A stretch of DNA of 64,000 nucleotides, from positions 662 to 64,661 of IMG/VR virus record IMGVR_UViG_3300033066_000905, one strand, 5' to 3'. The notes under the pieces were generated by a model, which saw nothing but the letters and a program-made list of their open reading frames with translations, was not told where the DNA came from and did not search any database. Below, piece by piece: positions 1 through 64,000 of the stretch (the first letter of the stretch is position 1; each line of letters starts with the position of its first letter). The translations under genes were made by a program, and so were the position numbers. The stretch comes from a virus.

Positions 1-212
1 TCCGGATTGGAGTGCTCAACGGCCAGGAAAGTTGTACCGGCCTTTTCTGAATAATTTGGTGAATCGGCATCAATCTCTTGTAGGAAGTTAATCTTGACGG
101 TCTGACCGTCGTCCAACTTTACCCACTTTGCCTTGGGCGCATCATCGAATGGTGCGTTTGCCTTGTCTAGATAACTTTCGAGGCCAGCGAGGCCGCGTAC
201 AATTCCTGCCAT
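1..212 (-). CDS. Single-stranded DNA-binding protein (gp32-like), 5' part; truncated by window edge
   Basis: Read manually: ATG at 212 with SD AAGGAG, translating MAGIVRGLAGLESYLDKANAPFDDAPKAKWVKLDDGQTVKINFLQEIDADSPNY..., open to base 1. It resembles actinophage SSB N-termini (recollection) and lies next to the primase. Confidence 0.65.
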   Translation of the reverse strand, partial: MAGIVRGLAGLESYLDKANAPFDDAPKAKWVKLDDGQTVKINFLQEIDADSPNYSEKAGTTFLAVEHSNP

Positions 213-260
213 GTTTTTCTCCTTGTGTGTAGTATGCCCCGTATGTGGGCTGTCCTTATA

Positions 261-1304
261 TTATACCATGTGAAGCATACGATATTCAACATCTGATACG
301 GTATTTTTTAGAATTTTTCTGATCTGATCTTCAGTCATGTCCCCGGCGTCTTTTGCATTGTCGGGATAGACCTCGGTGTCTGACCACTGTGCCCATTCTA
401 CCTCACGATCAAAGTTCTCCGCAATAGATAATCCAAGTTCTCTTCCTGGGTTGTGTCCGCGACACACGCCGTCGCACGGACGGCAAATGCCACGATACTG
501 AGGCTTGTCGTTGTCCGTCATGATAATTACTTTATCAAAGTAACGGTTCAAGAGTTGGAACTTGTACGGACTGATGTGCCCGCCGATTGTGGCGATCACG
601 TTTGGGTAACCGGCCTGGTGAACTTTCATCGCGTCAAAGGCTGCTTCTACCACAATGGCGGTGGCGCTGGCTCTCATGGCCCTGTTCATGTTAAAAAATA
701 CCTTGGCACTGGGAAGCCCCATGGAATTTTTGAAACGCTTGTCGGTGACGCTGCGCCCAATGATTCCCACGGGAATTCCGTTGTGGGCGTACACTGGAAC
801 GTCCACCATGTCCATCTTTTCAGAATAGCCAACAACAAAACTGTTTAATGTTTCTTTAGTGAATCCGCGACCAAACATGTAACGTTCGCCTGGTGACCCT
901 GGCAGAGCGTCGGCCAATTGACGAATCTTTGATTGATCAAACGCTATGAAGTCGTCTTCGGCCTTGAGAATGTTTGACAGTTCGTCTTCAAACTTTTCCT
1001 GCTGGGTGGGCTTGACGTTGATGATGAAACGCATGGCCTCAAAATCGTTCAAGTTCTTGGTGTGCTTAACAATGTCAAGAATTGTACCGCGCTCGCCACA
1101 CGCCGGATTAAAACAAATAAACTTGCCGTTGGACTTACTAATACTGAGACTTGGCGTGGACTCGTTGCGATGATACGGACACAGCAACAAAAGGTCGTGC
1201 CATGTTTCTGATGCTACTGTGATTCCTGCTTGTTCAATGACCCGCCGGATGTGTTGCGACGAGTATGTCTGGGTAGCAGTTTGCCCGAAAACGTTCCCTC
1301 CCAT
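261..1304 (-). CDS. dnaG: DNA primase (CHC2 zinc finger + TOPRIM)
   Basis: CPYH...CFNPAC zinc finger, VVEAAFDAM and MTDND TOPRIM motifs, KDAGDM. Track ORF runs to 1361; ATG at 1304 preferred. Confidence 0.9.
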   Translation of the reverse strand: MGGNVFGQTATQTYSSQHIRRVIEQAGITVASETWHDLLLLCPYHRNESTPSLSISKSNGKFICFNPACGERGTILDIVKHTKNLNDFEAMRFIINVKPTQQEKFEDELSNILKAEDDFIAFDQSKIRQLADALPGSPGERYMFGRGFTKETLNSFVVGYSEKMDMVDVPVYAHNGIPVGIIGRSVTDKRFKNSMGLPSAKVFFNMNRAMRASATAIVVEAAFDAMKVHQAGYPNVIATIGGHISPYKFQLLNRYFDKVIIMTDNDKPQYRGICRPCDGVCRGHNPGRELGLSIAENFDREVEWAQWSDTEVYPDNAKDAGDMTEDQIRKILKNTVSDVEYRMLHMV

Positions 1305-1537
1305 TTTTGTGCCTCTTTCTTGCCTAGATAGATGCCGTGCATCGTCAGTTTGAAGTACCATGTGTCATCATTGTACCATGTGCTCCACGCAGAATCTACA
1401 TCTAAAACCGGCACATAACCAGAAATCCTCATGTGTGACAACATGAGGGTTTCTAGTCCAGCACGAAGGCGGGGAATGTCGGAATCTGACCTGATAGTTC
1501 CTTCTGTCTGAAACCGTTTTATGTTTTTATGTGTCAA
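1214..1537 (-). CDS. Hypothetical phage protein
   Basis: 107-aa ORF with SD AAGGA and an upstream TGTTATAAT element; overlaps the primase start. Confidence 0.7.
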   Translation of the reverse strand: MTHKNIKRFQTEGTIRSDSDIPRLRAGLETLMLSHMRISGYVPVLDVDSAWSTWYNDDTWYFKLTMHGIYLGKKEAQKWEGTFSGKLLPRHTRRNTSGGSLNKQESQ

Positions 1538-1573
1538 GGGTTTTCCTTAATTTGTAAACCCTATTATAACACC

Positions 1574-1681
1574 TTATCGCTTAATTGTCTCGGACCCGCC
1601 CGTGCGAGTAGGCTGGGGAACGTCCTTTGGCGCTGGGCCAGCGGGCGTCGTGGGTAGCGGAATGCCGCTCTCGTTTACCAT
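1574..1681 (-). CDS. 35-aa Pro-rich peptide
   Basis: MVNESGIPLPTTPAGPAPKDVPQPTRTGGSETIKR. Strong SD AAGGAGG and TGATATAAT at about 1721-1729. Below the ORF-track cutoff. Confidence 0.55.
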   Translation of the reverse strand: MVNESGIPLPTTPAGPAPKDVPQPTRTGGSETIKR

Positions 1682-1729
1682 TATCAGATTTCCTCCTTAT
1701 CTAGCGTATGGATAAATTCTATTATATCA

Positions 1730-2392
1730 TTATTTAATTATTGGAAGCGACTTGGCGATCAGAGCCAACTGCGCGTCGGAAACATAAACGACGTTCACGT
1801 TCGCACTGTTACGCACGGACCAGTCATTCTTTCCCTTGAGCACAACCAAGTGCCCACCCAGTTGCGCGTACCAAGTTCCCGCGCCCATCTTGCTAACAAA
1901 AATATTCAAAGCGTCCTCCTCCTCCTTAATTTCTGGAATTTGAATTACTGGTTTTGGCTTTACGACCGGCTTTGGTGCCGGTGGCGGTGGTGGATTGACA
2001 CAATACGGAGCGGGATCAAAACAATCAGTTCCGTACCCGTAAGGATCGGTGCGTGCCTCAAAATGAAGATGCGGGCCAAAAGCCCTACCACGCTGACCGA
2101 CAATGCCAATCGGTGAATTTTCCTGAACCTGCTGTCCCACACCCACGTAACAATCTTCCAAGTGGGCGTACAGCAAATGAACACCGTCAGGAGTTTCAAC
2201 AATGACGGAACGGTCACCGTACGCATCACCCCATGAAGTGACGCCGGTTTCAATTACCACACCAGGAGTGGCGGAAAACACACCAGTTCCCTGATCAGCG
2301 GCAATGTCTGCGCCAGTGTGGCTTCCCCACGCCCAACTTCCAGGCACACCAAACGGTGTGGTAATCTCATGATTCGGAATTGGATTTGTCAT
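1730..2392 (-). CDS. M23-family peptidase, probable endolysin
   Basis: HTGAD, YAHL and GPHLHFE motifs, Pro-rich linker, short C-terminal domain. Confidence 0.85.
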   Translation of the reverse strand: MTNPIPNHEITTPFGVPGSWAWGSHTGADIAADQGTGVFSATPGVVIETGVTSWGDAYGDRSVIVETPDGVHLLYAHLEDCYVGVGQQVQENSPIGIVGQRGRAFGPHLHFEARTDPYGYGTDCFDPAPYCVNPPPPPAPKPVVKPKPVIQIPEIKEEEDALNIFVSKMGAGTWYAQLGGHLVVLKGKNDWSVRNSANVNVVYVSDAQLALIAKSLPIIK

Positions 2393-2408
2393 GTAATTAT
2401 TATACCAC

Positions 2409-3635
2409 TCATCCGTCTAAACCAGTGAAATTTTCTGTCATTTCACCCTTGGAAAAATCCACGTTCATGTAAACACAAAATTCTGGACCACTACGATTTT
2501 TGCGGCTGACGATTTCCATTATGTCCGTGTCATCGTAACGATGCACAGCCATCGCAACATCAGCGTCGTACTGAATTGATCGTGACCACGACACCTGTTC
2601 AAGCATCGGGGGAGAATCGGGAACCGTAAGATCACTGGCGGTCACGGCGCTAATGGCAATGATGGGAATATTGTTTCTTAGTGCCAACCGCTTGAGATCA
2701 CGCGAAATGTTGCGAATCTTTTCTGTTTCGTTGCGTGAACCGGTGCCGTCAGACATTAACTGAATGTAGTCAACCACAACAATGTCTGGCTTGTGCTGAT
2801 CAATCTTTGCTTGCAACACCGAAGGAGTGACCTCCGCAATTCCATCCGAAGAAACAATAATAAAATCCTGCTTATTTGCTACGTTATTCTTGCTCCAAGT
2901 ACGGAAATCGTCGGTGTCAATTGAACCCGTCTGAAAGTCTGCCATACGGAACATTCCGTCACCAAGAGTGGCATAAATCCTGTCCCTCATTGCAGCCGCC
3001 GTCATTTCCATGCTCACAATCATTGGCTTCTTGCCCTGCAAAAATGCCTGCTTGGCGAAATACCCCGACAGCCATGTCTTGCCTCTGCCAGAATAACCAA
3101 GCATGATTACTAGATTGCCCGCCGCAAATCCTGCGGGCATGGACGCGTCAATTGCTCTGAGTCCCGTCTTGATGCCCACGGAGCCGTCGTTGGAATCACG
3201 CATCAAACGAATCGAATCGTAATGCTGCTCTGCGGCCTTCACGTCCGTGACGTTCAAGTCTTTTACCGTGGTCGAATACTTTGCCAGAGTGGTAACGTCC
3301 TTAATCAAAGCGTCAAGGGTTCTGGTGGCGGTGTCTCCGGACAGAGACTTTCCGGCGGTCAACAGTGTTTGCTTGAGTTTCTGTTGCATGAACGACTCAC
3401 GCAACTCATCAAGGTAGTACTGTGTTGGGGCGGTGGTCTCTTCTGGAACAAACTGTCCAAACCTGTTCGTCAAAACCTCAACGTCGGGAACCGCATTGTA
3501 CTTGTGGTAGTAACTAATGAGTCCGTGAATAACGTCTGAGTGTGAAACAAACAGGTCGGTAACGTTTTCTCCAAGCACCACCCCAATGTCCTTGTTCTTG
3601 CACACCGCGCTAATTACCGCAGACTCACTGTTCAT
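2409..3635 (-). CDS. dnaB: Replicative DnaB-like helicase
   Basis: Walker A GYSGRGKT, SMEM, VVVDYIQLM, IQYDAD and KNRSG motifs. Confidence 0.93.
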   Translation of the reverse strand: MNSESAVISAVCKNKDIGVVLGENVTDLFVSHSDVIHGLISYYHKYNAVPDVEVLTNRFGQFVPEETTAPTQYYLDELRESFMQQKLKQTLLTAGKSLSGDTATRTLDALIKDVTTLAKYSTTVKDLNVTDVKAAEQHYDSIRLMRDSNDGSVGIKTGLRAIDASMPAGFAAGNLVIMLGYSGRGKTWLSGYFAKQAFLQGKKPMIVSMEMTAAAMRDRIYATLGDGMFRMADFQTGSIDTDDFRTWSKNNVANKQDFIIVSSDGIAEVTPSVLQAKIDQHKPDIVVVDYIQLMSDGTGSRNETEKIRNISRDLKRLALRNNIPIIAISAVTASDLTVPDSPPMLEQVSWSRSIQYDADVAMAVHRYDDTDIMEIVSRKNRSGPEFCVYMNVDFSKGEMTENFTGLDG

Positions 3636-3948
3636 TCTCTACCCTCTTCCGTGTCTCTTCCAAAATGGCCCGACGACGCTCCGCGTCCTTCTCTTTAATT
3701 ACCGAAAACGTAACAATCTTGTCGTAATTGTTGTACAAAAAACTCAACGAGTGGCGGTCAGAAGAAACCGTCTTGAAATACAAGTCAAGAACAATTCTGG
3801 CCTTTTCAACGCCAAGATCGTCAATCATTGACTCCATGCCCCACTTGTCACGGTACTTGTTAATTCGCGGCTTTACGCCGTACTTACTCAAATAAAGTTT
3901 CTCGTACTGTGACAGCAGAACGTACGGCTCCTGATTTTTTCTGGCCAC
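3625..3948 (-). CDS. Hypothetical protein (possible helicase partner)
   Basis: 107-aa ORF overlapping the helicase start; function inferred from position only. Confidence 0.65.
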   Translation of the reverse strand: MARKNQEPYVLLSQYEKLYLSKYGVKPRINKYRDKWGMESMIDDLGVEKARIVLDLYFKTVSSDRHSLSFLYNNYDKIVTFSVIKEKDAERRRAILEETRKRVENEQ

Positions 3949-4148
3949 TACCCCAACTCCTTCTTGGTCTCCTCAAGTTTCTCAATCAACTTTGCCTCCA
4001 CGTAATTGTACACCCTTTCAACGGCGTCGTCCACGTGTTCTCCGGATCGAACAAAATCTTCCAGACCAATGTCCACACGCAAGGACTGGAAATTTCCGGT
4101 GTTTGCGGTGAATCCAATATTAATTTTAACTTTCGTCGGTTCTGTCAT
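3948..4148 (-). CDS. Hypothetical phage protein
   Basis: MTEPTKVKINIGFTANTGNFQSLRVDIGLED...; SD GAAAGGG; coupled to its neighbours. Confidence 0.7.
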   Translation of the reverse strand: MTEPTKVKINIGFTANTGNFQSLRVDIGLEDFVRSGEHVDDAVERVYNYVEAKLIEKLEETKKELG

Positions 4149-4350
4149 CGTACACCCTTTCGTGATGGAATCCAAGATGCTGCTTCTTTTTTGGGTTTTC
4201 TGGTATTTTTCCTGCGAGTTCCGCGTACGTTATTCCAATGTTTAGCAGGGCCTCAATGTCACCCCGCCGTTTTGCTTCCTTGTGTGCGTCCTGTAGCACC
4301 TTAAGGCTTTTTCTCAGAATTGCGTTTGGAGTCATACTTTCTTTTGCCAT
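4126..4350 (-). CDS. Hypothetical protein
   Basis: 74-aa ORF with SD AAGGAG, in operon. Confidence 0.65.
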   Translation of the reverse strand: MAKESMTPNAILRKSLKVLQDAHKEAKRRGDIEALLNIGITYAELAGKIPENPKKKQHLGFHHERVYDDRTDES

Positions 4351-4358
4351 TTATCTCC

Positions 4359-4886
4359 TTAATATTCTTCTGACGCCCAAATTGGGACGTACCTGCCATC
4401 GTCGGTCCTTCCGTAGAAAAACAGATTGTTGATTGCTGCCGCACGAACTTCCTGCTCGTTTGGCACGCTGCGTGACTTAACCATACCATCCTTTCGGGGT
4501 CTACCGTAATGCATTCCTTTGACAACTTCAAAAATGTTCCACACGTCCTTGCGAGAGAACATGTACATCCCAGGAGCGCCCGTTTCCAGACAGTACGTTC
4601 TTTCTGGTTTTGGTATGAGTCCACGGTACACGTATTCAGAAATTGTGCGCGGAGCGCGGTTAACAATTTTACCGACCTGTGTTCTTGTCAAAGCCTGGTA
4701 TCCGGAACGTTGAACGTCCGACCAAGAATAAATGTACCGCTTTTTCTCGCTGTATTTCCACGCGTACACTTCGTCGGAACTTCTGTTTACGGCCAGAGTC
4801 TTGTGTAGTTTGTCTCCGTAAAAGAAGTACCGCCACTTGCGCCTCTTCTTCTTGTGCCCGATGGGCGAACTCTTTCTGCCAGCCAT
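4359..4886 (-). CDS. Helix-turn-helix DNA-binding protein (MerR/excisionase-like HTH)
   Basis: LTRTQVGKIVNRAPRTISEYVYRGLIPKP HTH pattern; basic N-terminus. Confidence 0.7.
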   Translation of the reverse strand: MAGRKSSPIGHKKKRRKWRYFFYGDKLHKTLAVNRSSDEVYAWKYSEKKRYIYSWSDVQRSGYQALTRTQVGKIVNRAPRTISEYVYRGLIPKPERTYCLETGAPGMYMFSRKDVWNIFEVVKGMHYGRPRKDGMVKSRSVPNEQEVRAAAINNLFFYGRTDDGRYVPIWASEEY

Positions 4887-4894
4887 AACTTTTA

Positions 4895-5059
4895 TTATAG
4901 CGCAGACAGACAGTGACGCGCAACAATTTTTACGGCGGCGAGGTTCTTGCTGCTCATGAACCAGCGTTTTCCACAGTTGAAGCAGTACGCTTCCACGGTT
5001 ATCTTACGGATGTTCATGGAGTCCACAAACACTGTGCCGCCACACTTGTCGCACTTCAT
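4895..5059 (-). CDS. Small zinc-ribbon protein
   Basis: CDKC...CFNC. ATG 5059 lies 5 nt after TGGTACAAT (track start 5086). Confidence 0.65.
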   Translation of the reverse strand: MKCDKCGGTVFVDSMNIRKITVEAYCFNCGKRWFMSSKNLAAVKIVARHCLSAL

Positions 5060-5082
5060 GTCCCATTGTACCATGGGGGGTC

Positions 5083-5868
5083 TCACACAGAAAACTTTTT
5101 TCCGTCAACGACACACGTGTAGTCCGGCTTGATCTCCACCAGCGAAATGTGAGCCTCGTCACCGTCAATGTACCCGTACGCAAAACCCTGCGCCCAGTTG
5201 TGAATGTTGGTGTACGACATGCCGGAACTGGCAATGTCTGACATGTGACCCAATTCGTACCCCCGCAACACTTCGTTGCGAATGTCGTACGTCTTGTGTG
5301 TGGTCGCCAAACGGTGACTGTGGCCACGAATAATTGACACCCCGAAAGAGTCCATGTCCGCTTTTACCGACTCGCCAGCGTGCTTAGAAATGGCAACACC
5401 GTGGTGTGCGTACAAACCGCCGTATCTCAAACGTGGCTTGTCTCCGTAATAAATGTAATCGTAGCCAAGATCGTCCAGCCCCCACAAAGAATTGGGAGTG
5501 ACCTCTTTACTAATTTCGTTAAGTTTCTTGTCCACGTAGTCAAACACACGAACGTCGTGATTGCCCAAAGCGACGAACAGTTCGGCGTTCTTGGCAATTT
5601 TGCGTGTCTGTTCGTACAGTTCACGGGCGCCCTTTGCTTCCGCCTGAATGTACGGCAAAAGATGTTCTGCACCTTCTTCTTTGTAAATATTAATAAACTC
5701 TTGGGACCGGCCCTCTGTCCAACGAGAATAACACGCCTGATCGTCCTGATCACCAAGGTAATCAATCACGTCGGGCTTGAATGATTTCATTACTTTAAAC
5801 CACAGTTCGACCGCTTTGGGATCGTGGTAAGGAATTTGTTGGTCGCTTGAAAGCAGCCACTTACGCAT
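5083..5868 (-). CDS. Calcineurin-like metallophosphoesterase
   Basis: SDQQ, LGD, GNHD, HHG and GHSH motifs; SD AGGAG before ATG 5868. Confidence 0.85.
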   Translation of the reverse strand: MRKWLLSSDQQIPYHDPKAVELWFKVMKSFKPDVIDYLGDQDDQACYSRWTEGRSQEFINIYKEEGAEHLLPYIQAEAKGARELYEQTRKIAKNAELFVALGNHDVRVFDYVDKKLNEISKEVTPNSLWGLDDLGYDYIYYGDKPRLRYGGLYAHHGVAISKHAGESVKADMDSFGVSIIRGHSHRLATTHKTYDIRNEVLRGYELGHMSDIASSGMSYTNIHNWAQGFAYGYIDGDEAHISLVEIKPDYTCVVDGKKFSV

Positions 5869-5928
5869 ATTGTCTCCTATCAATAGACATTGCCACCAGT
5901 GTAACAAACACCGGCAAAGAAATCTACA

Positions 5929-6339
5929 TTAAACTGGGGCGAACGCTACCCAGTTGACTCGCACTAGCGTGCCCTTGGGCACATAGTTACCAGTTTTAGT
6001 ATCAAACACCTGTACGGTGAACTTGGACGCGGTGGTGGCGTCAAATTTTACCCCGATCAGAAAACTGATCATGGGGCCGGTGGTGTTACCATTGGAAACA
6101 ATGACAAACGGCTTCGTTTTAAATTCCTTGCTGCCAAACTTTGACATGTTCATTCCGGCGTGTGCGCCTTCGGAATTGAACTTGATTGCGATGCCGCCAG
6201 TGCTGGACGTGACGGGCTGAACTGTCGAGCCGTACACCACTTGCATGTCCGTGAGTCCGTTAATCACGTCGGCTGACCAATTCAGCCAGCCCAAAGTGAG
6301 GGCTTGGCCCTCGCTCAATTTAGGAATTGGATTACCCAA
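5929..6339 (-). CDS. Hypothetical protein, possibly tail-associated (tail-fibre-tip/lectin-like C-terminus)
   Basis: Beta-rich, with F..KPFVIVS...FTV...VNWVAF pattern typical of phage fibre C-termini. Confidence 0.5.
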   Translation of the reverse strand: MGNPIPKLSEGQALTLGWLNWSADVINGLTDMQVVYGSTVQPVTSSTGGIAIKFNSEGAHAGMNMSKFGSKEFKTKPFVIVSNGNTTGPMISFLIGVKFDATTASKFTVQVFDTKTGNYVPKGTLVRVNWVAFAPV

Positions 6340-6739
6340 TGTCTTCTCCTTGTGTGTGAATTAACAACTCGTTGTTTCCAACAAGTATAGCATCGTTCAC
6401 GCTAAGATTCAAAGCGGTCAAAATGTCCGGCGACACAATTCTTCGGCGGCGGTTATCAGAAATGATCCACAAAGAATCAAGAGACTCCACTGAACGTAAC
6501 AATGTCCCGTCCCTGAAACCAATGTAAGTGTTGGCAAGGGGATAGTTTGCCAATGCTTCTACCGACGTTGGAAACGTTTTAAGGTTCCAAGAGTCCCGCG
6601 CACGCAAAGAAACAAAGGAGTAGCACTTGTGATTCTTAATGAAATAAGTTTGATTACCTACCACCACCGCAATCCCGTTGGGAAATTCTATTGGTCCGGA
6701 CGGTAACGCTAAATTATTCTGCTTCTTGCGTCTGAACAT
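6332..6739 (-). CDS. Hypothetical phage protein
   Basis: ORF in operon, GFRDGTL motif; ATG 6739 preferred (track start 6772). Confidence 0.65.
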   Translation of the reverse strand: MFRRKKQNNLALPSGPIEFPNGIAVVVGNQTYFIKNHKCYSFVSLRARDSWNLKTFPTSVEALANYPLANTYIGFRDGTLLRSVESLDSLWIISDNRRRRIVSPDILTALNLSVNDAILVGNNELLIHTQGEDIG

Positions 6740-6896
6740 TCTCAAGTTCAGCAATCTTTGCGTCTCTTTCATTCAAGAGAGTAATCGCTTCCGCCTTGAC
6801 CTTTGCCAGTTGCTCTTCGTACTGTGAGACAATCTGGCCGATTCGGCCGGTTAGTTCCTGTACTACCATGTCTTGCTGTGATTGTTGTTCTGTCAT
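6714..6896 (-). CDS. Small coiled-coil protein
   Basis: 60-aa heptad-like Q/E/L-rich ORF; ATGA overlap with the upstream gene. Confidence 0.65.
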   Translation of the reverse strand: MTEQQSQQDMVVQELTGRIGQIVSQYEEQLAKVKAEAITLLNERDAKIAELENVQTQEAE

Positions 6897-7210
6897 TGTT
6901 GTGTTGGTCCCTGTTCTAGTAGTTGTCGTCTTCCAATTTCTTGTGAAACTGCTTGGAGTTTTGGAATAACTCTATAAAGAGCATTATACATGTCGTAAAG
7001 TTTGCTGTCAAGGAAATCTTCATCAACTTCCGAGATTTTTTCAAAAACACTGGCGCGCAGGGTACTTTGGTATTCTTCAAGTACCTCTAGGGGCACGGAT
7101 GAACCCATCTGCACCAAATCAATGGCGGTGGCATTGAGGACCGTAGAGCCTTCAGAAATTGTGAGTACTACCTCAAGGTTGGTTTCGTCAATCGTGTACT
7201 TTGCGTCCAT
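6893..7210 (-). CDS. Hypothetical protein
   Basis: ATG 7210 lies 6 nt after TGGTACAAT (leaderless). Confidence 0.6.
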   Translation of the reverse strand: MDAKYTIDETNLEVVLTISEGSTVLNATAIDLVQMGSSVPLEVLEEYQSTLRASVFEKISEVDEDFLDSKLYDMYNALYRVIPKLQAVSQEIGRRQLLEQGPTQQ

Positions 7211-7231
7211 GCGTAGATTGTACCACAAAGA

Positions 7232-10200
7232 CTAACCAATGGCAAAACTGACTTGAGAGAAATCAACGTTTACGGCGTTTCCACCAGCCCCATAACCATC
7301 AACTTGAATCACGCCAGCGGTGGTAATAGTGCATAGTGCATTTCCAAGGGCGGTCCTAGCAATCCACGTAACTTGGTATGGTGGACGGGCTTCTACAGGC
7401 AAAATGTCGCACACCCGTCCAGTAGTTGAGGTAGTGGCGTGCTTTCCCATTCCTCTAATTCTTACCGTAAGATCGGGCATAATTTTGTATTGCATTCCGT
7501 AACCAATGCTGTCAGCATTTGCCCAACTATTATACCACCCCAAATCCTTCCACCCCTGATTACCTTCAATACGTATGTAATCAGCGCCAGAGTTTCCCTG
7601 TACTCTAAACTTTCCTCTAGAATGACCATTAGAAGCCTTTAAAAGATCACTGTCTGTAAAAGTAATTGTTGTTGCGTCAGCAAAAGTATCAAACGTACTA
7701 ATACAGTATCCTGCCGCCTGATCCTCAGCAGCCGCAGGAATAGCGGCGGTGGCAGAAATTTCAGTAGTTACGGCAGGAGTTTGAGTAAACTGTAGGTATG
7801 CCTGACGAACTGTAGTTGCAAACGGACCAGCACCGGTCATATTTGTTATTCCCAAAGATGGTCCGTGGAAAAATGCAACAGCAAAAGAACCTGCATTCAC
7901 CGCTTGAATCATTGCTGGGGTAGCATTAATTTTTGTTGAACCAGTGTAGAAGTTAATCTTTGGCCAATCCTGACCAGTAATGTTAAGATACGTACTGTTA
8001 TTTGTCTCACCACCGCCGTAACCAAGAGCCGCAACAGACGAACTGTCGAATGAACTAGACGATTCAATGCCAATTCGCGGACCTCTGTATCCGTACGACG
8101 CTTCTGTAGCACTGACGTATTTAGACCCACCAACAATTAGACCAGCGTTTGCTTGTGGTGGAGTCCACGTACGAGAATAGCCTTCCCACAGGCCCAGAGC
8201 GTCCACCAAAAATTCTTGTCCCGCTGTCGGGCTGGCCCTATTGTCCGCAACAATTACGGACGCTCCATTGGCATCGGCTGGCATTGCTGGAATAGTGTAG
8301 TAGACTTTTACCCATCCGTCCGTGCTTGTCACCGTTTTGTATCCACTGGTACCCAAAACGGTGTCGGCATAATACGATGGAGTCATTCGCAAATTAATTT
8401 CTACTTCTGTTGGCGTTGTAAGGTTGCCAGGAGAGCCAGAAAGATTGTACGTCTGTCTTCCAGAGACAACACTTCCAAGAGAAGAAACCGTTGCCGTTGT
8501 TCCGGTCCATACTGTCGCACCGATGGGGATTGTTCCTCCCGTAAGATTGCTGTACACCGTCATTGTGCTGCCACTAATTGTAATCATGAATCGACCACCC
8601 TGGAACGGAGAAATGATTACTCTTGCATCAATGGATTCTTGTGCCGCGTACGCTCCAGTTATGGTTGTCGAACTAACGGTTTGGCTCTTATCAACGGTGT
8701 ACGTCCCCTTTTGACCCAGAGCGGGTCCAGTACCGGCCTCGTCCAACAAAAATCCAGTAATTTTTGTGTTTGCTGTTACTCCGGTCCCAGTGATGGTTTG
8801 TCCAATGTACAATGTTCCAGAAGTGTATCCGGTTACCGTTAAAGTAGTTCCAGCAATTGAACCAGTTACCACGCCGGGAGTGGACGCGGGAACATAAAAA
8901 TATGCCATTGCCGTGTAAGCCTTGCCACCCTTTACTCCCCATACCACACTGGTTGTGTTTCCGGTGCCTTGTGTAGCGGCCTTTGTTATCTTAAATGACT
9001 TCCATCCAAATCCATCAGCAATGCCAAACTGTGTTGTTAGCCCCTGAATGGGTTTATTAACCGCCGCTCCATTCCAACCAGCAAATCCTGTTGTGGCCTG
9101 ATTGTACGCCGTCGCGTGGTTTAGACCAAGGATGTTTCTTGACGCCACGTTCATTGTGTTTTGGATCGTTCCGTTATCAGCATAAATGTCACCAAGAATG
9201 GTGGCGCTTGACGACACCAGCGCTCCCGCAGCCGTCACCGAAGTTTTTGAGTTGGTTCCGTTGGCATCATCGGCACCAGCAAAAAACGTAGTTCCAGATG
9301 TTGTTGCCGATAGTGACGTAAATGTTCCAGCGCCCGCGCCAGCGTACAATTGTGTGGCACCAAGCGTCCATCCACCAATAACACCCGACGTTGATTTAAT
9401 TGCTCCCGCAGAAGTTACCTCAAACGCGTTTGTTCCTGAACCGTCAGCGACGGTGCCACCAGCGTAGAATGAAATAGAATCCGCTGTAATCGTTGTTGGG
9501 GAAGAAACAGTTTGAGAAGGAGTAATTGTATATTTGCCAGTTCCTCCTTTTCCAGTGCCAAAGGCTGTAATCTTTGTCCCGGCCGTTACACCCGAACCAC
9601 TCAATGTTTGTCCTACCGCAAGCGATCCAGAAGTTACTGCTGAAACAGTTAATTCTGTACCAGAGATAGTTCCAGTAACAATGGCGGGAGCAGAAATGCC
9701 GGTGTACTTTCCAGAAGCCCCGCCAGCGTACATCTTGTTGTTATCAAAACGCCAACCGCCAATTCCACCAATACCGGTTGCGGACAACAAATAAAAAGTT
9801 TGTTGTTCATCAGCATTATACCCTCCAATGCCAAGGTTAGAAACGGTAACACGAGAACCTGTTGTTGGGGAAGAGCCAGCGTACAGATAGCCACCAGTGT
9901 CTACTTGAACGCTTCCGGTAAATTTTCCGCCAGTTGCAGTAATAGTTCCTCTGAGGGTTAATGCACCAGCACCGTCCCAGTAAAATTGATCACCAAGGCT
10001 AAACTTACCGCTAGTGTCAACATAAAAAGTTGTATTAGAATTGTTGTATGTTCCTGATCCAGAACTAAGATACATTTTTGTTGATGCAAGGTTGATTCCA
10101 CCAACGGTGCCAGAAGTTGCTGTTATGGAGCCAGCAGCGGTCACAAGGAATTTAGCGTTTGTTGCGCTTTTATCACTGGCCCCGGCAAAGAACGAGTTTC

Positions 10201-13200
10201 CGGTTCCAGCAATCATTCCAGTAAACGATGACCCAGAGCCAGAGTACATTTTTGTTGATTCAATTACCCATCCGTCTGCGGCCGACGTGCCACCAATGTA
10301 CCCGGTGTCCGCCGTAATGTCCCCCTTGATTACTAAACCATTACTGTCATAACGCATATATTTTGTGCTACTGCCAATGTCCATCCTTGGACTACCGGCG
10401 TTATACTCAAGAATCCATCCTGGCTGAGTGTACACTCCAAATGTTTTTGCTGTTCCGCTGACTGTTGTATAAATTGCTCCAGTGTTAGTAATGTCTACTC
10501 CAGTAACCTGACTGGATAGTGACGTAGGCGTTCCTTGTGGAATGCCAATCAATTCTTCAATTGATGGTTCCGTGCCGTCAATCAAATCAATACGTGGCCG
10601 CGCCCACTCTGCACCAGCAAGACCGGTAGTGTCATAGTACATAAACGAACGCACGTTCAATTGTGTGTCACTGGAACGAGTGAATCTGGCGTCCTTTGTT
10701 TCAAGAATGAGGTTGCCCTGCATGTCGTAAATTCCTGAACGTCCAGTACGAGAAGCGTCGGTATCAACCCAAACACCACTGTGCGTTCCACCGACCTCTG
10801 CCCTTTCTACCATTGGACGACGAACAAGAAAGTTTGCGGTTCCGGAAGCGGAAAGATCAAAGAATCTGTACGTGCTGTCGTACCCGGCGGCGACGGAGGA
10901 AACAGGAGTACTAATACGTTTTGTTTCTCCAGGCGCCAATGTCACTGTAGTTCCGGCCACGTCACACCAGTCAATTTGTACCGTCTGTGAAGTGGCCTGA
11001 TCATTTGCAACGTCAACGGAAGCAATGTGATACTTCCACTGAAGTTTAACGGTGGAGCCGGAAGCAGAAGTTCCATTTAAAGCCTGACTTAAAGTGTAAG
11101 TGTATGGTCCGGCACCGGTTGGAGTACCAACAATTGTTGTTCCGGCAGGAATTCCTGTGCCGTACACATAAAAGTCAGCACTGGAGACATACACTGACGA
11201 TGTAATTGTTGTGTCTCCCGCAACTTTTGTTGACGCTGTTGTCATATTATAATTTAAATACGTCAAGTCTACGACTCCACGGATGCCACCACTGCCGGTT
11301 GCATTAACTCTGGTCCACGTAGCACCCTTGTACGATACACCCGCTGTAACGGTCGGTGTGAGGAGTTTTGACCACGTACTCAAATCATCTCCGCACACGC
11401 TTGAATTACCACCCAAAAGATTCATCGGTGCGGCATGGACGTGCTCAACCAAACAATACCATTTATTAATTTCCATCTGTGGATAGTCTGCGGCAAGGTT
11501 ATAAAAGTTTGTGCTGTACGCCGTCATTTGCCGATCATTAGATTCAACCTGTGGATATTGTGCAAGGATACCAAAATATCTATTGCCTGTTCCGGTACTG
11601 AACTGCCTAAAAAATGTTGAAACGCGATATTCTCTACTGCCACTGACCGCCGCCGCTGGACTGATCCATCCTCCGTCTGCATCATTGCCAACGTCATTAC
11701 TTAAAACTCGCCAAATAGTATCAGTAGATTTTAATGGACCTTGAGCAGAAACAATTGAACCGGCTTCGGCCCCACCACTGGTATTAACATTAGAAAACCC
11801 TGTAAAATCAATCGGAATAAGACTTTGACCACGAATATTTGAAGCGGAAGTTAAAGTTAAGTTTCCAACAATGTTCAGGTTTGTGCCGTCCCACGTTAAT
11901 GATTGACCAGAAGAATTACCAACAGAAAACTTGTACAGTGAACTTTCGTAGCCAAGAAAGAATCCTGTCCCGTTATTAAAAGCAGTTTGACCGCCTTTAA
12001 TCAAACCGTTTGTGCCAACGGTTAAACCACCGGTCAAGTTTCCCGAAGTGGCATTGACAACACCGGAAACAGTAAGGGTGGTTCCGTCAAACGATAGTTT
12101 GTCCTTGAGGCTAAAGTTTCCGTCACCGTCAAGATAAAATCCAGTATTTGTGTTATTGTACACTCCAGAAGAACCAGAGTAAACCTTTCCAGCAATACCG
12201 GCCGCACCAGCGACAAGGTTGATTTGTTTTGCGGCGGTGTCACCAATGCGCAGATACTTGTTTACAAGAGCAATGTCCGACGCAAACTTATCTGTAGTAA
12301 TTGCACCATCAGCAATTAATGTGCTGGGTAAAACTTCTTCAATTCGTGCATCGTTGCACTCCATGTAACCAATGGTTCCCTGATTATTTAGAATCATCAT
12401 TGGGGTAATAGTTAAACTATCGGCTTTTGTAAAAGTTAGCGTTCCAGAAATTTGTGAAGCGGCAGCAGGAGAAAAAGTTACAGTTGATCCAGAAATATTA
12501 GTCACACGAGTGCTGGCAGCAAAACCGGTTCCGGTCAGTTTTTGTCCCCGACGAATGCTAGTGTTTGGAGCAGAGATAACAACAGTTGTCGCTCCCGTTC
12601 CACCTCCACTAGAATATGCTGCGGTTGTAGAAACCGTAGGAAACATACTGGGAGTGTATGTATAGGTATACTCTGTCCATGTTGTAGGAACAGATGCAGC
12701 GGCAATACCATTGGCGGCGTCGTATGACCACATTGCCCCACCACCACCACCGCCACCGGAGAGATTTGTTGCACCATCAAACATGGCCAATCCAAGAAAT
12801 AGATACCCGTTTGCCGTTCCACTTTTTCTCACCCAATACTTGACACGATACGTTTTATTTGGATCAAGTGGTATCTTTTTGGCTGAAATAAGCCAACTCT
12901 CTCCGCCAGTATATCCCCGCGCAACATTTGGTCCGTACACTGGATCAGAAACAGTGGTAAATGTAATGGGCATAGCATTGTACAAGTACCATGCAGTATT
13001 ATCAGTGAATCCAGTGTCTTCGTTTAACGCCGCGCCTGTTCCACCGACCAACAATTTGTTTGACGTAATGCTACCAGCATTGATCCGAGCAGCGTCAATG
13101 TAACCGGCGTTAATTTTACCAGCGTTAAGATTGGCAATGGCGGTATCGCCCAAAAGATTGTCCACCCATGAACCAGTACCAGTGGCCGTGGCCTTCTTAA

Positions 13201-15436
13201 TCTTGTTGTCTTGATCGGTGACAAACCAAATGTCACCGATTTTTGTGGCAGAGGGTGGGCTGGCGTTTGCTGCATAAAAAATAGTGTTTTTGCCGTCCGC
13301 TGTGGACTGTGCCGTGGAAGCGTTCGATGTTGCCGTATTGGCCTGTGCCAGCGCTGGATCAGCGCCGACGCTCTGACTTGTTGGAGAAGTATTTACCCAT
13401 GCTGACGCGTTACCGTTGGTGTCAACAGCGCGCACGCGCGCGTAATACGCGGTACTCCATGTTGGCACAACAAAAGCGGCATTAGTGGACAGACTGCGTT
13501 GCGTTTGAATATTTGCTGGGGTACCAAAGTTGGAGTCGGTAGAAATCTGTGCCTCGTAATAGCCACCGCCAGTCGCAGGATAAAAGTCAACAACGTTTGC
13601 GGAAGCGGTCCAAGAAAACACAATAACGTTATTTTCTGGACTGGGACGAGAAGCAAATACCGGACTGGTTGGAGCGGCGGGAGGAGTACTGTCATACACT
13701 GCCGCCCTATTTTGTGTTGTGGACCATGCGCTTACGTTACCCACCTTACCAACACTGGCAACCCACCAGTTGTACGCTACGTTTACCTGACCACGAAACA
13801 CAATATTTTTGGTTGTTGCCCCAGAACTTGCTGAAATATCGTACGTGAATCCAGCGTCAGTGCTCACAGAACTTGCCCCCGCCACAACCTTTACCTTATA
13901 GCCTGTCAGATTTGTGTCAACGACTCCGGTCCAGTTGAGTGTAAACAAAACCGTTTGTCCCGTAGCGTCTTTTGTTGTTTCCGGATCGGTAACGGCGGAC
14001 GTGCTAAACCCAGCAGTAGGGGCCGCAGGAGCGGGTTCCGTACGAACCGCCGGATCAATGGGGGTGACAGCCGTTCCGGCTGCATCTTCTTTGTATCTTC
14101 CAAATACGTCGTAATGACGAATTTTTACGTATTTTTCTGTGAACGCAGCCTTTGAAATTGTTACCGGATTGTCTGTTCCCGACCACACAAGAGAGTATGT
14201 TCCGTTACTTGTGTCGGAATCATAAATTTCTGAATACGAGTATCCGTTCCATGACGGAGCAGTCCACGCAACGGAGTAACCTTTGGGAACAGCGGTAACA
14301 GTTTTTCCCGTCGGCACCGCCGTGTTGTCCGTGGCCGTGGCACTGGGAATTGCAACGCCAGAACTTTCCCTGATTCCTAATTTATCTACGCCAATAATTG
14401 TTCCACTCAGGGTGGACTTTGCTGTACCCCACCTGAATTTGTTTTCTTCTGCCGCCAAAGTGAACACGTGTGCCGTGGCACTACCTACGTTCTTTGCGGC
14501 CATTGTCCACGTCTGTGGGGTCACACCGTCAGTCAAAGTAATAATAAAATGATCTAGGTCGCTGTCGGTCGGACTTGTAAAATTAAGGGTGTACGTACTT
14601 GTGGTAAATACCGCAGAAACGTTGGTAACGTTTCCTGGTGGAACACTGTCAACAGCCAACGGATTTGTTGCCAAAGCACCTGGACGACCGGTGGCCGGAT
14701 AGGTGGTCGCACTTTCCTGACCAAAAATGTCTTTGTACGCAATTGCGTAGTACTTGGTATTTGCATAATCTGTACTGACAAGAACCGCAGTGTCGTCCGT
14801 ACCTTCCCATACCGCCGTTCCCGACCCGCCCTGATTTGCGTCGTACCGGTACAAAACTGTAGAAAGGTAATCTACCGGTTTGCTAGATTTTGCAATGCCA
14901 CTCATGTCAATAGTGTGTATTTGTGATCCTCCGGTGGCGACCAGTGTTCCGGTCGGACTCACGGGTAGCCCATTGGTTCCAGAAGTGACCACTCCAGAAG
15001 AAACGTTACCACTCGTGTCTCGTGATTGAACTTTTACCCATAGAGTAGCGTATGGCCACCTTCGGTTTGTCCCCTGCTCCAATCTTGTCCCAAGGTCGCG
15101 CATACTAACGTCCACAGGAACTTCAATTGTTGGCGTGGCAGTGTAGTAAACTTTATTTACAGAAAAAGAAGAGTCGATTCCAACAGTTACTTTAAAGTCA
15201 CGAAAATCACCGGCCTGACGCGGAATTGTGTCACTCCAATAAGCAATAAAAGTTGTTCCATCAAAGTTTGTTGTTAGTGTTGACGGATCAACGTCTGGAG
15301 GAGGGAAAGTATCACTGGGTGTAGTGTAAGTAAAAACTTCCGACCATTCACTATTTTCTAAATCGCCAACGGCACGAACTTGAATGTTGTAGGTTTTGCC
15401 AGAGCCAAGCCCGGTAAGTTTCAGTTTTTCTGTCAC
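7232..15436 (-). CDS. Very large minor tail / tail fibre protein (fibronectin-III repeats, carbohydrate-binding-like domains, Gly-rich beta segments)
   Basis: 2734 aa. FN3 signatures ([26 protein letters not shown]), TADGKNTIF, repeated IGGW motifs; position in the tail module. Confidence 0.85.
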
Positions 15437-17571
15437 AGGTTAATCTCCAACCTGTACTCAACGTCAAGAGTGTTTTTTGGCTCCTTAAAGATGGGGGTGG
15501 ACGGAATTGAACGAGAAATTAAAGCATAATCGGGATTGTTTGCGTCGGAATCAAACACGCGCAGACCGTCAAGAATAATCTTACCTTGTGCCTCTACTTT
15601 TTGAATGTCCGGCGCGTACCACGTCGTGTCAGTTCCCTGCCAAAAGCCCACACGATCAAAATAGAACACTTCTCCCGCCGCAGCCGCACCAATAACTCGC
15701 GGAACAATCCACGCTACCGTCGCGGTTGCCGGTGCAACTCCAGTAGTACTAACTGTTGTCCATGAGGTTGTTGATGTTGCAGTAGATGTTCCATTAGTAG
15801 GGGTCAGGGCAACTCCACCGTTATACCAATAAATATCAATATAAACATTTCTTGCTACGGATGCCGCAAGATACGATCCGACAACGGTGTACGTGGTTCC
15901 AACAGTGACAGGAAACGATGTGGGAGACCAAAACGCTAAGTTTCCAGAAGCATTAGATGTAATTACTAGCGATTGAGTACCCTCAAGTGCTGTTGCTCCA
16001 ACGGTCAAGTCACACTTTGTTGTTGTTCCCCAGCCAGCATTGCTAATTTCAATTGTTGCAGAATTACCAGATAAAACGTTGCCTGGAGAAAATGATGTTA
16101 AGGCAGTCAGAGCCAGACCAGTTTGTGACGTTGCGTTGTCGTAAATAATTGTTGATCCGGTTGTCCCATATTTTGCAATTGCTGCGGTGGCGTTAAAGCC
16201 TTCAATGTTTGATGAGCCGTGAAAACCCGACACCCCAATGTATTTGCCAGCGGACATTCCGTGTGCAACGTTTGTTGTGATTCGCGCCACCATGCTACCG
16301 GCCATAACGACTTGGGTTCCCACCGACCCGGTGGTTTGTGATTTGTCCACGACGTACGTTCCGGTGGAACCGGCGCTGCCGGTTGACTGACTAACAATTG
16401 TTGTTCCACTCGTTACTCCGTTTCCCGTAAGAATTTGTCCTGGGCTAAGAGTTCCGGACCCTACCGCACTCACCGTCAAAGTGGTCGCTGAAATGTATCC
16501 CGTGAAAGACGACGACACACGATCAACGGCACTGATACCGAATCCTTGAGCAACAATGGTGCTACTGTCGTTTACTGTGGACGCACCGCCGCCCTGGTAG
16601 TATCGAATGGTAGTACTTGTCGGAACGTCAAGTACTGTGTACGTTCCGCTGAACGTAGGGTTGGTGGAACTTGTAAAAGAAATTGTGTCCCCGACAGCAA
16701 ATCCGTGCGCTGCGGAAGTTGTTGCGGTTACGTATCCACTGGCGTCACGAACGAGCGCATTTGTCCCGTTGAGAGTCTTGGAGTTTTGTGACGTTGCGGT
16801 TGTCATTCCAACGGACACCTTGTCCACGGCGCCCCAATTGAATTCTGGAGAAGACATGTCACCCTTGCGAACAGTCAATACCTGATACGGCAAAGCACTG
16901 TTGTAGGTCACTGTCCAAGAATACGAAACGGACGTTCCGTCATCGTCAATCAGAGTCAATGTGACACCGGTCACGTCGCTACTGTACGTTCCAATCGCCA
17001 AACCAATGGTGTCAAGTGAGGAGTAGCCGGACAAATCAATGTTGGCAAAATCCAAAGTGTACGTGTAGGTGGAGCCATTGGTGTCATTCACTAAGGCAAG
17101 TGAGGTGTCTCCGATTGCATTAATTGTCCCCGCCGCCAAATCTACCGCTGTCGGGGAGGACGCGTTGGTGTCGTACGTCCACGCTTCATCAGAATCAAAA
17201 GTTGTCAAAACTCTGCCAGTGTAGGGACCGGATGCCGGATTATTAACGTAGGAAAATAGGCCAATCTCACGAATGTTCATTGCCAACTCGGTCGGGAACG
17301 TCGCCTTAAAAACCAAGTACTTGTGGCTGGGATCAGTGTAATCAACGCTGCCCAAAGAAATTTCTGAACGCACGTATTCGTAGCCCATGTCAGTGTCACT
17401 TACGGAGGCGGCTGAGTTGCTGTTTGTTCCAAGACTAATGGACTTTGCAAAATTGGGGACAATTCCGGCAAGGTACCGCATGATTACATTTTTTCCGGCG
17501 GTCGTGATGACGTTTTCTGACTCTGCTACTGGTTCACCGTCAATGTAAAAAGTGTACTTTCCTTTCATCAC
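15433..17571 (-). CDS. Minor tail protein with inserted beta/CBM-like modules
   Basis: ENVITTAGK...IREIGLF N-terminus and [11 protein letters not shown]-terminus flanking Thr/Ser/Gly-rich inserts. Confidence 0.75.
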
Positions 17572-17921
17572 AAGTATCTAACCTCGTAACTTGTTGCCCC
17601 TTCGACCGGCTCAATTTCAAATTCAACGTCAACGCTAATGCTGCCGTCACTTAGTTCGTGTACGGTTGTTGTAAAAGTTTCTGCAATAATTTTTGGAGAT
17701 TTAAACGTGACGGTTTCCTGCTCCTCAACACCGTCACTTTCATCTTCGGCGGCGGCAGTCTCGGTAAATGATTGACTAGAAATCTCCGTGGACTCAACAA
17801 GATTCCCGTCCTCGTCCAGGGTGTAGCCAAACTTCCGGTAAACAACTTTGTAATTGTCCGGAAAATCTGAAACATCAACGTCATCATCAACATAAACGAC
17901 TGGATGCGGGTCTTGTTGCAT
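17568..17921 (-). CDS. Acidic hypothetical tail-module protein
   Basis: 117 aa; TAAAAT-6nt-ATG leaderless start; ends [11 protein letters not shown]. Confidence 0.65.
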
Positions 17922-17952
17922 ACGTCAATTTTATCCTGAACTCAGGGAAAAA

Positions 17953-18501
17953 TCAAATCTCGTACGCTTTGATGGTTGTTTCGAGTCCGTTGTTCCAATT
18001 TTGTGTCACGGCGTAAACAATAAATCGTTCGTTTCCATTCAATCCCAATTCACCATGCTGTACGGTAACAACGTCGGCAACCTCAATCAGAGGGTTGCCA
18101 ACAATCTGCACGTTCAGTTCTTTCTTTTCGTTTTCCATGCGAGCGACGGCAAAGTTTAGAATTTTCATTGCCCCGAGCCTGTTCTGAATCCAATCTGAAT
18201 TAAACTCAATTACGTCGGACACATTGTTTACGGAAGTAATGTTTTGTTCCACTTTTGCTTCCGGCCCCTCGTGCAAAACCTGCCCAAAAATGCGGAACGA
18301 CTGATCCTCGCTGCCTGCGGTGCCACCGATCAACTGGCGAATGTCAAGTTTGTTTCTAATCCTAAACTTGGCGCCAAACGGGGTGGTGGTGACCTTATCT
18401 ACGTACAGGTTTTTGTTTCCAATAAAAAATTGTTGTGTAAAAGCAGGATACTTGTAGTCAAAGCGTACTTCGTAGTCTCGTAACTCTCTAGCGTAAGCCA
18501 T
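17953..18501 (-). CDS. Minor tail/baseplate hub C-terminal-like protein
   Basis: SDWIQ...GNPLIEVADVVTV pattern typical of tail hub C-termini; TAATG-coupled to the upstream gene. Confidence 0.7.
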   Translation of the reverse strand: MAYARELRDYEVRFDYKYPAFTQQFFIGNKNLYVDKVTTTPFGAKFRIRNKLDIRQLIGGTAGSEDQSFRIFGQVLHEGPEAKVEQNITSVNNVSDVIEFNSDWIQNRLGAMKILNFAVARMENEKKELNVQIVGNPLIEVADVVTVQHGELGLNGNERFIVYAVTQNWNNGLETTIKAYEI

Positions 18502-21500
18502 TACTTAAAGTCCTTCCTGTCCACCGTCGCCTTGTAGTCCCTGGTTTGAATCGTCAGGTAATCCTTCAAACTTTGATCCGGAGTGTCCTTAATGACTTTA
18601 CCACGGTTGGCAATGATGCTCTGATTAATCTTAGCCTCTAGTTGCGCGTCTGTCAATTTCAGTTTCTTTTGCTGAGACTTCCACACCGCACGAATTTGAT
18701 CGGCCTTGTAATTCATTGCCTCTTCCAAACCCTGAGCAGGATCGTACCATTTTGGCCGCGCGCCTTCCGAAGCAATGGCATAAATTGCCGGAACCGTAAT
18801 GCCAGTGTAAGGTCCGGTAGCGACGGTAATGCCTGGATCGTAACGAATCTTTGCCACGGTCTTTGTGTCAGCAAACACCGCAATCAACTGACGGTTCAGA
18901 TACAATTCAAAACGGCGCTCAACCCAGTTCACGGCATAGATTAGCACCTCTAGACGGTGTTGCCTTGTCAGGAACCATTCACGAGTCAAACCTTTTAGGT
19001 CACTCTTCCACACCACCGTCATTGGAGTAACAAGACCCTTGGCTTTTACCTTTGCTCCCGGCGCACCGTCAGGGATTGTGTTGTATGACGACGTTGCGTA
19101 CACGGACATTTGATTCTTTTCATTAAAAACAATACCAAAGTTGTACGACTGGTCTAGCGTAAAGTACGCGCCCAGAGTGATTGGCTTCCACAGTCCAATG
19201 GAAGACTTGGGCAAAGAGTTGACAACAAAGGCGCAGCCGCAATGATTGTATTCCTTTTTGATCTTACTCTTGTAGTAAGCCGCCTCCCCGTCTTTGTCGG
19301 GCAACAGGTTTTTGCCTGGAGGAATAGGAGCAAACGAAATATTTTTCGGTTGAATGATGGTGTTCTTAATTCCCTCGTACTGATCCTGAACGTTCCAAAT
19401 CTGCATTGACGCGCCACTCTTCAACTGTCCTTCACCAGTGAACAATGGAGCGACGTTGTTGTTTGCCTCCCTTAAGCGAGCCAAATCGTCGGCGTTCTTT
19501 AACAAAACTTCTTTAGCCACGTACCCGCCAGTGACGTGCGCCTTAGCGTACAAACCCACGTATTCGTACACTGTACCGTCAAATTCAAACGAGCCGGACA
19601 GATTTTTAATTGGGCCAATGGGGTCGCTCTTTTCATTTTCTGACCCGGCCTTTCCTCCAATGTCAGTAATCTTTTGTGTCTCGTTCATGTACTTTGGATT
19701 GTACATAAAGCGACCGTTCTTAAAACCAAGAAACTCTAGGATGCTCAGTGCGTCGTTTTGAATTGAATACAGGTCAGTGTTTTTACCCACGTCCTTGTTG
19801 CGGGCGGTGGCCTTTTCTCCGTACTGTTGCAAAGCCTTGTACTTGACGGTGACTTTGGACGCCCTGTCCATGTTTGCCAAATCGGCATTGATAACCTCGT
19901 CGTACTTTGTTTCGGGCATTGTGTCGTCGGCATAAAACGCTTCGTCATCATAGATGTACAAACTGTCAGAGTCAGTGCCGTTTGCGACGGCGTACTTCAA
20001 TTGATGCGTAGACTTGGAAGCAATAAAATCAACCTGAAAATCCACCCAGGCGTCTCTCAGAGTAATGTTCGACGCCGTTGATTTTGTGATCGTTGCGTCA
20101 GTGGTTGGATTGACAGTGTACGTCGCCGTGTTGCTACTGGGAATGTACAGTTTTCCACGGAACGTGTACTTGCGGCCAATGTGCAAATTAGTGACTTCGT
20201 AGCCAAAGTCTGTGCTGGACCATCCAAGCGTTCCGGCGGCGTCATTTGAATTGGTCACAGACCCTCCTGGGCCGTTGTAATACATCAGATAGCCGTCGCC
20301 GTACGTTGCCGTTCCAGTTGTCAACGTGTACAGGCCGTTAAACTGTGAAGCAATGTTACTCACGTAGATTTTGTCGTTTGTTGTGGGGGGCGAACCCTGG
20401 TCGTCTTGGGCAGGGAAAACACCAAGAGTGACGTTGTACGTTCCCGAATTGTTGACCGACTGATACGTGTTGACATAAAACTCTGCCTGCTGTTTTACCA
20501 GAGTACACATGGGCTTGCGTTCCAGCAAATCCTCGTCAATGTTGCTGGTGGTCGGTAGCGTCTGATTTGTCCAGGCGTTGATTGCACGGCTCCTGCGGAA
20601 CGTTTTAATTTCTGAACGGTCAACGATGCGGTCGTTGTTAATGTTTGACCCCATGATTTGATAGTCCACTCGCCTGCCGAATCCAATATTTTTGGCCGTC
20701 GCGGCGGTGTTCCACAAACTTGCACTACTGGCGTCCACCGGCAAACCCGAGGGATGGCTGGTGATCAGCGTCAAGATTTTGTTTGTCTTGTCAATTGCAG
20801 AAATGTACGACGGGTAACTGATGTATTCTCCGTACACTTCGGTTCCCACCGTTAGCCCTTCAATGTTTGAGGCGTAATTCATTGTGATTGTTGTGGGGCT
20901 TGTGTAGAACCCGAGCAGTTTTTGTTCTTCCGCGTAAATGTAACCGGGAGAAATTATTTGCAGCCGCCCAATTTCATCAAAATACATTGACATTTGGTTT
21001 GCTTCGGCAATGTCTTGAAGAATCTGCCACGGTGTGTCGTCTTTCTTTGACCAAATAAAATCAATCGGAATCAAGTCATTCTTAGTTTTAAAAACATAGT
21101 TTCCAAACCCAAGAGAATCCAGCAGCGCTTGCAACGCAGTTTCCATGGGGATCGCTTTGCCATTTTCTGTCATGTCGTAATGAACAAAATCGCGGCACTT
21201 CATATTTTGCAACACGCCGGACTTGTCAATTAGATCAATTCCAGCGCTTTCTCTTCCGGCAGATTTCCAGCCACCGACAAGCATTGTTCCAAGTTTAACC
21301 TTAGTAACAAATGATTCGGCGTTAAAAGTATTCTTGTTAACAAATCCGGTGGCGGCAGAATATGGAACGTCAGATGCGGTTGATCCGTACATGATGGTGG
21401 TGGAGTTGGGAGTACTAGCAACTCTGAAAGCGCCGTCAAACGCAGTTCCTACTCCCTGAACAAATATTTGATCTCCCGTAGTTAAATTGTGTGCGACCGA

Positions 21501-24500
21501 TGTTGTCAAGGCGGCGACGTTTGAAGTTAGCGCCTTTTGCTTGACGGCAAACTGCGTTCCGGTTCCCGTGGTGTAATTCATGTAAAGATGCACCACAGCA
21601 TTCTTAACAAACATTCCGTAGAACGGACTGCTAACATTATTAATATCAAACAGCCCAGTGTCGTTGATTAGACTTACCGACCCGGTGTTGGTGGACGATC
21701 TTCCTACAGGAGCAACCTTGGACGAATCTCCCAATTCTTTTGAAACGTCGAATGATTCAGTGTAGTCCGTAAGATCGGCAGAGAACCTGGCCGACAGTTC
21801 AGTCAGTGTTGCGTAAGCGCCGTCGTCCGTCATTCTGTCAATAATGAGACGAACCGCGTCAAACGTCAGCGCGTTGGGGTTGTCCTTGGGATGAAAATGC
21901 GACGGCGTTGTTGTCCACGTTCCATTGTTGTTGTAAATTGCCAAGCCAAAGTTATTGTTGTAGTCACTGCCGTTGTAGTCCGGCTCCGTTTCGGACGACA
22001 GTGCTCCCGTGTGCGTGTAAATTGTTGACCAACTGCCACGATTCTTTACCTGCACGACAAACGAGTACGGAGTTCCGTAGGTCGTGTCAAACTTTGCAAC
22101 AATTTTGTTTGCCGTGATTGACTTGTCTTTGTGCGCGTAGCCGGTGTTGTCATCAGGATCAATTGGGTAGGGCTTTGGGTTTGACAAAGTACCCGCCAAA
22201 CAAACCGTTTGAGACATTCCAGAAGCAACAACAAGTTTTGTTAGTTTTCCAAGAACCCCGTCAGGATCGTGACTGATTTGCAAGACTTTCTTTGACCCGT
22301 CAACGGCCGGATGAATGTTATCAAAAGAAACGTAGTCCCCCACCTTGAGACCGGCCAAGTCGTTTTCTAGCCAAACTTCCAACTTTTTGCCGATCTGACG
22401 AATTTTGGTTACCTCAACGGCCCCCTGGTAATATTGAACCATTGGTTGAGCGTACGGCAGCATGTGATACGTAGCATTTTTGTCTGTGTAAATTTGGCTT
22501 GTGTTGTTATTTTCAACAAAGATTTGTGGACTCGCGTCGTCCTGCCAAGCGGAAACAATTGCGGCGTAGTTGAGTTTCAACTTGGTGTTTGTTGTTCCTG
22601 TGTTGTTCAAAAGAATGACACGACTCACCATTAGATTAGAGTTGAGGCCGGTCAAAGAAATGTGACTGGCAGCGCTGGAACCCTGCAAAGAATTGCCCCA
22701 GATGTACCCCCACATGGAATTGGTTCGTGAAGTTGTAACGTTGATTCCAACCAGCCCAGAACCAATCACAATGGTGTTTGCCATGATTGCGTACTGGTCA
22801 ACGTCAGACAACAAGATTCCGGTGTGTGCCGCTGTAATGTTGTTATTGTTAATTTTGATGTTTTTGTGACTGGCAATCAAAGAATCTTGCAGCACCGTTG
22901 ACGTTACTCCGTACGTTGAAGCCAGAGTGTTTCCGTTGATTTGAATGGTGTCACACGCGTCATAGTCCAATTCGTTTGCGTGATTACGAATTTCAACGGC
23001 GGACGATGTTTGTCCGGACACGGCGGTGGAAATTGTGCATCCCACGACCCTAATGTTTTTACAACCGTCAATCGCTACACCAGAGTCATTTGAGAAAGCA
23101 TTAATGGTAGCAAACACTACACAACCATTGGTAAAGTTGCTAAACCTAATTCCCGCCCGCGTTTTTCCTGTGGCTCCATTACAGTTCCACGTGCCACCAA
23201 CAATCGTCACGTTCTGCCTGTCTTTCAACACACCGGGATCGCCAATTTGCATCATCCAACGATTGTTCATCTGTGAACCAGTGGTAGCGGTCAAGGTTCT
23301 TCCAACAAAATTCAACGTAAAATTCTTTGGCGGGACAACAATGGTGTTTGTCACTGAAATGTTTCTGGAGTATTCAATGGACATTCCGCCACGTCCGGCC
23401 CAATAAGCCAACTCATTGTTTACCGCAACGCTGGTAATTGCCTTGGACACGTGTACGGGCGCGCACGTGACAGTTTTAGAAAACGCCATGGTGTTCGCTT
23501 TGCGCCCACCCAGTGTCGGGGGAGCCATGTTTGTCAAACTAATAGCAATAGCGCCAGGGAAATGAACCTCAAAGCGCGCGTTCTTCTTCAATGTGGTGGC
23601 ACCGTAAGGAACGGCGTCCTTGACAATCACCTGAATGAACTTGTACCCATTAATCTTGACAAGTTTTGGATTTTCTTTAATCTTGGACGACCACGTTGTT
23701 CCATAAGAAATGGTCAGCCCCTTCTTGAACAAATGATGATTCCATGCGGCAAAGTACAGAGTGCGCTTGTTGTTCTTTGTCAAAGACGTAGAAATCGGCA
23801 ACTGTGTGTAAAACGAGATGGGACGGTCCTTAGAAAACTCATTGATCACATAGTTGGCCACCTTGAGAGTTTTTGTGCTGCCGTTCAAAGCGCCTTCGTC
23901 AAGGACACCGACCTTTTTGTCAGGTTCCCGCCAAACCTTCGGTAACGGGTCAGTAAATAAAAGCCACCCCGAAGTACCAGAATCATTTATCCACATGCCC
24001 TGGGCCTCACGATTGTACTCTGAGCCGCCTCCACGAGGCGCCGGTACGTCAATATTCTTCGCCGGAATCCACGGGCTAGTCAAAACGCTGCCAGCGGTGA
24101 CCTTGTACGACGGCTTTGGGGAAGACCAAATCTTCAATCCGTCCTTGTCATCAACGGCGGGATAAAACTTTTGCAAAGGAAGACGCCAAGGATTTGAATG
24201 CATTTTGGGGGCGTACGTTTCGTTCGCCACCGCCTTCAACACAGAAATTCCGTCCAGTTCACGCCACGGTTTAGCAAACGACTCAGCGTACTGAATGTCC
24301 TGCTTCGCTGCCTTGCGCTCTGCCAGACTGTACAAACTTGAATACAAATCGTTTCCGCCAGCAAGATCGTTAATACCGCGACCAGAATTTACAACATTGT
24401 GATTCCACTCACAAATAATCTGTGGGGAGGCATCAGAAACCACGGCATTGTTGCCAATTGCCGCATTGACCCGTGACGCCACGGCAGCGCTGTCACTTCT

Positions 24501-24530
24501 ACCGTCCGTAGAATGAATAAAACTTCTCAT
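18501..24530 (-). CDS. Large minor tail/baseplate protein with a right-handed beta-helix (pectin-lyase-like) domain
   Basis: 2009 aa. N/I-rich parallel beta-helix repeats (NIRVVGCTI, IQINGNT, IKINNNNI); WQILQDIAEANQMSMYFDEIGRL hub motif. Confidence 0.8.
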   Translation of the reverse strand: MRSFIHSTDGRSDSAAVASRVNAAIGNNAVVSDASPQIICEWNHNVVNSGRGINDLAGGNDLYSSLYSLAERKAAKQDIQYAESFAKPWRELDGISVLKAVANETYAPKMHSNPWRLPLQKFYPAVDDKDGLKIWSSPKPSYKVTAGSVLTSPWIPAKNIDVPAPRGGGSEYNREAQGMWINDSGTSGWLLFTDPLPKVWREPDKKVGVLDEGALNGSTKTLKVANYVINEFSKDRPISFYTQLPISTSLTKNNKRTLYFAAWNHHLFKKGLTISYGTTWSSKIKENPKLVKINGYKFIQVIVKDAVPYGATTLKKNARFEVHFPGAIAISLTNMAPPTLGGRKANTMAFSKTVTCAPVHVSKAITSVAVNNELAYWAGRGGMSIEYSRNISVTNTIVVPPKNFTLNFVGRTLTATTGSQMNNRWMMQIGDPGVLKDRQNVTIVGGTWNCNGATGKTRAGIRFSNFTNGCVVFATINAFSNDSGVAIDGCKNIRVVGCTISTAVSGQTSSAVEIRNHANELDYDACDTIQINGNTLASTYGVTSTVLQDSLIASHKNIKINNNNITAAHTGILLSDVDQYAIMANTIVIGSGLVGINVTTSRTNSMWGYIWGNSLQGSSAASHISLTGLNSNLMVSRVILLNNTGTTNTKLKLNYAAIVSAWQDDASPQIFVENNNTSQIYTDKNATYHMLPYAQPMVQYYQGAVEVTKIRQIGKKLEVWLENDLAGLKVGDYVSFDNIHPAVDGSKKVLQISHDPDGVLGKLTKLVVASGMSQTVCLAGTLSNPKPYPIDPDDNTGYAHKDKSITANKIVAKFDTTYGTPYSFVVQVKNRGSWSTIYTHTGALSSETEPDYNGSDYNNNFGLAIYNNNGTWTTTPSHFHPKDNPNALTFDAVRLIIDRMTDDGAYATLTELSARFSADLTDYTESFDVSKELGDSSKVAPVGRSSTNTGSVSLINDTGLFDINNVSSPFYGMFVKNAVVHLYMNYTTGTGTQFAVKQKALTSNVAALTTSVAHNLTTGDQIFVQGVGTAFDGAFRVASTPNSTTIMYGSTASDVPYSAATGFVNKNTFNAESFVTKVKLGTMLVGGWKSAGRESAGIDLIDKSGVLQNMKCRDFVHYDMTENGKAIPMETALQALLDSLGFGNYVFKTKNDLIPIDFIWSKKDDTPWQILQDIAEANQMSMYFDEIGRLQIISPGYIYAEEQKLLGFYTSPTTITMNYASNIEGLTVGTEVYGEYISYPSYISAIDKTNKILTLITSHPSGLPVDASSASLWNTAATAKNIGFGRRVDYQIMGSNINNDRIVDRSEIKTFRRSRAINAWTNQTLPTTSNIDEDLLERKPMCTLVKQQAEFYVNTYQSVNNSGTYNVTLGVFPAQDDQGSPPTTNDKIYVSNIASQFNGLYTLTTGTATYGDGYLMYYNGPGGSVTNSNDAAGTLGWSSTDFGYEVTNLHIGRKYTFRGKLYIPSSNTATYTVNPTTDATITKSTASNITLRDAWVDFQVDFIASKSTHQLKYAVANGTDSDSLYIYDDEAFYADDTMPETKYDEVINADLANMDRASKVTVKYKALQQYGEKATARNKDVGKNTDLYSIQNDALSILEFLGFKNGRFMYNPKYMNETQKITDIGGKAGSENEKSDPIGPIKNLSGSFEFDGTVYEYVGLYAKAHVTGGYVAKEVLLKNADDLARLREANNNVAPLFTGEGQLKSGASMQIWNVQDQYEGIKNTIIQPKNISFAPIPPGKNLLPDKDGEAAYYKSKIKKEYNHCGCAFVVNSLPKSSIGLWKPITLGAYFTLDQSYNFGIVFNEKNQMSVYATSSYNTIPDGAPGAKVKAKGLVTPMTVVWKSDLKGLTREWFLTRQHRLEVLIYAVNWVERRFELYLNRQLIAVFADTKTVAKIRYDPGITVATGPYTGITVPAIYAIASEGARPKWYDPAQGLEEAMNYKADQIRAVWKSQQKKLKLTDAQLEAKINQSIIANRGKVIKDTPDQSLKDYLTIQTRDYKATVDRKDFK

Positions 24531-24988
24531 ACTTCTTCCCAGGAGCAGTTAAAATTCCAAAAATCGGTATTAATGCCACTGGGAAGTTTCACTCCACGCT
24601 TCAAAACGTCGTAACTAAAATCCTTAAGTCGGCACTCAATTTGGGCCAGGGGAGCGTTGGCGTTAATGACATTAGAGCGATTGTACACACTCATTGTAAA
24701 CGTACCAAAATTGTTATTATAAAAATCTAGCAATTCGTTGCCGGACCAAAACCCGTCAACTGTTGCTGGAGCATCGGCCGGAACGGTGTCCCAAGACAAA
24801 GAAAACGAACGCTTTCGAGCAATGACGTAGCCGCGCAACGTTCCACGAACGGTGCGACCGGTGTTACCAATCTCATCGTAGGACACGCTCAATTCCTGAC
24901 GATTGTGGTCGGTCAAAAACCCGTCGCCGTACGTTGACGTAAAACGAACAATTGGCAGCAGGGGAAACCTCATTGGCACGGCAACCAT
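24527..24988 (-). CDS. Minor tail protein (distal-tail-like)
   Basis: Directly follows the tape measure; RTVRGTLRGY...KRSFSLSW...WEEV. Confidence 0.7.
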   Translation of the reverse strand: MVAVPMRFPLLPIVRFTSTYGDGFLTDHNRQELSVSYDEIGNTGRTVRGTLRGYVIARKRSFSLSWDTVPADAPATVDGFWSGNELLDFYNNNFGTFTMSVYNRSNVINANAPLAQIECRLKDFSYDVLKRGVKLPSGINTDFWNFNCSWEEV

Positions 24989-27900
24989 TATCGTCTACCT
25001 CCGACTACTCTAGCCCTCCCGCTACGAACCTCTTTCTTTTCAAGAGCGTTGTACACCGCCTGCTCAATTTCCAGGGGCGTTGCGTTGGCTTTGTCAATGT
25101 TCACGTTTACATTATAGTTTGTATTGGCGCTAGTTGCAAGGTTGTCGATGCCCTCGTTGAGTTTACGAGTCAGTGGTTCTGTTAGGACCGCCTCGCCCTT
25201 GTGCAGATTTGCCAAAGTGTTGTCGTAATTAATTGTTGCTCCGCTGCGCAGCGCAGGAATTACCAAACCACCGGCCGCGTACTTCTGTGCGTCCGGAGTA
25301 CTCCACCCAATGTAACCGTTTGGTGCGGCAGACATTGGATTTGATTCAATTGTGCCGGAACCCCAGTTATTGACAAAGTTACCCTTTCCATCAGCAACCG
25401 CAACGTGACCGTATCCACTACCTACCGCACTGTTCCACCACACCAACGCTCCTCGTGGAGCGTCGCCCTGTTGCATTGCGTTGGCGCCCTGAACCGCTGC
25501 ACCAGCGTCAACGGCGGCGGGATGCCGAGTAACGGGCTGACCCAACTTTTCCCAAAGATCGTTGACGTTCTTCAAGCAGTGGCCAGCAACGCTGCTACCA
25601 TCAATATCACTACGCCCAAGGTACGACTCCATCAACTGTGCGTACTGCTCCATGAGTGGGGTGCTTCCGGCAGTGTTTGCACCCGTGGATGCCTTTTTAG
25701 TAGCCGTTTCTGCGGCGGCTTGTGCCGCAAGAACAATTTCACGCTTTGCGTTAAACTTGTTAAGTTCAACTTGGAAGTACTTTGAAGCCTGAACGTTCAG
25801 TGGGTCACTGATTCCACCAACAATGCCACCATCGGCGTATCCGCCAGCGGCTTTCTTGGCAAAGTTGTTGTAGAAGTTGTGCGCGTCTGCGGGGCGTTCA
25901 TTGTAAATTCCACGTTCCCTATCGGCAGACTTTTCAAACGTGTCGTGGAACAAGGCGGTGGCCGCATCAACGTCCTGAATTGTTTTCAACTGCTGCCACA
26001 TTGACGACCACGTTGAATCGCTATTAATTTCACTCAACAAGAATTCCAACTGTGTGTTCAAGTCCTGCCACGGCTTGCCCTTTGATTGAGCAAAGTTACG
26101 CAAAGCGTCTGCGCGACCAAACGACCATTGAACAAGACCAATACCCGTTCCGCCGCTTTCTTCTAGTGATGGATCAAGGGTAGACTCTTGGTTGAGGTTA
26201 CCCATGACACCGGCCGCACCGGCCTCAGAAAGGCCCTGGCCAATGAGCCACTTCCACAGGTCCGCCGCTGCCTGCCCTGTCGGAACAATACTGTTAAACC
26301 CATTGACTCCAGCGGCCTTTGGAGTTCTTGTTTGGAATTTCCAAGCCTCGGGGTTTGCTCCGATCTGTTTTGAATCAAGTAGCGACTGTAGGCTTCCACT
26401 ATTAAACCCGCCTTGGCCAATTCCAACAAAACCACCGTCAGCGGCCTGCCATGGCATTGGCCCGCCGGACTCGTGCTGAACAAGACTTGGCATGTACTTC
26501 CACTCAAAGTGCAAATGGTCTGAACCAGAAATACCGATCAACTTACCGGCCTGTACCGCTTCCCCAACGGCGACCAATACCTGCTGCAAGTGAGCGTAAC
26601 GGGTCATGCCTCCGTTAAGATGTTGAAGTTCAATAGTTGACCCTGGACTGTACGAGCCGTTTTCGTACGGGCCAGCGTGAATAACGTTACCTGCGGCATA
26701 AGCAAACACTTCTTGTCCGCCGCCACCAATGTCATTGACGCCCCAGAACGGCTCTCCAGCCCAACCAACACTGTGATTTCCACCACCGTTGTACATCAAT
26801 CCATTGGTAACGGAGTCGGCGTAAATTACGGCGTGTGTTGGACCAAGGTCTTTTTGTGACTGTAGAATCATTGCCTGACGCTGTTCGGGAGTCAGGTTTT
26901 CTGTTCCTCCGGTGCCAATGGGTGCAATTGTTGCTGCCTTGTCATCAATTGCTTTTTGAATTGCCGCTTCCGCGCCCTTGTTCATGAGTTCACTGGTTTT
27001 GATTGCCATTTGGCCAACCAGACCACCGTCAGCAAAGTTGTGAATTGCTTCGGACGGTGACAATGTTCCCTGATTGACTTTATTCAAGAATCCTGTTCCG
27101 TATCGTGCGACAGAACTTTGCTTAATGACGTATTCGCCATTACTCAGACGTGCAGGAATTGAGTCCGACGTTCCCGTACCCGGCCCAGAAATGTATCCTC
27201 CGGTCGCGGCGGCTACCAGTTTTGACTTTGCCGCGTCTCCGTCAGCGGTTAGTCCAGTGGCGTACGCAGTAACCATGTCAAGAATGCCGGAATAGTTAAT
27301 GTTTGTGAACGAGTTGACAAATTCTGTAGCAACCGCCTTAATGTCAGCAACAGTCTGTGTTGACCACGTGTCCCAACCCAGTGTCATTGCAGCGAGCATG
27401 GACGTGCTGCTGGCATTAATTTCAGAGAACGCTTGAATTTGTAGTTGCTTGCGGTAGATAATCAGACTTTGCATTTGTGTTTCTGCCGCCACCGTTTGCG
27501 CGAGCAACTGTGCAATCTGTGTTGACTGTAGAGCAAACATGTTGTTTTGCTCCAAAGTTTTTTGGCCAGCCAATGCGGCAGAATTTAAAGAGTCCGCCGC
27601 AAACTGTGCCTGCGTACCGACAAGTTTCTGTTGCGCTAGTTTTGCGTCCGACTGCATTGCCGCTTGGTCACCGGCAACACGTTCGGTGGAAAGAGTTTGA
27701 GTTACTTCACCAAGGGCTTGTTCCGCTTGACCGGTTGCCAGACCCGGCCCAGGAATAACAATTCCCGGTGCCTGTGCTGGTGCCCCTGGACCAACGACTC
27801 CACCATCGGCAAACTTTTTTGCGTTAATGTTGTCAAGGAACGCTTTGCCGTACTTTCCAACGGCGGCGGCGCGAACAACGTACTCTCCGTTACTAACGTA

Positions 27901-30900
27901 AGCAGGAATTGAATCACTTGTTCCTGTTCCCGGTCCAGTAATTAAACCACCAAAAGCATGATAACCGCCCGTGTCTGGCTTTCCACCTCGACTATTTCCT
28001 CCAGCAGCATCACCACCAATTGACACTGTTCCAGCCACAACACCGGCAACGGTACTACCAACAGAAGACGCCGTTTTATTTCCTGATTCAGCCAATGCCG
28101 TCAACTGTGCAAGCAGGCCGTCAATCGGCTGCTTGTCTGCCACAGCCTGAACAATTTGTTGGAACAGTTGTAGCATTTGTGCATTTACCTGTAGACCATC
28201 GGCCATTTTCTTTGTCAGGTCCGCAGGAATTCCCAACGTGTCATTTGCCCACGATACCCACGCATTTTGAATTGTGCCTGCCGTCGTATTAAATTCTGCC
28301 GCCATTGCTTCAATTGCCTGCTTATGAGTCATGTGCTTGTTGTTTGTTAGGTCATTGTACCTTGCGGCAAACTGTTCCTCAGTAAACAACATGGTTCCAG
28401 TGGCAGCGTTGCTGGCAGCAGCAGCGGCCTGAGCCTCGGACGCCGCCTGCCGCATTGACTCAATTCGTGCCTGATCGGAAGCACGTGCCGACTCCAAAAC
28501 TGCGGTGTCGTGCGCCTTTTGTTGCTCAAGGAACAGAGCGTCTTGCTCCTGCTTTGCTTTAAGTGCGGCCTCCATGTCCCCGACTTTTTTGTCACGGGTT
28601 GCGGTAAGGGCATCGGTTTGCTGTGTTGCCGTATCGGTTGCCGCAGCGTTTTGATCTTCGGCTCCCCATTGTTGCTTGTTTTGGTCCATCTGCATTTGAG
28701 CAGAAACAAGACCAAAGTAGTCTCCACTGGCAACTGCTTCAGCGGCATTAACCTGCAACTGCGACCAAGTTTTTTCACGGTCGCGACGCTTTTGCTCTTC
28801 CTCAAATGCCTTTTTACGAACCTCCTCTGCTTTGGTGATTGCAGCAATTTGATCGTCATAAAACTTCTTTGTGTTGTCAATTTCTGTTTGGCGAGCCTTC
28901 TGAGCCTTGTCAAATGCGTCGGCGGTCGCCTTTTGGTTTGCCTCCTGGGCCTTTTGCATTTCATTGAGTCTAGCCTCAGACTCTTTTTGTGCAGCATCAG
29001 CAGCAGCGTTGTCGGCGGCGGCTGCATCAGTAGCGGCCTGTTTGCCATTTTGCGCATCAATTTCTTCTTGTGTTCCAAAAGCCGCTCTACCTTTAGATGC
29101 TCTCTGCGTTACTTCTTTAATAGTTCGACGCTCAGTCACGATTGCTTGAATTTGAATTACAGATTTACCCTTTAGATCATCAATCTCAATACCAAGTCCC
29201 TCTACCCTTGATGTTGCAAGTGCGACGGAAGCGGAATCAACATCTACTCTTTGACCGGCTGCGGCAGTTTTATTATAATCCTCAATTTCGGCCTTTGATT
29301 GTTCATATACAGATCGCAACCCCATGAGAGCAACACGCTGTGCTCCAGATGACCTAGCAATTCTTCCATTCAATTCATCCGCAGCATTTCCACTTTTACC
29401 CATTGCGGCGGTGGCGTCGTCCATTGCCTTTTTTGCCGGACCTTCCATTGTTGCAGCAAGGGCAACCACTGTGGCTTGATATTTTGTCAGCCCGTATTTT
29501 CCCTGCTCTAGGGTATCGGAAATTTGTTTTACCGCAGCCTGCTCTTGCGGAGCAAGTTTATCAACCATTGCCGCAGCAACCCTGTCGCTTGACTCTTCAG
29601 CGGTTTTTGCCCATTCCTTAAAAGCATCGCTTTGGCGAGCGAGCACGTCAGCCCTTTGAGCATTATTCATTGACAAATATCCAGCAGTCATTGAACCTGC
29701 TGTCACTTTATCGCCCGCTCGCAAGCCATACGAACTTTCTTGAGTGTTTGGTGTTTGTCCTACGGTTCCACCAAGAGTGACGCTTTCGCCCTTATCATTA
29801 TTTCGTCCACCTGACCATGGCTTTGGACCTTCTGTCTGAATATTTCTTCCAAGATCAGAAATTTGTTTGTTGATACCGTAGATACTTTGCTTTGTGAATT
29901 CTTTTAGAAAATCCTTTTTTTCAAGAGTTTTTGCTTCAAGCGCTGCAACCAGAGCCTCACCCAATGCAGAACCCATTTGAGTTCCTGATGCGTCAACAAT
30001 TTCTTTAGTTTTTTCTGACAGTTGCCCATCGGAAAGATAGTCGTTTGGATCAAACCAGCCACCATACCCGGACTTTGCGGTTCCTGCCCATCCCCCAGTA
30101 GCAACTTCTTGAGACTTTAATGCTTTGTCAATGGCTTTTTTAGCATCATCGTATCCCGCCTGAATAGATTTTGCGCTGACCTTTAGGTCAATTTCTAAAG
30201 CAACAGAATGTTTTCCGGCCATAGCGGCAAGATTTTTAACAAAACTTAAAGCGACTCGCTCCGTAACACCTTGATTAAGAAGTTCACGATACATTCTTTC
30301 AACCGCCATTAATGCCTCAGCGTCGGCCATACCCTGTAGAGCCTTGACACGCTCCGGAGCCTTTTCCTTAATAAGGGCTTCCATTTTAGGACTGTAATTT
30401 GGATCAACACCAATACTTTCCGTATTAATACCAATATTACTGGCAATCTTTGGGGTTCCGCCTAAAGTTTTTACAATTTCTGCACTTAAGCGTTCGTTTG
30501 CGGCAGCAATATTTTTAGAAAGTTCAACAAGTTTTTGGCCTGCTTCTTTTGCGGCCTCACCCATCTTTTGAATAAAGCCAAACGTTCCCCCAGCAACACC
30601 GCCAATTAATGCGCCGACACCGCCTCCGACACCACCAAAAGGCATACCAAGCATCATACCAGCGCTGGCACCCATGCCTGCCATACTCAAAGTATTTGCG
30701 GCAACTGCTTTTCCACTGGTTCCCTCGGTTCCACCCATAAACATTGGAAGCATTGACAAGCCCATCATGCCCATGCCCACCTTGCCAAGATTATTGCCCA
30801 TTGCCGCTCCGGCAGTTTTTATTATGGATGCTGCTTTTTTAGTCGCCTCACCAAATCCTAGTACGGCTTGTGTCAGTCTGCTTAGCCCACCAGTCATTTG

Positions 30901-33900
30901 AACAATGCCGCCGCCCTTGGCGAACATTTTACTAAAGTCCAATGCGCCAATTTGATTGTACATCAGATTAGCGGATTTTATTCTGGACGCAGCAATTTTG
31001 TCCGTTTTAATTGCATCTTTCGCGGCTTTGTCAAGGGTGGCCATTTCTGCGGCAGTTTTAGTTTGTGCTGGCATGTCCCATATTTTGACTGGTGCGGGCC
31101 TAACGTCAGAGATTACTCTCGTTTGCTTTCCTTCTGCGTCTGTTTTAGTTGTGGAACTGTAAGCGACTCCTCCTACTCTTTTTGAAATTTCACTGATTTT
31201 TCCCGCAAAAGTGCCAGCGGCGGCGGCACTTTTCTTTAATCCATTATTAAATTCATTAAGTGTTTTGCCATCAAAAGCCTTGGCTTTGCCCATAGCGACG
31301 ACACCCTCTTTGGCCTGTGTACGCAACCTTCCTTCCTGCGTCTTATTTAAAGGGGCAACTCCAAACTGGGCGCGCTGTGCATTAGTACGATCAATCAACT
31401 GCTGACCAATTGCCGCCTTGAGATCGTCCGCTTTCATTCCAATCAAACTACGACCACTTGCGTCCTTTCTAACAATGTCTGGGCCAAACTTTTTTTGAAT
31501 TGCCGCAAACGCGGCATCCGACGACTTCTTTTGCGCGGCGAGGGTTTCTTTTAGATTTTCTTTTGTATTAGCAAGAATCTGACGGTCGGTTCTAATTTCT
31601 GATCCCCGAGTGTTTCTCTGCTCAATGGCTGCTTTGGTTTGTGGGCTGGCTTCCTGGCTTTTTTTGCTACCAGGCTTATCAATGGCGGAACCCGTGCCCA
31701 ATCCAGCACTGGTAAGAGCAGCCTCAAGAACATCGACACTCATGCCAAGCGTAAGGAAATGTTGTGCTAGCAGTTCTGCTGCGCGCTCCGCAGCCTTAAT
31801 TCCTGTTAGACCTTCACTATTGACAGTGGCATTGATGCCCTTAATCACATTTTGAGCAATAAGATGCTCACGTGTTCCGTTGGTTTGTGATCCGCCCGCA
31901 CCAGAATTCTTTTCACCGATAGAAACAGGAATAAGTTTTCCTTCTCTATCATTAAGAAAACTATTCATCGCGGTCGATTGACCCGGAGCGCCGTAAATTG
32001 GCTGATGAACTCCGCCCGCAAGTTGTCCAGCTATAAGGTTTGCGCCAGCAATCATTGGCCGTGAAGTTTGACCACTAATTGTTGCCGATCCTAGTCGATA
32101 TGATGCGCCCAACAATTGAGCAATGTATTTCTCAGTATTTGACGACGCCATTGCCAACTCTTCGCTAAACATTTTTGAATACGCCGTGTTACTTCTCATT
32201 GAACTGGCAAAACCAAGAATCTCTTTCTTTGCTTGTTCCTGTGCCTGAGCGGTTCCCTGAGCAGCCAAACTTCCAATTCTTGCAAGTTTTTCCTGTACTT
32301 TTGTGTCGCCAATCTTTGCGCCACTGTCGGCTGCCGTAATGAGGCGCATGGTCGTCCCAATACCGGCCAACTGTTGAGAATTGAGACCTTGCAATTGCGC
32401 CGTTGAATAACTTGCCGAACCTTGTTTATTTTCACCAAGAATAATTCCACGGCGTTCCGCTTGCTCTTTGCCCTTTGCCAACATTGTTGGTGGAGCAAAC
32501 ATGCTGCCACCCATTACTGACCGCACTCCGGTGAGTCCAGAAACAAGTCCAGCAATGGCACCGCGCAGAATTTCTACCTGATCGGTTACCTTCATAAACC
32601 CCATTTGTAGTTGTTCCGTCAATTTTTCTGCGGCTACAAGTTCAGGCGTAAGAATTTTTGCAATATTGGATTTAAACCCACTGCGGAACAGCATTCCAAT
32701 TTTCATGAGCGTGCCCAAGAAGTTTAATAAGATGCCACCAATCATTACACCGACTGGTGCAAGGGCGGCAAAAGCCATTCCAATTTCAAGAATAACCTTT
32801 AATCCCTTTGGCAGTTTATTAAACTTGTCAACTATCCCTGCAATTACTTTAAATGCCGCCGTAAACGCACCAACAAAATCTTCGCCCATAATCGCCATAT
32901 TTGTTTTGAGCGTTTCCATGACCTGCTTAAACTTGTTTGCGGCACTTTCTGTCACAGCAGCCTGCTCTTGCTGGGCTACCTGACCAAGAACTTCTGCCCG
33001 AGTTCCCATCAAATCCAGAACTTTTATAGTTTGTGATCCAGACTTGTTGATGTTATTGAAAAATGCTCCCCAACGGTTCATCTGGAACTTTCCAAACAAT
33101 TTTTCTAATGCATTTGTTTTTTCAATTGTTCCAAGTCCTTCAAGTTGTCCTTGCAGTTCAAGAATTGTGGGGACCAGTTGCCCGACGTTCTTTTTTGCAA
33201 TACCAACAATGTCAATACCTAACGTTTTTAGATATTCAATTGCGTCTTTTGATGGAGCGATAATACTAGCGAGACCGGACTTGAGCGCCATGGCACCTTC
33301 ACCGGCACTAATTCCACCCTCTTTAAACGCCGTCATGAACAGCGAAAGTTCTTGAATTCCACCGCCCAAGTTTTTTACGGTCGCTCCCGCTCGCGGAATT
33401 GCTGCCGTCAAATCCTGTAGACTTAAAGAGGTCTGGTTTTCCACGGCGTTCATGAAGTTTACAGAATCGGACAACTCTTTAGTGTTCATCTTGAAAGCCG
33501 TCTGCAAAGACAGGGTTGTTTTCATCGCGTCTTCACGGGACGTTTCACCGAGTAGCGCAAGACGCGAAGTTTCGCGAACGGTGTCCATTAGTTTCTTTCC
33601 CTCAAGGCCGGTCGCGGCAAGGTCGGCAGTCAATCCAAGAGTGTCCTGGGAACTTTGCCCCATTGATCCTGCAAGGTCACGAGCCAACGCAATTGATTCC
33701 TCACGGATCATTTGCGATTGCTTTTTAAAATCTTCTCCAAACGTCAATCCGGAACCATAAACTTTTTGGATGCGCGTCAATTCTTTGTCCATTGACACAA
33801 ATGCTGCGGTGGCGGCACCGGCAAGAATACCAATGGGAATTGTCATACCGACCATCATCTGACGACCGGCCCACTGAATATTTTTACCAAGATTTACAAC

Positions 33901-34401
33901 ACCGGTACTAAACTGAGCCATGGTGGCCCTTGCTAGCATTGCTTTTGTTGCCGCCAACTGTGCCGACTGAGCAAACGTGTCAACACCCTTGGCCGTCGTA
34001 ACAAGCGCTTGGGCCTGTCCGGCAGAGTTTCTGCCCATGTAGGTTACGGCAGAGTTTTGAAGCGCAACCTGTTGGCGAGCCAACTGTGTAATAACGCCTT
34101 GTTCCTGACGAATGGCACGCATTGCACGATAAGACTCGTTTAGCCCCAGGCGTTTTTGGGACATTGCTTGGCCAAACTTTTCGGCCTCGGAACGAACACC
34201 AACGGTGACCTGATGGAACTTTCCCATCTGTGTTGCCGCTGTATTAAAGTTGCCCATTGCGGCAGCGGCGGTTGCCGCTTTTCCGCTCGCACCAGCGTTT
34301 TTATTAAACGCCGCAATTGCAGCATTTGCCGCATTAATTTGAGCAATAAGTGGGCTAAAGTTTGCGGACGCGGCAAAGTGAATATTGACGACTTCTGTCA
34401 A
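24988..34401 (-). CDS. Tape measure protein with C-terminal M23 peptidase, phage tail lysozyme and CHAP/NlpC-like domains
   Basis: 3137 aa, Ala-rich helical with a TP901-type core. YAHL/HLHFE (M23), GVMGNLNQES...GIGLVQW (tail lysozyme), GHCLKNV...YGHVAV (Cys/His amidase). Follows the tail chaperones. Confidence 0.93.
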   Translation of the reverse strand: MTEVVNIHFAASANFSPLIAQINAANAAIAAFNKNAGASGKAATAAAAMGNFNTAATQMGKFHQVTVGVRSEAEKFGQAMSQKRLGLNESYRAMRAIRQEQGVITQLARQQVALQNSAVTYMGRNSAGQAQALVTTAKGVDTFAQSAQLAATKAMLARATMAQFSTGVVNLGKNIQWAGRQMMVGMTIPIGILAGAATAAFVSMDKELTRIQKVYGSGLTFGEDFKKQSQMIREESIALARDLAGSMGQSSQDTLGLTADLAATGLEGKKLMDTVRETSRLALLGETSREDAMKTTLSLQTAFKMNTKELSDSVNFMNAVENQTSLSLQDLTAAIPRAGATVKNLGGGIQELSLFMTAFKEGGISAGEGAMALKSGLASIIAPSKDAIEYLKTLGIDIVGIAKKNVGQLVPTILELQGQLEGLGTIEKTNALEKLFGKFQMNRWGAFFNNINKSGSQTIKVLDLMGTRAEVLGQVAQQEQAAVTESAANKFKQVMETLKTNMAIMGEDFVGAFTAAFKVIAGIVDKFNKLPKGLKVILEIGMAFAALAPVGVMIGGILLNFLGTLMKIGMLFRSGFKSNIAKILTPELVAAEKLTEQLQMGFMKVTDQVEILRGAIAGLVSGLTGVRSVMGGSMFAPPTMLAKGKEQAERRGIILGENKQGSASYSTAQLQGLNSQQLAGIGTTMRLITAADSGAKIGDTKVQEKLARIGSLAAQGTAQAQEQAKKEILGFASSMRSNTAYSKMFSEELAMASSNTEKYIAQLLGASYRLGSATISGQTSRPMIAGANLIAGQLAGGVHQPIYGAPGQSTAMNSFLNDREGKLIPVSIGEKNSGAGGSQTNGTREHLIAQNVIKGINATVNSEGLTGIKAAERAAELLAQHFLTLGMSVDVLEAALTSAGLGTGSAIDKPGSKKSQEASPQTKAAIEQRNTRGSEIRTDRQILANTKENLKETLAAQKKSSDAAFAAIQKKFGPDIVRKDASGRSLIGMKADDLKAAIGQQLIDRTNAQRAQFGVAPLNKTQEGRLRTQAKEGVVAMGKAKAFDGKTLNEFNNGLKKSAAAAGTFAGKISEISKRVGGVAYSSTTKTDAEGKQTRVISDVRPAPVKIWDMPAQTKTAAEMATLDKAAKDAIKTDKIAASRIKSANLMYNQIGALDFSKMFAKGGGIVQMTGGLSRLTQAVLGFGEATKKAASIIKTAGAAMGNNLGKVGMGMMGLSMLPMFMGGTEGTSGKAVAANTLSMAGMGASAGMMLGMPFGGVGGGVGALIGGVAGGTFGFIQKMGEAAKEAGQKLVELSKNIAAANERLSAEIVKTLGGTPKIASNIGINTESIGVDPNYSPKMEALIKEKAPERVKALQGMADAEALMAVERMYRELLNQGVTERVALSFVKNLAAMAGKHSVALEIDLKVSAKSIQAGYDDAKKAIDKALKSQEVATGGWAGTAKSGYGGWFDPNDYLSDGQLSEKTKEIVDASGTQMGSALGEALVAALEAKTLEKKDFLKEFTKQSIYGINKQISDLGRNIQTEGPKPWSGGRNNDKGESVTLGGTVGQTPNTQESSYGLRAGDKVTAGSMTAGYLSMNNAQRADVLARQSDAFKEWAKTAEESSDRVAAAMVDKLAPQEQAAVKQISDTLEQGKYGLTKYQATVVALAATMEGPAKKAMDDATAAMGKSGNAADELNGRIARSSGAQRVALMGLRSVYEQSKAEIEDYNKTAAAGQRVDVDSASVALATSRVEGLGIEIDDLKGKSVIQIQAIVTERRTIKEVTQRASKGRAAFGTQEEIDAQNGKQAATDAAAADNAAADAAQKESEARLNEMQKAQEANQKATADAFDKAQKARQTEIDNTKKFYDDQIAAITKAEEVRKKAFEEEQKRRDREKTWSQLQVNAAEAVASGDYFGLVSAQMQMDQNKQQWGAEDQNAAATDTATQQTDALTATRDKKVGDMEAALKAKQEQDALFLEQQKAHDTAVLESARASDQARIESMRQAASEAQAAAAASNAATGTMLFTEEQFAARYNDLTNNKHMTHKQAIEAMAAEFNTTAGTIQNAWVSWANDTLGIPADLTKKMADGLQVNAQMLQLFQQIVQAVADKQPIDGLLAQLTALAESGNKTASSVGSTVAGVVAGTVSIGGDAAGGNSRGGKPDTGGYHAFGGLITGPGTGTSDSIPAYVSNGEYVVRAAAVGKYGKAFLDNINAKKFADGGVVGPGAPAQAPGIVIPGPGLATGQAEQALGEVTQTLSTERVAGDQAAMQSDAKLAQQKLVGTQAQFAADSLNSAALAGQKTLEQNNMFALQSTQIAQLLAQTVAAETQMQSLIIYRKQLQIQAFSEINASSTSMLAAMTLGWDTWSTQTVADIKAVATEFVNSFTNINYSGILDMVTAYATGLTADGDAAKSKLVAAATGGYISGPGTGTSDSIPARLSNGEYVIKQSSVARYGTGFLNKVNQGTLSPSEAIHNFADGGLVGQMAIKTSELMNKGAEAAIQKAIDDKAATIAPIGTGGTENLTPEQRQAMILQSQKDLGPTHAVIYADSVTNGLMYNGGGNHSVGWAGEPFWGVNDIGGGGQEVFAYAAGNVIHAGPYENGSYSPGSTIELQHLNGGMTRYAHLQQVLVAVGEAVQAGKLIGISGSDHLHFEWKYMPSLVQHESGGPMPWQAADGGFVGIGQGGFNSGSLQSLLDSKQIGANPEAWKFQTRTPKAAGVNGFNSIVPTGQAAADLWKWLIGQGLSEAGAAGVMGNLNQESTLDPSLEESGGTGIGLVQWSFGRADALRNFAQSKGKPWQDLNTQLEFLLSEINSDSTWSSMWQQLKTIQDVDAATALFHDTFEKSADRERGIYNERPADAHNFYNNFAKKAAGGYADGGIVGGISDPLNVQASKYFQVELNKFNAKREIVLAAQAAAETATKKASTGANTAGSTPLMEQYAQLMESYLGRSDIDGSSVAGHCLKNVNDLWEKLGQPVTRHPAAVDAGAAVQGANAMQQGDAPRGALVWWNSAVGSGYGHVAVADGKGNFVNNWGSGTIESNPMSAAPNGYIGWSTPDAQKYAAGGLVIPALRSGATINYDNTLANLHKGEAVLTEPLTRKLNEGIDNLATSANTNYNVNVNIDKANATPLEIEQAVYNALEKKEVRSGRARVVGGRR

Positions 34402-34778
34402 TCTACCTCATACCCCAATCCCTGACCGATTCCAAAGCCTTCCCTTTCGGCAAGAGCACCGGAAAGGTCTTTAATATCATTGGCGTCAGGATTTCCACCC
34501 GCAGCCCTAATGTGAGCGCGACGACGAACTTCTTCAAAGTCACGCTCTTCTCTGCCTTCGTTAAGATCAATACCCTGAATTGCGGCAAGAAACTCTCGCT
34601 CACCCTCTGTCCTTTTACGGGCCGCTGTTAGCGTGGCAAGCAGTTCGGGCATGGAAAGTTCATCTTCTAACTGTTCGTAACTTTTCCAATTCCCTAAGAG
34701 AAACAATTCAGATTCTAGTGCAGCAAGGTCTAGGTCCGACCATCCTACACCACCCCCGCCTCCGTCAATAAGTTTGGG
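34398..34778 (-). CDS. Tail assembly chaperone, -1 frameshift extension (G-T type)
   Basis: The -1 frame is open from the slippery site: PKLIDGGGGGVGWSDLDLAALESELFLLGNWK..., and has no good start of its own. Confidence 0.8.
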   Translation of the reverse strand, partial: PKLIDGGGGGVGWSDLDLAALESELFLLGNWKSYEQLEDELSMPELLATLTAARKRTEGEREFLAAIQGIDLNEGREERDFEEVRRRAHIRAAGGNPDANDIKDLSGALAEREGFGIGQGLGYEVD

Positions 34779-35068
34779 TCTGCCATCTTAATCCCACCAG
34801 CAATCTCAATGATCTTCCACATTGTAGGAACATCAAGCGCTTCCTCAAGCAACTCACGATTGTTGGAGATGTTTGGTACTTGCTTTTCTAGTGCTACTCC
34901 ACAGGCGGTAACAAGAACCTCAAGATTCTCGTCCTCACCGGCCTCCGGATTCATGCCCTTCATAACTTCCATAAACTTGCGTAGCAAGCGAATGTTCAAC
35001 GGCTTCACCGTAACAACGGTACCGTCCTGTAGTTCTACCTCTAGTGTGTCGTAAATCTTAGTTGCCAT
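34745..35068 (-). CDS. Tail assembly chaperone
   Basis: 107 aa between major tail and tape measure; SD AGGAGG. Confidence 0.85.
   Translation of the reverse strand: MATKIYDTLEVELQDGTVVTVKPLNIRLLRKFMEVMKGMNPEAGEDENLEVLVTACGVALEKQVPNISNNRELLEEALDVPTMWKIIEIAGGIKMADPNLLTEAGVV
34772..34778 (-). other. Programmed -1 ribosomal frameshift slippery heptamer C CCA AAC
   Basis: X XXY YYZ heptamer in the correct frame (GAC CCA AAC) near the chaperone 3' end. Confidence 0.75.
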
Positions 35069-35127
35069 ATTTTCCTCCTATTCGGCTGTTAGAATTATAA
35101 CAAGCGCTACAAATAAAAGCAACATGA

Positions 35128-35160
35128 CAAAGGCCGCGAACCAAACGGTTCGCGGCCAAT
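35128..35160 (-). terminator. Intrinsic terminator after major tail gene
   Basis: 11-bp stem GGCCGCGAACC/GGTTCGCGGCC (35132-35157) followed by TTT on the minus strand. Confidence 0.75.
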
Positions 35161-35175
35161 GCCAGTGATAGACTG

Positions 35176-35859
35176 TTAGCCTGTGATATCAACAATCTTT
35201 CCGTAAGCCGAATAGGAAGAAGTTGTATCGGGCAAAAGCCTGAATGTCACGGGGAACACGGTCGCCTCGTTACGACGCAACGAGTGCGCTGATGCCTCCA
35301 TGGAAACCGCGCGAGAAGCGACGTAAACGCGCTGCTTTGCGTTACCTAGAGTTGAAGAGCCTGCCGGTGCTGGCCCAACGAAGAAGAGAACCCTCTCGTT
35401 AGGAGCATCGCCTAGGCTACCTGGCTTCACGTAGATAGACTTCTCAGTCGTACCAACGGGAGTCTGAGCATCGTCCCACACAATCACTAGGTTTTCTAGT
35501 GTTGCCTCAGCAAAGGTTGTCTTAACCTGAACGCTCATCTTCTGCTTGAACAGACGAGCAGCGTCAAGCAACTGATCAACCTCAACCTCGCCATAGTCGG
35601 GAGAGTAGGATACCTCAACGCCTTCCTGAGTCAGACCTACGTCTGCGACGGAAAGTGTTTGTGCGCCCACAGTAAGAGTTTTTGGCGTGGTGGCGTCATT
35701 AATCCATCCACGGTAGTCCTTACCTGTAGAGACAGCGGTCTTTAGTGCTGACCAGATAGGATCAATTCCTGTTGCGGCACTTAGAGTTGTCCCAGCGCCC
35801 CATGTGCCAACGCCAATTTCTGCGGCGCCGACGATAATATTGCTAGTTGTACCTGCCAT
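35176..35859 (-). CDS. Major tail protein
   Basis: NIIVGAA start, VGLTQEGVEVSYSPDYGEVEVDQ, FPVTFRLLPD; position before the chaperones. Confidence 0.88.
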   Translation of the reverse strand: MAGTTSNIIVGAAEIGVGTWGAGTTLSAATGIDPIWSALKTAVSTGKDYRGWINDATTPKTLTVGAQTLSVADVGLTQEGVEVSYSPDYGEVEVDQLLDAARLFKQKMSVQVKTTFAEATLENLVIVWDDAQTPVGTTEKSIYVKPGSLGDAPNERVLFFVGPAPAGSSTLGNAKQRVYVASRAVSMEASAHSLRRNEATVFPVTFRLLPDTTSSYSAYGKIVDITG

Positions 35860-35938
35860 ATTTATTTTTCACCTCTCTTTCAAATGAAGAGTTGTCTTGC
35901 TGGCCGATTCCTCGCCACTGATAGTAACTTAAATTGAT

Positions 35939-36445
35939 TTATGAAGCAAATCTTCCGTTGGTCCCAATTGACCTTGTGTACTGATAGTTGATTGTTATTG
36001 AGGCTCCTACCCGCCCGCCTTCTGACACTGCTGGTTCTGGTGCTGACGAAGAGACTAAATAAACACACAGAAAAGTGTTTGGGCTTGTTACGTATCCGTT
36101 AATGTCCATCGCCGTCAAATCGTGTCGCCTAAAAATGTCTACGATAAGATTTTGTATTGCCAATACTTTTCCATAATCAACAGAATACACATAAAATGTA
36201 ATTTCTTCTTCGACAATCCAATACTGATCGCTAACTGTTGATAGCGGAGTCATGTCGTACACAACAAAAGGCAAATCACTGTTGGTGTTAATAACCTCCG
36301 GCAATTGCTGTATTGGTATCACAGGATCAAACACCCCGAAGTCTTGCGTGTAGTCTGTTGATTTAATAATATTAGAAGCGTACAGTTCTTTTAGCAGATA
36401 CTTTCTAATATCCACCGCCGCTCCGTGTGTCCAATCTACTGTCAT
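35939..36445 (-). CDS. Putative tail terminator/completion protein
   Basis: PFVVY motif; position immediately before the major tail gene. Confidence 0.6.
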   Translation of the reverse strand: MTVDWTHGAAVDIRKYLLKELYASNIIKSTDYTQDFGVFDPVIPIQQLPEVINTNSDLPFVVYDMTPLSTVSDQYWIVEEEITFYVYSVDYGKVLAIQNLIVDIFRRHDLTAMDINGYVTSPNTFLCVYLVSSSAPEPAVSEGGRVGASITINYQYTRSIGTNGRFAS

Positions 36446-37245
36446 TTAAGTCCCACCTCGGTAGCGACTGACCTTCCAATAGACTTTGCAACAGAAGAAC
36501 TAGGAATGTTTACCTGTATACCTCTCAGAGCAGCGATACTTCCAGCGAGTTTTGCTTTACGAACCTGTCTCTCGTACGCTTTTGCTGCGGTGGCCTTTGC
36601 TGGACCTTCAAAATACGCTCTTGTTGCTGCGGACATTGCACCAAACGTTGCCTGCTTGCGCGTATCAATTGTTACAGACTTCAAGCGTAAAAAGTGTATT
36701 TTTCCATCAGCAAAAAACACCAAAAATTTTCCATTTCCTTTTGGCTTAATGTTTAACGATTTTCCGTACTCAAAGGCCATGGCTCTGTCAGGAAACTTGT
36801 GTCGCCGCTTAACAAATTTTCCTGTTTTTCCTGGTGTCGCCAATTCTTGACGAACCGGGGTCAACATTTTTGACGGCCTGTAACGCAACTGTAATTTCAT
36901 TGTTGACTGGTAGCGCTTGTCTGCCACAATAAGATCAAACAGCCTGTACGCCGTTTGACCTGTATGATTTGGTTCATAAACATGGTGAAACTTTTTAGGG
37001 TTGGCTATGGCCATGCCATTAATGTACGCTCTGTGTGAACGTTCAAGAGAGTTAGCCAATTTGAGTTGCATTGCGTAAACCTGTTCCGGCGCTGTCATTA
37101 CGTACCCCGCCGCATAAGCGGCATTAGCAATGCTTTGCGGAGCCTTATTAATGTTACTTTTAATCATTCCGGTCGTACTAGGAAATCCACCAGCCAGCGG
37201 ATTTGACGACTGCAACATAGCAAACTCTTGCTCTAGACTACCCAC
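36442..37245 (-). CDS. Neck-region hypothetical protein
   Basis: 267-aa basic ORF (FHHVYE...RLF) between head closure and tail terminator. Confidence 0.6.
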   Translation of the reverse strand: MGSLEQEFAMLQSSNPLAGGFPSTTGMIKSNINKAPQSIANAAYAAGYVMTAPEQVYAMQLKLANSLERSHRAYINGMAIANPKKFHHVYEPNHTGQTAYRLFDLIVADKRYQSTMKLQLRYRPSKMLTPVRQELATPGKTGKFVKRRHKFPDRAMAFEYGKSLNIKPKGNGKFLVFFADGKIHFLRLKSVTIDTRKQATFGAMSAATRAYFEGPAKATAAKAYERQVRKAKLAGSIAALRGIQVNIPSSSVAKSIGRSVATEVGLK

Positions 37246-37657
37246 TGACTCCCTGCACCTCCGAAGAACTCATGTAAGCGATGTATCCATTGAACGCCCC
37301 AAATCCGTCAACGAGCGAAGTAGTGGAAAGAATGTCAAACACTGTCGGGTTGTGGTCGTTGTTTGTTTCACTGTACAACAATTTACCGTTTGAATCCAAA
37401 ACATTTGTTATTTTGTCACGATCAGACAGCGGCTCTGCCGTACTCAAAATAAGATTTTGTCCGCTGACGTAAACGTTTCCCCACGTTTCGCTGTTGTCGC
37501 TACTGGAGTAGTTAGTAATGTTTCTTGCAATGAAGCAATCAATTGTTTTTTCGTACGACCACGACCTTACTACCTGTCCGGTCTCCGACTGACTTTTTGT
37601 TTGACGATAAACGTCCGCCTTCATGGAATACTTTGCGCCAGTTAAGCAACCGTACAT
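37238..37657 (-). CDS. Head-to-tail stopper / head closure protein
   Basis: MKADVYRQ...GQVVRSW...IDC pattern; synteny. Confidence 0.65.
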   Translation of the reverse strand: MYGCLTGAKYSMKADVYRQTKSQSETGQVVRSWSYEKTIDCFIARNITNYSSSDNSETWGNVYVSGQNLILSTAEPLSDRDKITNVLDSNGKLLYSETNNDHNPTVFDILSTTSLVDGFGAFNGYIAYMSSSEVQGVSG

Positions 37658-38590
37658 TTAGTACACCACAAAACCGAGAGTGACGTACGGCTCAAGCAAT
37701 TTGTCCACATAAAAATTACCGGTGTTCAAGAATGCGCGCTTATCAAACGACGTTCTCACAACTCCGGACTGCATCACATCAACGTACTTTTTGCGCCAGC
37801 GCGACTCTCCACAGAACCAGTCGTCAATGAGCAACTTGTGTGCTTCCGACACCGCCGCCGGAACCGAATCCCAGCCAAACGTTCCGGTAATACGGTAATT
37901 CTTTTTTGAATAGAAAATTCCGGTTGTCCACGTAGACAAAGTTTCCGGAACCACAATCACGTCCTCATTGTTTCTAATGTTAATGGCGTAACGTGTCGGA
38001 GAAATAATGTTACGCGTGTCTGTCGCCCCGTCGTACACCAACAGTCCTGTGTCGGTGCTGACGTAAGTATTGTCGTCGTAGACAGCATAGTCCGGATACG
38101 ACCAAATTTCATCAATGTCAAGGATTCGCTTCTCAAGCGTCAGCGTGTCTTTGTCGTTGCCGTCTTTCCATATTGTTTCTTTCCACTTGCCAAATTCTTG
38201 ACCCGTGTAGCCGTGAATCATTAGTTTTGCAAACCTTGCGGCCTGCTTTACCTGCTCGTCTGTGGCACCGGCCACCGAAGGCACCAGTGTGCGTATCTCT
38301 GTGAGGCTAGAATACGGCGTAGTAAATTCAATGACGGTTTCTTGGGTCTGTTCCACCCCGCCAATTTCATACGTCCATGTGAGCGTCTGTGTTTGATCGT
38401 AGTCAAGGTTTACGTCAGACTGACTCAGCGAAGCCTTGTACTTTCCAGTAGAAATCTTTGACACCGGAACGGTGCTTCCAAGAAGCCCACCGCTCAAGTG
38501 GGCCACCGGAGTAGCGTCAGCGTCCACCAGGGTCGCGCCACTCTTTACATAGACAATAACATCGTCTGGAACGCCACGATAAATTTCCAT
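37658..38590 (-). CDS. Head-to-tail adaptor
   Basis: YSSLTEIR...IHGYTGQEF...GTFGWDSVPAAV...VDKLLEPY; synteny. Confidence 0.75.
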   Translation of the reverse strand: MEIYRGVPDDVIVYVKSGATLVDADATPVAHLSGGLLGSTVPVSKISTGKYKASLSQSDVNLDYDQTQTLTWTYEIGGVEQTQETVIEFTTPYSSLTEIRTLVPSVAGATDEQVKQAARFAKLMIHGYTGQEFGKWKETIWKDGNDKDTLTLEKRILDIDEIWSYPDYAVYDDNTYVSTDTGLLVYDGATDTRNIISPTRYAINIRNNEDVIVVPETLSTWTTGIFYSKKNYRITGTFGWDSVPAAVSEAHKLLIDDWFCGESRWRKKYVDVMQSGVVRTSFDKRAFLNTGNFYVDKLLEPYVTLGFVVY

Positions 38591-38614
38591 ATAAATATTG
38601 TAGCACGAACGTGA

Positions 38615-39013
38615 TTAAGAGTAAAAGTCCTTAACCTCGCTGGGTGTTGCCAACCTGAAGCCGTCCTCCGTATCAAAGATTTCCTGGGCGTCTTCTTCCG
38701 TCATGGCAACGTACGGATGCACCTTGGTAAACACGTGCTTTCCGATCTCATACAAAGGATTTCCCCGATCCATTTTTACCAAAACGGTCTGTCCCTCAGG
38801 AACAATGTTGTTTTGCTTCTTGTCGTAAAAAACCTCAATCTCGGAATCTTCTGTCTTTTCAGTGTTAGCAAGATTGTCGTACACCTCGTAGGTGACTCCC
38901 TCTTCCGCCAGCATTGCGATAATGTCTTTCTTGTTCTTGGCACCCTCAAGGTCCACACCAAAACTCTCGGCAACGTTCCGTAGTTCTGCGACCTTTAGTG
39001 TATCGAAACTCAT
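38615..39013 (-). CDS. Hypothetical protein with Rho-N/HeH-like N-terminus
   Basis: LKVAELRNVAESFGVDL...KKDII; SD GAAAGGA before ATG 39013. Confidence 0.7.
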   Translation of the reverse strand: MSFDTLKVAELRNVAESFGVDLEGAKNKKDIIAMLAEEGVTYEVYDNLANTEKTEDSEIEVFYDKKQNNIVPEGQTVLVKMDRGNPLYEIGKHVFTKVHPYVAMTEEDAQEIFDTEDGFRLATPSEVKDFYS

Positions 39014-39111
39014 TTTTTCCTTTCGTCTGTTTGTGTGCTGCACCACCGGTCCCGCTTTACCAGCGGGACCAGCGGGCTATTCAGTTGTGAGTCTATTATA
39101 CCACACAAAAC

Positions 39112-39143
39112 ACTAAAGGCCAGGACGACTGTCCTGGCCCAAA
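39112..39143 (-). terminator. Intrinsic terminator after major capsid gene
   Basis: 9-bp stem GGCCAGGAC/GTCCTGGCC (39118-39139) followed by TTT. Confidence 0.7.
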
Positions 39144-39172
39144 GTGCGGCTTTTATTGCCTGTGTCGTTTGC

Positions 39173-40168
39173 TTAGGAAGCAACCTTGACATTTTTCACT
39201 ACTACGTAGGCATCAAGATTCTCCACAGCGCAACCAACTCGGGTGAATACGGTGTACTCAGTCGTATCCTTCTTGGGCTGGTACAGACGATGCACGACGA
39301 TATCACGCTTGATACCAACAATACGGTTGTTGGGGAACGTAAGATCAACGCGACCGTGAACACCAGAAGCACCTGAGTATGTACCGGCCAAGTCCTCTTT
39401 GAAGAGAGGAACCTCAACCACGGGCACACCAAATGCGTAAGGATAGTTTCCGCCAGCAGCACCCTGTGGACCTGATGGGTTACCCTGGATAATGCCAGAA
39501 GCAATATCGTCGGGGGTTCCACCAACACCAATGGCTGTTAGGTTGTACAGGTAATCCTGCACAAGGTTGGAGCCGGTGTAGAAACGGAGAAGGTTACGAC
39601 GCTGCTTGTAGATTCGTGGAAGATTCTTAAGAGCAGAGTTGAATGTTGCCTTGGAAATGGTATCGCCACCACCCTCTACAACGCGACCGCCGCCAAGTGC
39701 TAGTGTATGGAAACCATCAAAAGCCTTGTAAAGCGGATCACCTGTTTGAGCCGTGTCACCATTGATTAGCAAATCCTCAATGTCGTTTCCAGCCTGAGTA
39801 GCCATTAGGCGTGCAATGTGATCCTCAAGAGCATCACCTTCGATGTTGTCCTCAAGGGCTTCGGTGGAGAGTTCCCAATCCAGTCGCAACTTCTTAGTTG
39901 TGAGTGAAACCTTTGTGAATGTAGCATCTGCGTTCACACCGTCTGATACGGCCTCGGTTGCGAGACGAACCAACTTGGAGCCAACGGCAACCTTATCAAG
40001 GTCAACAGTGTCGGCACGCATACGGATCGTACGGGCATCCTGAGCAATAACAGTGGCATCCCAAATGTAGTCAATGAAACGATTTGACTGCTCGGGGTTG
40101 AGAAGACCTCCACCTCCAGCAGCGACCTCGTTAGTGCGAACTACCTTTTCTAGAATTTCATCGCTCAT
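39173..40168 (-). CDS. Major capsid protein (HK97 fold)
   Basis: GGLLNPEQSNRFID, LTTKKLRLDWELSTEALEDNIEG; follows the protease/scaffold gene. Confidence 0.92.
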   Translation of the reverse strand: MSDEILEKVVRTNEVAAGGGGLLNPEQSNRFIDYIWDATVIAQDARTIRMRADTVDLDKVAVGSKLVRLATEAVSDGVNADATFTKVSLTTKKLRLDWELSTEALEDNIEGDALEDHIARLMATQAGNDIEDLLINGDTAQTGDPLYKAFDGFHTLALGGGRVVEGGGDTISKATFNSALKNLPRIYKQRRNLLRFYTGSNLVQDYLYNLTAIGVGGTPDDIASGIIQGNPSGPQGAAGGNYPYAFGVPVVEVPLFKEDLAGTYSGASGVHGRVDLTFPNNRIVGIKRDIVVHRLYQPKKDTTEYTVFTRVGCAVENLDAYVVVKNVKVAS

Positions 40169-40208
40169 GTTATTTTTTCACCTACCTTTCTTTTTAGTAT
40201 TTTGTGAA

Positions 40209-41543
40209 TCAGAGTTCATCGGCATTGAGGAATGAGCCAGCCCACATACTCTTCTTACTTTGTTCTGGTTCACGGCCAAGTTCACCAGACTTCTTCATTG
40301 CAGTCTCACCCTCCACAGCGCCTAGACGCTTGGCAACACCACCAAATTCCTCCTTGGTGGCCTCCAAATCACTCGCTAGTGACTTGATGGTGGACTCCAA
40401 AACCTCGATCTTGCTATCGAAAGCCTTAGTAACCTCTGAAACAGCGGTTTCTACGGCAGCAGACGCGGCCTTGGAAGCGCTGGCGGTAACTCCACCCAGA
40501 GCCTCGGACACGTAAGCCTTAAAATCTTCGATGAGAGCGGCGGTATCAGGAGTTGCGACCTCTGCCTCAACCGACTCTTCCGAATCGGTAGTCTCCGCTA
40601 CGGCCTCTGTGGCCTCTTCCGCAGACTTCTCAACAGACTCTTCCGCAACAACTTCTTCGATCTGCTCGGCAGAACCCTCCACCGACTTCTCAATATCTTC
40701 TACTACAGTTTCCTGTGTCTCTTCTGTCATATTATCAACACCTCCTTTGCTAATGCCCTCGCTTTCCGCAAGAGCAACAGAAGTATCATCAGCAGCCTTT
40801 GACTTGCTGATGTATGAATTGACCGTCTGCTGCATTTTGGTTGCAATGTTAGCGTCAGATTCAACCCAGCCAATGTTCTCCATAGACTTCCCACAAGAAA
40901 AGCAGGACGGAGATGTTTCATTCTTACTGGCGATTGCTATTTGGTCAGCACCGCACCAGTAAATGTTTTCTGTCTCAACATCAACAGCAATTCCGGAGGC
41001 GGTTTTAATTACGGCCCCGGCCTCATTTACTGTTTTTGTGATGGAAACAATGTTAGCAAGTTCGTTGGCAGGATTGTCCACAACACTCAACTCAAACAAA
41101 TCCATTTTGCTGATCACCCGAATCATGCTGTTTGCAACCTTATCAAACACGTCTTCGGCGTCAACAATTACTCCACCAATAGAAAACCCGGTCAAAGTTC
41201 CGTCAAGAATCTTCTCCCAGGTGTCCTGTGCTCCGGTAGAAATGTACGCCGTTACGTACACTCCGGAATAAGTTTTGTCTGTCTCCGCGTCGTACAAAGG
41301 CTTCTGGTCAAATGACACGACCTTGCCAACAGCAATTGGCTGGTGCATTTCACGCAAATTGCCGCGAAAACGGTCAAAAGCGTCAACGGCCGCTTCGGCC
41401 GTCACAATGTCACCCTGAGAGTCAAGATTGTCCAATGAAGCGAAACCGGACACGGTTCTGTTTTCCGAATCAACCTTGTTGATTGGCATGGCGAGTGATA
41501 CACGACCCGAATCGGACACCCAGTGAGCCTTGGAAATATTCAT
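40209..41543 (-). CDS. Capsid maturation protease with acidic scaffold-like C-terminus
   Basis: LREMHQ, TGFSIGG, ELSVVDNPAN; E/A-rich C-terminal half. Confidence 0.88.
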   Translation of the reverse strand: MNISKAHWVSDSGRVSLAMPINKVDSENRTVSGFASLDNLDSQGDIVTAEAAVDAFDRFRGNLREMHQPIAVGKVVSFDQKPLYDAETDKTYSGVYVTAYISTGAQDTWEKILDGTLTGFSIGGVIVDAEDVFDKVANSMIRVISKMDLFELSVVDNPANELANIVSITKTVNEAGAVIKTASGIAVDVETENIYWCGADQIAIASKNETSPSCFSCGKSMENIGWVESDANIATKMQQTVNSYISKSKAADDTSVALAESEGISKGGVDNMTEETQETVVEDIEKSVEGSAEQIEEVVAEESVEKSAEEATEAVAETTDSEESVEAEVATPDTAALIEDFKAYVSEALGGVTASASKAASAAVETAVSEVTKAFDSKIEVLESTIKSLASDLEATKEEFGGVAKRLGAVEGETAMKKSGELGREPEQSKKSMWAGSFLNADEL

Positions 41544-41582
41544 ATCAGTGAGATAATAGCATTCGTAATTTTTAAATGCAAA

Positions 41583-43130
41583 TTATGCTTGTGCTCGCCC
41601 CTCGCCCTTTGGCTGTCTCGCGTCACCGGTTTGATCCGGAGCGTTTGCCTGACGTTGCTGGTCCCGCTGACGGTTGCCCGTTGCCTGAGCGGTTTGTTCA
41701 GCGGCCTGCTGTGGTTTGAGATCAATTGGTGCGTCGCCGCCTTTGAGACCAGGCAGTCCCTTGCGCGCGCGAACCTCGTTGGGAGTGAACGTCTTCATGC
41801 GCAGGTAACGCTCGTCAATGCGTGACTGAGTGTCTTCGTCTGTCAGAGTCAACTCGTTCAACTTGAACAGGTGCGTGTCGGTAAACTCTGAAATGATACG
41901 ATTGATCTTTTTTTCAATGACACGCTGAGTCGGTGAGCATACCTGCTCCTTAAACGTCTTGTCCGCGTCCTTGGCAATGGCCAAAGACACCCCGTCAGGA
42001 ATGCCAATCTTTGAAATGGGTACCCGATGGGCCATGAGAATGTCATCACGGTTCAGATTGTGATAACTGTCAAAGGACGAGTCCTGTACACCGTTTTCTA
42101 CCGCCTCAAGTTTCAGTTCAACCTTACGGTTGGGATCGTCGGCGGGAAGAGGAATGAACAGACTGCGATGGTTTTGCCCCTTAAGGTTTGTCTCAAAGAA
42201 CTCCAGCAGTTTTTGCTCGTTCTGTGTGTCAAGTTTGGCACCCTTCAACGAAATAATGTATCGTGGGACTGCCTTGTGCTCAAAGTAGTCCAGATTGAAT
42301 CGGCTAGCAAATTCGTTACCAGCCACCGCATTTTTTGCGGAAATAATGTCCGGAACGCCATAGTAACTGTTAGTTGGCGTGTACTTCTTTAAATGAATGA
42401 CTTCATTGGGACGGTCGTCCTTTCCCAGCGGATCGGGAGTTTCTTGATCCCCATAGTTACGGAAGAACGTGGCCTTGTTGCTAACAATTTGTACGAACCC
42501 ATCGCGCTTTAAACGCACGCGCATGTGTACTGACGGGATGTGGCCAATGTACCCAATGTCCCCATTTGTTGTTCGCCCGACCTCAATGTATCCGTTTCCT
42601 GTCACCTCGTAATCCGTGACGGCCTTCATTAATGTCTCAACGAGTAGCGAGTCTTCGTTCAATTCGTCAAGTACACGGAACAATTCCTGCTTCTGGCGTT
42701 CTAGTTTTGCCCGCACCTTTTGTAGTTTTGACTCGTCCTCAATGTTTTCTAGTTTTTGTTTTACGTCAGACGATTCAACAAGATCGTATCCAAGGCCCAC
42801 AATGTTGGACACCTTGGCGTCCACCGCCGCGTGATGGTAGGAAGAAATTTCGTAAAGTTTTGACAGATACGTCAAATTGTACGCAGGGGTGGCCACCTGG
42901 AAAATGTCGTAGCCGGTAAGAGTGTAGTACTCGTTTTGCTTTGACTCCGCTCCGTCCTGACCACGGAAAAACTTTGTAATTTTACGCTTGAACGCTGGAG
43001 AAATTCCTGTCAGTGCCCGCGCTTTTTCTTGTGACAGGCTAAAATTGTCGGCCTCAAATTCTTGATTGGCCTTCTTTTTTGTTGTTACGACGCGAACGGC
43101 CGAATCGTCGTCGTCAATGTACTCAGCCAT
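41583..43130 (-). CDS. Portal protein
   Basis: TGNGYIE, NEVIH, YYGVPD, TPNEVRARKGL motifs. Confidence 0.92.
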   Translation of the reverse strand: MAEYIDDDDSAVRVVTTKKKANQEFEADNFSLSQEKARALTGISPAFKRKITKFFRGQDGAESKQNEYYTLTGYDIFQVATPAYNLTYLSKLYEISSYHHAAVDAKVSNIVGLGYDLVESSDVKQKLENIEDESKLQKVRAKLERQKQELFRVLDELNEDSLLVETLMKAVTDYEVTGNGYIEVGRTTNGDIGYIGHIPSVHMRVRLKRDGFVQIVSNKATFFRNYGDQETPDPLGKDDRPNEVIHLKKYTPTNSYYGVPDIISAKNAVAGNEFASRFNLDYFEHKAVPRYIISLKGAKLDTQNEQKLLEFFETNLKGQNHRSLFIPLPADDPNRKVELKLEAVENGVQDSSFDSYHNLNRDDILMAHRVPISKIGIPDGVSLAIAKDADKTFKEQVCSPTQRVIEKKINRIISEFTDTHLFKLNELTLTDEDTQSRIDERYLRMKTFTPNEVRARKGLPGLKGGDAPIDLKPQQAAEQTAQATGNRQRDQQRQANAPDQTGDARQPKGEGRAQA

Positions 43131-43479
43131 ACCGCTTGCGTTGCCTCAACTCGTCTTTAATAACACCAAGATCATCAGGGTCAGGAGTCAGACCGGCCTG
43201 CAAACGCGCCTGCTGATCCTCGTATTCGGCGTCTGTGACGCGGCGGTGGCCTGGGAAAAACACAGGCTCTCCCTCGCTAATTCCGTACGATGCCACTGCC
43301 TGCCTGAGACGCGCAATCTTTTCAATGCTTCCGTACACGGCAGCAATGTTTAAAAAGTTTCCCTCTGAGTCACCAACAAATTGTCCGTTTGGCATTTTCC
43401 AAAGATACAGACCAAACTTGTCATGGTCTTCGTAGACCACCCTGGTTTTACTTTTTCCTGTCCTAGTGTCGTTTTCCAT
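43123..43479 (-). CDS. Hypothetical phage protein upstream of portal
   Basis: GLYLWKMPNG...; ATG 43479 lies 6 nt after TGGTACCAT. The track extension to 43698 overlaps the next gene. Confidence 0.7.
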   Translation of the reverse strand: MENDTRTGKSKTRVVYEDHDKFGLYLWKMPNGQFVGDSEGNFLNIAAVYGSIEKIARLRQAVASYGISEGEPVFFPGHRRVTDAEYEDQQARLQAGLTPDPDDLGVIKDELRQRKRYG

Positions 43480-43510
43480 GCAGCAATGGTACCAATTTAG
43501 TGTTTTAATG

Positions 43511-46500
43511 TCAAGATTTGGTCGTGTCGGGTGCCAAAATGTTCGACCAAGGCTTTTCGTACACACCAATCTCTTTGTTGTACAGTAGCGCTGCGCCGCT
43601 GGTATTGGCGTTGACAACCGTGGCCGTGAACGAAGTTCCCGACAAAACCTTGTTGATGGTGTACGTTCCGTCCGTTGCTGTTCCGCTGGTAAAGTCAATG
43701 TAAACCGACTGACCTTCTTTGAGATTGTGTTCGTACGTTGTCGTAAACGTTGCGACGTTGCTGACCAACGAGTAAGTTGCCGCCTGTGTTGGCATTGTCA
43801 AGATGGGACTACTTGTCAGAGTGTCATAGATTTTTGTGTTTACCCGCCCAAAAATGCTTTGGTAATGATTCATGGCCGACGTTTCTGTTGCCGCTGAACG
43901 TTGGAACCAAACACTGTCAAATACCCACGGTCCACGTTCCAACTCTCCGGTGGTTGATCCAAAATACGCTTTTCTTGTTGATGACGGCATGAGCATTTCG
44001 TCCGTATCAATTGTTGCAACAATGTGTGACCAGCCGTCCGTTGGCAATTCTGTGTACGTTCCACTTCCGTAAGACGCGGCCGTTCCGTTAATGTAAAGGC
44101 TGGTAAATCCAGAGAACATGAGTCCGTACGCCGTGTTAAAGTAAATAGAATATCTTGTTGATCCTAAATAAGCGTCGAACAGTGTGTACGCGTTTCCGGA
44201 AGTGTACGTGTCTCCTGGTCGAACAATCATGCCGACAGTTTTAAAAGAGTGCGGCAGAGAGAAGATGGGCCATGGCATTGTTGTTAAGTCAATTGTTGAC
44301 GATCCTTCATTGAGAACCACCGTGTCCACCGTCACCAACTGGTCTTCGGTTGACGTGATTGCCAGGTTGACTCGTGCCGACACCGCCGACGCTGGCGACG
44401 TTCCCGTCACATAAATCTTTGTTACGGTTTCGTCAATGGCAATTGATGCTGATGTTGCCGAAGAACCGGCGGAAGTTCCGGCGACGTTTAGCCAATCAAT
44501 GCTGGCGACGGCGGTCGCTGAGTAAGCCCCAGAAGCCTTCACATAAAAACAGAGTGTGTAACTGGTGGAAGGAGCCACAGGATATTTTATTGACGGGTCT
44601 GTGGACAGTGTGGCCGTGCTGACAACAGGTATTTGTAGTGCCACCCCCGAACTCAGACCAGGATCAACAACAATGCGCTCCGAACCATTGCACGTCCAAC
44701 CTTCGTATCCATTGAATGACCAGTTACTAATAAGATTATCTTTTGATACGTCCGGCCCGTAGTACAGTGCTCCCGCCTCCGACAAACGAATACCGTTATT
44801 GTTTGAAGCGTAAGTCAAAGCCTTGTTGTCCTGAGTGAACGTGTACCCTCCGGAAGTTTTGATTTGTTCGCCGGTTTTAATTTCTTGGATGACTCCAACG
44901 CTGTCGTACTGCACATTAAACTTATTCAAGAGCGGAACGTCGTCTTCGGAGTCGTTGGTAGCAAAATCTATTTTGATGGTATTTGTTGACGGAACGTTCC
45001 CGCCATTATAGAACCAGGACGGCGTGTACCCTGAATAAGGAATGGTTTCGTACTCGCTTGTTCTATTAGACGGGGCCGAAAACTTTTGATTTGCGCCCTT
45101 AATGACACCAACATTGTCAACATAATGAATTTCGCTGGCCCCGGCGGTGGACTGAATTTGTACCAATATTGTTGAAGTCACCGCTCCCGCTGGTGCGACA
45201 ACATTGAATCGCGATTCTGTCCATTCTGTTGTACTTGTTGTTGTTGAAGAAGAAACAGCACCAAGCGACGTGCCAGCGTCATCGTAAAAATAAATTTGTG
45301 CGTTGAATGTTCGTGACACCGACGCCGATTTGACCATTGCGGTGACAGTGTACTCAGCAAACGGCTCAACGAGATGTTTGTACGCAAGGCTGCTCCACAC
45401 GCTCATTGACCCGGCCGCATTGGAAGACATTTGCATTGCGTAAGTTCCACTGTACACGTTTGTTGTTGTCACCGTTGCCGTGCAATTTTGATTTGAATTG
45501 TATCCAGCAACAGAATTTCCCTCAAACGTTGACTGATCCTCACGCAGAATGTTTTCTCCGACAGACGTTGTTGGCAGTGCCCATTGAGTGCTTGTTCCTG
45601 GCCACAACCCAACACAATCAATGTACGTTATTGCGTCCGTCGCTCCACTGTACCTGCCGACAATTACCCTTGCCATTTTTGCGTCTGCGGGGGTAGTTAA
45701 AGTGTGCGTTGCTTGAATCCAACCGTTGCTACTAATACTAAACGACGTGTACCCGCCGTCGTCAGAAGCCCACGTCGTGCCGTTCCACAACTCAAACCCA
45801 ACAAATCCTAATTCACCAGACGATTTACTTGACCTTAACATTGCTGAGGCGGTGTAAGTTTGCCCCCCGACAATTTGCGACCAGGCATTTCCATAGGCGT
45901 AACCAATACCGGCGCCGTTGGATGTGAGTTTGTAGCATTTTCTTCCAATTACAGAGTACGTCGTGTCCGTAGCAAAGGCGCTGGCCGCTCCGTACAGGGA
46001 CCATCCGGAGTTGTCCATTTCTCCGTTTGCCGCGTAAGGATGAACAATATTTTTTACCACGCTAGACTTTACCGAAATGTTAGACATTTCTGGTGACCAT
46101 GTGATTCTTGCGTCACCAACCGAAAGGTTTGGCAGTCCGCTGGAGTTTGTCTGTGACGAACTAACGTCCACCGTGGCGTATCCCTGCTGGGAAATGCCGT
46201 AGTTGTTTGTTGTCGAAAGCGGTGCCTTGGCCTCTTCCTTGACTGAATCTGAGTTCATGAATGTTAATTCGTTGGCTGCTGACAGAGTGGAAACAAGTTT
46301 GAGGTTTGTTACAGTAACAAAACCTGGCAACTTTCCGTCAATGTTTCCTCCGACGTACAACAAAATGTCACTGTATCCAGAAATTGCCGGATCGGTAATT
46401 GAAACCGTGGCGTTGGTTCCTTGCGCAACGTTGTACACCATCAAAATAATTTGATTACCGGAACGTTTGAGCATGATGTTAAACGGTGTCGTCGGAAAAC

Positions 46501-49500
46501 TTGTTCCGTACGAAGTGTAATCAATCAATTCAAGACGCTCGTCACCGTTGCCTTCTTGATACCCAAGAGCCAGGTAGGTTTTTATTGTTCCGCCAACGTC
46601 TTTAAGGATGCGGTACACATTAAATTGAGCGGACTTGTCTTTGGTGACGACCTGATACACGCAGAACTTTTGCCCGTCGTAAGCGTCGGAGTCTTGGGTG
46701 TATTGATCAAACCTAAATGTGGCGGTAACGGCAAAATCTTTTGACATGATTAGGCTGGCGTCAGGAACCAGTAATGATGCGGACTTGAGAGACGCCCCGT
46801 TTGTTCCAAAGGTCACCAGGGAAGAATCGCTTGGCTCAACGGAAGACATTTTACGAATGCCCAACGTTTTGTTGTCCGACGCGATAAAAACATTGTTTGC
46901 TGTCCACCCGCGCCACGAGTTGACGGCCGGGGACTCAATGGAATCAACGTCGGTGTTGTTTGATCTGTTAATGTCAAAGAACTGTACGTCGCCCTCACTG
47001 TAAATACCAACGTCGGCCTTGTCAGTGGCCCGCGAATCATTGTGCGCCAGGATTTCCGAAATGTTTACCGACGAATTGTACAATGCCACGTTTGACACGA
47101 ATGCGTTGCCAGTGATTGCGCGTGTGCGATACCCGTTAATTGTTGCAAAAATGTCAGGAATGGTAATTTTTTCTCTGTTAAGAATTTTTCCGTTGCCATA
47201 AATTTCAATGTACTCTCCGTCAAACTTGACAACCACATGGGTTGAATCAACACTGTCAATGAGGGCGCTAACTTTTTCATCAACCACCCGCCCCTGCTTG
47301 TCGGTTCCGTACAGGCGAACGTACACACTGCCGTCTTCGTAATACACCCCGCTATTTTGTACCTGATTGAGCCTGACTCCTGACGCTACTGATCCTGTTG
47401 TTGCGGCACTAATGTTAATAATTGCATTTGATGCGGTTCCCGCAACAGAAAATGTTCCCCCAGCAATTGTCTGAGTAATAGTAAAATCGTCACCATTGAC
47501 GGAAGCAACGGTTCCCTGAACGTTGTACGCAGTTGGAGTAATTCCAGAAATTTGTACGACAGAATTGGCAACAAAATCGTGGCCGGGTGCCGTGTACGTG
47601 ATTGTTCCGCCAGCGTACGTGGCATTTGTCACAGCAACAGACTGTTTGTAAACTGAAGTTACGTACGTCCCCGCAGCAAATCTATTAACGTCCCCAGACG
47701 CTCCACCGGATAACACTTGTCCTGGGAAAAACGCATCTCCTGAAAAAGCAGAAATGTAGTCACGAGACGACGGTGCCGACGTGTATCCCAGCATGGAATA
47801 GTGTACTTCATCGCAATAAGTCTCAAGCAGCGCAATCTTTGAACGGTACGTTTCTGGACGCACCAGACACTCAAAAATAAACGGTTTTTTGTCAGAATAC
47901 CCGGTCCATGTTTTTACTGGGAACAAAGACTTCTCTTGTGGCGAGTATGTTGTAGCACTTGGTAGTGACCATGATCCAACAACACCTTTAAATATCCCAA
48001 AACAGTCAAACCATAACTTTTGGCCAGCAGCAGTCGGGTGGCCACCAAACAGGGCGGAAGAACTAATGGCAATGTTTGTTGTAGTAACTCCAGGTGGCAC
48101 AGTAAAAGTTTTTCTGTATTCTACCCAACTGTCTTTTACCGCTTGCACGCGATAAGAGTCATCACTTAAAGATGCAACAGAAAGAAATACACCCATCCCT
48201 CCCGGCTTGTCAGTTTTAAACTTACCAACAATTGTGTAAGTTTCTCCTGGTGTGACTGACTGTGTAACAATTGTGCTTGATATGGTTCCCGCAGCAGAAC
48301 TTGTCAGTAGCACCGATTTTGTTCCATGAGCAGCGTACGTGGCGTCTTGGGCTACCGTACAATTTGATCCGGAGGCCGACACCGACGTTTCAAACGATGC
48401 GTTGTTGTCAGTCAAAAGATTTGTCGGGTAAGTGTCGGTGTATTTGATTACCGATCCCTGAGTCAACTGTACAGAATTGTACTCTTCCAAGGCTTGAGGG
48501 TACTTTGTGTATCCGGCCAACATTTTTGCGTCGTTGTTGTAAATTGTTTCGTCATCACCGACGCTTGTTGTTGAAGTAGACAAATGTGCGGTTCCGGTCC
48601 ATGCACAGTTGGCAAACGTTCCGTCAAAGTACTCGTTAACCGAAGCAGAATGTTCAATTAATACATCACAAAAATCAACAATGTCTCCGTTGGACATGTT
48701 TGTTGAATCTAAGAACAAAACTACTCTGCAATAATATGTATTTGCTGGGGCAACGGCAGATATTCCTGACCTTGACCATTTTTCTTTTGCCATTTTTGAA
48801 GTTGATCCACTAAGCGTACTAATCAACTCTCCGTTAATGTTGTACCAATAGATAAGCGTTGAAAATAAATTGCCAGTCTTATAAGTCCTAGCATAGTAAG
48901 ACATACTGATTTTATTACCGGGTCTAATTGGATACATGGATGTTGTTGATGCAGGATTAGTAATGTACGGTGCAGTGTAATCAGTAATTGTTGCCTTCCA
49001 GTACGCTCCAGTTCTGCCTCCGGAAGTTTTTATTTCTGCTGTCATGCGTGCCAAACTCCAGTTTGGACTTGCTGCTCCGGACAATTGAGGGTTTGGCGCA
49101 AGATTTGTGCGTGACACCCCAAACACTGAAATTCCCGACGCGTCGGTTACCCAAGCACAGTCAACTGAATCACCGTCAAAATATTCTCCTTCTTTTGCCG
49201 TTTGTTCAAGGAGCACAGCGTCAAGATAAATGGTTTCGCCGTTTGCCATTGTTACTGTCACCACCGGCCGAACCGTGGCAGCGTCCGGTGGAGCGGTGGC
49301 CCTAAAATACGGAGCGCTCCATGCGGTGCTACTAAGCGATTGATTAACGGAAAGGTTTGTCAGTGTGGTGCCTGCGGTCGTCGTCCAAATGAACCCCACT
49401 TTAAAAGTAGAGTTTCCTGCCACTACGGAAGTAATTCCTCGCAATTTGATAAAGTACGGCTTTCCTGGCACGGCCGGTTGTTCAGCAAGTGTGCTGGCGT

Positions 49501-50263
49501 TACCAGAAATGACGACGGAGTTTGATCCGGCGTTGGACAAAATCTGCATGGAAGTGTTTCCGACAAAAGCGAACGGACTACCAATTGACGCTGAACCGGG
49601 AATCCATGTTCCGTAAGAACCCGCCCAAAAACCAAACTGATCAAAATAGAAAATATCGTTTGCTACTACCGTTCCCGATCCAATGTACACTGTTGCGTGT
49701 GTGGCGTTTGCTGGTGCCGTGACAACGGCTCGCAAAGTGACGTATCCTGCGGACGTTGCTGTCACGGTGGTTCCGTCGTTGTCTCCCAAACTTGCGGCAC
49801 CATTATAGAATCTAATACCAATGTGCATGTCTCCACTATTTCCACCGGCTTTTACGGATGCTGTTGCCGTGTATACTTGTCCCACAGTAACGGGAATTCC
49901 GGATGTGCCCAGTGGAGTAAAGAACGCAAAACTTGTGCTTGTTGCTGTTACTGCAAGATTGTACGACCCGCTTAGTGGACCTGTCGCTGAAGTTGCCAAA
50001 GTACATTGAAATGGGTTATTGAATCCAGTCGTATTGTTTGCCTCTAGGTTTGCTTGGTTGGCCGTTAAAAGGTTTTGGACGCCAGTGTTTTTTGACAGTG
50101 TGACGTTTCCTGACGTTGCCGTCCAATATTTACTGATTGCCGCGTTTGAAGAAAATGCCGGATCGGGACAAAGGTTGGTGCGACCCACTTTTCCTGGCGC
50201 CGCGTCTTGAAATGACCAGTACGCTGATGGGTTGTCGGCTATTACTTCATTATGGTAGGACAT
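43511..50263 (-). CDS. Very large virion structural protein (LamG/ConA-like plus multiple CBM-like repeats)
   Basis: MSYHNEVIADNPSAYW LamG-type start; repeated NLL...FE...GxTYT...YFD modules. ATG 50263 preferred (track start 50368). Confidence 0.8.
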   Translation of the reverse strand: MSYHNEVIADNPSAYWSFQDAAPGKVGRTNLCPDPAFSSNAAISKYWTATSGNVTLSKNTGVQNLLTANQANLEANNTTGFNNPFQCTLATSATGPLSGSYNLAVTATSTSFAFFTPLGTSGIPVTVGQVYTATASVKAGGNSGDMHIGIRFYNGAASLGDNDGTTVTATSAGYVTLRAVVTAPANATHATVYIGSGTVVANDIFYFDQFGFWAGSYGTWIPGSASIGSPFAFVGNTSMQILSNAGSNSVVISGNASTLAEQPAVPGKPYFIKLRGITSVVAGNSTFKVGFIWTTTAGTTLTNLSVNQSLSSTAWSAPYFRATAPPDAATVRPVVTVTMANGETIYLDAVLLEQTAKEGEYFDGDSVDCAWVTDASGISVFGVSRTNLAPNPQLSGAASPNWSLARMTAEIKTSGGRTGAYWKATITDYTAPYITNPASTTSMYPIRPGNKISMSYYARTYKTGNLFSTLIYWYNINGELISTLSGSTSKMAKEKWSRSGISAVAPANTYYCRVVLFLDSTNMSNGDIVDFCDVLIEHSASVNEYFDGTFANCAWTGTAHLSTSTTSVGDDETIYNNDAKMLAGYTKYPQALEEYNSVQLTQGSVIKYTDTYPTNLLTDNNASFETSVSASGSNCTVAQDATYAAHGTKSVLLTSSAAGTISSTIVTQSVTPGETYTIVGKFKTDKPGGMGVFLSVASLSDDSYRVQAVKDSWVEYRKTFTVPPGVTTTNIAISSSALFGGHPTAAGQKLWFDCFGIFKGVVGSWSLPSATTYSPQEKSLFPVKTWTGYSDKKPFIFECLVRPETYRSKIALLETYCDEVHYSMLGYTSAPSSRDYISAFSGDAFFPGQVLSGGASGDVNRFAAGTYVTSVYKQSVAVTNATYAGGTITYTAPGHDFVANSVVQISGITPTAYNVQGTVASVNGDDFTITQTIAGGTFSVAGTASNAIINISAATTGSVASGVRLNQVQNSGVYYEDGSVYVRLYGTDKQGRVVDEKVSALIDSVDSTHVVVKFDGEYIEIYGNGKILNREKITIPDIFATINGYRTRAITGNAFVSNVALYNSSVNISEILAHNDSRATDKADVGIYSEGDVQFFDINRSNNTDVDSIESPAVNSWRGWTANNVFIASDNKTLGIRKMSSVEPSDSSLVTFGTNGASLKSASLLVPDASLIMSKDFAVTATFRFDQYTQDSDAYDGQKFCVYQVVTKDKSAQFNVYRILKDVGGTIKTYLALGYQEGNGDERLELIDYTSYGTSFPTTPFNIMLKRSGNQIILMVYNVAQGTNATVSITDPAISGYSDILLYVGGNIDGKLPGFVTVTNLKLVSTLSAANELTFMNSDSVKEEAKAPLSTTNNYGISQQGYATVDVSSSQTNSSGLPNLSVGDARITWSPEMSNISVKSSVVKNIVHPYAANGEMDNSGWSLYGAASAFATDTTYSVIGRKCYKLTSNGAGIGYAYGNAWSQIVGGQTYTASAMLRSSKSSGELGFVGFELWNGTTWASDDGGYTSFSISSNGWIQATHTLTTPADAKMARVIVGRYSGATDAITYIDCVGLWPGTSTQWALPTTSVGENILREDQSTFEGNSVAGYNSNQNCTATVTTTNVYSGTYAMQMSSNAAGSMSVWSSLAYKHLVEPFAEYTVTAMVKSASVSRTFNAQIYFYDDAGTSLGAVSSSTTTSTTEWTESRFNVVAPAGAVTSTILVQIQSTAGASEIHYVDNVGVIKGANQKFSAPSNRTSEYETIPYSGYTPSWFYNGGNVPSTNTIKIDFATNDSEDDVPLLNKFNVQYDSVGVIQEIKTGEQIKTSGGYTFTQDNKALTYASNNNGIRLSEAGALYYGPDVSKDNLISNWSFNGYEGWTCNGSERIVVDPGLSSGVALQIPVVSTATLSTDPSIKYPVAPSTSYTLCFYVKASGAYSATAVASIDWLNVAGTSAGSSATSASIAIDETVTKIYVTGTSPASAVSARVNLAITSTEDQLVTVDTVVLNEGSSTIDLTTMPWPIFSLPHSFKTVGMIVRPGDTYTSGNAYTLFDAYLGSTRYSIYFNTAYGLMFSGFTSLYINGTAASYGSGTYTELPTDGWSHIVATIDTDEMLMPSSTRKAYFGSTTGELERGPWVFDSVWFQRSAATETSAMNHYQSIFGRVNTKIYDTLTSSPILTMPTQAATYSLVSNVATFTTTYEHNLKEGQSVYIDFTSGTATDGTYTINKVLSGTSFTATVVNANTSGAALLYNKEIGVYEKPWSNILAPDTTKS

Positions 50264-50290
50264 ATCTTTTATTTTATCTCTTCCCGGCCG

Positions 50291-50376
50291 AAAATGCAAC
50301 GAACCCCGCCTTGTGGGCGGGGCCGTTGATGGTGGTAACCATAACCACACTAAGGCGCAGTTCTGCACGCGGTGGC
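50291..50376 (-). ncRNA. Candidate ~85-nt small RNA ending in an intrinsic terminator
   Basis: TGATATAAT at 50383-50391, small hairpins, and terminator stem 50297-50328 followed by TTTT. Confidence 0.35.
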
Positions 50377-50388
50377 AACATAATTATA

Positions 50389-50895
50389 TCATACTTTCCA
50401 GTACAGACGTTCTGTTTTATAAATGGTGTCGGTGTAAAAAGTTTCCCATCTGCATTTTCCAATAATGTCAACAATATCTCCATGTTTAAAGGAAATGTCT
50501 GGCACTCCAATGTCGTTCCATGCAATTTGTTTTGTCTTTCTTGACATTGGAGTAAACAGAACCAATACAAGTTTGTCCGTAGAAGAAACGGCGTTGTTTA
50601 AAATTGATTCCCAGTCAGAGTTGTGTTCAATGACGTGTCGCAGCAAAATGCCTTCCGCGTTACTGGTGTACTCTGTGAGGTCCGCAATTACGTCAGTGTA
50701 CGGGGTATTTGACCCATCAACACCAAGATACCCGCCGGAATGAATTGTGCGAAAGAATCCTTTTCCACAACCCCAGTCTTCAACACTTAAACCTTTAAGA
50801 TGTTTTTCCGCTTCGTAATACGTTGTCGCTTCTCCATATGGTTCAGGGAGAGTGACGCCGCCGTACCATCCGTCCCACTTTCCAACGTTGCTCAC
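50389..50895 (-). CDS. Class I SAM-dependent methyltransferase
   Basis: VEDWGCGKG motif I, LGVD, RHVIEH. Confidence 0.8.
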   Translation of the reverse strand: MSNVGKWDGWYGGVTLPEPYGEATTYYEAEKHLKGLSVEDWGCGKGFFRTIHSGGYLGVDGSNTPYTDVIADLTEYTSNAEGILLRHVIEHNSDWESILNNAVSSTDKLVLVLFTPMSRKTKQIAWNDIGVPDISFKHGDIVDIIGKCRWETFYTDTIYKTERLYWKV

Positions 50896-51008
50896 TTTTT
50901 ATTCTTTCTTTTGCGCTTCTTTTTTGTTTTGAGAGGCGGGTCGTTGGTAAACTTGTTTCCCTGTTCAGGATATTTGCCTGTGACAGTCTCCGTTGTAATT
51001 ATTCCCAT
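50892..51008 (-). CDS. 38-aa peptide with poly-Lys/Arg C-terminus
   Basis: MGIITTETVTGKYPEQGNKFTNDPPLKTKKKRKRKNKK; TGGTACAAT-6nt-ATG; GTGA overlap with the methyltransferase. Confidence 0.6.
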   Translation of the reverse strand: MGIITTETVTGKYPEQGNKFTNDPPLKTKKKRKRKNKK

Positions 51009-51023
51009 GAAACAATTGTACCA

Positions 51024-53021
51024 TTAAATGAGACACGTGTCGGTGGTGCAGTATTTTTCGCCCACAGCCTCAAGATTGTCAACGCCGTCGTAAATGGCGT
51101 CAAAGTCAATCTTCATCAACTGCATCGTGTACTCGTCGTACTCCTCCTTAGTAATCTCAGAATATGGCATCTGTGGAAAAACGTCCTTTGTCATGGGCAA
51201 GAAGGAAACGGTCTTTAGTTCACCCTCGTACATTTTTAGCACCCGAGCAATGTCACCGGCCTCATTGTCCTTGTCAAATGTCACCGTCACGGACACAGAA
51301 TTGTCGGACCAAATCCGTTGGGCTTCGGAAGCCAAATGAATCTTCTCGTAAATTGACACGTCTTTCTCACTCCGCGCCATGTCCGTCTTGATTGGGAAGT
51401 AGACAACATAAGTGTTGTCAGAAACAACGTCTTTTTCAATCCGGTAGTTAGCGTGACGGAACAAATCCAGCATTGCGTCAGTGGAAGAGAATCGAATCGC
51501 TCGCAGGTAGTACTCTCCACCAGCGGGCCAGTGTACCCCTGGCGTGGAACCGCTCAGAAGGCTCACAGAGCCACTGGGCTTTACGGTGGTGGTACGAATG
51601 GACTCACGAATTCCTAGCCACTCAGAGTACTTCTTATCGTACCGCTGAATTTCATCGTAGCCTGAGTCTGCCCACTTGCGGAACTCTGGCAAACCGTGCT
51701 TATCAACAAAACCGGCGATTCCTGTCATTGATGTTCCAATGCGACGGTTACGCTGAATGACAGCGTTTGTCTGCGGCCAATGAGTCGGCAGCAGAGTAAT
51801 TGACTTGGCGTACAGATAAGCAAACTTGAGTGTTCGCATGTAGTCGGCAAGGTCTTCGTGCTTGGCAAGGTGAATCTCTACAAGATTACACAATTCGTAC
51901 GACTCAAGAGAAATCTCAGCACAAGGGTTCGTGCCCAGTGCCCGCCAATCTTTATTGTCCGGTGCGTCGCCCAGGCGTCCGTACTTCTGCATTGTGTCAA
52001 GCCACAGGAATCCCGGCTCGCCATTGTCAGTGATACGCTTTGCCGCGTCCTCGTAATCGTAACCTTCACTATCAACGACCACGGTGTTGTTACTCATCCA
52101 GCCGTATTCCGCGCGCTCAGGATTCTTGTCGTAATTTTTGAGTTCAATGAATTCTTCATCGTTTTGATTACCCAAAGCGATTGTTGCTGACCGGCGAACG
52201 TTACCGGCAACAACACATGTTCCGATAAGGTTTACAATGTCAACAATCATGCGTGAGTCAAGCGTTTCTCCAATACGGGACTCAAAAATTTCTGTGATTT
52301 GACGGTGGACCTTTTGTAGTGGTCCTGGGCCACTGGCGGTACCGCCAAACCCCTTGATTGGTTCTCCGTACGGACGAATCTCAGAATAATCAAACTCAAG
52401 GGAGTGATTGTGACGAAGGAAAGAGTTAATGAGCAGACGAATGGACTCTACCCAGCCTTCGCGAGTGTCGGGAATGGTGTACACCGTATCGGCGGGTGTG
52501 CGCTCACTCACAACAATGTTCTTTGACGCTCCGCGAGTGTCAAAGCCTACTCCGACTCCAAGCATGAGTGCGTCCATGACCCAACCAAACACCGCGCCTG
52601 GATCGTGGCGCTCAATGTCTCCGGTGCTCACAAACGAGCAGTTGTACAGTCCGGCGACAACTCCACGATCATGAATCAATTCGGTTCCGGTAACCCACAG
52701 TCCACGTCCCGGTGGTGTCCACTTCAAATTGAACATTCGGTCGTACGCTTCTTTTGCGGAAGCCTGCGCTTTGTTGGCGTTCCAGGGCAGGCGATTCTTT
52801 GCGGCCCAGTCTTTTTGAATGGAATACATGCCTTCAATGACACGTCGGCACACTTCGTACCATTTTTCCTTTGTTCCGTCCTCCTTTACGCGCGAGTACG
52901 TGCGAATGAACGTAATTTCGCCAATGCTGTTTCCACCAGCGTCGCGGAAGCCAAAAGGGGCCTCTTTTTCAATGTAGGGGGCGATAAAGTCGTCTAGTAG
53001 ACGGAACGAAAGGTTGGTCAT
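51024..53021 (-). CDS. nrdJ: Class II (adenosylcobalamin-dependent) ribonucleotide reductase
   Basis: RTYSR, PPGRGLW, NC, GNVRRSA, TNPCAEI, TTVKPSG and C-terminal CTTDTC motifs. Confidence 0.93.
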   Translation of the reverse strand: MTNLSFRLLDDFIAPYIEKEAPFGFRDAGGNSIGEITFIRTYSRVKEDGTKEKWYEVCRRVIEGMYSIQKDWAAKNRLPWNANKAQASAKEAYDRMFNLKWTPPGRGLWVTGTELIHDRGVVAGLYNCSFVSTGDIERHDPGAVFGWVMDALMLGVGVGFDTRGASKNIVVSERTPADTVYTIPDTREGWVESIRLLINSFLRHNHSLEFDYSEIRPYGEPIKGFGGTASGPGPLQKVHRQITEIFESRIGETLDSRMIVDIVNLIGTCVVAGNVRRSATIALGNQNDEEFIELKNYDKNPERAEYGWMSNNTVVVDSEGYDYEDAAKRITDNGEPGFLWLDTMQKYGRLGDAPDNKDWRALGTNPCAEISLESYELCNLVEIHLAKHEDLADYMRTLKFAYLYAKSITLLPTHWPQTNAVIQRNRRIGTSMTGIAGFVDKHGLPEFRKWADSGYDEIQRYDKKYSEWLGIRESIRTTTVKPSGSVSLLSGSTPGVHWPAGGEYYLRAIRFSSTDAMLDLFRHANYRIEKDVVSDNTYVVYFPIKTDMARSEKDVSIYEKIHLASEAQRIWSDNSVSVTVTFDKDNEAGDIARVLKMYEGELKTVSFLPMTKDVFPQMPYSEITKEEYDEYTMQLMKIDFDAIYDGVDNLEAVGEKYCTTDTCLI

Positions 53022-53125
53022 GTATTCTCCTGAGTAGTAGTACTTTGAATTTGAAAAAGTTCTACGTATATTGTACCATGCCCGCTAACGGTACTCTACA
53101 ATTTTCAAAGTTTACTAAACCTTTA

Positions 53126-54106
53126 CTATTCAAAGCGATTAACGACGTGAGAAAACGCTTTTTGGGTCTGACGAAGCCAGTCAAACTCGTGGTGAAGCGC
53201 ATTTGCTTGATTAAATGCTTCCGAAGCGTAAAAATCATAGTTTTCGTAAACCGAAACCATCAAATGCTCAAGTGACTGCTGTTCTGGCTCCAACATTAGC
53301 CCAGGATGCATTCCTTTCCAAGGCGACGGGACCAAACGGTCAGAAATCTTTAAACCAAGGTCGTATTTTGCGTACGGTGCCCAATCACTGTTAAAAATTA
53401 CCGGCATTCCTGTCGCCAACCCTTGAATTGGAATAAACCCAAAACCTTCGCCGTACGACGGGTACAAAAGAACGTCGTGACTGTGGTACAAAGAGACCAT
53501 CTCTTCCTCCGACACGTCACGATTGATTACTTTTACGTTTGGAAAGTCGTCTGGGGTCAGGAGTATACCAGGAATACCGGGGTCGTATCTAATTCCTGTG
53601 TGCCCGTTGGCTTTGATTGTCAAAGACACGTCTTCGTTGTCCTTGAACAAATTGAGGAACGCATTGAACGCCATTTGCCCGCACTTTCGTGGTGCAGGCT
53701 CACCAACGTGCAAAAATCGCAACTTTTTCCCGCGTTTTCTTAGTCGCGGAGTCCAGTTGTGTGTGATACCATGAGGGTACACGGTTGTGACTTCAAGCCC
53801 CAGCCGTTCGTACCATAATTTGTTAAGTTCCGACGTGGCCCAAATCTCGTCGGCGGTCTTCATCTTGTCTATCCAGCCAGGATGTACTTCGGTTGATTCC
53901 CACGGGGTCAGCCCAATGGAGTACTGATTGGAGTCCCACTCATAGTCGGTGGGTTGGGTAAACATAAACTGGACCGGTGACGTTCGGTCGTCAAGATGCA
54001 CCTGATGACCCAACCTGACTAAACTTTCAACCATCCCTTGACCTGCGTATCCGTAGCCAGTGGAGGTGTCAAGACCACCCAAATGGGTCTTGTAGGAGAT
54101 GAGCAT
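53126..54106 (-). CDS. Glycosyltransferase, GT4 (GT-B)
   Basis: TGYG, TPWEST, RK, YPSYGEGFGFIPIQGLATGMPVI; leaderless ATG at 54106. Confidence 0.88.
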   Translation of the reverse strand: MLISYKTHLGGLDTSTGYGYAGQGMVESLVRLGHQVHLDDRTSPVQFMFTQPTDYEWDSNQYSIGLTPWESTEVHPGWIDKMKTADEIWATSELNKLWYERLGLEVTTVYPHGITHNWTPRLRKRGKKLRFLHVGEPAPRKCGQMAFNAFLNLFKDNEDVSLTIKANGHTGIRYDPGIPGILLTPDDFPNVKVINRDVSEEEMVSLYHSHDVLLYPSYGEGFGFIPIQGLATGMPVIFNSDWAPYAKYDLGLKISDRLVPSPWKGMHPGLMLEPEQQSLEHLMVSVYENYDFYASEAFNQANALHHEFDWLRQTQKAFSHVVNRFE

Positions 54107-54127
54107 GAAGCCATTATAACATTTTAG

Positions 54128-54156
54128 TTGACACGGGGCCACAAGTAATGTACAAT
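54128..54156 (+). promoter_or_regulatory. Near-consensus sigma70/SigA promoter
   Basis: TTGACA (54128-54133), 17 bp, TACAAT (54151-54156) with TG just upstream of the -10. Confidence 0.8.
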
Positions 54157-54162
54157 TATGTT

Positions 54163-54381
54163 AAGAGGTCGTAATCGGGCAGTCAGCGACTAAAAATAAT
54201 TTAACTGCGTGGTGGTAAACCGGGAAGTGATCACATTCCCTAAGCATCGAAAGATGTGAGCGACCCCTAGGATTATGAAAACAGAATAGATAAAGTCATC
54301 CACCTTAAAAAGAAATTGAGTAGTTTGAAGTCATAGCCAGTGTTTCCGCCACCACGGATGCTGGCTATGGCCTCTGATTAC
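54163..54381 (+). ncRNA. Structured non-coding RNA candidate of unknown family
   Basis: ORF-free segment behind a strong promoter; 5'/3' ends complementary; CGTGGTGG/CCACCACG pairing; GAAA-tetraloop hairpin; long 3' hairpin. Confidence 0.6.
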
Positions 54382-54474
54382 TTAATTAAAATACAAAGTC
54401 TTGCGGCCAAGGGCCGCTGCGAAGCACACTAAAAATAACCAGGCCGTACACTGACCATGTGATATACTGTAAAA

Positions 54475-54717
54475 ATGAACAAACAAAAACCACTGTTGGG
54501 CCTTGGCCCCAAAGACTCTGGTATTTCTGAGACATGTTACTACTGTAGAAAACCAATCACGGACGAACAACAGTCCGTACTAAGGCTACAGAGGCGGCGA
54601 AAGAAAAAGAACAGCGGATACGTCATGTACCACAAAAAGTGCGTCACAAGAAAGAACGCCGCACACAAAAGAGCAATACCACGAAAGGTGTCCAATTTTA
54701 ATACGGTGACAAAATGA
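54475..54717 (+). CDS. Small basic zinc-binding protein
   Basis: CYYC...HKKC; TGATATACT-6nt-ATG. Confidence 0.6.
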   Translation: MNKQKPLLGLGPKDSGISETCYYCRKPITDEQQSVLRLQRRRKKKNSGYVMYHKKCVTRKNAAHKRAIPRKVSNFNTVTK

Positions 54718-54977
54718 GTCAAGAAGAACTGATCGAAGACCTCAAGGTCGTGCAAAAATATGTTTCGTACGTTAGCACCATAGGACAACCCTGGCGAGAG
54801 TACATGTGTTCGTCGTGTGACTCCGAACTGCCGCTACAGCCGGGATGGTCGGAACAAAATGAAATCTTCCTTTGGTGCCTTGGCTACGGTTGCCCTTTTA
54901 AGAGAATACTAGGATACACAACCATTAGTGAAATGAGGACTTTCCTTGAAGATGAGAAAGTCATCCCCCGTTCATAG
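54714..54977 (+). CDS. Zinc-ribbon hypothetical protein
   Basis: CSSC...CLGYGC; ATGA overlap. Confidence 0.65.
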   Translation: MSQEELIEDLKVVQKYVSYVSTIGQPWREYMCSSCDSELPLQPGWSEQNEIFLWCLGYGCPFKRILGYTTISEMRTFLEDEKVIPRS

Positions 54978-55764
54978 AATTTTTAATAGATTTGAACGCC
55001 GGTACAGAGTAGAATTGAAGTACGTTCCCTATGAGAAGAAAGAGGTAGAAGTGGCTCCAATCCCAGAAGATTACGTTTCCATCCTTGACAAGGGTTACGT
55101 CGGACTCGTTAACTGTTTTGGTAACGAACTAGACATTGTTAATGCCGCCAGAGTGTCTTACGATAAGAAATCCGAAGAATTTGACAACAAAGACAAAAAA
55201 CTACTGGACTTTCTCCTTACCGAGGGTCACACTTCCCCTTTGAGACACGTGAGTTTGTCTTTTGAGTGTTACGTTCCCTTGATGGTTGCACGGCAACACT
55301 GGAAGTACGCGGTGGCCAGTACATTTGTGGACGATCAGAACGGCTGGAACGAGTCCAGTCGTCGCTACATTACCGAAGAACCCACATTTTATGTGCCGAC
55401 ACAGTGGCGCTCCGCGCCCGAAAACAGCAAACAGGGTTCCGGACCCGTTCTTGATGAACTGTCGTGCGGATTCTTTACCGAATCTTTACAAAACTACATT
55501 GACATGGGCGAACAGTTGTACAATTTGGCCATGGGACAAAACATTGCTCCCGAACAGGCCCGCCTTTTCTTGCCAGCGTACGGGATGTATGTCCGTTACT
55601 ACTGGACCATCAGTCTGGCAGGGTTTCTTAACTTCCTTGATCAACGTCTTGGTCACGACGCCCAGGCAGAAATTCAAGAATTGGCCCAGGCCGCAAATTC
55701 GCTTGTTGCACCAGAATTCCCTAACGTTTTTGGATGGAGGCACGAAAATGAAAGCGTACATTGA
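54952..55764 (+). CDS. thyX: Flavin-dependent thymidylate synthase
   Basis: IVNAARVSY, GHTSP, VARQ, NESSRRY, EQARLFLP, HDAQAEIQ. Start uncertain (ATG 54952 or GTG 55051). Confidence 0.9.
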   Translation: MRKSSPVHRIFNRFERRYRVELKYVPYEKKEVEVAPIPEDYVSILDKGYVGLVNCFGNELDIVNAARVSYDKKSEEFDNKDKKLLDFLLTEGHTSPLRHVSLSFECYVPLMVARQHWKYAVASTFVDDQNGWNESSRRYITEEPTFYVPTQWRSAPENSKQGSGPVLDELSCGFFTESLQNYIDMGEQLYNLAMGQNIAPEQARLFLPAYGMYVRYYWTISLAGFLNFLDQRLGHDAQAEIQELAQAANSLVAPEFPNVFGWRHENESVH

Positions 55765-55903
55765 AGACGACAACGTTTTGATTGACCGGCCAGAATACAT
55801 GACTGTGTGGACGTGGGAATGGAATCCTAGTTTTGGTTGGTTTGACACACACGCAAAAGACATTTACGTAGGAGAGGGATTAAAATGGAAGAAGCAAGAC
55901 TAG
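55748..55903 (+). CDS. Small Trp-rich hypothetical protein
   Basis: MKAYIEDDNVLIDRPEYMTVWTWEWNPSFGWF...; SD GGAGG. Confidence 0.55.
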   Translation: MKAYIEDDNVLIDRPEYMTVWTWEWNPSFGWFDTHAKDIYVGEGLKWKKQD

Positions 55904-56103
55904 AAGCACTGGAACAGGCATTGGCCGGTGTGTTTATACAACTGGCAAGGATTTACGACGCCCTCATTGTTAGCATTCCCAACGAAGAGAAGCGGGATCA
56001 ACTGCTAGAAATTCACGACAAAGGCGGTTTGCTGACCGGCGTGCCGTGGATGAATAAAGAAACGTACGAAGAGTTTTCTGGTGAGTCAGAAGACGAACAG
56101 TGA
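55885..56103 (+). CDS. Hypothetical protein
   Basis: 72 aa; SD GGAGAGG; IQLARIYD motif. Confidence 0.65.
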   Translation: MEEARLEALEQALAGVFIQLARIYDALIVSIPNEEKRDQLLEIHDKGGLLTGVPWMNKETYEEFSGESEDEQ

Positions 56104-56132
56104 TATAATATTTTAACGACGAAAGGGCAAGC

Positions 56133-56828
56133 GTGCAAAAACGGTTTACCGACGAAGATTTGGTGATCCTGGTCCCCATGTTGGGACGAGCCGAAACAAT
56201 TGAACGTTTGATGGTTTCCATAAACAACACCGTTCCAAAAGCCAGGACGCTTTTTATTGTTTCTAGTGGAGATCATGAAGTAATTAAAACTTTGAAAGAG
56301 CAAGATTTGGAGTACATTGTTACGTTTCAGGCAAGGGTTGGGGATTACGCCAAAAAGATTAATCTTGGATACAATTTGACGAAAGAGCCACTAATTTTTA
56401 CCGGCGCCTCCGACATTTTCTTTCGCATGGGTTGGTTTGAAGCGGCGGTAGCAAAATTTAATGATCCAAATGTGCATGTTGTTGGGACAAACGATCTTGC
56501 TAACCCTAGAGTCATTCAAGGGCTGCACTCAACACACACCCTTGTCACTCGCGAGTACGTTAAAAAGAATGGTTTGGTTGACGGAGAACCAGACAAAATT
56601 TTGTACGAGGGCTACGTTCACGAATTTGTTGACGACGAAATGGTCGCGACCGCAAAATTGCGCGGCGCGTGGGCATTTTGTAAAGAGGCTATTGTAGAAC
56701 ACTTTCATCCTTCGGCAGGAAAAGCCAAATGGGACGATTCTTACAAACTGGCCCAGGAACGAATGGACACCTCCTTGCCATTATTTTCTGTACGCAGCGC
56801 TTTGTGGGGTGGGCAAAGAGATGACTGA
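56133..56828 (+). CDS. Glycosyltransferase, GT2-like (GT-A)
   Basis: ILVPMLGR, KINLGY, FTGASD, VDDE, VEHFH; TGATATAAT promoter at 56101. Confidence 0.8.
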   Translation: MQKRFTDEDLVILVPMLGRAETIERLMVSINNTVPKARTLFIVSSGDHEVIKTLKEQDLEYIVTFQARVGDYAKKINLGYNLTKEPLIFTGASDIFFRMGWFEAAVAKFNDPNVHVVGTNDLANPRVIQGLHSTHTLVTREYVKKNGLVDGEPDKILYEGYVHEFVDDEMVATAKLRGAWAFCKEAIVEHFHPSAGKAKWDDSYKLAQERMDTSLPLFSVRSALWGGQRDD

Positions 56829-57393
56829 CGCTGTTATTATTATTGGAATATACGGTGACAAAAAGCGCTGGCTTGACATTGCTTCAAAGCGCGCAATTCC
56901 GTCAGCAATGGAACAGGGCGTTCCGGTAATTATTTCGTACGACCACACTCTCGCACGCGCGCGTAACGCGGCAGGGTTTGCGACAAGTGCGGAATGGCTA
57001 ATTTTTCTTGACGCTGACGACCAGTTGGCTTCCGGATACGTGGACGCTTTAATGGAGGCCGAAGGAGACCTTCGTGCGCCAGCGGTACAGTTTATCAAAC
57101 ACGGTATTCCACAAAAGGCTGAACTGCTCAATGATCGTGACATTGAGGCAATAAACCCTTGTGTCATTGGTACCGCAATCCGGCAGAAAATGTTTGCCGA
57201 AATTGGCGGATTTCAAGAATTTTCTGCGTGGGAGGACTACGCATTGTTTTTGAAGGCTTATCGCCGTGGAGCAAAGATAACACACAATGAAAAAGCGGTG
57301 TACATTGTTCACGCTTCCAACAATTCAAGGAATAACAGGGTTTCTGATCCCGGCCTTTTTAGTTCAATTCATTCGGCGTCTTGGGGGGCGTGA
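56821..57393 (+). CDS. Glycosyltransferase, GT2
   Basis: ARARNAA, LIFLDADD, IGGF, WEDY. Confidence 0.88.
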   Translation: MTDAVIIIGIYGDKKRWLDIASKRAIPSAMEQGVPVIISYDHTLARARNAAGFATSAEWLIFLDADDQLASGYVDALMEAEGDLRAPAVQFIKHGIPQKAELLNDRDIEAINPCVIGTAIRQKMFAEIGGFQEFSAWEDYALFLKAYRRGAKITHNEKAVYIVHASNNSRNNRVSDPGLFSSIHSASWGA

Positions 57394-58061
57394 TGATTAC
57401 TTTAATAATAATGACGGACGGCAGAGGAGAGTATCTGTCAGAATCAATCAATTCACTGGACAACTTGCGGGGAGACTTTACACAACTGGTCATTCACGAC
57501 GATTCTGGCGACCAGGCTTTTACCGATTGGTTGCGCCGTACGTACGGAGACCAATTCACAATTTGTTCGACTCCCGGCCGTTCTGGTTTTGCGGGAGCGT
57601 ACAACTCCGCATGGTCTTGGCTGCGTAAAAACTGTGAAAATGACTGGATTTTCTTTACGGAAGACGACTTTGTGTACACTCGTCCGGTAAAACTTGATAA
57701 AATGATTACAGTAATGGAAAACAATCCAAAACTTGTACAGTTGGCTTTGAGACGCCAGCCCTGGAACGATGTGGAGGCGTGGTTTGGCGGAATTGTCGAG
57801 TCTCGTGCCAACACGTACACCGACAAGACGGACGGCACAAATCATTGGCTTGAACACCGCAATTTTTTTACAACGAACCCTTCACTCATTCGCACACAAT
57901 TAATTCATGATCGTGATTGGATTGATGAGCCGGAATCAGAAGGAAAATTCGGCTGGAGGCTGTACTCTGAAACCGACAGTGTGGCCGGATTTTGGGGGTC
58001 ACGAGAATCAGGGGAATGGTGCTTTCACATTGGTAAAAACAGAATAGGAACAGGATACTAA
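57393..58061 (+). CDS. Glycosyltransferase, GT2-like
   Basis: IHDDS, FFTEDDF, FTTNPSL, HIG. Confidence 0.8.
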   Translation: MITLIIMTDGRGEYLSESINSLDNLRGDFTQLVIHDDSGDQAFTDWLRRTYGDQFTICSTPGRSGFAGAYNSAWSWLRKNCENDWIFFTEDDFVYTRPVKLDKMITVMENNPKLVQLALRRQPWNDVEAWFGGIVESRANTYTDKTDGTNHWLEHRNFFTTNPSLIRTQLIHDRDWIDEPESEGKFGWRLYSETDSVAGFWGSRESGEWCFHIGKNRIGTGY

Positions 58062-58834
58062 TGACGGTAGTTTTTGGAATTGCAATGGTTCGCAACGAAC
58101 AGGACATTATTGGTCCGGTGTTGGAGCACATGTTGACACAGGTGGATCACATTATTATTGCCGACAACATGTCGTCCGACATGACCCGAGAAATTATTGA
58201 AAAGTATCCGGTGACACTGGTTGATGACACCAACCCGGCACACGAACAATCAAAAAAGACCACAGCGCTCGCCTTGCGGGCCGGACACGAAGGAGCGGAC
58301 TGGGTTGTTCCTTTTGACGCCGATGAAATATGGTACAGTCCACATTATCCGACAATTAAAGAATGCTTGACGCACCTTGACGGCACACACGTTGCCCCGG
58401 CAGCAATATACAACCATTGGTCAACGTCCCTTGATCCGCAACTGTACAATCCGGTCAAGCGCATGGGGTATCGTGAACAGGAACCGGCAAAATTGCACAA
58501 GGTGGCGTGTCGCACCGCCACGAACCTTGTCATTCATGAAGGCAATCACAACGCACAATACGGTGAACACGGAATGGACCGTGAAATGGGACAACTTGTT
58601 ATTAGACACTTTCCGTACCGTAGCGTTGAGCAATTTATCAACAAGGTCAGGCAGGGTTCGGCCGCTCTCAAACGTACGGATTTGCCGGAAGGAGTCGGAA
58701 TTCACTGGCGCCACCACGGAGCATTGCTGGAAGCGCGTGGTCCGGAAGCAATTCATGAAATTTACTACGAGCACTATTGGCACGAGAATCCGCTGCGCGA
58801 CGGGCTGATATTCGACCCCGCGCCTGTGGCATGA
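58061..58834 (+). CDS. Glycosyltransferase, GT2-like
   Basis: MVRNEQDII, DNMSSD, WVVPFDADE, GNH, HFPYRS. Confidence 0.85.
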   Translation: MTVVFGIAMVRNEQDIIGPVLEHMLTQVDHIIIADNMSSDMTREIIEKYPVTLVDDTNPAHEQSKKTTALALRAGHEGADWVVPFDADEIWYSPHYPTIKECLTHLDGTHVAPAAIYNHWSTSLDPQLYNPVKRMGYREQEPAKLHKVACRTATNLVIHEGNHNAQYGEHGMDREMGQLVIRHFPYRSVEQFINKVRQGSAALKRTDLPEGVGIHWRHHGALLEARGPEAIHEIYYEHYWHENPLRDGLIFDPAPVA

Positions 58835-59544
58835 AGTACACAATAGTGTCCGTCACGGACAAACGGGAACAATCAAAAAGCGCGATTCGCGCACAATTGT
58901 CCGAGCACGAAGAAATCAAAGAAATCGAATTTTTTGGTCCCGGCCACGATTTGTTGGCGGAAGCCGAACGTCGCGGGCTGACGTTCGATTCTTGGACGCC
59001 CCGAATTGGCGAACTGGGAGTGTGGCTCAGTCAACACAATTGTTGGCAATGGTGTGCGGACAACGACGAGCCGTTGCTCGTCGTGGAAGACGACGCCATC
59101 ATTTCGGACGGATTTGACGAATGGTACACAACAATTACCGAAAACATGACCACTCCGGACGCCATGGCGCTGTTCGTTCCGCACGATCAATTTAACGATT
59201 TTGAGTACGACACCGTGGGATGGACACTTTCCGGAGTGTGGCGGGGAGGCTCGCCCAATCACACCATCAACCACGAATTTTTGGCCAGAGCGTACCAGGG
59301 GTACAGTTGTGTGGCGATACTGTACTGGCCGTCCGGAGCGCGCAAACTTTTGGCGGCGGTACAGCAACAAGGAATCACCACCCCCGTAGACTGTTGGCTG
59401 TTTGAACAAGGATTTCCCGACCATCGCCGCACACCAAATTCTGAAAGAGTACACATTTGGGCGCCAAAACCACGATTCGCGACCGGCGTTTTTGTGGACT
59501 GGTTCGCCCCCACAAACATACACAACACGGGGCCGGTGTGCTAA
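58831..59544 (+). CDS. Glycosyltransferase, GT25-like
   Basis: GELGVWLSQ...W, LLVVEDDA, GARKLL, PVD motifs. Confidence 0.8.
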   Translation: MKYTIVSVTDKREQSKSAIRAQLSEHEEIKEIEFFGPGHDLLAEAERRGLTFDSWTPRIGELGVWLSQHNCWQWCADNDEPLLVVEDDAIISDGFDEWYTTITENMTTPDAMALFVPHDQFNDFEYDTVGWTLSGVWRGGSPNHTINHEFLARAYQGYSCVAILYWPSGARKLLAAVQQQGITTPVDCWLFEQGFPDHRRTPNSERVHIWAPKPRFATGVFVDWFAPTNIHNTGPVC

Positions 59545-59801
59545 AAGACAGAGAATGGCACCGCTGGCTGCTGGACAAAATGAAAATGGCGCGGGGCTGC
59601 GAAAAATGCGGGTACAACGAACACCCTGCGGCTTTAGAATGGGACCACACGGACCCAACAAACAAATACACAACGGCCGGTGGAAAGAAAGAACACGTTT
59701 CCGACATGGTAGGAAGATACAGTCTCAACACCATACTTGACGAACTCAAAAAATGCAGAGTGTTGTGTGCCAATTGTCATGCGGTTGTTACTCACGGGTA
59801 A
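59538..59801 (+). CDS. Small HNH endonuclease
   Basis: CEKCG...LEWDH...KCRVLCANCH. Confidence 0.85.
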   Translation: MLKDREWHRWLLDKMKMARGCEKCGYNEHPAALEWDHTDPTNKYTTAGGKKEHVSDMVGRYSLNTILDELKKCRVLCANCHAVVTHG

Positions 59802-60474
59802 GATATTTTTGTGCGCTGGCCAGCAGACGTGAAGAATCTTTAAAATAACCAATGCCGGTGTTACACCGAACGCACAGTAAACCGCGCACGCAATCACCGC
59901 AAGAGTACATCCCTGGGCAACAGCCGTGGTCGTGGTCAATGACCAAATTTTCAGCACTTTGACAGATTAAACACCGACCGTCTTGAAGCACCCACAATTC
60001 GTTGTAGTCTAAAATATTGATGCCGTGGCGCAGGCACTTTACGTTCTCTGCCTGCCATTTGCGACACCGCTCACAATACTTTCTTGAGTCGTTGATCGGC
60101 TCCTGACACTCAAAACACTTGCGCCGCCGATTACGTTTTAACGATTTTCTGTACTGCACAAATTGTTTGCGTTGCCACGATTCGTACTCCTGTCGATTTT
60201 TACAGGTGACACACTTGTTTCCACCGGGAACAAACTCGGATTTTGGCCGGTGTTCTTTGCACGAAAAACATGTGCGTTCATTGTTTAATTCCGCCCTACG
60301 TTTTCTTGAACGCTCTCTGTGACGTTCCAATAACACCGGATTCTTTTTGTGTAGTTCTCGACGCGCCTTGTTACGACAATCACGACACTGGGACTCCCTT
60401 TGCTTAGAATTTTTGCGCAACGGGGTGAATTGCTCCGAAGGTTTGCGCTTAAAACAACGCCTGCACATTTTCAT
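59788..60474 (-). CDS. Endonuclease VII-like protein with N-terminal CxxC repeats
   Basis: QDGRCLIC, IDHDH, VRGLLCVRCNTGIG; three N-terminal CxxC pairs. Confidence 0.88.
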   Translation of the reverse strand: MKMCRRCFKRKPSEQFTPLRKNSKQRESQCRDCRNKARRELHKKNPVLLERHRERSRKRRAELNNERTCFSCKEHRPKSEFVPGGNKCVTCKNRQEYESWQRKQFVQYRKSLKRNRRRKCFECQEPINDSRKYCERCRKWQAENVKCLRHGINILDYNELWVLQDGRCLICQSAENLVIDHDHGCCPGMYSCGDCVRGLLCVRCNTGIGYFKDSSRLLASAQKYLTRE

Positions 60475-60680
60475 AAATCAATAATAAAATAATGCACATA
60501 AAAAAGCAAGCGTGTGCCCATACAATGTCCAAAAAAATTGAGCCGCCGTTTATGTGTATGATGCGTAAAAAAAAATAAAAAAAATATGAAAATAGTGCGC
60601 CCATCCCTTCCATTCCAGCCCAAGGTGCGCTAAAATAAAAGTGTAAGGGGGAGGGGAGAGGCCCCTCCGGAGAGGCAAAA

Positions 60681-60818
60681 ATGTTTTTCATGGTTCTCCC
60701 CACTGGCGGGGTTTTCGCCTATGACACCGCGATGGACGCTATCGCCGCTAGCGTCACCTACGGGATGGTCCCGCAGGACGAAATGACAGCGCGGGCACTC
60801 GCGCCGTTCTTCAACTGA
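60681..60818 (+). CDS. 45-aa early hypothetical protein
   Basis: MFFMVLPTGGVFAYDTAMDAIAASVTYGMVPQDEMTARALAPFFN; SD GGAGAGG; promoter TTCCAT-17-TAAAAT (60608-60636). Confidence 0.55.
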   Translation: MFFMVLPTGGVFAYDTAMDAIAASVTYGMVPQDEMTARALAPFFN

Positions 60819-60832
60819 GAGGGTGAGTTGAA

Positions 60833-60937
60833 ATGACAACCATCGTCCTTTTCCTCACGGTCCTGTTCGTGATCTACCGCGTGGCGTACTGGAAGGAACG
60901 CCATATGGGGGCGAGAGACCCCCGACGCACCCCCTAG
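60833..60937 (+). CDS. 34-aa membrane peptide, paralog A
   Basis: MTTIVLFLTVLFVIYRVAYWKERHMGARDPRRTP; paralog at 61651. Confidence 0.7.
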   Translation: MTTIVLFLTVLFVIYRVAYWKERHMGARDPRRTP

Positions 60938-61070
60938 GGGGTGCGTTCCCTTGCACCAAATCGAATGAAACATGCCGCAGCGGCGTCGCCGCGCGGCCGA
61001 TTACACTCTGTTACGAAAGGACTATAAATTCTCTGGACTTTTTCTTTTTACATAACATACCTTATTCAAT

Positions 61071-61182
61071 AATACATACTATATGCATACACATACATAC
61101 ATGTGTGTACATATGCTATGTGTATCAATACATTGTGTGTATATATGCATGTACTATGTATGCATATGCATAGCATGTACAC
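61071..61182. repeat. Alternating purine-pyrimidine low-complexity tract
   Basis: Mostly CA/TG/TA dinucleotides, with many ATGCAT, CATATG, TGTACA and ACATGT palindromes. Confidence 0.8.
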
Positions 61183-61326
61183 GACCACTCACAGTAACGG
61201 TAAAGGAATGGTAAATACCAAGAAATCTTTACCATATAATTGTTGCGTTGGGCTTCCATTCTGTCGGTGTCGTGTGCAATAATGGAAGCATAAGGAAGAG
61301 GGAAAGCCCCTCAAAGAGAGGAAGTC

Positions 61327-61545
61327 ATGCCGAGCACCTACGGAACGTGCAGCGTTTGCCATAGCGTCAATGTTCAAGTCTGGAACACGCTTTGCGGATC
61401 GTGCGCCGTAATCCTTTCCAAGGCTTTGACAGCGGCGCAATGCGCCCCACAATTCGGACACGACGCTTCCGAGTCGTTCCCAACATGGGAAATTGTGGAA
61501 GCGGCCGATAGGGTCGCGGACCTCTTGACAGGAAGGAAGGTGTAG
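61327..61545 (+). CDS. Early zinc-binding hypothetical protein
   Basis: CSVC...CGSC; SD GAGAGGA; upstream promoter-like TTCCAT...AATAAT. Confidence 0.65.
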   Translation: MPSTYGTCSVCHSVNVQVWNTLCGSCAVILSKALTAAQCAPQFGHDASESFPTWEIVEAADRVADLLTGRKV

Positions 61546-61650
61546 CATACAAACATCATACTTTCGTATGATACAAGTACAACCGAATAGGGGATGTGCT
61601 CAAGGGTAGGACATGAGACTATATAAGTAGAGAGAGAGGAAGTGAGAACG

Positions 61651-61755
61651 ATGACCACCTTGGTAATCTTCTTCCTGACAATGTTCCTTATCTACAAGGT
61701 CGCTTACTGGAATGAGCGCCACCTGTCAAAGCATGACAGGCGTAGGACACCCTAG
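61651..61755 (+). CDS. 34-aa membrane peptide, paralog B
   Basis: MTTLVIFFLTMFLIYKVAYWNERHLSKHDRRRTP; SD GAGGA. Confidence 0.7.
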   Translation: MTTLVIFFLTMFLIYKVAYWNERHLSKHDRRRTP

Positions 61756-61823
61756 TCCTAACCCATAATTGAATAGGCGCCGTATTAGCGCCCCGCAAAT
61801 AGCATTAGAAAGGAATGATTGAA

Positions 61824-61955
61824 ATGACAAAAGAGGAAGCACAAATTCAACTAATGAATTTGTCAATGAAAGATTATTGGACAAAAGAGGATAAGAAAGT
61901 AATTGCACAATTGCGAAAGATTGTATTGCCCGAACTCTACGGTAACGCAGAGTAA
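61824..61955 (+). CDS. 43-aa early hypothetical protein
   Basis: MTKEEAQIQLMNLSMKDYWTKEDKKVIAQLRKIVLPELYGNAE; SD GAAAGGA. Confidence 0.55.
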   Translation: MTKEEAQIQLMNLSMKDYWTKEDKKVIAQLRKIVLPELYGNAE

Positions 61956-62192
61956 TTGGCCGCCCGCCCGATTACTCTCTGTTACGAAAGACCAATAAAT
62001 TCGCTGGTTTTGTTACTCTGTGTGATTGCATAATGGACACTATGAATATGCGCATACGCTGATAGTTGTTGTGCCGCAACGACTTTCGAGTGCCCCAAAC
62101 CTGTTGTGCTGCAACGACTTTCGAGGTTCATGCATACAGTAAAGAAACAGTAAAGGTAAAGAAACATTGACCATATTTTCCTGTCCTGGCTA

Positions 62193-62221
62193 TTGACTTT
62201 CACTGTGCCACCCCCCATAAT
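62193..62221 (+). promoter_or_regulatory. Sigma70-type early promoter
   Basis: TTGACT-17-CATAAT, then 6 nt to ATG 62228. Confidence 0.7.
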
Positions 62222-62227
62222 AGAAGT

Positions 62228-62353
62228 ATGAGAGAGATCAAGAAGGTAGGCAACTGGCAGAGGATTTCCTGCCCGTTGGCAGACGATGCCTGCAACTGCG
62301 ACTACTGCTTGGGATACCCCGATGTTGTCAATCCTCACACGGAAGGTGAGTAA
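62228..62353 (+). CDS. 41-aa Cys-rich early peptide (leaderless)
   Basis: MREIKKVGNWQRISCPLADDACNCDYCLGYPDVVNPHTEGE. Confidence 0.55.
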   Translation: MREIKKVGNWQRISCPLADDACNCDYCLGYPDVVNPHTEGE

Positions 62354-62354
62354 C

Positions 62355-62537
62355 GTGAACTTCGTTCAACTCCAAAACGCCCTTATCGCGGGCGATGCCA
62401 GTGGTGCAACCACTGACGAACTCATCAATGCGGAATACCGCTACACCACCCTTGTCTCGCAGGGCGGTATCTACGAGAAAGCGTATCGGCGCCTGCTCCA
62501 GCAGGTCCAGCGCGAACTGGTCTGGAGGTACAACTGA
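62355..62537 (+). CDS. Early hypothetical protein
   Basis: GTG start with SD GAAGGTGA inside track ORF 62286..62537. Confidence 0.6.
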   Translation: MNFVQLQNALIAGDASGATTDELINAEYRYTTLVSQGGIYEKAYRRLLQQVQRELVWRYN

Positions 62538-62653
62538 TGAAACCTCGTCTGGTGTTTCGTAACGGCTTTTACTTTGTGGAAGCGGGCGGCAATTCGTTCA
62601 CAACCACCAATATCAAATCCGCCATTCGACGCCTTGTCGAATTGTCAAAGTAA
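62537..62653 (+). CDS. 38-aa early hypothetical protein
   Basis: TGATG coupling, SD GGAGG; MKPRLVFRNGFYFVEAGG... Confidence 0.55.
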   Translation: MKPRLVFRNGFYFVEAGGNSFTTTNIKSAIRRLVELSK

Positions 62654-62662
62654 GGAAATACA

Positions 62663-62869
62663 ATGCAAATGAAACCAAAGCGACTTCGCTTTCAATACCG
62701 TGCAACATTCGCGGGCGGTAATTCAATTACCTTTGAAACCGCCGATGATCCTACAGAAATGTTGCCAAACGCAATTGATATCAAAACAATTGGAATTGCG
62801 CCGTCCTTTGATTATCCACTAGGAGCGCGGCTCGTTTGCAAGAATAGGATGCTTGGAGTAACAGAATAA
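62663..62869 (+). CDS. Early hypothetical protein
   Basis: 68 aa; SD AAGGA. Confidence 0.6.
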   Translation: MQMKPKRLRFQYRATFAGGNSITFETADDPTEMLPNAIDIKTIGIAPSFDYPLGARLVCKNRMLGVTE

Positions 62870-63033
62870 TGCAAACAATTATTGCCTACGGGCGCACGTG
62901 GGAATGGAACGAATCATTAACGGTAAATGTGTGGGTACACAATAATAACGTGTATTGCTATACTTTATCAGAACCCACCCGCCGTGCCTTTGTGGAATCA
63001 ATTCCTGATATACTTGAGTATTGGGAGGAATAA
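62869..63033 (+). CDS. 54-aa early hypothetical protein
   Basis: TAATG coupling; MQTIIAYGRTWEWNESL... Confidence 0.55.
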   Translation: MQTIIAYGRTWEWNESLTVNVWVHNNNVYCYTLSEPTRRAFVESIPDILEYWEE

Positions 63034-63113
63034 TGACCGGCGAACTAATGCTTATTGCCACAGGAATTCTGGTATTGGCAGAATTAGTTTATGGAATTAT
63101 AAAAAATAAATAA
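63033..63113 (+). CDS. 26-aa hydrophobic peptide
   Basis: TAATG coupling, SD GGAGG; MTGELMLIATGILVLAELVYGIIKNK. Confidence 0.5.
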   Translation: MTGELMLIATGILVLAELVYGIIKNK

Positions 63114-63346
63114 CGATTACTCTCCGTAATCGCCGGGCGACCGACTACTCTCTGTTACGATAGCGCTCATTATTTGCTGGTTTTTCCCAAACCTGTTGCG
63201 GCACAACGACTTTCGAGCCTTCCAAACCCGTTGCGGCGCAACGACTTTCACAATTGTCACTCTCTGTATAATCATACTTTCGGATGATACTAGAATCATC
63301 CTTTTGGGGGATGTGCTTTGTCGGGGGTGTGTGCCACAATATAGAT

Positions 63347-63511
63347 ATGAGAGAAACAGAAGAGACAGTGTACGGAGTGTACTGCGAAGAGTGCGAATTC
63401 TGGCTTGTCCAGGTTCCGTCCAAGAGAATGGCGGAGCGTGAGCGCGACGCTCACACCATGGATTACATGACGTACGGACACACAACGTCCGTTGAAAAGA
63501 TTGAGGAATAG
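63347..63511 (+). CDS. Early C2H2-like zinc-finger protein (leaderless)
   Basis: CEEC...H...H; CACAAT-6nt-ATG. Confidence 0.6.
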   Translation: MRETEETVYGVYCEECEFWLVQVPSKRMAERERDAHTMDYMTYGHTTSVEKIEE

Positions 63512-63516
63512 TTGAA

Positions 63517-63792
63517 ATGAGTACCGAAATTTACAGGCCAGTCGAAGCACCGGCCACCGACATTCCGTTGGGATACCTTTTCGAGAATGAGCAACTTGAG
63601 TTCATTCAAGGTACCGTCAAAAAGTCGCAGTACGTCATCATCGTGACAGAGGCTCACGTCTACTACGTCAAGCCCGACGAAACGGTAGAGGTTTGGGTTC
63701 CGACAGACCTGACAGACATTGAGACTTACAGCAACATTGCTTACCAACTAAAAAAGATTGGGATTGACCTTGACAATCCCGGCAATCACTGA
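63517..63792 (+). CDS. Early hypothetical protein
   Basis: 91 aa; SD GAGGA. Confidence 0.65.
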   Translation: MSTEIYRPVEAPATDIPLGYLFENEQLEFIQGTVKKSQYVIIVTEAHVYYVKPDETVEVWVPTDLTDIETYSNIAYQLKKIGIDLDNPGNH

Positions 63793-63804
63793 AAGAATAG
63801 GATC

Positions 63805-63996
63805 ATGGAAACAGAAGATATCCCGTTGCACGAACAGTCTCCCATCTATCTTGCTACCATTGCAGAAATGGCAAGAGGAGATATTATCTACTACACCCGC
63901 CTTGATTGCCCGAAAGCGGTACAGTCGGCTACTAGGCGCTACATGGAATACACCGAAGCCCTTATCAACGTAACGATCACTAGGGAGATTCTGTAA
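63805..63996 (+). CDS. Early hypothetical protein
   Basis: 63 aa; SD AGGA. Confidence 0.55.
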   Translation: METEDIPLHEQSPIYLATIAEMARGDIIYYTRLDCPKAVQSATRRYMEYTEALINVTITREIL

Positions 63997-64000
63997 TGAA

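What the first reader, a model, noticed from the sequence alone, without database searches (positions are those of the whole stretch)
60997..63184. A 44-bp box recurs about every 1 kb, closing each early mini-operon
Seen: CCGATTACACTCTGTTACGAAAGGACTATAAATTCTCTGGACTT (60997), CCGATTACTCTCTGTTACGAAAGACCAATAAATTCGCTGGTTTT (61968) and CCGACTACTCTCTGTTACGATAGCGCTCATTATTTGCTGGTTTT (63141). All have the same orientation and are spaced 971 and 1173 bp apart. Each follows a GC-rich run just after a stop codon and starts a 200-300-bp non-coding spacer before the next promoter. Inference: the early region is an array of [box - operators - promoter - micro-ORFs] cassettes. The box could be a protein-binding, DNA-entry or nicking signal, or a recombination site allowing cassette exchange (integron-like shuffling of host-takeover genes).
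Basis: partly seen in the sequence, partly recalled or inferred. Interest (0 to 1): 0.72.

Follow-up and report, generated by a model that had tools for sequence, protein, structure and literature searches.

The report
Boundary box between actinophage early operons
The repeated box is real: it is a hairpin fused to an oriented two-part DNA signal that ends each small early operon of a Streptomyces-phage-like virus, the same signal sits at the genome ends of cultured relatives, and what reads it is still unknown.

Summary
The three boxes lie exactly where stated, none is expected by chance, and none occurs elsewhere in the contig.

Two close relatives bring the total to 13 co-oriented copies, 10 of them distinct.
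- the 3' arm of a stem-loop plus a GC block placed just after the stop codon;
- an oriented bipartite motif, TTACGA-N15/16-CTGG-T-run.

A weight matrix trained only on these copies finds, in the 132-kb Streptomyces phage Mildred21, only four co-oriented copies. They lie in the untranslated last 700 bp of its 10.8-kb direct terminal repeat. Jay2Jay and Tomas show the same cluster. Synteny and a conserved 12-mer suggest that window 60565-64000 is the start of such a repeat.

Real promoters lie 40-250 nt downstream of each box.

Three of four cassette-scale differences among the three genomes end at boxes. No recombinase was detected in the window contig, one fragmentary relative or three complete relatives, and no single crossover point exists.

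My best reading (confidence 0.45) is a polar operon-boundary module read on DNA. It doubles as a homology patch for cassette shuffling, like PeSLs, and is not an integron.

The scan had already noted a TTTACG-type oriented repeat on other actinophage DNA (e1-6003588, e1-5967093).

The parts
60565..64000 (+). Early small-ORF array. It is probably the first 3.4 kb of a long direct terminal repeat, read from the physical genome end inward. The repeat boundary is inferred, not shown.
   Evidence: The synteny ThyX - HNH - small-ORF array is the same as at the 10.8-kb terminal repeat of Mildred21 and in Jay2Jay and Tomas. Window, L084 and L093 share a breakpoint at 60564/60565. The contig ends at 64000.
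60593..60604 (+). 12-mer landmark TAGTGCGCCCAT.
   Evidence: It occurs once each in the window, L084, L093, G5 and the fetched parts of Tomas, Jay2Jay and Muntaha. In Mildred21 it occurs once per terminal repeat copy, at 10773 and 131931, the latter 34 nt from the right physical end.
60681..60937 (+). Operon 1: ORFs 60681-60818 (45 aa) and 60833-60937 (34-aa membrane peptide).
   Evidence: The segment 60818-61180 is 87% identical to L093 735-1072, which lies in a different context there.
60974..60997 (+). GC-rich stem-loop directly upstream of box 1.
   Evidence: RNA folds (50-nt window, -19.5 kcal/mol, z -1.9).
60988..61043 (+). Box W1: GC block, CCGATTACACTCTG, TTACGA 61011-61016, 16-nt spacer, CTGG 61033-61036, T-run 61039-61043.
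   Evidence: matrix score 36.5.
61262..61283 (+). Promoter of operon 2, of the form TGTCGGTG-N8-AATAAT.
   Evidence: The comparison with the actinobacterial RecA-NDp/PafBC motif rests on a consensus I recalled.
61327..61955 (+). Operon 2: ORFs 61327-61545 (72 aa), 61651-61755 (34-aa paralogue of 60833-60937) and 61815-61955 (46 aa). An internal hairpin-promoter lies at 61555-61640.
   Evidence: (D11).
61942..61985 (+). Long inverted repeat. Its left arm is the last codons of the 46-aa ORF and its right arm is the 5' half of box 2. The GC block forms the loop.
   Evidence: Fold (101 nt, -28.5 kcal/mol, z -2.9, 0 of 200 shuffles as good).
61959..62014 (+). Box W2: TTACGA 61982-61987, 16-nt spacer, CTGG 62004-62007, T-run 62008-62011.
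   Evidence: score 39.4. In L084 this box is replaced by two tandem boxes, although the flanks are 99-100% identical.
62067..62122 (+). Pair of operator-like repeats (TGTTGYGNCRCAACGACTTTC), repeated at 63194-63249.
   Evidence: D2, I1. L084 has one copy of the first pair.
62193..62221 (+). Sigma-70-type promoter TTGACT-17-CATAAT, six nt before the ATG of a leaderless-looking first gene.
   Evidence: (10 of 12 matches).
62228..63113 (+). Operon 3: six small ORFs (41, about 57, 38, 68, 54 and 26 aa).
   Evidence: It is 94% identical to L084 8091-9120 and to L093.
63114..63132 (+). Small stem-loop CGATTAC-TCTCC-GTAATCG, starting at the base after the stop codon.
   Evidence: The same hairpin is present in L084 (Lb) and L093 (B6). 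L093 B4 has a variant with a G-C to A-T change on both arms.
63132..63187 (+). Box W3: TTACGA 63155-63160, 16-nt spacer, CTGG 63177-63180, T-run 63181-63185.
   Evidence: score 37.1. Homology to L084 stops at 63134 and resumes at 63186. L084 has two boxes and a two-ORF cassette in between.
63319..63340 (+). Promoter of operon 4, TGTCGGGG-N8-CACAAT, followed six nt later by the ATG at 63344.
63344..63996 (+). Start of operon 4 (56-, 91- and 63-aa ORFs). In L093 this operon runs on for six more ORFs to the next box.

Best explanation
The box is the junction module of an early-gene cassette array. The array lies in what is probably the long direct terminal repeat of a lytic actinophage related to the Streptomyces cluster BE phages.

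The box has two separable parts.
1. A stem-loop with a GC-rich block sits right after the last stop codon. It marks or stabilises the 3' end of the upstream transcript.
2. An oriented, non-palindromic, bipartite DNA motif follows: TTACGA, 15-16 variable bases ending in an A/T tract, CTGG, then a T-run. It is about 30 bp long, roughly three helical turns.

I infer that the motif is read on double-stranded DNA by a protein. That protein would be conserved in the host, or in the conserved non-early phage gene set, rather than among the early genes. I infer that the bound site acts as a polar stop or insulator for what travels from the genome end through the early region, above all RNA polymerase. 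Each operon would then be expressed from its own downstream promoter.

Because the same about 55 bp recur every 0.5-1.7 kb, the boxes are also patches of homology. Cassettes are gained, lost and moved there by ordinary recombination, as proposed for PeSL cassettes of T4-type phages.

Shown: the anatomy, co-orientation, placement, conservation in cultured relatives, and breakpoints at boxes. Inferred: protein binding, the stop function and the recombination mechanism.
For: Copies and geometry:
- There are 13 copies in three related genomes, all on the coding strand, 10 of them distinct. TTACGA is invariant and CTGG is present in 9 of 10 (CTGA in one).
- The spacer is 16 nt in 7 of 10 distinct copies and 15 nt in 3 of 10, with free sequence between the blocks.

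Placement:
- TTACGA lies 26-94 nt after the upstream stop in 12 of 12 copies that follow an ORF. The next ATG lies 81-317 nt downstream.

The hairpin is a separate part:
- 9 of 11 window-lineage copies have a stable fold in the 50 nt upstream (z -1.6 to -3.9). None of 4 Mildred21 copies does.
- One compensatory change occurs between hairpin variants.

The box is not the promoter of the next operon:
- A sigma-70-type promoter and TGTCRGKG-N8-NANNNT promoters lie 40-250 nt downstream. The latter give 2 hits in the 64-kb window, both in the array and both on the + strand.

Deep conservation of the motif without conservation of the genes:
- A matrix trained only on the 10 window-lineage copies hits Mildred21 (132 kb, both strands) only at 689, 452, 302 and 219, and at their repeat copies. 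All are co-oriented with the early genes. Shuffled sequence gives 0.4 hits.
- Tomas and Jay2Jay have 3-5 copies in the same place.
- TTTACGA is invariant at two aligned positions in a three-phage alignment whose mean column identity is 72%.
- No early ORF is shared with Mildred21, G4 or G5, apart from generic ones found outside the repeat.

Position at the far end of the early array in relatives:
- In Mildred21 the cluster lies after the last repeat gene and, in the right repeat copy, faces convergent genes.

Breakpoints:
- Three of four cassette-scale differences inside the array end at or include boxes. This is the same picture as RB49 ORFan192 in PMC2839356, section 16.
Against: - There are no RNA data. 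No run listed as RNA holds the region, so neither 3' ends nor 5' ends are known.
- None of the three boxes was scored as a canonical intrinsic terminator on the + strand. The T-run is about 45 nt from the hairpin, and no conserved hairpin abuts it.
- No reader protein is identified.
- In the distant relative G5, two single copies lie 45-70 nt upstream of operons and overlap good sigma-70-type promoters. That fits a promoter-associated role better than a stop.
- In the BE phages the inter-gene gaps carry a different palindrome, and the motif is confined to the repeat terminus, with a degenerate copy at the physical end of Mildred21. That fits a DNA-end function as well.
- A spacer that varies by one base is more typical of promoters than of rigid DNA-binding proteins.
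- Intergenic DNA is where breakpoints survive anyway, and one indel in the array (a 49-aa ORF in L093) is flanked by another repeat, not a box.
Confidence: 0.45

Rival explanations
1. Signal for a DNA-end process. The bipartite motif would be read by the packaging machinery (a terminase binding array next to the cut site, like cosB or pac) or would control stepwise genome entry, like the injection-stop region in the terminal repeat of phage T5. In this lineage it would have been multiplied along the repeat.
For: - In Mildred21, Jay2Jay and Tomas, all 3-5 copies lie in the untranslated last 700 bp of the long terminal repeat.
- A degenerate copy ends at the physical left end of Mildred21, and the three phage ends align there.
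- G5 has a cluster of at least five copies beside paired DnaA boxes 3 bp apart. That arrangement is described for the T5 repeat regions, which are likewise better conserved than the repeat's ORFs (bioRxiv 10.1101/866236, section 15).
- The motif is conserved although the early genes are not.
Against: - In the window lineage the copies are spread over at least 5.4 kb, one per operon end, each coupled to a stop codon and a hairpin. A cut-site array or a single stop signal does not predict this.
- There are no DnaA boxes in window 60.5-64 kb or in L093.
- The far end of this lineage's repeat has not been sequenced, so whether it also has a terminal cluster is unknown.
Confidence: 0.2
2. Promoter for a non-standard form of host RNA polymerase. 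TTACGA would be the -35 element and CTGGnT the -10 element, giving a second, differently timed transcript that reads through the spacer into each operon.
For: - Two asymmetric blocks lie 15-17 bp apart with free spacer sequence, co-oriented with the genes. This is classic promoter geometry.
- In G5 the motif overlaps sigma-70-type promoters and follows CRP-like palindromes placed near -62.
- An earlier follow-up in this scan read a related element as promoter-like (e1-5967093, unchecked).
Against: - The would-be -10 element is G/C-rich (CTGG, CAGG, CCGG), which is unlike any -10 element I can recall.
- No sigma-70 region 2 or single-subunit RNA polymerase gene was found in the window contig or in four relatives, two of them complete. 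The control for the latter family rang in no control genome.
- In Mildred21 such promoters would fire off the genome end or into convergent genes.
- Each operon already has its own promoter.
- The tandem pair in L084 has nothing to transcribe between its two boxes.
Confidence: 0.15
3. RNA-level element. The hairpin plus the conserved single-stranded blocks would act in the transcript, as a processing or stability signal or as an antitermination site of the nut type.
For: - The hairpin starts at or next to the stop codon and shows one compensatory change.
- All copies lie on the sense strand.
Against: - The bipartite blocks show no conserved pairing.
- The Mildred21 copies have no hairpin and lie in untranslated terminal DNA.
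- No Rfam family matched beyond chance-level microRNA hits on the neighbouring low-complexity tract.
Confidence: 0.08
4. Integron-like site-specific recombination site. The box would be an attC-type site cut and joined by a dedicated recombinase to capture and shuffle cassettes.
For: - Cassettes are bounded by boxes.
- One cassette lies at two different places in two genomes.
- Several boxes are imperfect inverted repeats ending in GTTAC.
Against: - No tyrosine or serine recombinase was found in the window contig, in the fragmentary G001, or in the complete G004, G005 and Mildred21. Controls rang in 14 and 13 of 14 genomes.
- Cassettes carry their own promoters.
- The same cassette has dissimilar boxes on both sides in two genomes, so there is no fixed crossover point.
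- GTTACGA does not fit the attC core GTTRRRY (consensus recalled).
Confidence: 0.03

Closest known systems
PeSL (promoter-early stem-loop) cassettes of T4-type phages (Arbiol et al. 2010, PMC2839356, abstract and sections 13 and 16 read; Comeau et al. 2014, PMC4122927, abstract only)
   Same: Both are repeated composite motifs of about 50-100 bp with a stem-loop, placed between small orphan early genes and starting at the upstream stop codon. In both, an ORF is flanked by two motifs in one phage where a relative has one motif. In both, the shuffling is explained by recombination between the repeats.
   Different: In PeSLs the conserved part is a consensus sigma-70 promoter immediately before the next gene. 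Here the conserved part is a non-promoter-like bipartite motif next to the upstream stop, and the real promoter is a separate element 40-250 nt further on. The host is an actinobacterium, and the array lies in a probable terminal repeat. Mini-circles were not tested.
Untranslated repeat regions and injection-stop signal of the phage T5 left terminal repeat (Davison, bioRxiv 10.1101/866236, abstract and section 15 read)
   Same: Both are long terminal repeats of about 10 kb full of small early genes. In both, non-coding repeats are better conserved than the repeat's ORFs, and repeats cluster at one boundary of the repeat. In the relative G5 they lie beside DnaA boxes paired 3 bp apart.
   Different: There is no sequence likeness. 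T5 has three repeat regions, not one copy per operon. No DnaA boxes occur in the window's array. Two-step entry is unknown for these phages. The T5 signal itself is unexplained.
Terminal-repeat gaps of Streptomyces cluster BE1 phages (Mildred21, Jay2Jay; Hughes et al. 2018, PMC5764925, whole text read; the paper does not mention these motifs)
   Same: The gene order ThyX - HNH - small-gene array is the same, and promoters of the same type occur in both. A GC hairpin follows each gene. The same bipartite TTACGA-N16-CNGG-TTT motif is found by a matrix trained on the window lineage.
   Different: In BE1 the inter-gene gaps carry the palindrome GTCCGGGnCGGAC after the hairpin, and the bipartite motif is confined to 4-5 copies at the repeat terminus. 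In the window lineage the bipartite motif follows every operon.
Stoperators of mycobacteriophage L5 and conserved inverted repeats of Streptomyces phage phiC31
   Same: All are many copies of one protein-binding site in short intergenic gaps of actinophages. L5 sites are asymmetric, in one orientation relative to transcription, and stop elongation when bound.
   Different: Those sites are 13-17 bp, are read by the lysogeny repressor and are scattered genome-wide. Here the site is about 30 bp and bipartite, confined to the early or terminal region of an apparently lytic phage, and has no known reader.
Integron attC sites
   Same: Both involve an array of co-oriented cassettes, each ending in an imperfect inverted repeat.
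   Different: Here there is no integrase, the cassettes have their own promoters, there is no fixed crossover point, and the core sequence does not fit.

Membership tests
PeSL cassette (T4-type phages) | Repeated intergenic motif containing a stable stem-loop. | tested here: met
   9 of 11 window-lineage copies fold with z -1.6 to -3.9 in the 50 nt upstream of TTACGA.
PeSL cassette (T4-type phages) | The conserved motif is itself a sigma-70 consensus early promoter, followed by a ribosome-binding site and a start codon. | tested here: not met
   The two conserved blocks are TTACGA and CTGG. Promoter-like sites are separate and lie 40-250 nt downstream. The next ATG is 81-317 nt away.
PeSL cassette (T4-type phages) | Indels and replacements between close relatives are bounded by the motifs. 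| tested here: met
   Three of four cassette-scale differences among the window, L084 and L093 end at or include boxes. One does not.
PeSL cassette (T4-type phages) | Circular excision products (mini-circles) with a chimeric motif. | not testable with these tools
No reads were examined.
Integron (attC / IntI) | A tyrosine recombinase encoded with the array. | tested here: not met
   PF00589 gave 0 of 5 records, including the complete relatives G004, G005 and Mildred21, and the control rang in 14 of 14 genomes. PF00239 also gave 0 of 5. The window contig is only about half a genome.
Integron (attC / IntI) | Promoterless cassettes, with a single crossover point in a conserved core. | tested here: not met
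   Each unit has its own promoter. The same cassette has unlike boxes on both sides in L084 and L093, with homology starting about 8 nt before CTGG and ending before the next GC block.
Canonical intrinsic terminator | A G+C-rich hairpin followed at once by a U-run. | tested here: not met
   No + strand terminator-like site was scored at any of the three boxes. The T-run lies about 45 nt after the hairpin and has no conserved hairpin of its own.
Sigma-70-family promoter | A -35-like and a -10-like hexamer 16-18 bp apart. | tested here: inconclusive
   The geometry fits (15-17 bp), but the second block is CTGG/CNGG and not A/T-rich. The scan did not list it. No phage sigma factor was found.
T5-type terminal-repeat signal (injection-stop region) | Untranslated repeat cluster at the boundary of a long terminal repeat, with paired DnaA boxes. 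| tested here: inconclusive
   This is met in relatives: the Mildred21, Jay2Jay and Tomas clusters, and the G5 cluster with paired DnaA boxes. It is not seen in the window, whose copies are dispersed and lack DnaA boxes. The far end of the repeat is not in any contig.
Stoperator-like polar protein roadblock | A specific protein binds the site and stops elongation in one orientation. | not testable with these tools
   Only co-orientation (13 of 13 copies) and intergenic placement could be shown.

The most novel reading that the evidence does not exclude
The bipartite TTACGA-N16-CNGG motif is a polar 'stop' signal on DNA, read by a conserved host or virion factor. It would meter how far the terminal repeat is transcribed or drawn into the cell. 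This would be an actinophage counterpart of the unexplained T5 injection-stop signal. In this lineage it would have been copied behind every early operon, so that host-takeover genes are released one operon at a time.
Probability: 0.12. Interest if true: 0.85.

Novelty: new variant of a known kind. Interest (0 to 1): 0.6.

Why it matters
The box ties an uncultured river and wastewater phage to a signal also present at the genome ends of cultured, easily grown Streptomyces phages (Mildred21, Jay2Jay, Tomas). The one paper on those phages that I read in full does not mention it.

This makes an otherwise untestable metagenomic motif directly testable by RNA-end mapping, DNA pull-down, end mapping and entry assays.

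It could show how long-terminal-repeat phages insulate or meter their host-takeover genes. It also adds an actinobacterial example of regulatory repeats that double as cassette-shuffling points.

Tried and rejected
Searches and tests that led nowhere:
- Rfam search of 60000-64000 at E up to 5. Only chance-level microRNA models matched, on the CATA-rich tract 61070-61182, and nothing matched at the boxes.
- Nucleotide search of 60500-64000 against 50,697 phage records gave no match.
- Box core as an exact pattern in IMG/VR gave 0 stretches.
- A GC-block + TTACGA + CTG pattern in IMG/VR gave 41 stretches. Only the record of L084 is real (3 matches). The other 40 are single hits that look like coding sequence by eye and lack the T-run context.
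- Related loci by the 91-aa early protein: 1 viral contig, 1 metagenome contig, L093, and none in genome contigs.
- Related loci by the DUF7178 protein: none.
- Related loci by the cassette-X protein: one further contig, L155, at 51% identity and without the motif.
- Homologues of the 91-aa protein: 4 proteins.
- Sequencing runs: 20 of 24 listed runs hold the stretch or part of it, in 8 studies (river, wastewater, digester, freshwater). No RNA holder is listed.
- Gapped-dyad enumeration in G4 and G5 was swamped by coding-sequence composition.
- Local alignment of window 60441-60700 with the Mildred21 repeat boundary scored no better than shuffles (32 against a maximum of 31). Only the exact 12-14-mer is informative.

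Readings considered and dropped. All consensus sequences in this list are recalled, and none was tested against a library:
- Sigma-54, ECF, SigB/SigF-type and BldN-type promoters on either strand. The spacings or hexamers do not fit.
- A MotA-box-like element, IHF, and the Streptomyces AdpA, DasR and GlnR sites. They do not fit.
- rrn/lambda boxA. The likeness is limited to the window's own three copies.
- IS200/IS605-type ends. No transposase was seen.

Papers:
- PMC2839356: abstract and sections 13 and 16.
- PMC4122927: abstract only.
- PMC5764925: whole text.
- bioRxiv 10.1101/866236: abstract and section 15.
- PMC6789036: four passages by 'find'. These do not print the RecA-NDp consensus, which I give from memory.
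- I found no description of the motif in the listings, or in PMC5764925. The other listed papers were not opened, and supplements are closed, so the motif may be in print.

Full report
**Observation**

A 20-nt degenerate core with up to three mismatches finds exactly these three and none in 100 dinucleotide shuffles. The rest of the 64,661-bp contig has none. The window is bases 662-64661 of that contig, an IMG/VR virus record rated 48% complete, and the window's end is the contig's end. The repeat family extends to 56 nt.

**What the genome is**

The minus strand of 1-54 kb carries primase, DnaB-type helicase, a class II ribonucleotide reductase, portal, prohead protease, capsid and several tail proteins of 2,000-3,100 aa. 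The plus strand from 54 kb carries ThyX, glycosyltransferases and an HNH endonuclease. From 60.7 kb it carries only ORFs of 26-91 aa.

The portal is 59-61% identical to those of Streptomyces siphophages of the cluster BE kind, namely Tomas, Muntaha, BillNye and Mildred21, which are 120-134 kb. A WhiB-family protein and DUF7455 in the extension of the array fit an actinobacterial host.

**Relatives that carry the box**

By portal, 356 IMG/VR stretches encode a relative of the query. Only one, the 26-kb record behind L005 and L084 (75% portal identity), carries the box. The one metagenome scan gave L093, a 7.4-kb contig at 95% identity in the 91-aa early protein. It runs 3.8 kb beyond the window's end.

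Together the three sequences hold 13 copies, all on the coding strand: 3 in the window, 4 in L084 and 6 in L093. Ten are distinct.

**Anatomy**

I aligned the copies on the invariant TTACGA. Each then reads, from 5' to 3':
- a stem-loop;
- a GC-rich block, GCCGCGCGGC or CCGCCCG;
- about 14 less conserved bases, often CGAYTACnCnCnG;
- TTACGA;
- W-W-R;
- a free spacer ending in an A/T tract and one G or C;
- CTGG (CTGA once);
- 0-2 bases and a run of T.

The distance from TTACGA to CTGG is 16 nt in 7 of 10 distinct copies and 15 nt in 3 of 10.

The stem-loop takes several forms.
- It is a long inverted repeat whose right arm is the box's 5' half and whose left arm is the end of the upstream ORF, as at box 2 (-28.5 kcal/mol, better than all 200 shuffles).
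- It is a 7-9-bp hairpin starting at the base after the stop codon, as at box 3, L084 Lb and L093 B4 and B6. One G-C to A-T change affects both arms among these.
- It is a GC hairpin, as at box 1 and L084 La1.

In the 50 nt upstream of TTACGA, 9 of 11 copies fold with z between -1.6 and -3.9. No conserved hairpin abuts the T-run. The terminator scan lists no + strand site at the boxes.

**Placement**

TTACGA starts 26-94 nt after the upstream stop in 12 of 12 copies that follow an ORF. The 13th copy follows another box. The next ATG is 81-317 nt downstream. Every gap over 150 nt between operons in the array has a box: 6 of 6 in L093, and 3 of 3 in each of the window and L084. Shorter gaps with internal promoters have none.

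The real promoters are separate elements. TTGACT-17-CATAAT lies six nt before a leaderless-looking ATG at 62228. Sites of the form TGTCRGKG-N8-NANNNT lie at 61262 and 63319, and behind four further boxes in the relatives. In the 64-kb window this pattern occurs only twice, both times here and on the + strand. This pattern resembles the actinobacterial RecA-NDp/PafBC promoter as I recall its consensus. The passages I read in PMC6789036 describe the motif as non-palindromic but do not print it.

**Breakpoints**

BLAST among the three sequences, read against the sequences themselves, shows four cassette-scale differences inside the array.

1. Homology between the window and L084 is 99% up to 61956, the stop of the 46-aa ORF, and 100% from 62046. 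In between, box 2 (89 bp) is replaced by two tandem boxes (135 bp).
2. Homology stops at 63134, after the small hairpin, and resumes at 63186, after the T-run. L084 has there the rest of one box, a two-ORF cassette and another box. The same cassette, 89% identical, lies in L093 between two other boxes, 1.6 kb further along. Its homology begins about 8 nt before CTGG and ends just before the next GC block. The box cores on either side differ between the two genomes.
3. The module 60818-61180 (34-aa peptide, box 1, CATA-rich tract) lies before the 72-aa ORF in the window and after it in L093. It is absent from L084.
4. A 49-aa ORF is present only in L093. It is flanked by a duplicated stretch of about 60 bp, not by a box.

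Three of the four therefore involve boxes. This is the picture drawn for RB49 ORFan192 and the PeSL cassettes (PMC2839356, section 16). However, the box cores are less conserved than their flanks. There is no single crossover point, and no tyrosine or serine recombinase was found in the window contig, in the fragmentary G001, or in the complete G004, G005 and Mildred21. Ordinary recombination at short repeats fits. An integron does not.

**The link to cultured phages**

Mildred21 has the same order of ThyX, HNH and small-gene array. That array is its 10,818-bp direct terminal repeat (PMC5764925, Table 1). The offset of 121,158 between duplicated hits confirms the repeat.

Its inter-gene gaps read GC hairpin with a TTCG loop, then the palindrome GTCCGGGnCGGAC (10 copies), then a promoter with a TAGACT -10 element. 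The bipartite motif is absent from these gaps. It occurs four times (689, 452, 302, 219), co-oriented with the early genes, in the 917-bp untranslated stretch after the last repeat gene. A degenerate copy ends at the physical left end.

A two-block weight matrix trained only on the 10 window-lineage copies, scanned over all 131,976 bp on both strands, hits only these four sites and their repeat copies, with scores of 18-24.5. Shuffled sequence gives 0.4 hits. Tomas has copies at 715, 677, 649 and 239, and Jay2Jay at 677, 641, 443, 314 and 220. In a three-phage alignment of this stretch, with 72% mean column identity, TTTACGA is invariant at two aligned positions. None of the window-lineage early ORFs has a homologue in the repeat of Mildred21.

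The 12-mer TAGTGCGCCCAT occurs once in each genome or fragment examined. In Mildred21 it lies 34 nt from the right physical end. In the window it is at 60593, about 30 nt beyond the breakpoint at 60564/60565 that all three close relatives share. I therefore infer, but have not shown, that the window from about 60565 is the start of a long terminal repeat read from the genome end inward.

**A more distant lineage**

The complete 108-kb relative G5 (62% portal identity) has TTACGA-N17-CTGAAA five times on one strand within 8.4 kb, plus two looser copies seen by eye. A cluster at 9.3-9.9 kb lies beside DnaA boxes paired 3 bp apart. Single copies at 12553 and 18052 lie 45-70 nt before operons, overlap good sigma-70-type promoters and follow TGTGA-N6-TCACA palindromes. 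The matrix recovers only one of these copies, so kinship with the window's motif is probable, not proven.

Earlier follow-ups of this scan described an oriented TTTACG repeat beside DnaA sites (e1-6003588) and a two-box-plus-hairpin cassette (e1-5967093) in lake actinophages. I reached the G5 copies before reading those notes and did not examine their DNA.

**How it most likely works**

The features are:
- two asymmetric conserved blocks about two helical turns apart;
- strict co-orientation with early transcription;
- a position after the 3' hairpin and before a separate promoter;
- conservation across lineages that share no early genes;
- in the BE phages, a position at the far end of the early array, where the right repeat copy meets convergent genes.

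The reading that covers most of these is a DNA site bound by a conserved host or non-early phage protein. It would act as a polar boundary, with the hairpin marking the transcript's 3' end. I put this at 0.45.

A DNA-end function (packaging or staged entry) explains the BE and G5 clusters better, and the one-per-operon pattern worse (0.2). A promoter explains the geometry and the G5 single copies. It fails on the G/C-rich second block, on the Mildred21 context and on the presence of separate promoters (0.15). An RNA element (0.08) and an integron-like site (0.03) are less likely. No sigma factor or single-subunit RNA polymerase was found in the window contig or four relatives, two of them complete. 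The control for the polymerase family rang in no genome, so that blank is weak.

**Novelty**

The kind of thing is known: repeated regulatory junction modules between orphan early genes that double as shuffling points (PeSLs), and conserved untranslated repeats in a long terminal repeat (T5). The motif, its split from the promoter, its fusion to 3' hairpins in this lineage and its presence at the repeat termini of cultured Streptomyces phages are, as far as my two literature listings and the one paper read go, not described. I rate it a new variant of a known kind, with interest 0.6. The interest comes mainly from the fact that the cultured relatives make the function testable.

Noticed in passing
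window 61262-61283 and 63319-63340; L084 9218 and 9813; L093 4890 and 5385: The early promoters read TGTCRGKG-N8-NANNNT, often six nt before a leaderless-looking ATG. This resembles the actinobacterial DNA-damage (RecA-NDp/PafBC) promoter as I recall it. In the 64-kb window the pattern occurs only at these two places.
   Followed up: partly
window 60593-60604: The 12-mer TAGTGCGCCCAT occurs once in each related genome or fragment examined. It lies 34 nt from the right physical end of Mildred21. It may be part of the end-forming site and predicts a genome terminus near window 60565.
   Followed up: partly
Mildred21 (L147) 778-10089, minus strand: Ten copies of the palindrome GTCCGGGnCGGAC, most of them directly after a GC hairpin with a TTCG loop, in the gaps between terminal-repeat genes. 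This looks like an operator-like site of the BE1 phages. PMC5764925 does not mention it.
   Followed up: partly
Mildred21 (L147) about 740-917, minus strand, aligned with Jay2Jay and Tomas (alignment A3, columns 1-180): After the last repeat gene, a conserved TTGACA-17-TAACAT promoter is followed by a conserved long hairpin whose arms appear, by eye, to change together between phages (CCCCAGGGG...CCCTGGGG against CCCTGGGGG...CCCCAGGG). This is a candidate small RNA.
   Followed up: no
G5 (L100) 9833/9845, 6913/6925 and 16366/16378; G4 87250/87262: DnaA-box consensus sites occur in pairs 3 bp apart next to the motif cluster. The same pairing is described for the T5 terminal repeat.
   Followed up: partly
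G5 (L100) about 18075 and 12575, minus strand: Near-perfect CRP-type palindromes TGTGA-N6-TCACA lie just upstream of the motif, centred near -62 of the overlapping promoter.
   Followed up: no
window 61555-61577 and 63271-63293: The hairpin ATCATACTTTCGKATGAT is followed by GGGGATGTGCT and a -10-like site. This is a second promoter type, used inside operon 2 and before operon 4, and is conserved in L084 and L093.
   Followed up: no
window 60833-60937 and 61651-61755; L093 748-852 and 1221-1325: These are paralogous 34-aa membrane peptides (MTT(I/L)V...YWxERH). One of them travels with box 1 and the CATA-rich tract as a module of about 360 bp.
   Followed up: partly
window 59788-60474 (minus strand): A 228-aa Cys-rich protein with an endonuclease VII/HNH-like C-terminal motif (by eye, not scanned) lies just outside the array. 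Its coding DNA is present in the window and, in part, in L093 (the first 242 nt of L093 are 100% identical to window 60323-60564). It is absent from L084, as expected of a homing-type insertion.
   Followed up: no
L093 1333-1394 and 1541-1602: A direct repeat of about 60 bp, containing the hairpin GGCGCCGTATTAGCGCC, flanks a 49-aa ORF found only in L093. This indel is not bounded by a box.
   Followed up: partly
L093 4067-4273, 4467-4643, 5413-5970 and 6341-6586: Beyond the window's end the array encodes a WhiB-family protein, DUF7455, DUF7178 and DUF3846.
   Followed up: partly
L093 4814-4850; L084 9143-9180: In the two boxes that precede the mobile two-ORF cassette, the T-run is followed by TTTCGTAA. 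This is the reverse complement of the first block, which makes these copies nearly palindromic.
   Followed up: no
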